Assembly: GCA_008632985.1 (NCBI GenBank)
Contig: QPGO01000007.1
Location: forward strand, 744,001-808,000
DNA: 64,000 nt
Direction of reading: 5' to 3'
From: Psammoneis japonica
Taxonomy: Eukaryota
This document shows, piece after piece, positions 1 to 64,000 of the stretch. Within the stretch, counting starts at the first letter, position 1. Each line of letters begins with the position of its first letter. Made by a program: the position numbers and the translations under genes. The notes beneath the pieces were generated by a model, which searched no databases, was not told where the DNA came from, and saw only the letters and a list, made by a program, of their open reading frames with translations.

Positions 1-57
1 TATCATGCTAACATCGTCGTCGAAAGCACCTCCCATAATGGAGTATTCGTCGTCCAT
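1..57 (-). CDS. Possible 5' end of a gene running off the window (MDDEYSIMGGAFDDDVSMI...)
   Basis: ATG at 57 (minus) with an open frame to the window edge; E2F-like site about 95 bp upstream. Too short to identify. Confidence 0.35.
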   Translation of the reverse strand, partial: MDDEYSIMGGAFDDDVSMI

Positions 58-150
58 GGTTGTTGCGCCGCCGCTGATGAAAAAAGTGTGTGCTGTGTGC
101 CGTGGAAAAGTGTACCGGGAAGCTCGTAGGAAAAAAATGACTGCTTGATT

Positions 151-158
151 TTTCCCGC
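151..158 (+). promoter_or_regulatory. E2F-type site TTTCCCGC
   Basis: Exact match to TTTSSCGC, between the putative minus-strand gene and the cyclin gene. Confidence 0.35.
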
Positions 159-1614
159 CAAACCGATTTTCGAACGCCGCGTTCTACGCAACTCGTGGTA
201 CGTTTTTTACGAGAGTCAACGCGAACCATGGTTGTTGTTTCCTACAGCATTGAACAACCGTCTCCAAAGAGAAAGCGCATAGACACGGTAATAGCAAATG
301 TCTCGTTGTACAGTATCATTTTGGTCGAGACCGATGACTTGAGTGTCGCTAGGTGTCGACTTTCCTCGTGGAGCGACAGCATCTCTAATTCATGCGGCAA
401 TCCTTCTCTATTGACACTATTTTCTCGATCATTTGAAATCATCGCATCATACATTCAAATATCACGGGATTCGAACATTGTCGTTGCCTTACAAACATTG
501 AAAATTGGCAAAGAGCGGCATAATCGGCAGGGCACATCGTCGACGCGAAAGGCAAGGATATCGAAGATCCATGCGCGCGGTGATACGCGCGTGAAGATTG
601 GAAGATTTGCGATATTCGTTCTCGTAGTATATTGTATATTTTTTAACCGTCAAGTCGTACAGTTTTGAACACAGCGCACTATCATCAAAATACACTAATT
701 ATTCATTCAACTCCAAATATGATAATTTTCAGTTGAGTTTTATTCATTTTATTCAAACTTTCATGTTTGTAAAAAGTACAACGACTATTGCCCGTGTTTA
801 AGCGATCAAAATATGTATATACAGCATCTCTGTGTACATTTAGAAACAAGCAGTCACGCTTACTAAAAGTCTACTGATTTCTACACTATTGCCCCTAGGA
901 TTTGAATTGCGCCCAAAATCGTCGTTGCCACAACCCGGACGTTGTCGCGCTATTTTCGCATCGACAGCCCATCAACACGCCGTCAGAATGTCTCTGAGAG
1001 CCAACGAACCAAAGCTGTTGTGTGTTGTGTAGGCATTACGTTGTTGACGCCAGAGACTGATGCAGTGAACGAGTATAGGGTGAGTATCATCATATTGACG
1101 AGTGTTGCGTGTGACAAGAACGCGGCGGAGCGTAATTTGTTTCGAGAGAAAGATCCGACGTTGACGCTGATAGTTCTCGTTTGATGCCGTGTAATTGCAC
1201 ATCTGGGGAGGTCGCGCTTATTCAGGACACGTACAACGGCCTATGCTTATGATACTTTGACTGAATTCTCTCTAGTATCGTATTGTACGCAATAGTGGGA
1301 CGCCGTTTGGGCATTGTCGTTGCAAAAGTCGATTTCTCGCGTCATTTTTCTCGTACGTGCTTTCTCGTACGTACGCATCATTCATCACGACGGAACGGTT
1401 AGAGAAGTCAAACATTACATTCTCCACTCATCCGATCGAAATCACGTCGATGACTCTCTATTGCATACGCTACATATGACTGCGTATTTTTGTGAATCGA
1501 TCGTTTCTCAATTGTACACCACGTCTGAAGCAAGCAACTCACCATCGAATTCTCTGTTTCGACAGACTGCTTGCGTGTTGTATAGAATAAGAAGGACATT
1601 TATAATTTATCAGG

Positions 1615-3600
1615 ATGCCAAAGATTTCCCGTACAACGAGGCAGTCGGCCGCTGCTGCCGCGCCTCCTGCAGATGAGGCAGACAATCCATCGGAGGCTAC
1701 AAGCAGAGCGACGCAGCCAAGAAGAGCTGCTTTGGTAAGTAAAATTCATCGTGGCTTTTTGGGTTGGTTGTCATATGTCTGTTACGTCTGTGTACGGTTC
1801 TCTACTGTTGTTGGAAGGCGCTGGTTCTCCGCCGATGTTGCATATGGTGTGCCGATAGCGCTGTTCTTTCTCGAAAGCGCCATTGGCTCTACAGTTTTTC
1901 CGGTGATGGCTATGTAGCTTCTACGGCGGATTTGTACGAATAAACCACGCATGATTGGCGCATGTGAAAGTTTGCGGAGCCTCCACATTTTCGTACTCTT
2001 TTATTTATCGAATCCACGTTTCTAAATCTAAATGTCGTTCGTTCTTTGTTCTATGCAGGGAGATGTTTCTAACCGTAGGTCAGCTAGACTGTCAAAGAAG
2101 CAAGATGATACGTACAAAACACAACAAGCGAATCGGAGCGAGCAGCAGGAGGTTGTAGAAGACGCTAGTGAAGTGCGACGGCGTTCACTGAGGTCCTCGA
2201 CGAACAAGGCGGCTGAAAAGGCGACTGATAAACCCAAGGCTGCAGAGAAAAAGAAGGTTGCTAGCAAGACAAGGGCGAGAAGCGCTTCAAAATCAAGGGA
2301 CCCTGCACAGCCGAAACAGAAGAAGGCTCGTGTTTCGAAGAACACCACGGTTGCAAAGAAGCCGAAGGCGGCAACCTCAAGAGTACGTACGCGTCCTCCA
2401 ACCCGTGATATTTACAAAAAGTCTGGCTTGAATCACTTGAAGAAAGCACCACCGCAGTCTGGTCGAGGACGACCGACTAAAAGCGTTCTTTGCAGTGAAT
2501 TTCTATCGACAACAGACTACAAGCTAGTTCGCAAGCCTTTCGACTCGTCCAAGTTTACTGCAGGTCTTGCGCCGCATGATCGCGCCCATCGAAAGAATGA
2601 TAATGAGGTGTCGAACTACGTCACGGATATCTTTCAAAGACTTTACAATGCTGAGGTGAGTTTAACCGTACATGCTCGTTAAGGAATTCTTTTTTCTGGT
2701 GTTCTCATCCAATCTGTTCTGCTGTATTGTGAAACTCCCAGACAACGACTCGGCCTCATTTGTACATAGATTCGCAGGAAGATATCAATTCAAGAATGAG
2801 AGCGATTCTTGTGGATTGGCTTGTGGAAGTCCACATGAAGTTTCGCCTTGTCCCGGACACTTTGTACTTGTGCGTGAACATTATCGATCGCTACTGCAGT
2901 GTCGTCCCCGTTAAACGCTCAAAACTCCAGCTAGTCGGTGTAACCGCCCTTCTTCTAGCCTGCAAGTACGAAGAAATATATCCTCCAGAGGTTCGAGACT
3001 GTGTTTACATAACCGACAGAGCGTACACTCGACAAGACGTTCTTGACATGGAGCAGGACATTGTCAAACAACTCGAATTCAAAATGACGGTGCCGACAGC
3101 TTATCCCTTTCTCCAGCGTTTCCTTCTACTTACCCAAGCCGAAGAACTCACGAAGACCGCAGCAAACTACTACCTGGAACGAGTCCTTCAAGAACACGAT
3201 GTTCTTGAATACAGACCGTCGCTTCTTGCAGCAGCCGCTGTGACTTTGGCTTTCAATAACCCTGACGTGCGCGAGAGGGATTATCTGCCAATAGAATGTC
3301 CTGGTATCGTAAGTCCTTCATGTGATAAGATCTATTTCCTATTTCTCCAATCAAACCATTGAACTCATACATTCTCATTCGTCTTTACAGCCACCTATTC
3401 TCTTGACATACACTGGATTCGATCCACAGGATATTGTGCAATGTGCGGCGTTGATGGCACATCATGTAGGAGAAGAGGTTACAACGGCTTCTCGCCGAAC
3501 TTTGAACGCTGTCAAGAAAAAGTTCAACCAATCCAAATACCAAAACATATCCACCGAAATCATGGATCCTGACATAGACGATATCCCTTACGACTTCTAA
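1615..3600 (+). CDS. Mitotic (B/A-type) cyclin, 4 exons: 1615-1734, 2059-2655, 2742-3308, 3391-3600
   Basis: GT-AG introns keep the frame. Splicing exon 1 to exon 2 builds the destruction box RAALGDVSN. Cyclin box MRAILVDWLVEVH...LQLVGVTALLLACKYEEIYPP is present. Confidence 0.93.
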
Positions 3601-4039
3601 GGCACTCGACTACATAGTGCATTGTGGAGACTGAATCAAGGCTCTCTCACTTGGAGTGTTTGAGATTCTCTAGCGAGTTTGTAGACATGCCTGTTATTCT
3701 TTTGTGGCTTCTACGACTCGCTTCCGGTTTGAGTTTCTGCTAAGGTTTTGTTGGATGTTGTCAGGATCATACAAGTCAAGATTATTTGAATTTAGGCTCT
3801 CGTGGTTCACACGAATCATTTATTACTTATGAGAATCAGTCGCGTCAATTACTTAAGTGTAGTTGATGACGAGCATAATTTTCTTTACTAAAACTATCTT
3901 GGGCTATGACTATTTTTGGGCTTTTAGTGGCTTCCGTCCAAGTCTTATCTACGTTTTTCCGTACAGTATTTTATGCTTTTTCAGGCCCAAATCGAGCGAA
4001 ACTATCTAGCTACTCTCGAAAAGAATGCATCCAACAAGG

Positions 4040-4575
4040 GAAAAGAGATAGTCTAGATGTCAATGACAAATATTTATCTCGTCCTTGCATTAGGAACAAA
4101 AGCTCAGCACAGTGCGGTTGCCTCTACCTATTCTCTACTCTAGACGACTCTCCATATCATACTATAGGTACCTCTAGCCAGGGCTACCGTACTGCTACTA
4201 CTCTCTAGAGAGACTCTAGAGCTGGCAAGTAATCTCTACCCTCTCTACTAGCTAGTAGAGAGAGCTAGTAGTAGGGCACTACCGTACTACGATAGGCTAC
4301 GACTGAAGAGCTCCCTCTTATGATATGCTCTCTTTAGAGCAACCATACAGTAGCTACTACTACTACTAATCTCTAGCCCTCTCTACTCTAGAGAGAGAGT
4401 ACCGTAGCTACTCTCTACTTTAGAGTGAGAGTACCGTAGACAGAGCTAGCTCTACCCTCTCTACGGTACTCTATCTACTCTCATATACTACAAGTAGTAG
4501 GGCTAGAGGGTCTCTACCGTACTCTAGTACCCCGAGCGAGAGAGTAGAGAGAGAGAGAGTAGAGCAGACAGGCTA
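4040..4575. repeat. Low-complexity CTAG/TACT/CTCT/AGAG-rich intergenic tract
   Basis: Dense ctctagag, tactactac, agtagtag and gagagagtaccgtag motifs; no clean period. Confidence 0.7.
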
Positions 4576-4859
4576 CGAGTGGCAGACAGACACGTACACG
4601 ACAGACGAACATGGTTGAAGTTGACCGTGTCCTCGTATTGATTCTACGTATTCTACGCATTCCCGATCCTTGCTGTCAAAATTTCCCACCATCGAAAAAT
4701 TTAGCTCATCAACGTACGTGAACGTAAGGATTTGGCGCGAAAAAAGCGGCTCGCCACGCATGTCACCGAGGGATCAATTGCAGTTGCTCCTCTTCCATCT
4801 TGTAACACCCAACCCACACAACGGTCTCTCATACCACTCTCTCTGTTGGGTTAGGAACG

Positions 4860-6436
4860 ATGGTGAAGATCGCAGCTCTTGCTCTGGGCCTGGCCCTTGC
4901 TACATCGGCTTCGGCCTTTGCTCCTCGGCATGTTGCCCAGCCGATTCGGTACGACCAACATATCAGAACGCTTTTGACACGCTTGTTGATGGCGGCTTCT
5001 CATTGTTTGTCTGCCAATGGAGAAACGAGCATTGAAACTAGCATGTAACTGCGGTTTCGGTCGATACGTTATTTTTGCAGCTCACACGATTCGTAAATTG
5101 CTACAATTGACTCACCTGCGGTCTTGTGTTTGTTTCGTTTCCCAGCGCCGGCGAAGCTAAGGTGTCACCAGTAGCCCTCAGTATGGCTTCTGACAAGAAA
5201 ATATCTAAGCGCAAGTTGGCATTGAAGGTACGTCATGGCTTTTGCACAAGGGATTTCTTGCGATTACGTTGTTCACTGGTTGAGTTTCTCACAGCGTTTT
5301 GATCGCATCGACAGACGTTGGCAAAGACAGCCGGAGCTCTTTCTACCGTCGCTCTAGCTACTACTGCGGCTCCTCCTGCCGCTCTCGCTGCCAAGAAGGT
5401 CGTTGAGGTTGTCGAGACCACTGACAACACCAAGAAGATTGTTGGCGTGGCTGTTGGAGTTGGTGCGGCTGCGCTTGCTGCAGCCAAGGTCCTTGGTGGA
5501 CCAAAGAAGCAGGACTTCTTGGAAGCTGATCCTTACTGGGACCAATCCACCGTTCCTGTCAATGTTTTCAAGAATAAGGCTCCCTTCACCGGCAAGGTTG
5601 TCTCCACCAAGCGAATTGTAGGGCCCAAGGCAACGGGAGAGACCTGCCACATTGTCATTGACCACAAGGGCAAGTTTCCTTACTGGGAAGGACAGTCATG
5701 GGGTGTCATCCCCCCAGGTGTCCGCGAAAAGGACGGCAAGCCTCACTCGGTCCGTTTGTACTCGATCGCGTCCAGTCGTTATGGTGATGATATGTCTGGC
5801 AATACGGGAAGTCTTTGTGTCCGTCGTGCCACTTACTGGTGCCCCGAGCTGAAAGCCGACGACCCTGCCAAGAAAGGCATCTGCTCCAACTTCCTCTGTG
5901 ATACCAAGCCTGGCGATGAAGTGCAAATGACTGGTCCCGCCGGTAAGGTGATGCTCTTGCCCGAGGAGGATCCCAACACGGATTACATTATGGTTGCTAC
6001 TGGAACTGGTATTGCTCCCTACCGTGGCTTTGTGCGTCGGTTGTTCACAGAGGACACGCCTGCGGCGAATGCTTACAAGGGACAAGCATGGTTGTTTTTG
6101 GGTGTTGCCAATAGCGATGCTCTTTTGTACGATGACGAGTGGCAAGAGGTGAAGAAGAACAACCCTGATCAATTCCGTCTTGACTATGCTCTTTCGCGTG
6201 AACAAGAGAACAAGAAAGGAGGCAAAATGTACATCCAAGACAAGGTCGAAGAGTACGCTGACGAAGTGTTTGAAAAGTTGGAGAATGGCGCACACATTTA
6301 CTTTTGCGGGTTGAAGGGAATGATGCCTGGTATCCAAGACATGCTCCAGGATGTCGCCAAATCGAAGAAGATTGACTACGATGAGTGGCTGAAGGGGTTG
6401 AAGAAGAACAAGCAGTGGCATGTGGAAGTGTACTAA
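4860..6436 (+). CDS. petH: Plastid ferredoxin-NADP+ reductase, 3 exons: 4860-4948, 5146-5227, 5315-6436
   Basis: Signal peptide ending ASAFAP; motifs [36 protein letters not shown]-terminal WHVEVY. Confidence 0.95.
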
Positions 6437-6809
6437 AGAGTGCTTGTACATCAATGCTGAAATTTGTTTCGGCTAAATTCATTTCGTGGTACAGTAGTTT
6501 GTAATGTAATCATCAATTGTCTATCAATGGTCTATCGATGTCTACCTGTACCGTACTTCTACTCTAGAGTAATAGAAGGTGCTTCCGTTACCGTGCATCG
6601 GCCATTGAAAGAATCCTGATCCGTGACTGGCGAGACGTTCGTGACTGACGACTGACGATGGACACTGCGTGTATGATCTTGAGTTGAAAAGATCGCACAT
6701 GTCACAATCTTGCTATTTGGTGTTGCCTCTCGTTCTCTTTTATCTCTCATTCATTTCAGGTAGCTTACCGACCAACCGGCAGTTATAGCCTGGATCACAA
6801 AATCGTGCA

Positions 6810-7592
6810 ATGGCAAAATTTGCACGAACAAGAACCGTTTTGCATCTAGCATTTTCACACGTCCATCAGTGGCTCCCGCCGCCACCAAACTTTGTCGGAG
6901 GCGAGTACGCGTCGCTGCCTTCATATCTGGAGAAAGCTGGAATCAAGAAAGTTGCACTCCTGCGACATGGGAATGCGGAACCAAGTCCTAACGGTGTTGA
7001 GTTTGATAGAGTCCTGTCAGAAGTTGGTCGGAGTCAAGCCCGTGAAGCTGGATCATCGTTTGGAAAGGAACTTCGGCCATTCTATCCAGAGTTGTTGGTT
7101 TCGCCGGCTCCTCGTACGGTTGAAACCGCTAAACTGTTCTTGGAACAAAGTGGCGTTCACATGACGACTCCCAAGGAAGGAAATCCAGTTTTATATGACG
7201 GCACCATGCAGCCTCTTGGAAGCCAACTGTTTCGCAAAATCGGTTATGCTCCCTTAAGGGACTACTTAGAAAACGACGATGAGGACGACCGGAAAGCGGC
7301 TCAAAACGTTCTTGGTGAATACAGCCATAATGTTATCCAACTTGTTTGTGATTCAATCAGAAACCCAAACGTCACTTCGCCAACACAGACAGATATGACG
7401 CTTCTGGTCGTAGGACACGCAATATACCTTCCAGCCGTAGCATTGGGCCTAGCCTCTTTACTTGGCTGTGACAAGAGCTCACAAGACGTTGTACTCTCGA
7501 CCAACACAAAAGAAGCAGAAGGCTACGTCATTGAGACAACTCCGCCTGGGGTAGAGCTTCTCGTGCGCCCTACCAACGTGAAGCAGCAATGA
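6810..7592 (+). CDS. Histidine phosphatase / phosphoglycerate-mutase superfamily protein (SixA-like)
   Basis: LLRHG motif, DRVLSEVGRSQA, SPAPRTVETA, LLVVGH. Confidence 0.8.
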   Translation: MAKFARTRTVLHLAFSHVHQWLPPPPNFVGGEYASLPSYLEKAGIKKVALLRHGNAEPSPNGVEFDRVLSEVGRSQAREAGSSFGKELRPFYPELLVSPAPRTVETAKLFLEQSGVHMTTPKEGNPVLYDGTMQPLGSQLFRKIGYAPLRDYLENDDEDDRKAAQNVLGEYSHNVIQLVCDSIRNPNVTSPTQTDMTLLVVGHAIYLPAVALGLASLLGCDKSSQDVVLSTNTKEAEGYVIETTPPGVELLVRPTNVKQQ

Positions 7593-7748
7593 CGTCGACG
7601 AGCTTCATGGGTGTGCGTTCTCCCGTCAGAATTCTCCACTTCACGAACGCTACCAGTATCAAACAAACTGAAAGCTAACTGACAAGCGCTGTTGGAAGAG
7701 CTTAATTCATAAGTGATATCAAAATCAAAAAATTAGAAATTATGTTGT

Positions 7749-9261
7749 TTACTCCAGTGCTTGTGCTCCTGCAACAATCTCGAGAATTTCTTGGGTGACC
7801 GCAGCCTGGCGGGCACGGTTGTACAGCAAACTGAGCTCCTTGGCAAGGTTTCCTGCGTTGTCACTTGCACTCTGCATAGACTGCATACGGGCAGCAAGCT
7901 CGGAGGCAACGGACTCTTGAAGGGTACGGAGGATCTGCCCATTAAGGTAGAGGGGCAAGATCGAGTTGACAATCTGAAGAGGGTCCTGCTCAAAGATCAT
8001 GTCGTTGGGGAAGTCTTGTGGTTCAGCAACTCCAAGGTCGGTGCGTTCGACGCCAAACTCTCCGTTCTCAGAAGTGAGCTGGAAGACCTCATCACCTTGG
8101 TTGGTGATCTCAGAAGCAGAGAAAGGAACCAACGTGCGCACACTAGGGGTGGAGGCAATGAGAGACACAAACTTTGTGTAGAAAAGCTCAACGGCATCGG
8201 TTTCTCCAGCAAGGTAGGTGTTGAGGATCTCTTCAGAGATAGCAAGCGCCTGGCTGGCATCGGGGTTCTGTCCGCAGTCATACGTCTTGCGGATTGGGTA
8301 GTTACGGCGCTCAAAGTAGGTAACTCCCTTCTTTCCAATAAGGATCATATCAGCATCAATGCCCTGTTCCTTGAGCTCCGCGAAACGAGCTTCAGCCTTC
8401 TTGATCATGAATGAATTGTATCCGCCGCAAAGACCACGGTCACCAGTGATCACAACAAGGGTAACCTTCTTGACATCACGCTGAGTGAGGAGAGGAAGGT
8501 CCATCGTTTCACCGCCAAGACGAGAGATAAGGCCTCCAAATACAGATTGGAGGGTCTCAGAAAAGGGACGGGTAGCAAGTACAGCATCCTGGGCACGGCG
8601 CACCTTGGCGGCAGCGACAAGCTTCATTGCCATCGTGATTTTCTTGGTATTCTGAACGGTGGCGATTCTGTCACGAATGGCTAGAAGAAAAAAAGAAACA
8701 AACATTAGCAAACAAATCAAATTATCGGTAGAGGATAAAACCATCTAACCAGGATGCTATCGGCAGAAACCCCATCATTCATCAAGAGTCTTGTGCGTCG
8801 TGAGAAAGAGCTCCCATCATTCGCTCTCAACTCTCAATTTCGGCTTCATAAAGACCGCTCTCAAGCTCTGTCACAGATATCTAATAAATGTTACCCCAGC
8901 GCTCATAGTTTCCATATTATAAATCGAAATTTTTCCTCGTCATGGTCGGTGAAGGAAAGTTGAACACAATTTCACAAAACGACGCGAGTTTTCTACGAGA
9001 GCTACACGTAGATTTCAGTATGGTACGTGTTGTTTCTCATACGCATGAAGAACTCGCCGTACAAAAGTACGTAGAGATACACGTACCGTTGGCTTTGCCA
9101 TCCATGACGATTGTCGCCCGACGAGTGCGGTGAGCAGAATTGTCGGCAACAACATTGTTAACGCTTTGACCAACCGATGGCGTTACAGTTGTGAAAGCTC
9201 CACCCGATGTGGTGAAAGCAGAGGCGGTCGCAAGAGCGGCAGCGACGCAAAGAAACTTCAT
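7749..9261 (-). CDS. atpC: Plastid ATP synthase gamma subunit, 2 exons: 9261-9087, 8680-7749
   Basis: Presequence MKFLCVAAALATASAF; spliced GKANAIRDRI; KITMAMKLVAAAK, GDRGLCGGYN, ELAARM, YNRARQAAVTQEILEIVAGA. Confidence 0.95.
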
Positions 9262-9896
9262 TTTGGCCGTGACTTTTGTGAACTTGGTCGCAAGTCGAAG
9301 TTTGATCTTTCGTCTCCGCACGTTCCGAACGCTTTTCGCGCGCGGACGTGTTCTGTGGTCCGCACGACTTCAACGATGGTGATACGTAGCGTTATTACCA
9401 GGGATGACGTATGTACAATTTTATATAAACAGATATTCGAGCCTGTAGTCTGTTGGTAAGTGCGTGTTTTGGTTTGGTCCAAAAAAAGTGCTACGTGTCT
9501 TTCCGTAGATTTCTACAGGGTTTGTACTACGCGACAGTGACGAGGATTTACGTCGCGTGACGTTGACTTTCCGACAGACTGACAGACTTGGTCGCGTTTT
9601 ACTTTATTTAGTTTATTCATAGTGGAAGGGTTTGAATATTTTGATACACAAAGTCGCTTAACTTCACCTACGAGCATTTATTTAGATGAATTCATTGACG
9701 TTACTATTTCATTTGATCTATAACGATCTTTTAATTTTTTCATTAAGCTTATGAGTTTATTTATTACCGAAGGATATATCAAAATACGTAATTTCGAAAA
9801 TCCATTTTGATTGACGCCGCGTCAGCGATGTTGTGGCCAAGCGTTCAGCAAAGCGAATGTCACATTATCCAGCAACTCGTCTAAAAGCGAAAGACA

Positions 9897-10339
9897 ATGA
9901 AGACTGTTATTGCTGTTCCTCTTCTTGCAATCATTGCGATGCTGTCGGGAGTCGCCCAGGGATTCGTTGCTGGTCCAGCGATTTCCCGCCCCGCCGCAGA
10001 CGTTTCCAGCACATCGCTAAACACCATGCTTTCCTATGGCGGAAAGAAAAAGAATTTCAGGGCAGGAAGTCCCTTGAAGAATGCTTGTGCTGCTTTGGGC
10101 GTCAAACCGAAATACAGCTGCAGAAAGTAAGCTACACGGTGTGACGGACAAGTACTTACTCGCTGTTTTGTATGGATGATGCTAAACATTCTTTCTTGCG
10201 CCTTTTCATCAACAGGGGTGATTGCGCGTCGTGCACGATTTCTGTGGGTGGACAGCGAGTCAAAGCTTGTGTCGGAAAGGTTCCACCGGAGCCCAAGCTT
10301 AAGAGTTTGCAAGAAAAGGGTCTCGAAATTAGAGGTTAA
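9897..10339 (+). CDS. Small plastid-targeted 2Fe-2S ferredoxin-like protein, 2 exons: 9897-10126, 10216-10339
   Basis: Splicing at AA|gtaag...cag|G gives YSCRKGDCASCTISVGGQRVKACVGK (C-x4-C-x2-C...C). Signal peptide ends AQG-F. Confidence 0.8.
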
Positions 10340-10713
10340 GCTTTGCTACTAGTCTTGGAGATTTTGAGCTTGACAACAACATGACGAGGCAAAAAAGTGA
10401 AAGCCTAATAATCTATCATTGACACACAAACGTTGGTACTTGAGTTGGCTACTGAAGGAACAAATCGTTTCAGCCACCAACGTGGTTTTTTTGTGTCTGC
10501 ATCCGTTCGAAACAACATATATCATCATGCTGTTCCAGACATCATGCTATGGACGCGAAACTGTTCCCGATGTCTTGTCGAGCTGTCTTCTTGTGTTGCA
10601 CTGTGGAAAGCAATCGTTTTTCGACTGTGTTTGTCATCTATTGTGTTATTTGTACATTGTTGATTCATATCCAAGGTTTGCATGAAAATTACCTCAAGAA
10701 CCGGCCAACCTCT

Positions 10714-11897
10714 CTAAGCCATCGCCATGGTCATGTTTTGGATCAGCCCAGTCACATGCTCCCCACTCGCATGATCTTCCTCCAACAGCACATTGACAAC
10801 ATCGCCCACCACAATTGTACTTGGCGGTTTCACGTCGTACTTCTTCGCTAGATCAGCAATTGTTTCCATATTTCCAACCACGGTTCGCTGCGTGGGGCAG
10901 CCGGCTCGTTCCACAATTGCCACGGGAGTCTTGGAGGGGTAGCCCGCCATGTTGATGAGTCGTTGGCACAATTCTCCAAGACGTCCAACCGCCATTAAAA
11001 AGACAATAGTTTGTTCCTTGTGATACTGAATCAAGTCGGGTGAGCTTCCCTCTCTGCCATAGCCGGTGCACATTACCACCTGATTCGACACTCCGCGGTG
11101 TGTCACGGGAATGTTTCCCAAGAGCGGAGCCGAGAAGGCAGCCGAAACGCCCTAACATAAGATCATCAAACGAAAATCAACGAAGCATAAGTATAAGTAA
11201 GATATTGCGAAAAAAATAATGAAACGGTCGAGCTCTCGTCGACATCAGAAAAACGCTTCAAGGCAACAACATAAAAAACTTACAGGGATGACCTTTGGCT
11301 CCACTCCAAATCTCCGAAACATCAATACCTCTTCTCCACCTCTACCAAACACAAAGGGATCTCCAATTTTGAGTCGAATCACATGTTTACCTTCCGCCAA
11401 TCCCTGATAGCCCACCAATAAATTTCTTCTTGAGCCAACTCGGCACATCCCGGTAACTTGCGTGCCACTTTGTATTCTCCTTGAATCAAGTCCAAAATTT
11501 CGTCGGATACGAGACGATCGACAATCACCAGGGCGTCGGGATCTGCCAAAAGACGGTGTGCCGCCATGGTTAAGAGCTCTGGATCGCCCGGACCGGATCC
11601 CACCAGCGTCACACGGCCGCCATTGGGCAAGGATGACTCTGGCTTTTTCGTCGTCAAGGGTGAAAGTGATTTTGAATCGGGAATGCCCCATTCATTCTCA
11701 TTCTTGATGGTGTAACCATTACTTTTACCAAAGACGGCAGTCGTACTATACCGAGTCAATGAACGTCTTGCTCTGGTGCTGGAAACAAATGCTGTAGCAT
11801 GATGGCTGGCTGTTGCTCTACACGACCCTGAAAGAACAGCAATAACCCTCAGCAACGCCGCTGTACGACCGCCCTTTCTCGGTGTGGCTTGCCTCAT
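10714..11897 (-). CDS. Uroporphyrinogen-III C-methyltransferase (siroheme branch); intron 11283-11152; apparent 1-nt frameshift near 11410
   Basis: [48 protein letters not shown]; plastid-type presequence (ATAF). Confidence 0.85.
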
Positions 11898-12650
11898 TTT
11901 ATTCTCTTGTTTCTAAAATAACTCTGGGGCAACAATTCTATTATTTGTGGTCGAAGCGTGCTGTTGTTTCGAACAATGACAAAAGAATATTCTTTGCTGG
12001 CAGATGTTTTGCAACAGGCGGAAGGATGTTTTGTGAGAAAGATTTGAGTGGATGGTGCCGGACCAACTTCTGTCGTTTTTCCGGCACTTTTGTTCAGAAA
12101 TCCTGTTTATTCATGCTTGTAGCTATATTAATAATGACGTTGTATATAATAATATTTTATTGGTCCTTAAGAATTAAATTGATTTCCCGCCAGCTCCTGA
12201 CGACATGATTGCGTCATCTGCGAACTCCAGCGCAGATGCCTAAAACAAACGCACCCATAACGCGAATCGGTTCTACGTTGGCTTTGTACGAGTATCTACG
12301 TAATGCATGACACATCAGCGGGAAGACATCACTCCGCATTCTCTGGCTTCTTCCACCCCGCTACCACGTCGCAACCGATCTGACAGATGGCGGATCTCTG
12401 GTACAAACATCAAGTAGGATGAACATAACCAAGACTGACTTTCCGCGCCACCTTCTCGTTTTCACGACCACCTACTGTCACAACTCAGCTTCAGCAGTGT
12501 TTTCGTTTGGTCAAACAAACGGGACTTCACTACATGAGTTCACAAAGTAATCATCTGTCACAACAACATCAGCTTCCCTGTTGAGTTTCGTTGTTGTTGA
12601 AAGTTACTTTTCTCATATCAAATGTGCTGCTTCCCAACTGATTGCAACAA

Positions 12651-13300
12651 TATGGTCAACGACACCCGCAAGAGACGCCTATCTACTACTGCTCCACCCA
12701 ACAAGCGTGTTCGCGTCATTCTTTCCGCCTTTCCCGCGCGATTAATGGCGTCCGACGTGTTGGAAAACAAGTCTCCCCACGACTTTGTCATGGAGGAATT
12801 GAAATCACAAGGAGTCCAAGCCGAGGTCCAGCCTCGAAGGATCTCAAGGACTTTTTCTCGGAACCAACACAAGAAGAAACAAATGCCTATGACCACGAAG
12901 TACTCAATGCCATTCGATCACGCGATCTTGATACGTTGCGCAAATTCCATCAAGACGGCCGTCCCCTCAAGTGCAGCAACAAGTTTGGAGAGAGTCTGTT
13001 GCATCTAGCATGCCGAAGGGGCTTCTTTGATGTGTCTTGTTCCTCGTCAAGGAGGCTGGTGTGACGGTCCGAGTCAAGGACGACTATGGAAGAACTCCTC
13101 TTCATGATGCCTGCTGGACTACCGAGCCAAATTTTGAGCTGTTTGCATTCTTACTGAAGGAGTGCTCTGACTTGTTGCTGTTGAGTGATGCACGTGGCTT
13201 CACTCCGTTGGCATACGCAAGAAGAGACCATTGGGATGAATACGTCAAGTTTTTGAAGAATCATTCAGACTTGATCGTTCCCACAAAGCTTGCTCAATGA
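12651..13300 (+). CDS. Ankyrin-repeat protein with apparent 1-nt frameshifts
   Basis: NKFGESLLHLACRRG, DDYGRTPLHDACW and DARGFTPLAYA, spread over three frames. Confidence 0.75.
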
Positions 13301-13634
13301 AAGTTCATTTTGGGGGAACAGAAAAGATATAGAATACACGCTAACACTATAGCGACTAGTTATAGAAACACACTTCAAACTCCTATCACATAACGATTCT
13401 ACTAGTGCGTCATCGCTATTCGTATCGATTAGCACACGGGAATTCCATGACGTTATGATGCAACTGGTCGTACAGTACTGACTCACGCTTCGCTCGCTTT
13501 TACTCCGAGTACTCAGTACATACAGTACTGAATAGTCATGGCAACACGTATGCGCTTCGACTGCAGTATGCTGTGGAGTAAGCTCACTACAGGCAAAGGA
13601 ATGCCACAGTGACAAATGCATGAAAGTACGTTGA

Positions 13635-16627
13635 CTATGTAGTATCATACGTAGCTCTAGAAAGTTTGAGAATGCTCAAGCTCCCTGAAAGAAGCGTCCT
13701 CTGCCGTATTCTTTCTAATGGAGTCGGTGTCCCCTTTTGTTTTCGTTTTGATCGCAATCGTAGTTTCTTGAGCCCTTTCCCTTCTTCCTGTTTGATATTG
13801 TGGGCGTCATGACGATGTTGGAGGTGTGTGATGGAGCAATGGAAACTCGGACTCTTCATCAATGGTTTCGTTGCGCAAGTCACTAATGCCAGTACTTGGG
13901 GGAGTGGAGGGACCCCATCTGCTTATTACTCGTCGGTTCAAAGCTCGCTCAGGGGGAGTATCAGTGCTTTGTGTCTCTGTCTCGTTGGTAGACGTTGGAC
14001 TGGACGGCATAGTTTGTATTTCTTCCGCGTTCTCATTTCCAACTTGTTCATTCTTTTCCCCGGCTGATTTTGGGTGCAATGTCGTTGCATTGAACAGGAA
14101 CAACATTGTAACAACGAAAACAGCCGTGTACAGCAATAGGAACTTTGACATGTCAATGGCGCTACTCCTCCAAGAAGGAAGCTCAAGAGTCCCCTCGTGA
14201 TATGCAATCGTGTTGGTGGTGAAGTCATGCCACATGTCCGAAATGGGGAACAAACGCGCCAAAGCGTTTTCAGAAGCTCGACCGATCCAGTGAGACCGAA
14301 CAAATAGGGCATGGAAACATCGGAGAAAAAAGCCAGGAACTCTTGTGGACAGACTAGTCACAGATGAAACAGAGCTACCCGTGTATCCCGCAATTTTCCC
14401 CAACCATCCAAGGACAGAGCTCTTCAGTGATTGGATTTCGTCAACAGCATCGTCCAAGACTGGGTCAACGACGGGATGAATGACGTTTTCAACGTACTGG
14501 CTCAAAAGTAAGAAAGCCAATACGCTTCACGCAAGCCAGCGACAAACAAGGCCTTGGCCGTGCTTGCCACAACGATACCAAAGGACATGACAGCAACTGA
14601 AAGGCGAATCATTGTGCTGTAGAATTGCTTTGTTCGACGTCCGCTCTTCATACCGAGATCGAGGGATTCGAAAGCGTAAACAAATGAAATATCGCACAGC
14701 ACAAAGTGCGTTGTTGCGCACAGCGCCAAGTACAACAGTGTCCCAAAGTCTTTCAACAACGAAAAACACAATCCATCTGAGTACGAAGTAAGACGCGAAA
14801 GCAAGCTCTTTGCCTGGAACAATGCCACCATCAAAATGAATAGGCAGAAACGACAATGAACCTGGTTTGCTTTTCATGGGAATGCAGTTTCCGTGTCCAT
14901 TTCCACGTAGCGTTTGTCTTTGCAGCTCTCGCATTTTCACCGGCTTCACCAGGAGCTGAGCTGGCGTTCTTCCGTCTGTTCTTCACTCCTTCAGCTCCTT
15001 GAGACGGGCCTGATCTTCTTCCGATAATGTTTTTCTCTTTAGACGGTCAGCAGCTCTTTGTCTAGCGTTTGCAATGTCTCTGGCTTTTCGTTCCTCAGCT
15101 TTCCGCTCAACTTCTCTCAAGTATCCAGCAATAGGATTGTTCTTCCACACGGATGATGCTCCAGATATGTCACTTATATTTGAATCCTCGTCGTCAAATG
15201 TCCGAAACACGGGTTCACTCTGTGCAACACTTCGCTCCGAATTCACACTTGACAAACTGCGATGGGTACTGTTCCCTCGCTTCAATTTTGCAGCTTCATA
15301 TTCCGATGCCGTTCTCAATTCTTCCGCAGTCAATTCAAGCGCTGCAACCGATGGCATGTCCCACCCTTTTGCTTCGCAATAGCTCTGAAACTTAGGCATG
15401 AGCCAACCATCGTAAAAGGCGGCTTCCTTCCGTATCATGCGTGCGTGAGCATTTTTGACGGGGTCCTTTGCGCATTTCATGGCAGCGCCTTGCAATTTGC
15501 TAATCAGAACCCCACAGAGCTTCTTCATGACATATTCAATCAGAGACTGCGGGAGGAAATCCAGATTGGGGTTGATGTTTGCAATCATTCGTGTTGTTGC
15601 CGACGTGGTGATAAGATGTCAACCATAGCGTGAAACTTTGTAATGGTCATGCGACCTGCTCCCATTCTCGTCGGAACGGGAGGAAGATCCAAATCCTGAA
15701 TAGCAGGGTCTTCCGACAAGTATCGTTCGTCCGCATCACGGCTATCGTCCTCTTCGTTTCTATCCGCAACACCCTGACCCACGAGAATCAGTGTTCCATC
15801 TTCCCAAATCGAATCGCATCCAATCGCTCGAAAGCATGCATCCCGCATCAAGCCAAAGTTGGGAAGTCCCGTCACAAACCATCCCACCACATCAATCTTG
15901 TCAAAATACTTAATGGCGACACTAGAGGTACAAAAGGGCGTCCATTTCTTGTGCAAATCAACCTCTCTCAACACCGCAACCTGTTCAAACAGTGGCACTC
16001 CATTCAAACTCCCATCCAGTTTGATACTCAGGCTTCCATCCGCTTCGCGACGATAATACGTGGCAACTCCAAAGAGGGTTTGTGAAAATATCCATTCGCC
16101 ATCGTCTGCCAATTCATGTCTAGCATTTCGAAAGAGGCGAGCTACAACCTGCAGCCGTGCAATAAAAACGGCAGAAATATAATGGTAAGCGAGTGTAGCT
16201 GTAGAACGCAAAACAATAAAATTCGGTTAGAAGCACTTACCTCTAACTTTTCAAATCGTGCTTTACTCTCCACAAACAACTCTTTTGCCTTTAGAAACTC
16301 ATTCAGTCGCGCTTGCTTGGCCGCCTTGTGTTCTTTCGCGTTTCGATGCCAGTGAATTCCCTTTCGTTTTGGCGGTTCCACCTTGATGGGTCCTTTATCG
16401 ATTCGATCACTCACATTTACATACAAGTCATGAGCTACGAGGTGACGCTCATCCTGAATCAAGGCCAAAACACGACGAACGTCCTTTAGCAGGGAGGAGC
16501 TTGGACTCCCATTGTCTCCGCTTGTTGTGGGTGGCTGAATCACAAAATCTCGAATTCCGTCACCATCACCACTCAACGAAGACATACTCGACATGTATGG
16601 AATGTATTTTCGACTCTCAGATTGCAT
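13635..16627 (-). CDS. START/SRPBCC-like lipid-binding domain protein with C-terminal hydrophobic segments; intron 16240-16149; several apparent frameshifts; 3' end uncertain
   Basis: EWIFSQTLFGVATYYR...LREVDLHKKWTPFC...RDACFRAIG...NPNLDFLPQSLIEYVMKK. Consecutive ORFs join by single-base shifts. Confidence 0.6.
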
Positions 16628-17559
16628 TTTTTATTATTTAGAGTGCTTGGAACTCCCAAAGACTATGCGTTGTTTTCACACATATGGGGCTTCGACTAGC
16701 ATAAAATGCAATATGATATAATCATTGACATATAAAAAACATTGATATGATTTATTAATGACGAATATACAAGAATGTTGAATGACTGCATATGACTTTT
16801 TGCGTAAGATTTGTACTGTTCTACGCACTTAACGAAGAAAATGCTGAGGCAATACATAGAATGACTCTTCTTAAGTACGAATTCAAATGAAGGTCATGCC
16901 CACGCCCGCCACGCAATTTAATCAAACATACGAGCATATATGAAGTATTATTCAAAGACGGAGTTGACAAACGGAGTATCGACGGTTGAATGTGTAACAT
17001 CTACAAAAACATTTAAATAGTTGAAAGGTATGGACTTTTGTGAGACATTTGTATATGATACACATGTAAAACCTGCTATTTGTTTTGGCAATAACCGTTA
17101 TCATTAAATAAAGGGGTACATAAAATCCAATACAAAATGTCTGACCGGTATAACAGGTACGTTTATGCTAGTCGTAGCCTCATACAAGCTTTGTGGTCGC
17201 TTCCCGGCTGTTCATCAGGCGGAGCGAGGTCACTGAATTTTTGGTCTGGCGAGCGTTGGTTCGTTTCAGACCTGTTTGTACTGGATTCTACGCATATCTC
17301 TCGTAGAAAAAGTCATGGATGCCGTGCGTTCGCAAGACTGAAAACTGCATCCGCGATTTCCGTACAAAGGACAGACACGCAATGCACGAAACGAAGTCAC
17401 ACGTAGGGCCTGCTACTTAGCTAGCTAGAGTAGCCACCACTCTCTACTAGCTAGCTAGAGAGCAGCAGCCACTCTAGAGAGAGCACAGCACGAAGAAACT
17501 TGAAACTTTAGGGCTGCTGTCTCTCTACTGGAGCAGCTCTCTAGTGGAGAGCAGGGCCC

Positions 17560-18880
17560 TCTAGAGGTGGGGGCCCCGTTCGACAACCTTGGCATTTGCC
17601 CCTGATGTTCCCAGCAGTCGTGGGCAGATCAACAAAGTCTCTTGAATCGACTGTGCCGCAGCAAGCTGACAAAAGTCCAACTTTCAAACCAACCCCAAGC
17701 TTGCAGCAGAAAGCTGGATGAGTTCTTGGGAACCTGTGTCTGTTCTCATCATCGATCTCAGCAAGATCAAACATTTGGAGTCAACCCCAAACGACTTTCA
17801 ATCTTCAATCCATTGTCTTGCAAAATCCATTTGGTCCTTCGTTTCTGGAGAGCAGCAGCTTTCCTCACTCCAGTCAGATGTTTGAAACAATTGGTTCACT
17901 TTCCTCAAAGCTTCCCCTTCAGTGTTGCCATGCCTCACAAGATGGAAGCCCGCGGTTGTTCCTGCATGTCCAACTCCACCTTGACAATGGACACAGACTG
18001 TCTTCTTGTGTTGTTCATGCTGCACTTGGCAGTGAGCACATTTTTTGTCTCTTTGATGACCAAGTTTGAGGTGCACTGGGCAATGAGCACACTTGTCTTC
18101 CACATCCAAACAAACAAGTTTGTGGTGCAGTTGTGCCTGTTGATGCTCAAAGTTTTTGAAAATCCACTTGCACTGCTTTGTGTGAGAAAAAGTTGAAAGT
18201 TGTTGAGTGGATCACCCAACACAATCATGCCACAAAATGCAAGGCCCCACCTGGAGGAGCTGGAACACATCAAAAAGCAATGCCCCCACAATCCAAGGAG
18301 TGCTTTCCAAGCTTTTCTTGTGTTTCTCTGGAGCTGCACTCTCTGGGGCATTCACCTGCAATCAGCTTGTGCAGTTGTTGGGTCAAGGCAGCTGGCTGAG
18401 CCAAAGGCCCTTGCATTTTGGAATTTGTCACTTCTCCAACCAAGTGGGCAAATCTGTTGCATCATTGCACTCATTCACTGCAGGAGATGGAATGCAAAAA
18501 GTGGTCAAAGTGTGGCTGGGAAACAAACCAAATGTTGGTGATCACCAGCAACCAGCCCAATGTCACAGACATGCAAGCATTTGAAAAGAGAAAGGGATGC
18601 TGAAACATGTTTTGTTGCTAAAGCTGCTCTGTCAAATGGCCTCTGTCTGGAAGAAAACATTGTCTGCATGACAAGCGCGGAGCACCCGTGGTTCATGGGG
18701 TGAGAGGTGGGAGCCCTTCATGGTGCATCAGCTGGCTGCAAGTGTTTGCGTTGGCCCCAACCCTCTCATTGCTTGCCAGTGTCCACAGTTGTTCAAATCA
18801 ACAAGGGTCAACTGGTGTCTGGCTTTTGTTTTGTTTTCATGCTCCTGCTGTGCACAGTTGGCAGTGGCCTGCGGCACTCT
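17560..18880. mobile_element. Degenerate repeat-derived sequence, family unassigned
   Basis: TpA- and CpG-depleted like the adjacent transposons; no motif I can assign. Confidence 0.4.
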
Positions 18881-20260
18881 TGACAGGATTTGAACAAGAT
18901 TTTAGTTTGTCATGCACAATTGTGTGTGCTCTCAGTTCTGCATGTGACATGTGATGCAGTTTGCTTTTGAGCCACTTGGCTCACAAGAATGATGGCAGCA
19001 GTCAGATGTTGTGATGCCAGTCTTTTGGCTCCTTCAACGGTCTCTGCACAGAGACTGGTCTGCTGTTTAGACAGCTTCAAGGAGTTGTTGTTTTCTTCCA
19101 CCCATTTTCTCTTCATTTTCTGTCAGATTGACAGTCTTGCTCATTTTCATCCGCCAAGCATTCACCATCATTGTCATCAACAATTTTTCAACAATGCACA
19201 TTGTTGTGGTGGAAGCACACACCCAATTTCATCATTGCTGAACATTTGGATTGGATCAGTGCATTCTGATCTGTTCAAGGTTCCTCATCACTGGACACAT
19301 GATCCATTCAATGGATGTTTGTTTGGTCAGGAATTCCACATTCCCCAACACTTGAGGTTCTGAATTCCCTGCAGTGGGCCCTGCTCCAGGTTGACAAACA
19401 GACCAACCTGTTCTGCTCAGGCTCCACTGCTGAACTGCAGGCACTTGCACTCATGTGATGCACTCCGACTCTGGCCTTGCCACAGGCACGCCAAGTCTGC
19501 TGCTCCACATCTGCTCAGACTGCTGGTCTTCTGCAGCTCCACAAGGCCCATGAGGATGACTGTGAGAGGAAGCAGCCATGACTGCAGTCTGTGTTGGTGT
19601 TCAGGGTGCACTTTCTCATGTTTGTTTGTTCACCCTTGGCATCTGATCAGGTCATCTGACTGACACAAAATGACAAAGATTTGGGGGTCTTGTCCACCTC
19701 TGGTTGGCATGTTGGCACAGGGTTTTCAACCCACCACTCTGCTTGTGCAAGCAACCCAAAGCACCGCCAGCTGCAGGCTTGGATTTGCCAGCACAACTCT
19801 GTGGACCGGATGGGAAGCTCAGCACTTGACCACAAATGGGGCAGCACAGCCCAGCAGCTTCTGATTTGCAACACAGTTCAAGATTTCAAGTCAAGCATCA
19901 AGTCAAGTTTCAAGTCAAATCAAGCTCAGCTTCTGGCCAGTTCAAGTTCCAATGCCCTCCTCAGCTGCACCATGGTGCTGGCCAGGCAGCAACAAACCAA
20001 TGGCTCAAGACAAACATTTGTTCTGAACCAAGCTGCAGACAGTCCACCGCACTCTGCCCTCAACATTGATGGGACAGACTCATGCCAGGTCCTCTTCACA
20101 TTTGCTCTGGGACAACTCAGTGCCCTGTTTTGCAATGACTGCACCAGCCAAATGCCTCTGCCATGTGGATGCAAAGCCCTCCTGGTGGTGTTGATTGGCT
20201 TCTACACTGTTAAAGTGCATGGAGGCACTGATGTCAGCAACAACCCAATTTTGTTTGTGC

Positions 20261-20591
20261 TTGAAGAATTCACTGACTGTCATCTCAGCCCTGACTGTGC
20301 AGCATCTCTCTCCACTGCCACAGTGCCATCTGCTCCCATGGCTGGCTTGTCACCCACCAAACCACATGACCCAGTGTGTGATTTCAAACAAGGCATCAAA
20401 TGTGACCCACTTGCCTCCCCCCTTTGTTCACCCTTGAAGAATTCACTGACTGTCATCTTGGCCCTGACCGCACAGCATCTCTCTCCACTGGCACCATGCC
20501 ATCTCCTCCCATGGCTGGCTTGTCACCCCCCAAACCACATGACCCAGTGCATGACTTCAAACACAAGGCATCAAATGTGACCCACTTGCCT
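20261..20591 (+). repeat. About 174-bp tandem duplication within gag
   Basis: ttgaagaattcactgactgtcatct...aaatgtgacccacttgcc at 20261-20415 and 20435-20591. Confidence 0.85.
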
Positions 20592-21249
20592 TCATGACTC
20601 ACAAGGTCTGACAAGCAGTGGCACACATGGCACACCTCCATCATTGCACAGGCATGCTCCCAGGGGATGTTGACCACACTCTCGATTTGAAGCACAAGCC
20701 CTCTGCACCCAAAGACAAGGCATTGTCACCTGAACAACAGAAGCACATGTTTGCCATCTTTGAATGCATCTTGCAAAATGACAAAGGCAAGGCACTTGTT
20801 CATGACATGTGGCAATGCCTGAGCCATGTGCCAAAAAATCTCTGAGTGTGCCTTTGCATCCACCCGTGCATCACTTGATTCATTGACCCTTCTCACTTGC
20901 CTCACCACTGCTTGTCTTGGTGATGGCACCTGGAAGAGATCCACCCAGGCCTTCACATTTCACTGGCAAGAGGACGCACTGGGTTGCATTGGTTTGCAAT
21001 CTTGTTGGTCAGGAGGAGGTCGTGGATGAGTTTGACAGTGCCAATGTGTTGTTGATGCTTGCAGTGTCATTTTATGAGCACTGCATGTGCCTGTCAATTG
21101 ACCAAGTCCACAACTTCAGGACACCATTGATTGCATTCCACAATGTGCTCTGGCAACTGGGGAGCAGTGGAAATGCATCAGATTTGCTGCTTGTGTCTGG
21201 AGGTCAATGCACCATCTTTGAGAGACAAACAAGAATGACAATGAGGAAA

Positions 21250-22560
21250 AGGGAGTGCCTGGGATGCATCTCATGAGTGGCAGCCTTGGCATGCACCAGC
21301 CAATTTGTCTGCACAAATGTTCACCTTTGCAGTTGATGGAGGGGAATGGACTGGGGCATTCTCATCTTGGTGTCCCTTGCCCCACTTGATGGTGAGGCTG
21401 GGTGAAGAAGCAATCTCCACTGAATCTCTCTTTGACGTCAAAGTGTGCAAAATTTCGTTGATTGTGTCCCAATCAGAAGCAAGTGCATTGGCTCCATGGT
21501 GCCACAAACAAAAATCATGAGAGTCATCTGACTTGCCTTCTGGAGATGGAGTGGGCAAGGCAAGATGCAATTTCTCTAGACAAGATGCCAGAGACTTGTT
21601 GTCACAATGTGTGTCCGCTGCTTGAGTCAACTTGGCTCGACAAGATTTGATGCATTGGCAAATGAAGCAGACAATGGAGAAGATTCTGCAGGCTTCTGTT
21701 TGGTGCAAAGACAACTTCTTTCCAAATGCTGGCCCAGCACAATCCACCAGTGGAACACCTTGGAGTGCAATGGTCCATCCAAATGCAGCACCTTTGTTCA
21801 CCAACCCATCACTTCCTGCTGCAAGCTCTGAAGAAACAAGCACTGCATCAAGACAAGAGGTGACATGTGCAGGTCCAACTCTGCAAACAACTCTGATTCC
21901 CATTGTGGCAATGCCTGCAGCATGTCAAGAAATGATGCTGGGGCAGGTTGGGGTGCAGAGGTTGTCAGCGAGGTTCATGGAAGATCAAACTTCCATCTGC
22001 CATCTTCTGTTGTGGTCAGTTCAACTGGATGGGATTCATCTGATGGTGCAGGAACAGTCTCCATCTCCCCAATGGAGTCCATTCTTGTGCCGTTGACCAA
22101 GAAAATTTTCAAACCCCATGGATCCTTTGACATGCAAGCAGTCCTCTGAAGGAGAGAAATGCACCGACACTTGCACTCACATCTGGGAAGGAGAGACCAA
22201 CCATTCTCCAAGTGGCTCTTTCAATTGGTGAGTGGTTGGATGACACAGGCAAGTGCAGAGTTTCCTCCATGCTGACCAAGCTCTGGCACCCAGTTTGTGC
22301 TGTTCAATGCCATTTAATGTGCCAACACTGCTCTGAATTGAGGGATCCCCTTTGACTTTTGTTGGGTCCAAGGTGAGGCTGTCTGACAGAGTCATGTCAG
22401 AAACAGAGAGCACCTGCAAAACACAAGCAACGCCAATTGATCCACCGGATTTCTTGGTGAGTGAAGAGCTGAGACTGAAGGGCAACATCCACAATGTGCT
22501 GGTCATTGTCTTGCTGCAGAGGAAGCACTCCGTTGTGAGTCAGGTGGACTTTGCCACAGA
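21250..22560 (-). mobile_element. Non-LTR (LINE-like) retroelement fragment with RNase H-like domain, nested in the Copia
   Basis: GSDG...AAFGW...CDNKSL...SDWD...KWGKGHQD...NICADKLA matches the RNase H domain of non-LTR elements. Confidence 0.65.
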
Positions 22561-25500
22561 CTCTGTTTAAAAAAAGTGAACAGAAGCAAACCAACAGGAT
22601 TCCACATGCAGAAGCACCACATCCACGTCCCACAAGAAACTCTCACCCATGCCCAAATTCAGTTTGAATCCATGCAACTGCAACATGCAACAGTTTGTGT
22701 GATCAACATTGCACACAGAATGGCACGATCCTCTCCTGTGAGCAACATTGTGGCCTCCTGCTTTCTGTGGCGGCACAGTGCGACAGCACTTTTGCACCCA
22801 AGATGGCCTCCTGTGCTCCACGCCACACCATCTGTGCCCATGACCTGGCCCCTGATGACACTTGCAATGACGTGTTCTTTGACATTGACAGTGATGTTGA
22901 CCTCATTCCAGCTCATGCCTCTCAATCTTGCAGCCCCACTCTTGCCAAGAAACAGTGGCATTGCATCCCGCCTGATCACCAGCACTCATGGGACACCCCA
23001 CCTCAGTCCTCCAAGGCCATCATCCTTGGCTTGCACACTGCTTGCACTGGCAACTGCCATGACTTGGTGGCCATCAACCTTCATGACTTCCCTCTGGGCA
23101 GCAATGGTGACATCAACTTGTCTGCCAATGCTCATGACCTTGCATCAACTCCTGAACCTCCCAATGCTGCAAATGATGCAATGAACACTAACCCCATCCT
23201 GGCACACCTTATGAAGTGCAAGCCTCTGCCACCCGATGATCTGCAATGTCCCTTTTTGCCTGACAAACCTCCCTTGACCCACTCTGGCGAGAAACCCCCT
23301 GGCTCAAAGTCATCACCTGGTGCTGCCACTGACATCAAAATTGATGGACACACCATTGCTGTGTCAACAATCACAATGTTGTTTGCTCTGCCTTGACTCA
23401 CAACTCAACTTGCACTGATGCTCTGGTGGATCATGATGCCAATGGTGGAATTGCTGGTGATGGTTGTTCATGTCATCACATGCACTGAACAGCAGGTTGA
23501 TGTGCGCAAGGTGTTGACGACCACCAGCTTGTCAACATTTCTGTCATCACTGCTGGCAGTGTCATCCACATGCAATGTGGACCCATCATTGCCATCCTTC
23601 ACCAGTGTGCCTGCACTGGAAAGGGCAACAAGAACATGCACTCTTGTGGCCAGCTTGAGTGGCACAAGCGTGACATCAACAACCAGTCAATCAAGGTCCC
23701 CAATGGCCTGCAACACATCACCACCATTGATGGCTGCATCATTCCCATCAACATCAAAGGTGGCCTGCCACACATTGCCATGTGCGTGCACACCAATGAC
23801 AAATGGGATGATCCACCCTGTGTTGTTCTCACTGGTGATGACACCTGGGACCCATCTGTGCTCAACCACCAGTTCGCCAATGATGAAAAATGGCACAATG
23901 CCATGTCCAACCTCCAGGATGACCCCACCACCAACCTCTTTGACGAGTTTGGCAACTGTGATCACCATCATGTCATGAACAACATGATGCTTGTGGGGAC
24001 TCCATCCTCAACAATGATCACATCCTCCCAACATCCGATTTCTTCTGTGAATGCCATGAGCCCAAAGTCACCCCCAAGGATCCCAACTTTGAGTCCCTGC
24101 ACCCCTGTTTTGGTTTCCTCTCAAAGGACACAGTTCACTGCACTTTTGATTGCATGACCCAATGTGCCCACATGCCTGCATGCATGCATTTGAAAAAGGT
24201 GCACAAGTTGCCCAACCCAACTCTCAATGTTCGCCGATGCAATGAATCCATTGCCACCAATGCTGTGCACTCCAGCACTCCTGCCATTGACTCTGGATGC
24301 ATCAGCACACAACTCTTTGTTGGCACAGAATCTTTCATCACCAATGTGTGCAGCACCAAGATGGACAAGGAATTTGTCAACATGCTCAAAGACAACATTC
24401 ACAGCTGCGGTGCTCTGTCCAAGCTCATCAGCGATCATGCTCAAGTTGAGATCAGCAACAAGGTCCTTGGCATCATCAGCGCCCTCTTTGCATCTAGCTC
24501 TTTGACAGCACCAGAACTTTGCTGAACACTGCTGCCAAACCATGAAGAACATGGCCATCACCATCATGAATTGCTTTGGCTCCCCAGCATGCATCTGGCT
24601 CCTTGCTCTCTCATGTGCATGTGCTTTGTCCTGAACCACCACTCCCAAAATCAGCCCCCTCCTCCATTTTCAATGGTGGGAACCTGTGTGCCACCACCTG
24701 GATGATTCCAACTGGCCATCTGAATGCCGCGAGTTGTGTGGTTGCTCTGTTGGCATTGCCAAACACATGGGTCATCAAATGACTTTCAAGATGCTTTGTG
24801 AAGACACTCAGAAGATTCTTTGCTGGTCCATCTGTGCCACCGCCCATGACCCATCAGCTTGCAATCTGCATCTTGATCCTTCTGATTCTTGATGGGGAAT
24901 CTGCTGCACCCTTCATCAAATCTGGCCTTGACTCTGAGGGTTTGCTGGATTCACCAGATGGGAAGGATGTCTGTCAGGATGCCCAAAATGCCGGTCTTTG
25001 ACCCCAAGGACATCATTGGATGCACCTTCCTCATGAAGCCACAATGGGATGGACAGTGCCACAGAGCCCGCATTGTCAAGGCATGATTGGGAAATCAGCA
25101 ACAACCCGGAACTTGTCAAGTTCATTTGTTCAGTTGACAACAATGAGTGCAAGGAAATCTTTGCATGCAATGACATCATCCATCACATGATGGAGCAAGA
25201 AGATGAGGACACCACTGTCTGGAAGTTCCAACACATCATCTCACATGAAGGACCATTGAGACCTCACAATCCCTCTTGGAAAGGCTCAAGCTACAATGCC
25301 ATGCTTGAATGGCAGAGTGGGGAGATCACATCTGACCTTCTTGCCATCATGGCCAAGGATGAGGATGACCCTGTCACTTGTGCCATCTGTGCATGCAAGC
25401 ACAGTCTGCTTGAAACTGATGGATGGAAATGCTTCCGCATCACAGCTCTGTGCCAGAAGAAGCTGTTCTGCAAGGCCAATCAAACCAAGCTGCAATCTTC

Positions 25501-28098
25501 TTTTTGTGCTGCGCCACACTGCAAGCATGGGCATGAAGTGGTCTGGGACTGCAAGCATGCCTTGGCCCTTGACAAGCGCAATGGCAACCTCAAGTGGGGA
25601 AGTGCAACAGATCTTGAGATGACTCAGCTTGGTGAGTGTGAGGTCTTCTTCCATGATTGTGGACACTGCAAGGATTCCAGCACCCCAGCAGGACACAAAA
25701 AGATTTGGCTGCACCTTGTCTGTGATGTCAAACATGACAGTGGGCACAAAGCACAACTTGTTGCCAATGGACACCTCACGGACACACCCATCAACAGTGT
25801 CCACTCTGGAGCAACAGTGCCCCTCCATGGCCTCCAACTGATGGTCTTTTCTCAGCCAAACTCAATGAGCTGGAGACATGGGTGACCAACATTGGCAATG
25901 CCCACCATGAAGCCATGACCAAGGAGAAACCGCACATTGTTGCAGGTCCCAAATTTGAAGAATTGGAAGGACACATCCTTGTCATCCACAAGGCTCTGCA
26001 TGGCTTCCACAGCTCTGGCAGCCTCCAATGGCTCAAACATTTTGCCAGTTGTCTGCAAGCTGAAGGATTCTTCCTGTGCCATGCCCAACCTGACATCTGG
26101 TGGCTGTGCCAGAATGGTGACCATTGCAAACATGTGGCAGTGCACGTGGATGACATGGCCTTTGCCATGAAAGATCCTCAGGCCTTTGTTGACACTCTCA
26201 CTGAGAAACACAAGTTCAAACTCAAAGGCACTGGACCATTGGAACTTCACCTTTGTTGCAACTTCTCACATGATTCCAGTGGCACACTGTGCCTTGCTCC
26301 TTGCAACTGCATTGAGAACATGGTCAAACTTGCACATGCCACTTTGGGGAGAATCCTTGCAGTGACGTGCTGTCCCCTCTTGAAAAGGGAGACCACCCTG
26401 AGCTCAACACCTTCAAACTGCTCCTGATGGCATCCATCTATTTCAGTTCTTGGTTGGTTCCCTGCAATGAGCTGCATCACTTGGTCACATTGACACCACT
26501 GCAGCCATCATGTCTCTCTCTCTGGCTTCTGCATGGCACCTTGTCAAGGCCACCTGGATCATGCCAAACATGTCTGTGGACACTTGTCCAAGATGCAACA
26601 TGGTGCCCTGTGTGTGCACACCAAGGAACCCAGCTGTTTGGACCTCCCCAAGCCTGTGTGTGGCTGGGCTCAAACCATGTGTGATGATGTGGAAGAGCTG
26701 CTTCCCGAAGACATGCCTGAGACTCTTGGCAAGTTTGTCACCACAACCCATTTTGTTGATGCAAACTTGTTCCATTGCATGCTCACTGGATGCTCCATCA
26801 TGGGCACCACTCATTTCCTCAACAAGTTTCTGGCTAAGAAACAGTCAAGACTGCAACTTGTGGATCTGAGTTCATTGCCACCAGGATGTGTGTTGAACAG
26901 ATCATTGATCTGTGCATCACGTTGTCTCATCTCGGCATCCCGACTCGTGACACCCGTTGCATGCTCAGGGACAGCAAGTCAGTTGTGGATGGTGCTGCTG
27001 TCCCACACTCCAAGTCACACAAACAACACACCACCCTCTTGTTCCATTGTGTGTTGAGGCAATTGCCTCTGGTTTCCTTGAGTTTCACTTCATTGAAGGT
27101 TCCCGCAACCCCGCTGACATTCTCTCAGCAAACAAAGGGGGTTGCTCCCAGGTTTGGAGCCTCCTCCATCCTCTCATGTTTTGGAACTTTGATCCTGGGG
27201 CCTTCAGCCAATCTAACTTGAAACCCATCTCTGTGGACTCCTCAAGCAAACTGGAAAGTGACTGGATTTAAACAAGATTTTAGTTCATCACACACATGAT
27301 TGTGTGTGCTCTTGGTTCAGCATGTGATGTGCGCACGATGCAGTTTGCTTTCAAGACACTCAGCTCACAAGAACAATGACAGCAACACCAACATCATGAC
27401 ACCAGTCTTTTGGCTCCTGCGATGGTTTCTGCATGGAGACTCATCTGCCATTTAGACAGCAGTGAGGAGTTGTTGTTTTCTTCCACCCGCTTTCTCTTCA
27501 TTTTCCATCATCTCTGCTCTCCACTTGCCCCCCTCTCCCAATGGAGACATTCATGTGACAAGACTGCAGTCAGCAACAGTGGTGGCAGCCAGCAGCAGCA
27601 GCAGTGGAAAGGAGGATGAGAGACATTGACACAACACTTGCTGTGGGGGGTGGTCAGCCCTCTTGTTGGCCTTGCCGCCGCTGGCCGCTGTTGTCACCAA
27701 CTTTTGGCTGGCCCCATCGTCTCTCTCCTGGCGGGCGGTTGTGTCTCCTCATTTTCTCATTCATCAGTGTGAAGGTTCACATCTGCAAGAAAAGGTGAGT
27801 AAACAAGTCTCAGGCAACACAGCTGAGGAAGTGATGGAAAGTGTTGTTGTGCGGCGATCAGATCGATTGAGATTGTCGATCGGCGGCTTCACTCGTGTCA
27901 TCGCTCATCTGTCATCTGCGCGCGCGTCAGGCCGCGAGGCACCGCGGCCGGGTACTCGTACCGTACCGTACATACGAGCATCGGGTGCAAAGGGATGATG
28001 AGGTTCGGCTTTCGCACTTCTACTCCTTATTCTCACTCATCACTCAAGTCACTCAGGCTTCTCCTTCCACAGGCTCAGTGCTCCTTCCAAACGTCATC

Positions 28099-29733
28099 AT
28101 GGACTTTGCCATCTTCGGAGAAGCGGAGACGGCTGCCAAAGCCGTGAATTCTTTAAATGGTTTCGCTCGGTTGTGGAAATTCAGGACCGGAAGTGACGAA
28201 GAACTCGACGAAGTATTCAGATACTTTGCTTATAATGCCACCTTTCAGTTTGACTCGCTCCAAGAACGCCTTGTCGATTTTGTCGTCTGCTACCGTGAAT
28301 TCTGTCCGGCTGATATTGACCGGCTTGATCCGAACAGCTGGCATACCTTGATGTTCTGTTTCTCCGCCTACAAGCATGGCTACGATGCTGGCTATCAAGA
28401 AATCTGCATGGTCGCCGCGGGATTGTGGGATATGCTGAAGAACACGGAGGAAGCTGACTTCCGAAAATGGCTTCAGTTCTTCATTTGGGCTCTAGCTGGT
28501 ACCTACTATGCAGCAGATGCCGGAGCAAAGGGTGAGCCGACTGTGAGCAAGTTGCTAGATCTGGACGAGTTTAGGGGTTCTTTACCTTTTGAGCAAGTCG
28601 TGGAGAAAGATCCTGGGTCGCATTTCGTGTTTATTTCGCACCGCTGGTTGGAAAAGCATCACCCCGACCCAGGAGGGGATCAGAAGGGCATCATAGTTGC
28701 TAGATGCGAGCGGGCGCAAAAGTTTTTGGACTATATTCTGGACCCGTCCACCATGCCCAATATCGCTGAATCCGATTTTGAGGCGACGCAGGGAGAGCTG
28801 GCAAACACCATTTTTGATGGTGAACTGCGTTGGTCAGTCTATTTCTTCGCCCGCTGTCAGCCCAAGTTACTCTTGTGGTATGACTATTACTCTGTTCCCC
28901 AAGGCGGTGATGTGGCTTCTAGAGAGTTGCGGGGTGCTTGTATGGCGGAGATTGCCCAGCTCTGTCGCTCCATGCCAGTTTTTGCAATCTCTTCTCCAGA
29001 CTATTTTGCGAGGGGTTGGTGTTTCTTTGAGAGTCTTCAGAGTCTTCTTGGGAATTCTGAACTACTTTTTTGCGAAAATGACCAGGCCTCTTCCAACAAT
29101 GTGACCATGCGAGAAGTTCTCAAGGACTGTTATGGTCGGTTTTGTAGAGAAATGGAGCAACGAAGATCTCCGAGCAATGTCTTGGCCACCCTTGGTATCG
29201 CTTGCACCAATGGATCGGACCTCGACTATCTTTCCGATATTCTCGAGAAGGATTCTGCCAAAGGGAATTATGGCATTACAACGTTCGGTTTCGTTGCTCA
29301 CCCCTATCTTACAGCGTACCGTAAGTTCATCCATGAGGTTGTCAGCCAGAGCGACAAGTCAAGCAATGAATGGGGTGCGTTGGTTAGTATGTTTGAATAT
29401 TTCCACGGCCGGGTAGTCAACTCAGTGCCAACGCCTGATGATACGATCGCACAAAGAGAGGAGATGGAGGAAGTGACATTGCGGTGGAACTATCCTGGAT
29501 ATGGCACAGCCTGCGTGTTGGAAATGAAGGAGGATTGGGAGAATGCACCAAGTTTTGCCGAAGATGTGCACTCGCTGTTTGAGCTCATGAAGGAAATGGC
29601 AAAAGAGAGTACTCTGGGTTTGTCAGTTTTGGAATTTGCAGACAATGAGTACCCCAGGTTTAAGGTACAGCTCGAAGAGGCTCTGGCTAGAACATCAGGG
29701 TTTCCAGTTCAGATTTGCACCAAGAATGAATAA
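28099..29733 (+). CDS. HET (heterokaryon-incompatibility)-like domain protein, intronless, 544 aa
   Basis: FVFISHRW...PDP, LWYDYYSVPQ, YFARGWCFFE and CTNGSD motifs; intact, Tyr-rich ORF. Confidence 0.75.
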   Translation: MDFAIFGEAETAAKAVNSLNGFARLWKFRTGSDEELDEVFRYFAYNATFQFDSLQERLVDFVVCYREFCPADIDRLDPNSWHTLMFCFSAYKHGYDAGYQEICMVAAGLWDMLKNTEEADFRKWLQFFIWALAGTYYAADAGAKGEPTVSKLLDLDEFRGSLPFEQVVEKDPGSHFVFISHRWLEKHHPDPGGDQKGIIVARCERAQKFLDYILDPSTMPNIAESDFEATQGELANTIFDGELRWSVYFFARCQPKLLLWYDYYSVPQGGDVASRELRGACMAEIAQLCRSMPVFAISSPDYFARGWCFFESLQSLLGNSELLFCENDQASSNNVTMREVLKDCYGRFCREMEQRRSPSNVLATLGIACTNGSDLDYLSDILEKDSAKGNYGITTFGFVAHPYLTAYRKFIHEVVSQSDKSSNEWGALVSMFEYFHGRVVNSVPTPDDTIAQREEMEEVTLRWNYPGYGTACVLEMKEDWENAPSFAEDVHSLFELMKEMAKESTLGLSVLEFADNEYPRFKVQLEEALARTSGFPVQICTKNE

Positions 29734-29899
29734 GAGCGGGAGATGCAAATCAGCTTACCATCTTGCAACTGTACATGATGGGCACGACATACCTGTCACG
29801 ACCTCTGCGTGCCGATTGATCAATTGATTGATCCACTGTTTCTATGTAGAATGCTAGAAATGTTTGCTTAGTAGAAAGCGTTGTCTACGAGAAAGTAAT

Positions 29900-31330
29900 C
29901 TGCATGACTGCACTGACAGGCTGGAGAGGAACCCCACTACAAACTGTCTTAACTACAAGATGGGTCCTGTGCCAACAGCAGCAGTGCTCCACACCCATCC
30001 GGTGGAAAATGGAGTTAGATCAATGGCAACTTGAGCAAGTCCTTTGTTGTTGTTTGGGCTGCAGGCATCAATGAACCAAATGCTGTCAATGGCCACGCTG
30101 GCCTGCATGGCCAGCATGGTTGGCATTTTGGCAAATGACAAATTGCTTGCCTGATCAATCCTCACAATGTGGTCTGCTGGCCATTTTCATGAATCACATG
30201 TGCATCCCCAGCTCCATGATCCAAGAAAGCTGCGGCAGTTCTAAGAACAAAGAACTCAACAAACTTGCCATTTTCATCACTGATGTCTCCCCCAGAGTTG
30301 GGAAAGATTTCCAAAATGATGACATTTTGGGAGGAGATCATCTGCTGATTGGAGAACTGCTTTGTGAGGTGGAAGGCAGCTCTGATGAAGAACAACAACT
30401 TGGTGAGGTGGAAGGTGCACTGCTCTGTGATGGAAAAGGCAGCACTGGCAGAGAAATGCTTGTTGAGGTGGAAGGGACAGTGCTTGGTGGTTTGGAAGGC
30501 TGCTCTGTCACAGTGCTGCTTAAAGAGGCAGAGTGCAGCTCTCATGGAAGACTGCTCTAAGAGGCAGAAGGTAGCTCCAGTCGACCGCTGCTTGGACAAG
30601 CAGAAAGAAGCTCTGATGGAGCACTGCTGGGAAAGGTGGAAGGCACTTTTGATGGACCAGTGCTTGGCAATGTGCTGGGATGATTCAGGGACAGAGAGGA
30701 CAAGGGCTGTTCTGACAAGACTTCATCATTGAGACTGCAGCTGAGGGCAGTTTGCACTCCAATGCCCAGTGCCCAGCAACTCTGGCACTGCAGATGACTC
30801 TTTTGAGCAGAAGAAGACATGCCGGTCAGCAAGCATGGAACTGGAAATGAAGGCCAGTGAAAGCAAGGCAGTTCCTCCAGCAATTTCTTGACTGGCATAG
30901 GTTGTCAGGTCCCACTCCACAAGCTGTTCATCTTCCATGGCCAAAATGGACACCACAGCCAAGGGAGTCATCCCATGTGCAGGCTTTGTCAACCAGGTCA
31001 TGAGCATGCTGATCTCATTCCACTCATCCTTCCACACAGCATCCAAGACCTCTTCTTTGAGGTCCACAGCAGCACCCAAGGAAACAATTGCATGTCAGAC
31101 TTTCAGCTCCACTCTTAAGAATCTTGACACCCAAAGTTGGTGGTTGTTTCTGAAGCTCCACCATGAGTGCAAGTGTCTGCTGCAGAGTGCAAGGTTGTTT
31201 GCCAGAGGAATGTCCACGAGAAGCTCAATCTTTGCTTGAAGCACCTTGTCTCAACATTTCTGAAAACTGATTTTGGTGAGCAGCCATTTCAAACATCCCA
31301 AATTGGCTGAAATCAACACAGCGACGCCTT
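29900..31330. mobile_element. Degenerate TpA/CpG-depleted repeat-derived block, unassigned
   Basis: Same compositional signature as the transposons; short repeated GEVEG-like units at 30350-30680. Confidence 0.4.
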
Positions 31331-31592
31331 CCAATTTGACGCTTCTTGTAATCTACGTGCAAAGATGATCTTGGTGAAGCTCCGCATCAGTGTTGAGAAC
31401 AACTAATTGCTGAAAGAGGTGGCAGCAGTGCATGTCTTACCTCTGCTGAAGAGCCTTTATAAAACCTAGAGTAAAATCATAATAACTTGAAAGTTTACTG
31501 ATACAAACCACTAATAGCTGGCTTAATGGATTGATACAGACACATCAACATGCATGAGTGATCTCCCGCAAGACCTTCATTCTACAAAAAGT

Positions 31593-33594
31593 TCAGTACA
31601 CTTCCACGTGCCATTGCTTGTTCTTCTTCAACCCCTTTAACCACTCATCGTAATCGATATTCTTCGATTTGGCGACACTTTGGAGCATGTCTTGGATACC
31701 AGGCATCATTCCCTTCAACCCGCAAAAGTAAATGTGGGCTCCATTCTCCAACTTTTCAAACACTTCATCAGCATACTCTTCGACCTTGTCTTGGATGTAC
31801 ATTTTGCCTCCTTTCTTGTTCTCTTGTTCACGCGAAAGAGCATAGTCAAGACGGAATTGATCAGGGTTGTTCTTCTTCACCTCTTGCCACTCGTCATCGT
31901 ACAAAAGAGCGTCGCTGTTGGCAACACCCAAGAACAACCATGCTTGTCCCTTGTAAGCATTCGCTGCAGGAGTGTCCTCTGTGAACAACCGACGCACAAA
32001 GCCACGGTAGGGAGCAATACCAGTTCCAGTAGCAACCATAATGTAATCCGTGTTGGGATCCTCCTCGGGCAAGAGCATGACCTTACCGGCGGGACCAGTC
32101 ATTTGCACTTGATCGCCTGGCTTGGTATCACAGAGGAAGTTGGAGCAGATACCCTTCTTGGCAGGGTCGTCGGCTTTCAACTCGGGGCACCAGTAAGTGG
32201 CACGACGGACGCAAAGACTTCCAGTTTTGCCAGACATATCATCACCGTAACGACTGGAAGCGATTGAGTAGAGACGGACCGAGTGAGGCTTTCCGTCCTT
32301 TTCACGGACACCTGGGGGGATGACACCCCATGACTGTCCTTCCCAGTAGGGAAACTTGCCCTTGTGGTCAATGACAATGTGACAGGTCTCTCCCGTTGCC
32401 TTGGGTCCAACAATTCGCTTGGTGGAGACAACCTTTCCGGTAAAGGGAGCCTTATTCTTGAAAACATTAACGGGAACGGTGGACTGGTCCCAGTAAGGGT
32501 CAGCTTCCAAGAAGTCCTGCTTTTTGGACCCTTTTACAAACTCACTACCGGTAATGAGAGCTAGGGCGGCGAGTGCGGCAAGCCCACCCTTTTTCCCCGC
32601 AAGGGTAATGGCAGACACAATCACACCGGCGGAAACGACACCGGTAAAAATAGAAGACAAGGCTACCGCTGTGGGCATACCCAAGAGAAAAGCACCCATT
32701 GCTCCCGTCCAAGCACCGGTTCCTGGAAGTGGAATACCGACAAAGGCAGCCAACGAAGCCCACTGTTTCTCTACTGAACCTACACCAAGACTTGCCGACT
32801 TTTCTTCTGCACGAGAAAGCATGGGAGCCATCAATTTTCTAATGGAACAGCATTATGGTGAGCAAGGTGCAAACAATATTTGCACACAAGGGTAAATAAA
32901 TAGCAAAAGCATCACTCCAAACGACTCACTTGAGCTTTTCATTGCGGAGCAGAAACATCAGGGGAACAATTGGCATCATGTTACCAATCACACAGGCTGG
33001 CAAGACTGTAGTGATGGGCAAGCCCATCCAAAAGCCTACAGGCACTGCACCACGAAGTTCGACTACGGGCAAGGCTGAAATAATTGCCAAAACTGCCACA
33101 TCGGGAAGGCCAAAGGACTGAAAGTACTGCGCAATCTTTTGTCCTACATGCAAATGTTCCGTCGAAGCACCGGCAGTCGCAGCTAGAGCGGGTCCAGTAC
33201 TGAGCAAAGTTAATGCACTAAACGCAAGAGCAGCCCGTGTAAAAATCTTCAATGTCGCCTTGCCAAACTTAAACTTCCTCGTTTTCGAAAAGGATGCTTC
33301 CGAAACATCTGAAGATTTCGTATAGAGCGGTCTAGTAACACTGACTCTATCGCTGATAGGAGAAAGAGCAGTCCGAGCAGCATTTACTCGATACACATTA
33401 CACGAATTGAACCTATTTAGGGGAAAAGCAACGACACAAGACGATTTTGGTGGTGAATGACACAAACAACATGACAGTCGCGCTAGCTAGCAACTACCCT
33501 ACGGATCAACATACCGCACAGAGGGACCTGAAGAAAAGGCATCTATCAAAGGCAGGCCCAGAGTCACAAAGGCGGCAAACGACAACAGCTTCAT
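31593..33594 (-). CDS. Plastid-targeted fusion of a 'small multi-drug export' type membrane domain and ferredoxin-NADP+ reductase; exons 33594-33515, 33412-32930, 32838-31593
   Basis: Presequence ...[40 protein letters not shown], then in the same exon [12 protein letters not shown]...WHVEVY, nearly identical to the FNR at 5501-6436. Confidence 0.85.
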
Positions 33595-33753
33595 CTTTCG
33601 TCTCCTTTTTGATGCGTCGCCTTGTCGATTGATGCCGATGTGCGGCCGCGGCATGGCGACTGAGCAACGAACGGCGGACGGTGGACTGCGGGCGTTTCGC
33701 GCAAACCCGGATGTCGTCTGGGACCAAATCCTGGAGCGGTTTTTGTTCCTTTG

Positions 33754-34451
33754 NNNNNNNNNNNNNNNNNNNNNNNNNNNNNNNNNNNNNNNNNNNNNNN
33801 NNNNNNNNNNNNNNNNNNNNNNNNNNNNNNNNNNNNNNNNNNNNNNNNNNNNNNNNNNNNNNNNNNNNNNNNNNNNNNNNNNNNNNNNNNNNNNNNNNNN
33901 NNNNNNNNNNNNNNNNNNNNNNNNNNNNNNNNNNNNNNNNNNNNNNNNNNNNNNNNNNNNNNNNNNNNNNNNNNNNNNNNNNNNNNNNNNNNNNNNNNNN
34001 NNNNNNNNNNNNNNNNNNNNNNNNNNNNNNNNNNNNNNNNNNNNNNNNNNNNNNNNNNNNNNNNNNNNNNNNNNNNNNNNNNNNNNNNNNNNNNNNNNNN
34101 NNNNNNNNNNNNNNNNNNNNNNNNNNNNNNNNNNNNNNNNNNNNNNNNNNNNNNNNNNNNNNNNNNNNNNNNNNNNNNNNNNNNNNNNNNNNNNNNNNNN
34201 NNNNNNNNNNNNNNNNNNNNNNNNNNNNNNNNNNNNNNNNNNNNNNNNNNNNNNNNNNNNNNNNNNNNNNNNNNNNNNNNNNNNNNNNNNNNNNNNNNNN
34301 NNNNNNNNNNNNNNNNNNNNNNNNNNNNNNNNNNNNNNNNNNNNNNNNNNNNNNNNNNNNNNNNNNNNNNNNNNNNNNNNNNNNNNNNNNNNNNNNNNNN
34401 NNNNNNNNNNNNNNNNNNNNNNNNNNNNNNNNNNNNNNNNNNNNNNNNNNN
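33754..34451. other. Assembly gap (N run)
   Basis: Run of n. Confidence 1.
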
Positions 34452-35251
34452 TTGGGAGCAACCCCAATGCTTGCTGAGAATGTCAGCAGGGTTGTGGGAG
34501 CCTTCGATGAAGTGGAGCTCAAGGCAACCAGAGGCAATTGCCTCACGCACACGGTGGAACGACAGTGCGGTGTGTCGCTTGTGTAACTTGGAGTGCGGGA
34601 TGGTGGCACTGTCTACAACCGACTTGTTGTCACCGAACATGTAACTGACATTGCGGATCGGGATGCCAAGGCAGCGCAGGGTGATGCGCAGGTCGACAAT
34701 CTGTTTGACACAAGTCCTTGCTGCAACAAATTCAGACCCGCAGGTCGCAGTCTCCAGGGTGGCTTGCTTCTTGGAGAACCAATCAGCCGGGAATTTGTTG
34801 AGGAAGTGGAGCATTCCCATGACAGAGCATCCAGTGAGCATGCAATGGTGCAAGTTTGCATCGACGTAGTGGGTGGCAGTGACGAACTTGCCAAGGGGCG
34901 GTGGAGCGTCCTTCGGGATCATCTCTTCTGCTTCGCCGCACACGGAATGCATCCATTCATGGGCCGGAGCAGGGAGATCTGAATGGTCGGGCTCTTCCGT
35001 ACAAATGCGGAGAGCGCCGTGTCGCATCTTGGAGAGGTGCCCACAGACGCGTTTGGCACGATCCAAGTGGCCTTGACGGGGTGCAGCTCGGAAGCTAGAG
35101 AGTGACATGGCGGCCGTGGCAATGTCAATTCGACCAAGAGACACTGCCCATTGGAGTGAACCAACAAGGGACTGGAACTTGTGAATGCCATCGGGCTCCA
35201 GCAGTTCGGAAGTGTCCAGTTCGGGGTGGTCGCCCTTCTCCAGAGGTGACA
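34452..35251 (-). mobile_element. Inverted Copia RT-end/RNase H fragment, paralogous to 42240-43040
   Basis: LSPLEKGDHPELD...WFSKKQATLETATCGSEF...NPADILSKHW on the minus strand. Confidence 0.92.
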
Positions 35252-38200
35252 GATTAACAGTCTTGCTCATTGTCAACCCATTGAGCAACCGCCATCGTCG
35301 TCGTTGATTTGCCGACGACGCCACTTCAATTCTGCATGGACCTCCGTACATGTTCCACATGCATCGGCAAGTTTACGCGCATCCAACACCAGGGCATCGG
35401 CAGGAAGTTAACGTCACGGTCATGGCCTCCTCACCGCTGGACATCTGGATTGATTGTGCCACCTTTGATCGCTGAAGACATGCATTCAACGGTCATGTCC
35501 AAGTCCATCCTTGATCCTCATCCCTTGACATGCCCATTCATCGGTTAACGGTCAAGAACCCTGCATGTTCAAGGATCTCTGTCGCTGAAGACACATGTGT
35601 GCACATGTCTTCACGGCCAAGGACTTGAACCCACTCTTTGGACTGCGGCTTTGCCACCACTCTACAAGCACGCCGAGTCTGTTGCACCTGATCTACCCCG
35701 GACTGCTGGTGCTCTGCAGTTCCACTGGGTCCACGAGGACGACTGTGAGAGCAAGCAGCCGTGATTGCAGCCTACGTTGGGGCGAGGGTGTTTTCCCGCG
35801 TTTGTTCGTTCGTCCACAGTGCCTGGCGCCTGCGTCAACTGGCCAGCCTGATCGGAAAATCCAACCGACATAAAATGAGAACGGTTTGGGGGTCTTGTCC
35901 ACCTCCAGTCAGCTTGCCTGCGGGGGTTTGCAACCCGCTGCTCCGCTCGCAAGCAACCCAAAGCGCCACTGGCTGCGGGTTCGAACGTGCCGGCACAACT
36001 CTAAGGACCGGACAGGAAGTTTAGCACTTGACAACGAACGGGACAGCAAAGCCCAGCGACTTCTGATTTTGGGGCAGTTCAAGATTTCAAGTCAAGTCCA
36101 TTTCAAGTCAAGTCTGTTCTCACCCAAGCTTCAAGTCTGTCTTCGCTTCCCAACAAGAATTGATTGTCCTGACACCACTTTTGTCTACCATGGTTCTCAC
36201 TTGTCAGCAACAAACCGATGGTTTTGAGCACGTTGTTGGAACCGTGCTTGCCCAAGGTGCTGGGAGTCCTCTTCGTTTGGCTTTGGCCCAAGACGGCATG
36301 GACTCGCATCAAGAACTGTTCACGTTCATGCCGTCCCAAATCGACTCGCTTGAGTGCGACAACGGCACCAATGTGATCCCTTTGCCCCGCGGTTGTGAGA
36401 ACATGTTGGCAGCCCCAGTTGGTCTGTACATTGTCAAAGCACACAAAGGTCTTGACGTTGCCAATGACTCCTCGTTGTTCACGCATGACGAGTTCCTTGC
36501 CCACCGCCTCAGCCCCGACTGCATGTCTTCTGTGTCCATCGGCAGCTCACCCCTCGCACCTCCGCATGTCACCAACCCGACCAAGGCACGCGACCCGGTG
36601 CGAGACTTCAAGCGAGGCATCAAGCATGACCCCACCGCTTTCACGGCTCTCAAATCCGACAAGCAGTGGCACACTTGGCACACCTCACTTGTGGCACAAG
36701 CCCGTGCCCCCAAGACGTCGAGTGCATCCTAGACTCGTCGTACAAACCGACCAGCCCCAAAGACAAACTGCTCTTTGCTGAACAGCAAAAGTGCATGTTT
36801 GCCGTCTTCGAACGCATCCTTCTCACCGACAAGGGCAAGGCTCTCATTCGCGAAAATGTGGGGTCTTCTGACACCCAGACCGTCTGCCGCGCCTTGTCTG
36901 AGCATGCGCTCGCCTCCACCCGTGCATCTGTCGAGTCCCCCACCTTGCTGGCGTGCCTCACCACCGCACGTCTTGGTGATGGCACTTGGAAAGGTCCGAC
37001 CCACGGGTTCATCCTTCATTGGCAAGATCAGTTGCGCAAGTGCGAGGCACTCATCCCGGCCAGTGACCACTTCTCTGAAGGACAGAAGTGCATCATGCTC
37101 GAGAATGCCGCACACCCTGTCGAGGAACTCCGTGCTGTCAAGAACCAAGCTGATCAGCATCGCACGCAGAGTGGCAAGAGCCTCACATACGATCAACACT
37201 GTGGCTTGCTGATGTGTTTTCATCCCAGGTGAGAAACGCGCATGCGGAGGTGAGACATTTCGTCTGTCCCTTTTCCATTGCCATGCTTTTTGTGCGAGCA
37301 AATCTGACTGGACTTTCCCCCGATTTTTCATTTCTTCTTTCTGCAGACATGTTTATTTTGAAAAGCCAGCCGTCATTCTCATTGGTTGAAGGGTGCGCAC
37401 AAGAAAAGCGCTTTCTCGAAAGCGGCATTTTTTGGAGTGAAACTGACAGCTGTCTGCTCGTTGTTGTTATTCTGGTGCATTTGAGAGACTGTTCCACTGT
37501 TTCTTTCACCGAATCTGACCACTTTGAAAGAATGCACGCATTGTTCATTGTGTGAAGAGCTCACACCAAAAAAGAACGGCGTTCTAACTCTGTCATTTGC
37601 ACAAGAAAAATCGGGGGAACTGACTTCGCACGTGATTTTTTTGCGCGATCGGCCATTTCAAAGATCGACTGATTTGTCGACCTGTGTGGGACACTTGAGT
37701 GAACAAAACAATGGGATTGAAATGGCAGCGTCAAAGTTCAATGTGTGTCTAGTCATTGTGTGATTTGACATGCTCAAGCAGAGTTAAAGATGAAATGTTG
37801 ACAAAATTTCACCGCTCAAAATGACTGGTTCTATCTTAGAATAAAATAAAATGGCTGCAACACTGAGATGTCGCTAATGGCATTGTTCTACTTTACAACA
37901 ATGAAACTGTCACACTTGCATCTGAGATTCTTTATCCTCACACACCCTCAAAACCGAACACATGACGATTCTCTTGTCAGCAGCGAAATCTGATGTTGTC
38001 GCGCGACCCAAAAGCGTCGTCCACAACGACTCAAAGTGTGGACGATACATTGTGAGAATCACAGCAACGTGTCATAGAAACATTCTTCGTTGTCAGTGTC
38101 CGGTGTCAAGTAGATGGAGCAGCGCGTTGATGAGAATCCTACTTCGCAAGCTGAGGAAGAGAGAAAGAGGCATCAAAAATGTCATGAGTCAAAAGGCCAT

Positions 38201-41200
38201 CCACAAGGCACAACAAAAAACAAAGATCAAATTTTCAACCACATCATCGCACCGAGCGTTGTCTTGTTGACCTGTCTCGGCATTCTTACCTTCTCAGTCA
38301 CAACATCCGTTGGTGCAAGAATGGACGAGTTCATGGCGACGGCATGGTGCCATTTTCGGTTTGCGCGAATTGTGGTTTGTGGTTCGAGACATGGAAAAAC
38401 ACATTTTTGCTGTCATGGAGCTCGTTTTTTACTAAGATTTTTGGTGCTAAATGCACGTCTCATGTAGAAACACGTAGAAAACCTCGTGATGTGACCAAAA
38501 GTTTCTCACCCAGGATGAAAACACATCTGCTCCTCTCCGCGGCAGCTCAATGCGACAGTGCGTTTCAACCCAAGACGACACCTCGAGCTCCCCGACGCGC
38601 CATGTGCGCACACGACGTCTGCTCCGAGGAACCGTCCAATGATGTGTTCTGTGACATTGACAGTGACATTGACGTCCTTCAGGCCAATGCTGCCTGCACC
38701 CGTGGTCCCAGCCTCACCGGTGACCAATGGAAACGTCTCCCTCCCGACCACCAACGGATTTGGGATTCGTTGCCCCATTCCTCCAAGGCGATCATCCTTG
38801 AGCATTCTTGCCCGCCTCCCCGCAACCCGCAAGACAGCAACTGCCATGAGTCCATTGCGGCCAACCTTCACGACCACCGCCTTGGGAGTGACGGTGATGT
38901 CAACTTGTCCAACACGACTCCTGCTGACTCTGGTGACTCCACTCCAAATGTGGGTGCCACTTTGGACAATCCCATCCTGGCGCACCTCACCAAGCGCAAG
39001 CCACTGCCACCCGGTGATCTGCAACGTCTGTTGTCTCCTAACCAAGCCCCCAATGCTGGTCGACCGGGGCCATCCGCCGCTCCCTCTACCCCGCCAGCTT
39101 CTGCCGATGACACAGAACTTGGCGGCTGCACTTGCCATCGCGTTGATGACCACAATGTCATTTGCTCTGCCTCTGCTCATTGCTCCACACGCACTGGTGC
39201 TCTGGTCGATCGTGGGGCCAACGGCGGCATTGCTGGCGACGACGTTCGCATCATTGCACGCACCTCTCGCCAAGTCGACGTTCAGGGCATTGATGACCAT
39301 CAATTGGTGGACATCCCTGTTGTCACCGCTGGTGCCGTCATTGAGACCCAGTGTGGTCCCGTCATCGCCATCCTCCATCAGCACGCATGCACGGGCAAGG
39401 GCAAGACCATCCATTCCTGCGGCCAGCTTGAATGGTGCAAACAGGATGTCAACGATCGCTCTGTCAAGGTGCCCAACGGCTTGCAATGCATTGCCACTCC
39501 TGGTGGCTGTGTCATCCCCATTGACATCAAGGGCGGCCTGCCTTGTGTTGCCATGCGACCTTGCACTAATGCCGAGTGGGACACCCTGCCCCATGTCATC
39601 CTCACCGGTGATGACACATGGGATCCTTCCGTCCTCGATCACTCTGTCACTGACGATGACCAGTGGTGCGACGCGATCTCTGACCCACAGGACGGTCCCA
39701 CTGCCAACCTGTTTGACGGGTGCGGCAACTGCCGTCATCGTGTCATTGTCAACGAGACCATCATGTCCACTTCCTTGTCTGCCGATCACGCGTCCACCCT
39801 CGATGATCACCTCATTCTGAACAACGACGTGTTCTGCGAGTGTCATCTACATGCGATTGACCCCAAGGACGACGACGTTCCGCCCCTGGAGCGCACTGTG
39901 CAGCCCAAGGACCCCCCCTTCGAGTCTCTTCGGCCTTGCTTTGGCTTCCCACCTGCCGATGCGGTCCGTCGTACTTTTGACTGCACCACGCAGTGCGCCC
40001 GCATGCCAGCCGGCACACACCTTGGGAAGGCCTGCAAATCACCCAACCCCGCCCTTAACGCACACCGCCGCAACGAGCCTGTCGCCACTGACACCGTTTG
40101 TGCCGACACCCCGGCCGTCGACTCTGGTTGCACCAGCGCCCAACTGTTTGTTGGCACCGAGTCTGCCGTCACTGACGTCTGCGGCACCAAGACGGACAAA
40201 GAGTTTGTCAACACACTCGAGGATCAGATCCGTGAGCGTGGTGCCCCATCCAAACTCATTGGCGACCGTGCTCAAGTTGAGATCAGCAACAAAGTGCTCG
40301 GGATCCTACGAGCCCTCTTCATCTCCAGCTGGCAAAGTGAGCCTCACCAGCAACACCAAAACTTTGCCGAGCGTCGACACCAGACCGTGAAGCGCATGGC
40401 GAACACTGTCATGGATCGTTTTGGTTCGCCCACCCACACATGGCTGCTGGCGCTCATGTGCGTGTGCTTCACACTCAACCATGCAGCATCCCCACGTCTC
40501 CACTGGCACACGCCCCTCGAGACTCTCACTGGCTCCACCCCGGACATCAGCCCATTGCTTCGCTTTCACTGGTGGGAACCCGTGTGCTTCCACCTTGATG
40601 ACTCCGATTGGCCGTCCGAATCCCGTGAGTTGCGTGGATGCTTTGTTGGCATTGCTGAGCACGTCGGCCACCAGATGACCTTCAAGATTCTCTCTGACGA
40701 GACTCAGAAGATCCTCCACTGGTCCAACGTACGCTCCGCCACCACCGATCCTGCCGTTCGAAACCTGCGTCTTGATCCTCCTGATGGGGAGCCACCTGAA
40801 CCCATCATCAAATCTCGCCATGATGACAACCCCGTCGATTCTCCTGATGGGGAGATCAGGACACCCAAGATGCCAGTTTTCGATCCGCAAGACATCATCA
40901 GACGCACCTTCTTCATGCAGCCACAAGAGGACGGACAATGCCACAGAGCTTGCATCGTCAAGGCCGTCGAAGACCACGAATGGAAAGTGAACGGCAATCC
41001 CGAGCTTGCTAAGTTCATCTGCTCTGTCAACAATGACGAACACGAGGAAGTCCTTGCCTGCAACGACATCATGAATCACATTGAGCAAGAAGACGAAGAC
41101 ACTGCTGTTTGGAAATTCCGACGCATCGTGTCACACGAAGGACCTCTGAAGCCTCATGACCCAACCTGGAAAGGCTCAAGCTACAACATCATGCTTGAAT

Positions 41201-43375
41201 GGGAAAGTGGGGAGATCACGTCCGAGCCTCTTGCCATCATCGCCAAGGACAACCCCATCACCTGCACCATCCATGCACGAGAGAACGGACTTCTCGACAC
41301 GGATGGCTGGAAGCGGTTCCGCACCATTGCGAGGCGCCAAAAGAAGCTATTTCGCATGGCCAACCAAGCCAAGCTTCGCTCCTTCCGCACTGCACCTCGC
41401 TGCAAGTGCGGACACGAAGTTCCCCGGAACTGCAAACATGCCATGTCACTAGACGAACGCAATGGCAACCGCAAATGGGGAGACGCAACTAATCTCGAGA
41501 TGGACCAACTCGAGGAATACGAAGTCTTCCATGACTGCGGGCCCTTCGAGTCTTCCACTCCTCCTGCGGGACACAAGAAGATCCGAGTGCACCTGGTGCA
41601 CGACGTGAAACATGACGGTCGCCACAAGGCACGACTCGTAGCCGATGGGCACCTCACGGACATGCCTGTTGACAGTGTCTGCTCCGGAGCAGTCTCCCTC
41701 CGTGGCCTTCGGCTGATGATTTTCCTGGCCGAACTCAACGAGTTGGAGACATGGGCCACCGACATTGGCAATGCCTGCCTTGAAGCCACCACCAAGGAGA
41801 AGCTCTACATTGCAGCCGGACCCGAATTTGGCAAACTCGAAGGACACATCCTTGTCATCCACAAGGCCCTGCATGGACTGCACAGCTCCAGCCTCCGCTG
41901 GCACGAGCGCTTCGCCGACTGCCTGCGAGCTGAAGGCTTCTTCCCCTGCCGCGCCGAACCCGACATTTGGATGCGCAGGAACGGCGACCACCATGAATGC
42001 ATTGCCGTTTATGTGGATGACCTCGCCATTGCTGTGAAGGACCCTCAATCTTTCGTTGACACTCTCACGGAAAAGTGCAAGTTCAAGCTCAAGGGTGCGG
42101 GACCCATTGAGTTCCATCTGGGTTGCGACTTTTCCCGGGATCCCGACGGCACCTTGTGCCTGTCTCCGCGCAAGTACATCGAGCGCATGGTCGACAGCTG
42201 CACCCGACTGTTTGGGGAGAAACCTGCCACCAACGCCCTGTCACCTCTGGAGAAGGGCGACCACCCCGAACTGGACACTTCCGAACTGCTGGAGCCCAAT
42301 GGCATTCACAAGTTCCAGTCCCTTGTTGGTTCACTCCAATGGGCAGTGTCTCTTGGTCGAATTGACATCACCACGGCCGTCATGTCACTCTCTAGCTTCC
42401 GAGCTGCGCCCCGTCAAGGCCACACTTGGATCGTGCCAAATGCGTCTGTGGGTGCCTCTCCAAGATGCGACACGGCGCTCTCCGCATTCGCATGGAAGAG
42501 CCCGACTGTTCGGATCTCCCTGCTCCGGCCTGTGAATGGATGCATTCCGTGCACGGCGAAGCAGAAGAGATGATCCCAAAGGACGCTCCACCGCCCCTTG
42601 GCAAGTTCGTCACTGCCACCCACTACGTCGATGCAAACTTGTGCCATTGCATGCTCACCGGACGCTCTGTCATGGGAATGCTCCACTTCCTCAACAAATT
42701 CCCGGCTGATTGGTTCTCTAAGAAGCAAGCCACCATGGAGACTGCGACCTGCGGGTCTGAATTTGTTGCCGCAAGGACTTGTGTCGAGCAGATTGTCGAC
42801 CTGTGCATCACCCTGCGCCACCTTGGCATCCCGATCCGCAATGTCAGTTACATGTTCGGTGACAACAAGTCGGTTGTAGACAGTGCCACCATCCCGCACT
42901 CCAAGTTACACAAGCGACACACCACACTATCGTTCCACCGTGTGCGTGAGGCAATTGCCTCTGGTTGCCTTGAGTTCCACTTCATCGAAGGCTCCCGCAA
43001 CCCTGCTGACATTCTCAGCAAGCATTGGGGTTGCTCCCAAATCTGGGACCTTCTCCGCCCCCTCATGTTCTGGAACTTCATTCCATCCGAAGTCGAATCT
43101 GTTTCTGTGGCTCCTCAAGCAAACTGGGGAGTGACAGGATTTGAACAGGATTTGGGTGCGCGCGAAATGTCGCGCGCTGTTTAGTTTGCCGCGCACAGTT
43201 TTGTGTGCTTTAGTTCCGCGCGTTCGCGCACGATGTAGTTTGCTTTCGAGCCACGAGGCTCACAAGAATAACAACAGCAGCCCGATCACACTGACTTGCA
43301 CGTCTTTCGGCTCCTGCAATGGTCTCTGAGCGGAGACTCATCTGCCATTTAGACAGCAGCAAGGAGTCATTGTTT
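35252..43375 (+). mobile_element. Younger Ty1/Copia element: PBS about 35252, gag from about 36190, pol to about 43130, PPT about 43125-43131, truncated 3' LTR 43132-43375; no 5' LTR
   Basis: Protease LVDRGANGG; integrase VATDTV, SEPHQQHQNFAERR; RT HLVHDVKHDGRHKARLVADG, YVDD; RNase H; frameshifts at about 36705 and 42421. Confidence 0.95.
37211..38527. mobile_element. Non-autonomous TIR DNA transposon (1317 bp) inserted in Copia gag, 4-bp TSD TGCT
   Basis: 27-bp TIRs gatgtgttttcatcc(ca/tg)ggtgagaaac; tgct at 37207-37210 and 38528-38531. Removal restores GLLLS, as in the old copy at about 22750. Confidence 0.9.
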
Positions 43376-46300
43376 GAACTCTTGCCATTTGCCTTCAATT
43401 TCTGTCATCCTTTGTGTGGAAGTTGATTGGATTCGGGTTAGAGATCCATGCGGTCTCGAGGTTGGCCTTTGGTGTGGCAAAGGTGATGCTGCAGCTGTCC
43501 AAAGACAACACTCTTTGATGCATCATGGCCGCACACACACCCCAGCCGTGACTTCAAAAAGCAAGTTGCACTCACAAAAGCAAGCTGCACTCTCTCGTCT
43601 CAGCTTCGTTTGCCCCCTGCCAGACCTCTCTCACCCCCACAAAGTCACCTTGATTCAAAAATGTGTTGGTTCATTCCCAATGATGGCAGCATCAGTGAGC
43701 AAAGCAGCTCTTGCCAGAGACTCCAAGTTGTCTGCTGGTGCTGGCTGCGCCTCTCCTCTCTTGCCTCTTGGCGATCCCAAGGCTGCCGCTCTCTGCTCAC
43801 TCTGGCTGGCGCCACATCACCAGCATGCTGAAAAGCCCCCATCAACCCTTGTGTTGATGCCATGCCAGTGTTTGTCATGTGTGCAGCTCCCCAGTTGGTT
43901 GGTGGAGTCAAGCCAGAGCGCCACCCTTTTCTGCTGCATTGTCAGGGCAAAAGTGCCACAGTGCACATCTCCAGAGCTCCCAATGAGCTCCCTCCAAAAC
44001 TTTGCTTGGAAGCAAAAGCTGGGCTCCACATGCCTTTTTGCACCATGTTCTCCATTTTAGCCAACAACCAGATTTTGACCAAAGCACTCACTGGCAAAGC
44101 ACAGCTCCAGACTTGGCAGCAGCTGCAACCAAAGCTTTGCACAAGCTTCTCCAGCTCTGACATGAAGCACAGATGACAAAACAGGTTTTCATCAGATGAC
44201 ACTCTTTGATGCATCACAGCCACATGCACATCCCAGCTGTGACATCAAAAAGTGCACCACAAAAGTCATTCTCAGCTTTGTTGGCCCTGACGAAAGAACT
44301 CTCTTGCCCCCACAAAGTCACCTTGATCCAGCTGTGTGAGTTCATTCCCAATTGTGACCACATCAATGGCCAAAGCAGCTCTTTTGTGCCAGAGTCTCCA
44401 AGTCATCTGCTGGTGCCAGCTCTCTCTTGCCAACCCTTGGGCTGCTGCTCTGCTTGCTCTGGCACCACATTGCCAGTGTGCCCCATCAACCCTTGTGTTG
44501 ATGCCAGGCACCAGTGTTTGTCATGTGTGCACCAGCTCCCCAGTTGATTGGTGGAGAGTCACACAAGAGCCATCCACTTCTGCTGCATTGCCAGGATGAA
44601 AATGCCACAGTCACATCTCCAGAGCTCCCAATGAGCTCTCTCCAAAAATTACTTGGAAGCAAAGCAGCTGGGCTCCATGCCCCTTTCGCACCGTGTCCTC
44701 CATTTTACCAGCAACCAGATTTTGACCAAAGCACTCACTGGCAAAGCACAGCTCCAGACTTGGCAGCAGCTGCAAAGCTTTGCACAAACTTCTCCGCTCT
44801 GTCATGAAGTGCAAATGATGAAACAGGTTTTCATCAGCTTTTTCTGACTCTTCAGGAGTCTGAAATGCTTCAGTGTGAAGCTTCTGTGGAAAGCAAACAC
44901 AAGACCAATGAAGAGAGGCTGAATGAACAGTGCCCCCCACACACAATCATCATGCTTGTCATTGTGGCACTGTTGGGCACCACCTGCTGGAAGCAAGCTG
45001 TTGCTGGACAGCAACGTTTGGTCATTTGGCAGCAAAAAGGCAAAATTGGCCATCTGTTGCTCTGTGCTGGCACAGTGCACCAAGTGCCCAGCACCAATGT
45101 GCTGGACAGATGTGCAATCTTCAAAACAACAGCAAAGAGTTGCCAGCATTTTGAGTGCCTGATGGCTGATTTTTTTTGCCTCATGCCTCATGGCCAGTGT
45201 GGGCCACCACCCCCTTTGATCCCCCAGCAGGAGGAAGCATTGAATGTGTGCCAAGGTGCCATGCCAAAACAGATCATTCAGATGCATGCTGCTTGGACAT
45301 TGACTTTGTTGCAACCACGGCACCCTTGCATGGTCATTGGCAAGCACCGCAACATGCCCTTCTGACATTTCATCTGCCAAAGCAAGTCCTGGATTGCTTG
45401 CCACAATGACTGGACTGCCACTGTCATCCAGGAAAATGGTGTGTCCATGCCGACCATGACAGTCATGTCCTTTTGTGCATTCTCCCATTAAAAAGTCCAC
45501 AAGGATGGTGTGCAGCTGCACTGGCGAGCCAACACTTGACCAGCACTGATGTCATGAGTGCCAGCCCTTTTGGCTTCCCAGCAGCAACAGCTGTCCCCCT
45601 GAGTGACACTCTCAAAAAGATGCTGCACACCCAAAAATGGGTGAAGTGTCTGTCTGAGTTGTTGACATGATGAAGTGCTGTGACTGCACACTGATGCCAT
45701 CAAACAGATCTGCAACCAGTGGCATTGTCCCCACATTGCCCTGCAGCAAGAACATTGCCTGTGCCCAGCAGGGGCAGATCAAAGCCAAGCCCACCATCCT
45801 GCTGAACTCATTGATCAATGTCACCACCAAGCTGCCCCCCAACAAAGTCTGTGCACAACATGCCAAAACACTTGAATGCACCCATGCCAAGTCCACCTCC
45901 ATCATTCAAACAGGCTCCAACAGCCAGTGCAGTGATGCTGTCATTCAGAAACATGGCACAACCAAAGAAATCATTCATGTCTCTTCTGCCAGTGGCTGGC
46001 AGGACTTTGCTGGCAGGACCAACCAAACCAAAGTGCCGCCATGCAGCCAAAAATGTCAGTGTCTTGTTCTGCCCCTGCATTGTGTGACAATGAGATGGAA
46101 CCTCTCTGAAGCAGTCATCCTCAGTGAAGCCATTTGTCAGATCATGCAACACATGCACAGTGAGCATGACACACCAATGAGAGTGTGGTGCACTGGCAAA
46201 CCTTTGTCACAGACTCATGTCTTGCTGTTTTTCTCAGCTCTTCTTGCATGGGCAGCATGCAAATCAAATCAAACCCGCATTTTGTCTGAAACCAAATCCG

Positions 46301-49300
46301 GAGTTGTTTTGTGTTCCTTGGTGCAGCCAACAGTCAAACAAGGGCAAGGAAATGGATTGGATTCAGGCCAAAGATCTGTGCTGTCTTGAGGCCAGCTTTG
46401 GGTGTGGCAAAGGTGATGCTGCAGCTGTCCAAAGACAAGACTCTTCAATGCGCCACAACCACATCCCTCCCAGCCACATCAAAATGTGCACCACAGAAGT
46501 TGCCTCAATTCACTTGTGTTGCCAGAACTCTCTCACCCCCACAAAGTCACCTTGATCAAGTTGTGTGAGTTTGTTCCCAATCATGACAGCCCCAATGGCC
46601 AAAACAGCCCTTGCCAGAGATTCCAACTTGTCTGTCAGTGCTGGTTCTTGTCAATCCTTGGATCACTGCTTTCCAGCAAAGCATTGCTGGTGGCTAAAAA
46701 GTGTGTGTCAATCCTGGCATCAATGCCATGCCACCATTTGTCATGTGTGCTGCTCCCCAGTTGATTGGTTGATCCAAACCAATCAGCTGATGAGCAGCAG
46801 GGGGGGGGGGGGGGGGCAACCAGCCACCAGCCAAAAAGCCAAAAAGCTTTTTGCCCACTCCTCCTGGCTGCAATGACAGATCATCATCTTCAGATGGCAT
46901 GTGGCGGTGTTGCCTCAGGACAAAAATGTGCCATTGTTAAAAAAGCAGGCAGCAGTCCTTTCCATTGTCATGTCAAAAATTTTGAAGTTGTTTTTGTGTG
47001 TGCCACTCATTTCTCAGCAGAAGTCTCAACCAGCCATGATTTCTTCTTTTCATGACATGGTGCTCCCAGCATGTCATGTGCCCCTGTGACATTTGTTCAC
47101 ATGTGTGGTGCTCAACATGCAGATCTTTTTATGCTGGCTGCTTTATCCCACAACCCTCAAAGGTTTCTGGCCAGACAAGCCCAAGTCAGTCTTGGCCATG
47201 GCTCACTTGCCACTGTACAAAAAAACTCTGGAATTACAAAATTGCATGGAAGCAGCACCAGGACCCCAGCAGAAATGCCAAAAAAGTCTGGAACATGCAG
47301 AAACTGTGTGGAATCCAGCATAGAATCAGTGCCAGGAATGTCAAAAAATCATGACATTCAAGACTTTTTTGGCATTTCTGCAGAGACCCTGGTGCTGCTT
47401 CCATGCAAATTCAATGTTCCTGAGTTCTTTTGCGGGGCAGCTTGTGGCAGCTGAAAAAGTCAGGTTCTACACCTGCTGTGCCATTGTCCATTTTCAGCCA
47501 ATGACCAGATTTGTGCCAAAGCACTTGCTGGCAAAGGACAGCTCCACAGACTTGTTCTTGGTGGCAGCAGCAAAGTTTTCTTCTGGCTTCTCCATCTCCG
47601 CCAAGAAACTCAGATGATGAGCCATGTTTTGCTCATCTCTCCAGGAGTCCACTGAAACACTCAAGTGTGGGGAAATTCCTGTGGATGAGTTAAACGAAAA
47701 ATGGCTGATTTTGTTGAAAGGGACCCTTTTTGCAATTGTTGTGCTGTTCAGTGCCTCACTTTTTGAAACATGTGGTGGTGTGCAAGTTGATCTTTTGGCC
47801 CTGTGCACTTGTTGCTTTGCAGCAACTCAATTGTCATGTGTTTCTTCAGGTCATCATTGTCTGGGCTGCTGCTGCTGCTGCTTTGTTTGTGACAGAGTGT
47901 CTTCTTAAGACCCTGTTCAAACACCATCAAACATTGTCACACCTGAAAAATGCAAAAAGACAGTGCAGGCACAATGTGAGAGCCACAGTCTCCTGCAGGC
48001 CCATCTTAAAATGCAGCAGTTTGTGCAGCATGCCCCAAGGCAGCATCAATGACTTTCCAAAGGACTGGTGGTCATTGTGCAAGAAACACACAAGTGACAA
48101 AGTTGCAAGCATCTCAGGCAATGCAGTTCTCCCCCCTTGGCTGCTGCATCTTGGCAAACTGTGCAGCCGTGCAATCTTTGTGTGTGTGTGTGTGTGTGTG
48201 TGTGCTGTGTGTGTGCACATTGCTGCCAAACAAGTGCAAGCCATGATGAGCAAACAAGCCAAGAGGAGTTTCCAACTTTTTGCAGGAGAGCATGCAAAGG
48301 CAAGGTGGTGGTCTGAGCAAGAAGCCAGAAACTCATTCAACACACCCAAGAACTTGCAGTCAACATCACATGCAGTTTGTGCACTGAGTCCAACCTTGTG
48401 CTGGCAACCACAAAAGGATTTCTCAGCCAGGCCCAGCCCAGGCACAAAGGCATTCAGCAAGTGTTGGTTTGGTTTTGTCACAATCAGCTGTGCTGTGCAA
48501 CAGTGCAACAGCTGTTGTGGAAAATGAGATCTGTTGAAGTGCTTGAATTTAGAAAAGAGGCTGACGCAAGACCATTTGCAAGACATTGTTGGTTTGAAAA
48601 TCAAGGATGTTCTTGTTGAAAAAAGCAACTTCATTGCAGATGGTTGGAGCAAAGGAGGCACACTGCAGTGCTGTGTGTCACTTGGAAAAGCCAAAGTGTG
48701 GTGGGACATTGGCCTGGTTTGGGAGATGGTTGTGGGTCTTTGTTTGGGCATCCGCAGCCACTTGGATGCAGACAAGAGCATGAGAAAACAATGAGCCACT
48801 GGGCAAAAACACTGTGGAAAAAATGTGTGGCGTTGTTTGTGTCACTTTGAAGTTGTCTGCACATGGGCACAAGGAGCAGATGCAAAATGTCCCCCAATGG
48901 GAGGTGAAGCCTCCACAGCATGTTTGCTGCTTTGTTCTGCTCTTGCCCCACTTTTGCTTGCCACCACACAACCATTGCTTGTCCTGGACATCCCTGCTGC
49001 AGGCAACCTCTCTGATGGAGCCACTGCTGCTGCTCCTGCTGCTGTGGGAGCCAAAGCAGATGACTCATTGAAATTGGCACAGGCAGCTGCCACCATTGTC
49101 TGATGTTTCTGGCGGGAATCCAGGGACACTGCAAATGATGAAAAGATTGTAGATTCTGTTAAAATTTTTGACCAGCCTTTGCAGCAGTTTGCCAACAAGA
49201 GCTGCCACTGGTGGATTTGTTTGCCCAAACCTTTTTTGCACAACTCATTTGCAAACAAGTGTTTGTGGAATGTCAAGGGCCCCAATTGGCTGCAAACTTG

Positions 49301-52300
49301 TTTACAAACCAAAGAGCTTGAACAGCTCACAATGCAGTCATCACATGCAAATCACATGCACCCAAATCACATCTTGCCACTTGCTTGCTTGGTGCAACTC
49401 CACATCCAGTTGGATGTGACTGGGTTCATCTGCCACATCACACTCAAGTGCAACAGCTTGATTGGCAACAGCAAACAAACAGCCAATTGTTGTTGTGCCA
49501 CTGTGCCATTGCCAGGAGGCCACATCCCATTGGAAATGAGCATCACTGATGAAGACAGCACACATTGGACAGAGAAACAATCCTCAAAATGACAGAAGAG
49601 TCCTGCCATTTTGATTGCCTGGTTGAGTTTTTCTCTTGTCACACTGGATGGCTGGTGCAGGCCACCACTCCCTCTGATCTGCATGACAGGGAGCAGCTGC
49701 GGGGATGGGTTGCTTTGCAGCCAACAAACTGCACTCTTTGCAACAAGGTGGCATGCTGGAAAAATGTTTGCACATGACAAAGGCTGGACTCACTCCTGTG
49801 ATGAGCAAGCAGAAAAAAATGATGCATGGCATGATCACCTTTCACCTTCTTGATTGAAAATGCACCAATGCAATGTGTGGAGTTGGGTGTCTGGGCAAAG
49901 AGAGCAATGGAGAACATGTGCTGCAAGATTGTTTGGTGACAGCAACTCTTGTGGTGCTTCTTCTCTAGCTTGTGGCTGGACCCAGCTGGCCACAAGCAGT
50001 TTTTCTTGACAAATGTTTTGCCTTGCTGTTTGATGCCTTGACATTTTTTCCAAAAAGTCACAGCTGCACTCATGTTTGTGCCAAGTCATGGTGCAAGAAG
50101 CAAGGCTTTGTCAGAGCCATGCCCATTGGAATCCTCAACTCCTCTGCAACCACTTCTTTGCAGAGCCAGCCAGAGAGGAGTGTCTGGCAAACTGCCACTG
50201 CAGACTCAGCACAAATTTTTGGTGGAGTGAATGCAATGGACACCTCCAAAGCCAATTGGAACTTTGGCTTCCCCATTTTGCAATGAGTCACAGACATTGA
50301 CAAGTCTCTGTCACTCCACATGATGATGCTGCAACCTGCACTGCACCCAGTGGCAGCATTGTTTGTCAAAGCAAAGAAGTGTGCTTCCTGTCAAAAAGTG
50401 ACTTCTAGTTTCGTGCAAGCATGTGCATCATGTCAGGGGTTTGGTTCTTCCTGAGAAGCTCAGGTTTGCATCCAAATCTGACAATGCAGCTGCAATCCAT
50501 TGCTGCTGGATGGTCGACCTTCACTCAGCTGATCTTCAAGTTTGAACACCATCACAGGTGCCAAACTGGCATTTGAATGAGGGGCACGACCCAGTCCAAC
50601 CATGGATCCATCAGCTGACAAGGACACCCACAGTCTAAATGAAATGCTCTCAGTTGCACCATTTGGATGTTGCCCTGCTTTGTGACTCACTTTCCTGTGC
50701 TTGGACAATGTTGAAAGATTCCAACTCCTCCAACTTCACTCATGTTTGTTGATTTGTGCCAGGTGCTTCCCACAGCCACCACATGACCATTTTGCTTCCA
50801 CTCAAAGACAATGAAGAACCAATTGGATCATTTTGCTGCTGGGGGCATGGAGTTTGACCTTGTTGCAACCATGCCAACTTTGCGTGATCACAGGCAAACA
50901 ACACCAAAACACATCATCCTGACATTTCATCTGCCCAAAGTCCTGGTTCACCCATCACAATGACCAAACTGCTGTCATCCAGGGAAACAGTGTGTGTTCA
51001 TGCTGACCAAAGTGGTTTCCCTCTTTGTGTGGTTCCCCATTGAACCCATGAGAACAATGTGTGATTGCACTCACAAATTGACACACTTGACCAGCACTGA
51101 CTTCACAAGTGTCATTTCTCAACTCCCCAATGCCAACAACTGTCCCCAAGCAATTCAAAAACACTGAACACCAAAAACTGGGTTTGCTGAAAAGAGTCTG
51201 TCTGAGTTGTTGCCATCAAGCATGGAGATTGCACTGGCACAATCAAACCACCCATCCAGAATCAACAAAATTAAATCTGCATTGTCATGTGGCAAGAATG
51301 TCTCCTGTTGTGTCTTCTGCCAACATGGGCTTGGGTCAAAACAAGAGAGTGTGGCCAAGTGCTGGAGAAAATGCAAGCCACTTCAAGCTGGGCCTCAAGC
51401 CCAGATGAGCTCTCAAGTGTGCATTCACAACACATGCACAAAAGCACAGCTGTTTGAGACAGCTGACATTTTTTTGTTTTTGTCCTGGAGTTGCTGCAAC
51501 ATTTGAGCAAGGCTGTTTGTGAGTTTTTGCTTGTGAGCACAGTTGACAACTGCCCTGGCTTGCACCCATCATCAGCTGATGAGTGCAAAGTCAACAACAC
51601 AAAATCTTCATGATGACTGCAGCTGTTGCCTTTGCTCAAAAATGCAGTTTTCCATCATGGGGCGATGTCAAACCACACTGATCATTTGGCACATGGAGAC
51701 CATGGCTCCACAAAACCAGTCTCATGGCAGCAACTCCCAACCTCCACCTGCAAACTTGTGGCTCATGGTTTTACCTGCTCCTGAGCAAGGCATGGTGCAC
51801 ATGGAAATTTCTCCCCGATTTTAAAAACCTGCAAAGCACCTGGAAATGAGTGATTTGCATTTGACATTTGCCATCAAATGAAGATCATGCAGCACTCACA
51901 TGACACAAGACAAGCATGGCACTGGGGACAGAGAAGGCCCCACACTGATTTGAGGTGTTGCCATCATCTTGGCACACTGATGGACAAAGAAGAATGTGGC
52001 AGTTTGGCCACAATTTTCCGGTGCAAAATGCAGTGCAGGTTGCACCACAACACCGCTCTCAGTTCTTCTGAGACACATTCTTGGCTGCAAGGAAGAGAAC
52101 AACAGTGAAAACAATGGCACAAGTGCAAAAAAGATAAAGATGACAGCAGTGTGATGAGACAAGGTGCACAACAATCAGCAGAAGCTTTGCTGCTGAGCAC
52201 TTCATTTGCACATCTGTTGGCACTCCAACAGCTGAAAAAGCAAGCACTTTTTGTCACTTCAAGTGAGTGCATGTTTTCAGCTGTGCCTGCTGGAAAAGAA

Positions 52301-52600
52301 GAGATGATCTTTGACAATGAATTTGTGAAAGAACACATCACAAAATCACATGAAAATTTTCCAATCAACAATCAGGTGTTGTGTTGGGGGTGCACTTTCA
52401 ACAATGAATGTGCAAACAAATTCAACAATGAAATGTGCAAACAAATAGACAACCCAGTGCTCCAACAACACACATGGGGGTTTTATTTGTGTGGCACGCC
52501 GCACAAATTTGAGCAAATCTCGTGGCTCCACTGATGCGTTGGACTGTCCACGTTGCGGCAGCACTTGAAGTTGTGAGCCACGAGATTGAGCCACAGCAAG
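43376..52600. mobile_element. Degenerate repeat block of unassigned family with internal dispersed duplications
   Basis: Related units at about 43420-44190, 44195-44830 and 46350-46770, and at about 45360-45680 and 50915-51220; near absence of TpA and CpG. Confidence 0.6.
47220..47432. repeat. About 70-bp inverted repeat / foldback (MITE-like)
   Basis: ttgcatggaagcagcaccagg...gcagaaatgccaaaaaagtct at 47242-47289 pairs with agacttttttggcatttctgc...cctggtgctgcttccatgcaa at 47361-47408. Confidence 0.8.
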
Positions 52601-52949
52601 CTGATTCTTTTCTTTCCAACAAAAAATCATGTTTTTGAATAAGCCCTTCTGTGCCTAATTCGAAGCGAAGGATGAAAATTCCAGAATTCATTTGGAATGA
52701 ATAGTTGGGTTGTGGGATCGAGCTCATATTCGATTTTGATTTGAGATTGGGTATCTCTGCTGCGAACCTGGGGGCCTGGGTGTTCACCAAAAATGACTAG
52801 TCGTAGATGAAACTCTAGAGTGGTATAATAGTGGATCAACGCTTCGAGACTAGTTATGGTGTTAACTTGCCATCGTTTTACTCTTTCGTTTGTTCAATAC
52901 CCAGTTCAGTTGACAAATTTGCAACCAGGGCTAGCGATGCGTTTCAGTT

Positions 52950-55503
52950 TCAAACCTGATTATCCGTGAAATCATCTTCGGATGTCATAACTGTATCTGC
53001 AAAGCTGCTCCTAGCTCGAAAGAACCGCTGTAGGGTCACTGCAGCCTTTCCTTCATCACCGTCCACACTAGCACAGACTGCTTCCGAACCACTGAACATG
53101 GGGTATTCTTCTTCGGCATCACTACCTACCGGATCACTGCTGTTGCGTTGCGAGGTCTCTTTCGATACTAGTGTACGCCATTTCATATATCGTACAATAC
53201 TTTCTGGGTCTGTTCCATCCTCTTCAGAATCCCCAACGCCGAGTCCAAGCTTCTTTTTGAGATTAGACCGGTTTGACAACTCCGCAATTGAATTTCGCAC
53301 ACCCTGTCTAGCCTTTTGATTCAACAGAATGCAGCCCAATACCTCCGCAAGGCTTAGATAAAACAAGGACCACACTCCCTTTGCCCACACTATTGCGAGC
53401 ACCATGTTAACCACCCCAAAGATAACGGGAAGGAATAGTTTTCCGATCTTGTCTGCATATCCCAGCTGGAATTCGCTGCTCCGTTTGATCTGTTGATAGC
53501 TGGACTCGTAGGCAGTAATGAGGAACGCGATGAAATGGAAACTGAGAGAAAGCATGAGAAATACGTCGAGCAAGGTAAAGGCCGTATCAACTTCTGATAC
53601 GGAGGCTTCTCGCAAAGCCAACGACGCCAGAATCGTTGTAATTGCCATTCCACCACGGTCCAAATTTATGCTATCAGACCGAGCAGGAATCCAGAACTGC
53701 GCAAAGGAGATGATATTGAGGAGAAAGCTAGGAACAACCAACGACAAGATGACAAAAGTTGGATCTCTTGCCATCCCCACACGATAATGGACAACCTCGT
53801 AGTTTGTATTCTCAATGTCCATGTTGACAACAGTGGCGCCTTGCTCCCAATCATTGTTGGTAATTGTGACATCAAAAGCCTCGTCATCCGGTAACTCCAA
53901 AGTTGGCGCAAGCGTGAATTCGTCAGGAGTGTAGGATGTCACGTCAACGCCACATCTATGATCGTCAAACGGAAAGTGCAAAAGGGTATCGTCCATCGTA
54001 CCACAGCGATACTCAGCAGCGCTGATGCTTTGTTCCCAAACAACACTACCATCCCGATAGACAGTCGTGGACACTGTCTCAATGCGACCAAGGGAAGTGC
54101 TAAGCATGTTGCTCAGGACTACAACTGGGTGCCATATCGTAGCAACGTCCACACGAATGAACTCAGTATCCGGAAAGCTCACTGAACTCCATGCAAGACG
54201 CTTGTCTTTCCATGAGAGCACGAGCAGCCCTTGACCAAATATGGACGATGTTGCGGCGTTGACCTCGAATATCTGAAAGTTCTTCAGTGCTGCAACAACC
54301 GGCACTGGCTGCTTTATATCTGAGGGATTCACATTGTTGCACGCGCGGAACTTATAAATGGAGGAATTTTGGGGTTGTACAAGACAAGACGTTCTCGTAG
54401 AACTACCTTGGAAGGGTCCTTGACTCGAATGGCAACTGCTGTAGACACTTCGTTAGGGAGAGATGAAACGAGCTCGCTCCAAGCTGATTCCTGAAGCATG
54501 TTGTAGTCGTTCAGACCGCAAGTGGGGCCTGGATTCACGCTACAATCGGTCGGTTCACCAAATTCACCATCGCCTGTCGCTTTGGGAGATAAGAGGGTCT
54601 GCATTGTGTACACCACTCCACTTGGAGGAGTCTGATCGACGGTGGCAAACATGTCACCAGATTCGAGCAAGGGTATAGTGTAGGCGTTAGCATCATATCC
54701 GCCCACTAATAGCTTCTTGTCCGGACGTATTTGGCGAGCGGAAACTAGTGCACCCAGCGCCATGTCGTCGTTGGCTGCAATGACGGCATTGACGGAGCCG
54801 TCGCGTAGAAAGACTGGCGACATTATGGCGGCCGCTTTGTGGCACTCCAATCTGCATAGAAGGAATATTTGACGTTGTGCTTGGCTTCTGGGCAGGTCTC
54901 GTTCATGCCCCGAATGAAGTTCTGGATTCGGGCCGTAGAGTGCCCCGCGTCCGGTGGCCCGTACAAAACGGCGATGGTGGCAGGGGCGATCGAGGCAGCG
55001 GCGCGACAAAACTCCTCTCCAACTTGTCTTCCACCAGCGGCATTATCTGGAAAGACCTCGGTTGATCTAATGTTCTCTTCCGTCCTGTTCACTTCAAGAG
55101 CCTCAAAATCGGGCTGGTTTTCGATGAACCATCCAATAACACCGGCGCGGAGTGCTGGCAGATATCTTTCACCAATGTTCCCAGGGTTACAAGCGCCCTC
55201 TTCGCAATGATGGGTCTGCAGGATCGTAGCTACGAAGTGAATGTCGGCATCAGGGTTGACCGCTTTCCGGTCAGTAACCGCAGTAACAGCCTTCATTTCA
55301 TCTTGATCTGAGGCAATACAAGTCACCGATTCAAAGTCTATGAGTTCAACGAGATTGTCTTTCAAGTTAGTGAAGAATTCCGACTTTTTTGTTTCTTTGC
55401 ATCCTTGCATAATCAGGTGGCGTTCCACCGTTGGCGAAGCGCACTGAACCACACGTTGACCATGCCAAAAGGTGAAACAAAGAAGGCCGAAGAACCGGAT
55501 CAT
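52950..55503 (-). CDS. Signal peptide + periplasmic-binding-protein-like domain + pentameric ligand-gated ion channel + C-terminal IQ-like motif; two apparent 1-nt frameshifts (about 54835 and 54340)
   Basis: DNAAGGRQVG, ARIQNF, VIAANDDMALGA, VGGYD, ATVDQ (RbsB-like); LYNPKIPP, WKDKRLAW, IWHP, C...FPFDDHRC, DRGGMAITTIL, TLLDVF (pLGIC); AAVTLQRFFRAR. Confidence 0.8.
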
Positions 55504-58029
55504 CGTGAAAACGTCGTTTCCGCTTGCTTCAGCGCGCTGCGGTGCGATCCTTTTTTCATCTTATTATATAAACTTGTGGCTGGGTGAATCCGGTGAATTC
55601 GCTCTCTACAAAATTAGACACGTCGGAGAGATCCGCCACATCGTCGACACAAAATCATGTGATGCTGTGCGACATTTTTTTATGTTTTTTTTGATGAATT
55701 CGGACATGCATGTCTGACGTGGTTGTCCGCGCGCGTTGTGGCAGCCGGGCGAACGCCAGACTTAGACTGAAACCCGAAACACGATGTCGCTGCTTCCGAC
55801 AACTTCAGGCGACGTTCTCAAGGTTCAACATTGAAGGTGTGGCATAGGAGAACATTCATTCGTCGACATTTATGATAGAGATGAAGGAGAAAATATCCTG
55901 ACTGTTGTGGGAGGTGATGCTGAGCTGAAAACAAGAGCTCATCCACAAGTGCATCCGTCGCCTTTTCCTATCGCAACCGCCTGATCGACTCAGAATGCCA
56001 AGAAATTCACGAGGAGGGGTTGTTTAAGGAATTAGAGAGACCCTTCATGTAATAAAGGAAGCTACTATGGGCAAGACAAGGAAACAAAAGAGCAATTCGA
56101 GGACGTGAGGACCCGCAAGCTGGTGGACCCACAAATCTGCCAATCTACCACCGGAGACAATTTGCAATGTAGGAGACGACTCCTAGTTGTAACTAGCAAT
56201 TACAAGCACTAGTCCATGCTACTTTATCATATTACGTATTAAAAATCTATTCTTATCATTGCAGTAATGATTTCCAGCGCTTGGAGCCTTGCAGAGAGAA
56301 CTGCCTGCGCACACCAAGAACAGGATCAATCCCACTTCCGGGCTTCAATGTCACTAATTGTGTTTGTTGACTTTTGCCAAAGCTCATATTGGATGTCCTC
56401 CTACGTAGCAGATGCTTCCTGTGCTATTCTATAAAGTGTCCAATCTATATTATTAACAAACTGTGCATCGTTCGGTGTATGCAAAATGATTAAAATGGTG
56501 TCCGACAAATGGGTTCCGGCCAGCTGTCGTCATTTACCTATCACTGGCAGCATTTTCTACAGTTTGATCCCGATCTTAGAAATATTGACCACTTCAAAAC
56601 GCCTCTTTGCAGACAATATGAACAATTTAAGCCGTGCTCCGAGTCGATTTGGTTGGAGCTGGAATGTTCAAAGGATCCGAGGTCCAACTGCTTGCGGCTC
56701 CTCAGGAACTCGCATAAATTTTTGGCACCTGATAACTGCCCAGGATCGTCTCACTTAGTCATAGAGGGTGGTGTTTGAGCCATTGATTGAAACTTTTGGA
56801 TGGATTAATGTAGACATTGAGTCGATTTGAATGTCGCAAATGATCGTGACAAGCGAGGATTGCCGCGCTTGCTTTTGTTTTTGAAACGGAAAACACTGCC
56901 AAAGAAAGAGCTTGTGCCTTTCTATGTCATCTTTATCGAATATATCGTCCAAGTCATGGGTACCAGCATAATACATTCCACTTTACACCTTCAAAACATT
57001 TGCTGTCGTGTCGGATGCAGAAGAAACAAAGAAATTGAGTGAAAAGTTCAGATGACGATTAAAGGCATCAAATGAAGATGCCTTGCTTTAGTGCCCTTAC
57101 CTTATCATCATAACGAGGTTTTAACATGCTATCCAGGTGTTTCTTACACTTGGTGTTAAATATTGCCGCCGCCGCAACCGATCCCATGGTCGACTTGAGT
57201 TGCGTCGCGTTATTGCGTTTTCGATGAAGAAAAATTGATTTTATGGGTTATGAGCGTTTTGTCGAAAATCACAGCGCGGACGTGGCCCAAACTACTACAG
57301 AAAGAATAAACAGGCGTCAGACGCCAGTTTCCTAGCGTTTTACCGGTAAAATAATTATTTAGAAATTGCGTACAATTTTAAAAAAGAGATAAGGTTGGAT
57401 CGAAAAATGCGACAGAGACGCACAAAAACGCGACACAACACGACAAGCGACAATGGCGACCATGTGGGGATGAAAACAATATCCACACTAATTTCAGGCA
57501 TACTGTAGTAACAATATAAATATGATAAGTGTAACTGATACAATATTTGGCTCACTGGTGTCTATCTAATAGCTCTAATCGATCATTCGAGATGATGCCA
57601 TTGTCATCAATATCCCGTATTTTGCTACGCGTAATTCACGTAGAAAATTGCAAAAAAAGCCATTGACAACGATGCTCTGAAATCAACCACAAACTGCATC
57701 CAGAGTCAATATGGGCACACATCTATACTTATTACTCGCCATACGACATATCTAATGCGTTTCGTCCCACAAAAATTAGTCAATAGCGTCACCGGCGGCA
57801 CGCCATTGTCAGCATCGAATGCCGTACAAAAAGCACGGGGACGACGGAAATCGACTTCTTCTGTCGCATTTGTCTGTCTATCGCCCGTTTGTCTCGTAGA
57901 ATCTACGAGAAAGTTCCCATACATTTTACGGTCTGTCCATGCTTCATCTGACGCCTGTTTATTCCTGACAACCGATTGTTCTGCGCGTAGCAAAAGCGTC
58001 GTGATAACATACATACAGTAGACTACCCG

Positions 58030-58302
58030 CACCCCTGTGCAGGGGATGCTATGGGATGCAGGTTGGTGTGGTGTGTGATGACATCATCACACGCGCTGAG
58101 TTGCATACTGTACTGTAAGTTCACATCACATTCACACTACTGTAATAATTACAGTACCTACAACATGTCGCTAAATTTGGCTTATGTACAGTAGCCTAAT
58201 ACTGTAATAGCATATAAAAATTTTCATGACGTCTAAATTACATGACCATGCGCGCGCGCTGCCATCACATCCATACCGGTACTCTCCCCTAGCACAGGGG
58301 TG
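58030..58302. mobile_element. Putative MITE (about 270 bp)
   Basis: Terminal inverted repeat cacccctgtgc(t)agggga / tcccctagcacaggggtg; TSD not clearly resolved. Confidence 0.5.
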
Positions 58303-58466
58303 GACTAGGTACCCGGCTCCCAAGCCGGGAGTGGGTACCCGGTAAACCCGAAAGATGGAAGATGCAAAGATGCGAGTCCAGAATCATCCAGAATAGAATA
58401 CAAGCCTGTTTTGAGTCTTGAGTCTCCTGTTTTGTTGACAACAGCCAGAAGCAACGTGAGAGCATC

Positions 58467-59279
58467 ATGCCGCAAACAGGTTCAACGACAGTGGCCTTTT
58501 TGGCAGGAGGAGCTGTGGGAGCGATGGCTACTCTTCTATGCCTTGCCAGAATGCGACGAGGCCGCTATGCTGGTCAAAAAAAGCGACTTGTTAGGAACCA
58601 CAATATGGCACAACCAGCACCAACCTCCTCCAATCCGGATCGAGCGCGCATGGATCAAATCCTTGCGTTCATGAGAGAAACAGACAAGCTCAAGCTCGTG
58701 GATCGAACCGTTTATGTAACGGGTGGAAAGAAAAAAGAAAATTCGGCCGAACATTCGTGGCATTTGGCCCTGCTCTACATGGCACTCCAAGAGGACCTTC
58801 CATTGTGTGACAGTAGCGAGACAGCAGAAGATCGGCTCCGCATGTTGGAAATGCTCCTCATTCATGATCTTGTTGAAGTCTATGTCGGCGATACACCATT
58901 ACTGGAAAATGTTATTGTACGACCCGACGGAGATATGATGGAAGATGACCAGAAGTGGGCACCCAAACAGCGCGAGGAACATGCAGCAGCGGAAAAGCTC
59001 TTTGCCCTTCTTCCTGACGATCTCGCTACGCATTTTCGAGAGTTGTATGACGAATTTGAACAATGGTCAAGCCCCGTAGCCAAGGTTGCAAAGGGATTGG
59101 ACAAACTTCACTGTCTTGTACAAAACTCGTGTTGCAATGGTATGGATTACAAGGCCTACAACAGCACCTATGCTGGCGAAGTGTCGTTGATTGACAAGTA
59201 TGTAGAATTCGATCCTACCCTCAAGGTTTTGGCCGAAATTATCCTGCAACACGCCAAGGAACAGGGATGGCTGGGCTAA
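58467..59279 (+). CDS. HD-domain hydrolase (HDDC2/YfbR-like 5'-deoxynucleotidase family)
   Basis: LKLVDRT, ENSAEHSWHLA, LIHDLVEVYVGD, LYDEFE, AKGLDKL; hydrophobic N-terminal segment. Confidence 0.85.
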   Translation: MPQTGSTTVAFLAGGAVGAMATLLCLARMRRGRYAGQKKRLVRNHNMAQPAPTSSNPDRARMDQILAFMRETDKLKLVDRTVYVTGGKKKENSAEHSWHLALLYMALQEDLPLCDSSETAEDRLRMLEMLLIHDLVEVYVGDTPLLENVIVRPDGDMMEDDQKWAPKQREEHAAAEKLFALLPDDLATHFRELYDEFEQWSSPVAKVAKGLDKLHCLVQNSCCNGMDYKAYNSTYAGEVSLIDKYVEFDPTLKVLAEIILQHAKEQGWLG

Positions 59280-60002
59280 GAAGAAGAACCACCGGAGAAA
59301 CTCGCGGTTTTATCCTTGACGGGCCCTCTTTGTTGTGGATCCGCAATGTATCGTCCTGTAGCTATTACCTGCTTTCGTTTCAAGACCTCTATGTAGCGGT
59401 GTCACTCGTTGTTGGGGACATGTTCATTTGAAGGTACCTTTTTTTGCACAGTAGTTGCTAGAGCTACTGAGAAGGACTGATTCCTTCAAATGATACTTTC
59501 TATTTCTATGCATATCTAAAAGGCACATGGATGTTATACGGCATATATTCGCGTGTGCACAAAGGCAAATCTCCGAAGACTCTCATTCATGCGAACGCCA
59601 AAGACACACAAGTGCTCGTCCTCCTCCTTCTCCTCCTCCATGTGCTGCTTTGTGCCACGACGACGATCAGGCCACGACGGCCAAGTGCCGACGAGCGGGT
59701 CGCGAGAGGGCGGTGCGACTGGATTGAGGCACCATGTTGCGTTGGCCGGCCTGCACTTGCTGTGCGGTGAATAAATTACCCTGCAGTCGCATGAACTAGG
59801 GACAAGACTAAAAGAAAGCTTGTGACATCGTGCTGCTTTTCTAGAAGTGAGATCCAAGCCTGAGGAACCGTTCTGCGCCCAATCGCCAATGACAAAGCAC
59901 ACTGCACTAACTTGAATTGATCACATGGTAAATTCTTCAGTCCCCTCAAGTCGATGAATTGAACAATGAGTCGGCTTGACCCAATTTGCTCTCCGGCCAC
60001 AT

Positions 60003-63000
60003 TCAGTCACTCTGGCATGACAAGGGAACCCTGATGACCTGCAACAACCCCCATGGGCAAAGGGAACCAGATGTGACAGACAACCAGTCTTTGCTGATGT
60101 CATGGAGGATCATCCCCACAAGTCCATCTCGCTTCATGCCACCACACATGATCTTGGTTGCAAGATCTGCTGGATTGCATTCCAAATGAATGTGTCCAGC
60201 AAGTGACTCACCAACTGCCATGGACTCCCTCACGGCATGGTGGCAAATGGAGTTTGACTTCTTCTTTAAAGCAGACTCTGGACTTTGCGCATTGTGGACA
60301 ACTGACTTGTTGTCCCCACAGATGTGGGATGGACCAGCCAGTGGTGCACCCATCATCCTTGACTTGTGTTGCAAGCCACACAATGGCTCCATGCCTTGCT
60401 TCATGGCTGTGAACTCAGCTCCAAAATCCAAGGGTTCAATCGTGCTTTGGCGCTTGGAAAACCACACCATCAAGGCCACATTCATGTGGATGAAGAAGCT
60501 GGTGTGTGAGCGCCTCGTCAACTTGTCATTTGCATGATCCAAGTCAACAAACAAGCACAGATCAACCTCCAAGCCCAGAGGTTCTGGTGCATTGGGTGGG
60601 ATTGCTTCATGCACATTCCCATGGTTTGTCCAGACGCACCTCTGCATTCTTGATGGCCTGCTGGACACACTTGCTGGAGCTCATTGCAGTGTGCATGCAG
60701 ACAAAAGGTTGTTTTTGTCACGCCCTTTGTGACATTTAAAGGCTGCAACATGTCGCCGTGATGCATCAACTCTTGTTGGCAGCTGCGCACTGCACTCCTC
60801 CCCATGTGTCACGCGTCCATGCGGCTCTTTACTGACGTGCACTGACACTGCACGGTTTTCGTGGAACAGTGTGGGTACGTGCGAAGGAACATGCAGAACT
60901 GCACAGAGTTTTACGCGTTCGACAGTGATCAACGTTGCTGCGGACAACTCCCACTCAGGGTTTTGAACCCCTGGCCTCCTGCCCAATGGTTGCGATGAAC
61001 CACTCCGCTGTGAATTCACGGTGCAGTGTGCATGCAGACAAAAGGTTGTTTTTGTCACGCCCTTTGTGACATTTAAAGGCTGCAACACGTCGCCGTGATG
61101 CATTGACTCTCATTGGTGGCTGTGTGTTGCATCATGCCCCATGCACAGATGCCATTTGGCATTTGCACCTCTCAGATCTTGGCACCCAGACACATCTCAG
61201 GGTTGCTGATTGAACCAGGCTTCATCTCGAAGCAATGATCCAACTCCTTGAGTGCACTCATGGCATTGTGGTGTGCCATCAGCACATCATCCAGATGCAG
61301 CAGTGCATGTGTGCAGTGCCGAAGCCCATCCTTGGGTTGGACCACTTCCTTGAGCCATGCATCAAGATTGGCCAGGCAAGGCTTCCACCCAAGATGGTGC
61401 ATGCAGGAGGCCAAGTGACTCCTGAAGGCCGCACCTGTGCTCTGCAAACCACAAAGCACATGCTTGACTGTCGCACACCTCCCTGCATTGTGTCTGAACT
61501 TTGGACACAGAGTCGCAGTGATCTTCTCACTGTCAGGTGCAGCAACACAAGCATTTTCAATGTCAGCTGCTTTGACCTCTGAGTCATTTGGAGCAGCTGG
61601 AGTCAAGGCAATCCTCACACTCTCACGTGACATGATGCTTGCATGCCTCAAGGTGGCAGGAGCATCAGCAGCATGTCCGCCAGCCACACAGCGTGCCTTG
61701 TGCTTGAAGTCTTGCAGCTTCATGTTGAACACCAAGTGACATTTGATGTGCTTGCATCCTGTCAGTTCCTTGTTGTCATCAATGATCTCAAACGCCTTGT
61801 TGACTGTGCCCATTTCCTTGTCTGCAGCATCTTGCCACAGGTGATTTCCATTTGCCTGGTCAATCTTGACTGCCTCATTGTACATCTTGGGAGTGCACAT
61901 CCCGCACTTGTGCATCCGTTTGTGATGCCACTTGTTTGCTGCAGCACTGATCTGCTGCTGTTTCTTAAAGGCACATGGAGCCCACCATGCAAAGGCTGGT
62001 CCATCCTTGATTGGCTCTGGCACACTCAGCCAACTTGGCCGGGTTGGATTCCTTCAAGTCTGCAAGGTGTTCCCAAGTCAAGGTTCCATCCTTCCAACAA
62101 ACACAAAGGTGCCATCCTTTGGTCATCTTGCACATGATTTGGTGTCCTCTGCTGTCCTGCAGGAAAGTGCCATCCTTCTGGACTGCATGCCCATCAGTCT
62201 TGTGATCAACAATGGTGTCCAGAAGCAAGTGCTGGTTGCTTTTGTTGTCACATTGTGCCAACATGTTCTCGGCCATGACGTTGGCCACAAACTCCACTTT
62301 CTGACCATCAGGAAATCAATCTCATGCACACAAGTGTCCAGAATGAAATTGGCACTGGCTCTGCCCATTGGTGTTCCATCTCAATCAAGCTTGCACTGTT
62401 TGACTGTCCCAGTTTGTTGGGTGTCCCTGTGAGGCAACAATGCTTCTGAGTTTGCACAAACATCAAAAGCAGCATCAGGGATGTTGTCCTTGTTGGGTGC
62501 ACTCACGGGAGCATCCTGGTCTTCATCATCCTTGCATGGATCAAAAGTGGGGGTCACAGCATCAGGGTCATCAATGTCTCCAACCATCATGCCCAGACCT
62601 GGCTTGGCCTCCATCAGCTCATCAAATTTCTTGTGCAATGCCAAGTGCATCTCGGGTGCTGTTCCTCAGGGTTCAAGGGTCAACAGGATGAATGGTGGAC
62701 AACTTGTCCATTGTCTTTTAGCATCTTGGCCATCACAGTGGGACCTGTGTCTCAACTTGGACCAAGGCAACACCCTGGGACTTCCTTGTCCTTGGGGAAT
62801 GAGACGGCTGTGTCCCCAAACATGACCCAGTCATGCCAGCCAAACTTGCACATGTGCGAAATGTCAGCTGTCTGTCCAGACACTGTGGTTTGTGGAACCT
62901 CCCCATCTAACTTGCAAATGTTGTGGACAGCATTGGATCAGATGAGAGCTTCAAGCTCAAGACAATCGTCCCAAAGGCATTTTGGGGCTTGAGTCTTCAC

Positions 63001-64000
63001 CAATTTGCATCCGACACCTTGCTTGAATTCATGAATGGTGCCTGCAGCAAAGTTGGACCATGGAGCACAGGGTTCAGTCTGCTTGACATGGCAGTCAGCC
63101 TCCCTGGCCTTCTTGCTGAACTGACCCAGTGTCTGCTCTTTTCCCCCATCCATGATCATTGTGTGGGGTGTGCCGTCTTGCATGAAGAGCAAGAACAGTG
63201 CTTCATGCGCCAATCCTTTAGATCTCAGAGGACAAGCCCATGCCCAACTGTTGGACATGCCAAAGACTTGTGCACAGGCATTGTCCCTTCTTGATTAAGT
63301 CAATGAGATTAAGGTGTTGGAGTGCATCTCCTTTGCAATGCACCTGTGTTGCAACTGTCAGTCATTGGTCCAAAATCTCTGTGACAGCATTGGATGAAGA
63401 GCCGTTTGTGCGCCACACTGCATCATGACTTTGACAGTGTTCTCAGCATCCTTGACACTGACAGACCAATTCTTGGCCAATTGTTCTGCATCAATGTGCA
63501 GTCCCCACTTCGTCATCTTGAGCAAAGAGAGACCAATGGAGGCTTGCAGCATGTGGTCATCGCATGTGTGTGAAATGTCTTGAAGCGGCTGATTCCCCAG
63601 GTGGTCTGAGGTCTCTTGAGCTGTGGTGCATGAGAGCTTTGTGCTCATGATGTGAATCTGAGGACATGCATTGTCCCCGGTCTCAGGCACATGACCAAGA
63701 GAGTCCGTCATGGAATCCTCTCTGGTTTGAAAGTTGGCAGTTTGTGGGTCCCATTCCGGGGACTCGCAAGAAAGTTCTGCTGCTGTGCCATCTTGCATGG
63801 CTGCTTCATGCTCCACAACAGCAGGTTTGGAAGTGGGAAAGCAACTCATGATGCCATTTAATTCCAACGGAATCAGGAGCTTGTCCCCATTTGCATCTGT
63901 CAATGTCGCCGCATGTGACTTGCTGTCAGGCTTTGTCAGTGGGAAATCGGTTGTGGGTTAACTCCCACGTCATTCAGCCATAACTGCACAGGACACAAAA
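60003..64000 (-). mobile_element. Degenerate Ty1/Copia element of a second family, running off the window and interrupted at about 60680-61170
   Basis: Integrase QTEPCAPWSNFA; RT KCHLVFNMK...KARCVAGGH, ADIENAC, LCGL, LHLDD; RNase H WFSKRQSTIE...GAEF, GDNKSV, NPADLATK. Confidence 0.88.
60684..61140 (+). repeat. About 120-bp direct repeat (60684-60803 and 61022-61140) in the insertion interrupting the Copia
   Basis: gcagtgtgcatgcagacaaaaggttgtttttgtcacgccctttgtgacatttaaaggctgcaaca occurs twice. Confidence 0.85.

Follow-up and report, generated by a model that had tools for sequence, protein, structure and literature searches.

The window, by which we mean the whole 64,000-nucleotide stretch of Psammoneis japonica DNA that was analysed, carries on its minus strand a gene in which a periplasmic binding protein (PBP) domain is fused to a Cys-loop-type channel (pLGIC) and a C-terminal tail. 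We are highly confident that this fused architecture is genuine and that the gene is intact. As the best explanation of the whole we favour, with some reserve, an intact diatom nuclear gene that encodes one pLGIC subunit with an N-terminal clamshell of the ribose-binding-protein/LacI kind. A functional channel subunit is the predicted product, and a likely one. An earlier note on this DNA had proposed the same layout of sugar-binding-protein-like domain, Cys-loop-type channel and tail; it proved real, forming one open reading frame (ORF) once two bases are restored from sequencing reads. Read from its start, the protein has a signal-like N-terminus, the PBP domain, an extracellular domain (ECD) of the beta-sandwich kind that contains a 16-residue Cys-loop, helices M1-M4 followed by a fifth hydrophobic one, and a tail of 123 residues (Table 1). 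The limits set in the earlier note, namely the first ATG (55503) and the stop codon (52950-52952), are retained.

The organism had been taken for a unicellular alga, and genes in the same window identify it as a diatom. The best named matches of the ATP synthase gamma gene are from Nitzschia inconspicua (84-85%), Cyclophora tenuis (86%) and Bacillariaceae sp. (85%). This gene is of the plastid type, and the window also has a cyclin and copia-type reverse transcriptases.

Table 1. Features of the fused gene, in window positions; X1 and X2 are the two DNA runs whose read-derived contigs were compared with the assembly.
Feature	Position	Strand	Remarks
Whole coding region	52950..55503	-	ATG 55503-55501, stop 52952-52950; 851 codons with the two bases absent from the assembly restored
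Probable ER signal peptide, hydrophobic N-terminus MIRFFGLLCFTFW... (residues 1 to about 22)	55438..55503	-	inferred from sequence
Type-I PBP domain, RbsB/LacI type (Peripla_BP_4), about residues 27-361	54422..55425	-	Pfam match spans 54620-55056 only
First frame change	54840..54841	-	one base absent from the assembly; X1 has an extra C (+ strand) behind 54840; 54844 A>T adjoins
Second frame change	54336..54339	-	one base absent from the assembly; X1 +A behind 54338, X2 +T behind 54336
pLGIC extracellular beta-sandwich (channel residues 1-192, full-length 390-581)	53763..54338	-	Neur_chan_LBD 53775-54335
Cys-loop C-GTMDDTLLHFPFDDHR-C, FPFD core	53952..54005	-	16 residues between C501 and C518 (full-length)
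M1 helix	53691..53759	-	model 194-216; Kyte-Doolittle peak 2.32
M2 pore-lining helix LDRGGMAITTILASLALRE...	53589..53666	-	model 225-250
M3 helix, then short M3-M4 loop	53478..53573	-	model 256-287; Kyte-Doolittle peak 2.24
M4 helix	53382..53456	-	model 295-319; Kyte-Doolittle peak 2.43
Putative M5, fifth hydrophobic segment GVWSLFYLSLAEVLGCILL	53322..53378	-	Kyte-Doolittle mean 1.83 over 19 residues
C-terminal tail, 123 residues	52953..53321	-	predicted cytoplasmic if M5 crosses the membrane
Basic-aromatic tail motif ESIVRYMKWRT	53172..53204	-	predicted helix; conserved, common to P0002 and P0013
IQ-like motif AAVTLQRFFRAR near the C-terminus	53010..53045	-	Pfam IQ below cut-off

The short hydrophobic N-terminus is present as first described, and a role as signal peptide is plausible rather than proven; homologue N-termini (homologues are numbered with a P) are likewise hydrophobic. 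Of the two domains recognised before, HMM searches recovered the pLGIC extracellular domain and, in two sub-threshold pieces, the RbsB-like domain. The Peripla_BP_4 profile is split over the first two of the three reading frames, with profile positions 99-168 matching frame 1 (E 1.1e-3, 19.1 bits) and positions 169-241 matching frame 2 (E 4.9e-8, 33.3 bits), each below the cut-off of 35.1 bits. Homologues with unbroken frames score above it (P0001 59.7, P0004 61.1, P0005 68.4 and P0006 58.0 bits). The N-lobe of the window PBP domain has no Pfam match. In frame 3, Neur_chan_LBD is found at E 7.6e-19 with 68.4 bits, well over its cut-off of 26.

The assembly fault splits the window N-terminal domain (NTD), and the fold was examined in homologue P0005 instead, which shares about 49-51% identity with the window NTD pieces. 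The P0005 model (pLDDT 87.6) shows alternating strand-helix units in a two-lobe hinge fold. In Foldseek it matches ribose-binding proteins best (2ioy, E 2.6e-16, probability 1.0, about 350 columns), with further matches to allose-, galactofuranose- and glucose/galactose-binding proteins. For the C-lobe piece of the window protein itself, the PDB returns sugar-binding PBPs (5dte, E 3.8e-7) and NCBIfam the RbsB and AlsB models. RbsB and allied monosaccharide binders (2ioy, 2fn9, 1drj) are the best fold matches of the family NTD, with TM-scores to target of 0.66-0.76, at an identity of just 13-18%; unlike RbsB, the family NTD has an inserted loop that contains Cys, and additional conserved cysteines such as C177 and C215 in P0005. 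Several C-lobe and hinge motifs are conserved family-wide, namely R203, an A-N-D-x-M-A-x-G-A block, G-x-D and T-V-D-Q, of which we take R203, A-N-D, G-x-D and V-D-Q to correspond to RbsB contact residues. We also tried to name a ligand from curated models and rejected the attempt. The NCBIfam sugar-binding and LacI-type equivalogs all score far under their cut-offs (15-44 bits against 335-555 for the sugar-binding ones), so no ligand can be assigned from them.

An AF2 model of the channel part reaches a mean pLDDT of 78.2, with 94-98 in the ECD. Its Foldseek matches (probability 1.0, E about 1e-20, TM-score to target 0.65-0.75) are GABA-A rho1 (8op9), GLIC (6hyz, 3eam), GlyR and nAChR, and the best PDB match by sequence is the Torpedo nAChR beta subunit (E 4.5e-16). 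Four model helices follow the ECD, and M1, M3 and M4 show hydropathy peaks, which bears out the transmembrane region marked in the earlier note; Pfam Neur_chan_memb was not reported for the window protein at E <= 0.1. The FPFD Pro-loop core and the pre-M1 arginine are present, with P123, D125 and R191 in columns conserved in at least 90% of a 96-row alignment. The pore is probably cation-selective, a prediction made because an acidic residue comes just before the basic one where M2 ends on the inner side, under what we take to be the usual M2 pore numbering. By our reading of an nAChR alignment, the ECD also retains aromatics close to the loops that normally contact agonist, around positions B and C.

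Two cysteines with 16 intervening residues had been reported and are there, outside the canonical metazoan-type spacing of exactly 13. Both cysteines occur in 88 of 91 aligned rows; 75 of these 88 have a spacing of 13, two of 14, five of 15 and six of 16. The window loop is not a type apart: by alignment, it is a genuine canonical Cys-loop that has grown from 13 to 16 residues through a three-residue insertion just behind the first cysteine.

A tail behind M4 would normally be extracellular, and only the extra M5 would make a cytoplasmic, calmodulin-accessible tail possible. The M5 segment is also found in close homologues and is followed by basic residues. The model gives it a separate helix (323-363, pLDDT about 60-80), distinct from M4 (295-319), although a monomer model cannot reveal membrane insertion. 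A four-peak hydropathy profile and a tail of 78-422 residues recur in P0004/P0153, P0005 and P0006. We think it probable that M5 brings the tail into the cytoplasm. Channel residues 397-462 of the model have a pLDDT below 50.

As for the IQ-like tail claimed earlier, the motif AAVTLQRFFRAR is present, but a formal IQ match is not: the Pfam IQ profile reaches E 0.14 and 12.5 bits against a cut-off of 20.3, covering only profile positions 2-13 of 21, the opening half. Motifs resembling this one are seen in P0002, P0006 and P0013, and the Seminavis homologue P0006 matches IQ_SCN5A_C at E 1.5e-4 (21.7 bits, cut-off 27.7); the tails of P0004/P0153 and P0005 lack such a motif. The tail is a candidate calmodulin binder, a role that we consider doubtful. 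An Atlas feature search with the tail ranked IQ-bearing clusters first (0.83 and 0.82), at a low recognition that makes this a weak lead only.

We picture the working of the protein as follows. It would enter the secretory pathway, and the subunits would assemble into membrane pentamers that expose their PBP and beta-sandwich domains on the outer side. The PBP clamshell would be closed by a small solute, most likely a monosaccharide-like one; this movement would pass to the adjoining extracellular domain, and the pore would open or be modulated. An M4-M5 hairpin would return the C-terminus to the cytoplasm, where the tail, with its basic-aromatic helix and IQ-like motif, could take the regulatory role of the M3-M4 loop of animal receptors, possibly via calmodulin. 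Our reading is of a predicted ligand-sensing cation-channel subunit. That the PBP domain is its primary ligand sensor is a putative assignment, and we stop just short of endorsing it.

The agonist could bind the ECD instead, given the aromatics kept near loops B and C. The usual inter-subunit beta-sandwich site would then be the sensor, and the PBP domain an allosteric, assembly or anchoring module, maybe with no sugar binding, comparable to the DeCLIC NTD or to the amino-terminal domain found in NMDA/AMPA receptors. In its accessible text, the DeCLIC report describes an NTD that changes gating kinetics rather than acting as primary sensor (PMC9897478). Tasneem et al., in the part accessible, likewise suggest that fused domains may just pre-concentrate or sense ligands acting on the channel's own binding domain (PMC549065). 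The PBP N-lobe is also too diverged for Pfam. Against these points, the C-lobe and hinge motifs, which weigh most in the Peripla_BP_4 profile, are conserved family-wide, consistent with selection maintaining the cleft, and the fold match to liganded monosaccharide binders extends over about 350 columns. We consider such a non-sensing PBP module credible but on the unlikely side.

Returning to the PBP domain as sensor, a wider idea, to which we give low credence, is that the protein belongs to a eukaryote-specific Cys-loop clade of diatoms, and perhaps of other protists represented among the environmental sequences. Such a clade would combine a fused Venus-flytrap sensor, convergent with ionotropic glutamate receptors, with a longer Cys-loop, and one branch would have exchanged the M3-M4 domain for M5 and a calmodulin-binding tail. 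Its members would be solute-gated cation channels regulated by Ca2+ feedback. If this were true, dissolved sugars or related exudates could be turned directly into membrane-potential or Ca2+ signals by which raphid diatoms steer their gliding, settlement or mating.

The gene is interrupted in the assembly. It lies on three stop-to-stop minus-strand frames (55560..54823, 245 aa; 55042..54329, 237 aa; 54452..52950, 500 aa), which had been described as joining by single-base shifts; the frames were located, and the X1 contig has exactly one extra base at each junction. The single-base shifts are therefore real as a description of the assembly, but they are not features of the gene. They belong to this assembly, either as errors in it or as an allele, and are no introns, because X1 carries the extra base at each frame change. 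Introns were also ruled out by the Pfam profile and the homologues, which are free of gaps: Peripla_BP_4 runs unbroken over the first frame change, and homologue P0001 (56-57% identical) is colinear across both junctions. The earlier note had advised checking the frameshifts against reads, and the missing base is supplied at both sites by X1 and at 54336 by X2. The X1 run (word depth 64.9) gives a single 7223-nt contig across the full length of the gene; X2 (word depth 4.7) gives a single contig covering the second site only (54336). Both runs may come from the assembled sample itself, in which case the base calls are independent and the organism is not. Edited with the X1 differences, the coding stretch has 2556 nt and 851 codons with no internal stop, as against 37 stops in the first frame without these edits.

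An intact read version could also be one allele beside another in which the frameshifts are real, making the gene a pseudogene in at least one haplotype of the sequenced strain. The window does differ from the X1 contig, by five substitutions and two indels over 2901 bases, but four of the five substitutions are synonymous and the remaining ORF is free of stops over its 851 codons. X1 and X2 do not agree on the second frame change, nor on 54359, which implies more than one haplotype; the bases inserted by the two runs at the second site give two synonymous Ala codons. Neither deletion, however, is present in the X1 contig (both sites) or the X2 contig (the one site covered). Each fault is the loss of one base, both go in the same direction, and both sit at or next to places where the read contigs disagree with the window or among themselves, as is typical of consensus error. 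We regard a pseudogene as very improbable. Two separate genes, for a secreted binding protein and a channel, that only seem fused or whose joining reflects a mis-assembly or an intron that went unrecognised, are barely conceivable: PBP and pLGIC are often neighbouring genes in bacteria (PMC549065, accessible text), but here the corrected ORF runs from one domain into the other without a stop, five homologues align colinearly with the linker, the Entomoneis transcript has PBP and ECD in a single ORF in two assemblies, and the full length of the gene lies inside one read-derived contig of 7223 nt.

The intact fusion recurs in diatom relatives, one of them a transcriptome-derived protein (Entomoneis). 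Relatives that are 46-57% identical, including a Seminavis robusta gene model and the Entomoneis transcript, have the same fused layout. Separate transcripts for the two parts had been named as evidence that would count against the fusion; in Entomoneis, PBP and ECD are on one mRNA. A second assembly of this transcript has signal, PBP and ECD in one 733-aa ORF, and in one re-assembly the ORF is split inside M1. The closest named relatives are the Seminavis robusta 'Ligand-gated ion channel 4' (CAB9498257.1, our P0006; 46% identity over the channel part) and the Entomoneis sp. CCMP467 MMETSP0724 protein (P0153, 916 aa; 51% over the channel part). The former is an automatic gene model and the latter a transcript translation, and their names are silent on the N-terminal domain. 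Both share with the window protein the order of Peripla_BP_4 and Neur_chan_LBD, the 16-residue Cys-loop, M4 with M5, and a tail (125 residues in Seminavis, 422 in Entomoneis). P0006 ends with an IQ-like motif like the window protein, whereas the Entomoneis tail has none.

More widely, Peripla_BP_4 and Neur_chan_LBD occur together in 13 of the 40 long matches scanned, and of the 151 top-ranking cluster representatives, at least 32 are matched by an HMM of the family NTD. In the tree, all 22 NTD-bearing rows fall inside one 26-row group (SH-aLRT 94), and the window channel groups with Cys-loop receptors, with three Cys-less rows apart. The fused clade consists of diatom and environmental relatives that keep the Cys-loop cysteines at spacings of 13 to 16. 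A pLGIC expansion has been described in the benthic, motile Seminavis robusta (PMC11085791), and we find that it includes PBP-fused genes.

The literature, as far as its text was accessible, ascribes N-terminal domains only to prokaryotic pLGICs, such outer additions being said to be absent from non-bacterial ones, and diatom pLGICs have been called 'cys-less' (PMC11085791). The window gene and its relatives contradict both statements: they form a clade that is eukaryotic, carries the PBP-type NTD and has both Cys-loop cysteines. Jaiteh et al. (2016), in the accessible text, discarded any N- and C-terminal parts lying beyond the pLGIC domains. Our literature searches found no relevant report of a diatom ligand-gated ion channel with a periplasmic binding protein, of a eukaryotic pLGIC with a Peripla_BP N-terminal domain, or of a Cys-loop receptor with a fifth transmembrane helix. 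The clade offers a natural system for the coupling of an outer clamshell sensor to the pLGIC gating machinery, and a natural test of how much Cys-loop length variation is tolerated. It may also hold the first 5-TM pLGIC subunit with a C-terminal regulatory domain. For diatom biology, it provides a concrete candidate receptor for dissolved organic compounds.

Among known channels, ionotropic glutamate receptors (NMDA/AMPA) serve as a working analogy only; they are ligand-gated, and their PBP-type extracellular clamshells bind agonists or modulators, but their pore is tetrameric and unrelated, and the channel part is not homologous. With animal Cys-loop receptors (nAChR, GABA-A, GlyR, 5-HT3) the window protein shares the fold, both cysteines and the FPFD core, as well as the W-x-P, pre-M1 Arg and M2 ITT(I/V)L motifs. 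Unlike them, it has a Cys-loop of 16 rather than 13 residues, an extra PBP domain, a very short M3-M4 loop, and an extra M5 and C-terminal tail.

DeCLIC, the pLGIC of Desulfofustis with its NTD1 and NTD2, also has a large extra N-terminal extracellular module, which influences gating according to the accessible text. That module differs from the PBP clamshell of the window protein in being two beta-rich jelly-roll lobes that bind calcium, and DeCLIC is prokaryotic. A prokaryotic origin with a Cys-less Pro-loop does not describe the window protein. Our own scans of prokaryotes found no comparable fusion within their scope. A pattern scan with one PBP-domain pattern from a 7-row alignment kept 80 loci, none with a channel within 2 kb; these loci match NTD residues 128-322 only and are binding-protein matches, and with a single motif variant covered the scan is a weak negative. 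Among 401 genomes of one bacterial class, seven had a pLGIC match and five of these were over the cut-off, none of them PBP-fused; the five are plain open frames of 365-410 aa.

PBP-type fusions to pLGICs are nevertheless known from bacteria. As described in the accessible part of Tasneem, Iyer, Jakobsson and Aravind (2004, PMC549065), the 'ART-LGIC' of Magnetospirillum and Bradyrhizobium has a PBP-type domain N-terminal to an LBD and a 4-TM pore, and a function in small-molecule or chemotaxis sensing was proposed. Compared with what that text gives of these bacterial PBP-I-pLGIC fusions, the window protein likewise has a PBP-type NTD, an LBD and a 4-TM pore in one chain. Unlike them, it is encoded by a diatom nuclear gene, has both Cys-loop cysteines and groups with the Cys-loop receptors, and it adds a fifth helix and a tail.

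The minus-strand gene that joins a type-I periplasmic-binding-protein (PBP) domain to a Cys-loop-type channel (pLGIC) and a tail is real and intact. Its three stop-free frames overlap end to end, and the first ATG and the stop codon give exactly the span of 52950..55503 proposed in an earlier note. The Pfam Peripla_BP_4 profile is unbroken across the first frame change, since its positions 99-168 match the end of frame 1 and 169-241 match frame 2; Neur_chan_LBD lies in frame 3 (E 7.6e-19).

Coordinates of the coding frames and of a motif in the tail (window positions)
Feature	Position	Strand	Remark
Stop-free frame 1	55560..54823	-	overlaps frame 2
Stop-free frame 2	55042..54329	-	overlaps frame 3
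Stop-free frame 3	54452..52950	-	ORF search
First ATG of frame 1	55503	-	start of coding region
Stop codon	52950-52952	-	end of coding region
Basic-aromatic motif ESIVRYMKWRT	53172-53204	-	predicted helix; common to homologues P0002 and P0013

A search for sequencing runs found three DNA runs (one sample, one study) and no RNA run; read contigs were compared with the window over 52800-55700. In run X1, one 7223-nt contig (word depth 64.9) spans all of this interval; a single base is inserted behind each of 54840 and 54338, and there are five substitutions (53925, 54722, 54844, 54979 and 55006). Run X2 (depth 4.7), which covers only part of the interval, has an insertion behind 54336, 54359 T>A and 54722 C>G. 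The insertion sites coincide exactly with the frame changes. When the X1 differences were applied to the window by script, they restored one ORF of 2556 nt and 851 codons with no internal stops, against 37 stops in the unedited first frame. Of the five X1 substitutions, only the one in codon 220 (Ser to Arg) alters the protein; the other four are synonymous. Introns are not needed, because the homologue P0001 is colinear through both sites. At each fault a single base is lost, at or beside a site where the read contigs disagree with the window or with one another. Our reading is that the frame changes are consensus errors at such variable sites; the sample behind the runs may be the one used for the assembly itself. 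Real frameshifts in a broken allele are very improbable. The shifts by which the three ORFs had been joined are indeed single-base, and they are probably faults of this assembly, or an allele in it, rather than features of the gene.

The window's two pieces of the N-terminal PBP domain (NTD) score 19.1 and 33.3 bits, each below the Peripla_BP_4 cut-off of 35.1; intact homologues exceed it (58-68 bits). Among solved structures, the C-lobe piece has matches to sugar-binding proteins (5dte, E 3.8e-7, and allose- and ribose-binding proteins); in NCBIfam it matches the RbsB, AlsB, MglB and YtfQ models, all far under their cut-offs. Because the assembly fault breaks this domain in two in the window, we folded the corresponding 388 residues of homologue P0005 (49-51% identical to the window's pieces) in its place. 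The model (pLDDT 87.6) alternates strands and helices as in two Rossmann-like lobes. Foldseek aligned it best, over ~350 columns, with ribose-binding proteins (2ioy, E 2.6e-16; 2fn9; 1drj), followed by allose-, galactofuranose-, arabinose-, inositol- and glucose/galactose-binding proteins. The fold and sequence matches therefore make the description "RbsB-like" right for fold and subfamily, but they do not point to a particular ligand. Conserved across the NTD family are an Arg, an A-N-D-x-M-A-x-G-A block, G-x-D, a T-V-D-Q block and several cysteines; several conserved positions are presumably sugar contacts in RbsB.

The channel part (462 residues, 54338 to 52953) was searched against 1.84 billion cluster representatives, giving 2250 matches at E <= 1e-3, 171 at <= 1e-10 and 9 at <= 1e-30. 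The best solved relative by sequence is Torpedo nAChR beta (E 4.5e-16). An AlphaFold2 model from a 96-row alignment has a mean pLDDT of 78.2 (94-98 in the beta-sandwich of the extracellular domain, ECD) and helices at residues 194-216, 225-250, 256-287, 295-319, 323-363, 378-398 and 433-441. Foldseek matched it to GABA-A rho1, GLIC, and glycine and nicotinic receptors, all with probability 1.0. Both Cys-loop cysteines are present in 88 of the 91 rows covering both columns, spaced by 13 residues in 75 rows, 14 in 2, 15 in 5 and 16 in 6. The alignment confirms the earlier reading of 16 residues rather than 13 in the window, which shares this spacing with P0001, P0004, P0005, P0006 (Seminavis robusta CAB9498257.1) and P0012. 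The second Cys is in its usual place, three residues past the FPFD core, and the extra residues directly follow the first; this is therefore a lengthened Cys-loop rather than a Pro-loop lacking the cysteines.

Beyond the Kyte-Doolittle peaks (19-residue averaging) of M1 (2.32), M3 (2.24) and M4 (2.43), a fourth peak of 1.83 lies over GVWSLFYLSLAEVLGCILL, beginning two residues past M4 and followed by a run rich in Lys/Arg. This segment, a putative M5, forms a separate helix in the model (323-363, pLDDT ~60-80). The pattern of M4 plus an extra peak recurs in P0004 (with its paired Entomoneis protein P0153), P0005 and P0006, and more loosely in P0011, P0065, P0135, P0059 and P0023. The NTD-bearing family has two layouts: in the window's branch the M3-M4 loop is short and M4 is followed by an additional helix and a long tail, and in a classical branch this loop is long and the protein ends with M4 (P0026, P0031, P0032, P0035, P0038, P0048, P0073, P0087, P0124 and P0142). 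Canonical pLGICs have their C-terminus outside the cell. If M5 spans the membrane, the tail of 123 residues would be intracellular and could stand in for the absent M3-M4 domain.

An IQ-like motif is present in this tail as first read, but Pfam IQ matches only its first half and falls below the cut-off (E 0.14; 12.5 vs 20.3 bits). Such motifs also end the tails of P0002 and P0006 (IQ_SCN5A_C, E 1.5e-4 in the latter, below cut-off), and P0013 has one with an extra residue; none was found in P0004/P0153, P0005 or P0007. An ESM Atlas feature search ranked two IQ-bearing clusters first (scores 0.83 and 0.82, a range that gives a lead only). The tail may hold a second protein-binding site, apart from the IQ-like motif, in ESIVRYMKWRT.

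For a domain scan, we chose 40 of 150 listed matches, in which the channel match starts past about residue 200. Peripla_BP_4 and Neur_chan_LBD occurred together in 13 of the 40 (E <= 1e-3), and about 10 others are tandem channel repeats. An HMM built from those 13 NTDs added 19 proteins, for a total of 32 among 151 top representatives. Named members include four S. robusta gene models that bear the label "Ligand-gated ion channel 4" or nicotinic-receptor-like, an MMETSP protein of Entomoneis sp. CCMP467 and one EukProt Trinity transcript. The Entomoneis transcript has a 916-aa ORF in one assembly, and in another a 733-aa ORF (signal, PBP, ECD; out of frame inside M1) and a 236-aa ORF with the rest; this shows the fusion on a single transcript. 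In this second assembly of the transcriptome, a frame change inside M1 splits the orthologue (P0154 and P0155), which shows that assembly can produce splits of this kind artefactually in the family. Two to five separate Neur_chan_LBD stretches occur in each of P0008, P0010 (1215 aa, five stretches), P0015, P0017, P0028, P0042, P0053, P0070 and P0102, which are either concatenated subunits or merged tandem genes.

The channel-core tree held 90 of the 96 rows (six fragments were left out) and was built without 10 of the 32 NTD-bearing representatives (P0031, P0032, P0034, P0037, P0044, P0046, P0087, P0094, P0124 and P0142). A single 26-row group (SH-aLRT 94) holds all 22 rows that bear the NTD and four others in which none was detected. 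P0001, P0004, P0005 and P0006 form a clade with the window (support 99), and the 64 rows outside the 26-row group, including three Cys-less ones, lie on the opposite side. Within this tree sample, one fusion event is the simplest reading.

In prokaryotes, a pattern scan of one genome per species, with its sole motif from the PBP domain, gave at least 599 matching stretches, 111 of them confirmed by tblastn. Among the matches listed, 80 loci were kept; these cover NTD residues 128-322 only, and none had a channel-HMM match within 2 kb. A pLGIC over the cut-off was present in five of 401 genomes of one bacterial class, always in a frame of 365-410 aa. This narrow search (PBP-motif scan plus one class) therefore found no bacterial twin of the fusion.

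The window is diatom nuclear DNA. Its other frames, separated by long non-coding stretches, include a cyclin, an HD-domain protein, several copia-type reverse transcriptases and a plastid-type ATP synthase gamma subunit. Every one of the gamma subunit's best named matches comes from a diatom (Cyclophora tenuis, 86%; Nitzschia inconspicua, 84-85%; a Bacillariaceae sp., 85%), and unnamed matches go up to 91%. A young Ty1/copia element probably occupies 38188-42573 (+), where a frame of 1461 aa runs uninterrupted, encodes a copia-type reverse transcriptase (RVT_2, E 5e-25) and lies in a G+C-richer block (0.55-0.57 vs ~0.47); shorter RVT_2 fragments are present at two other places, 25738-26427 (+) and 61172-62053 (-). 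At 33491-35372, six overlapping stop-free frames of 317-593 aa occupy the same 1-1.8 kb on both strands; the 593-aa frame has no Pfam match, and Tandem Repeats Finder found no array. The adjoining 32001-34000 block has an unusual AT skew (0.141). Paralogous frames at 31593-32852 (-) and 5303-6436 (+) each carry an oxidoreductase NAD_binding_1 domain, in the former unusually paired with a Sm_multidrug_ex (small multidrug export) match. As in the channel gene, same-strand frames (>=200 aa) overlap at their ends in pairs at 14983-16226 (-), 22465-23396 (+), 25037-26427 (+) and 36067-37232 (+), and these may mark further one-base assembly faults.

The architecture of the channel protein is intact in the reads and recurs in relatives. 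We infer that it would form pentamers in the membrane, with five clamshells above the ECD ring, and that a monosaccharide-like solute would close the clamshell and bias gating. The pore would be cation-conducting, since at the inner end of M2 the Arg is preceded by an Asp and ITTIL forms the pore-lining stretch, as elsewhere in the family, in a pore numbering that we assume. The tail would supply regulation, possibly via calmodulin. In the main alternative, which is less probable, the protein is the same, but the NTD would be a modulator or an assembly module and the agonist would bind at the usual inter-subunit site.

According to the relevant passages of Lycksell et al. (2022; PMC9897478), such NTDs were not observed in any eukaryotic homologue, and the passages on NTDs in a 2025 DeCLIC paper treat them as a prokaryotic feature (PMC12664993). 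Protist pLGICs were found by Jaiteh et al. (2016; PMC4795631), whose alignment had the termini trimmed and whose main text, as far as consulted, leaves N-terminal domains unmentioned. A 2024 survey of Ca2+ channels in diatoms (PMC11085791) describes the pLGICs of these algae as cys-less and remarks on an expansion in Seminavis. Our literature search found no publication on a eukaryotic PBP-fused pLGIC or on a five-helix pLGIC. The gene belongs to an unstudied, sizeable eukaryotic clade, whose sequences are already public under generic receptor names. In bacteria, the principle of a pLGIC with a fused binding domain has been on record since 2004, as outlined by Tasneem et al. (PMC549065); what is new here is the eukaryotic setting, the lengthened Cys-loop and the topology of a putative M5 plus tail.
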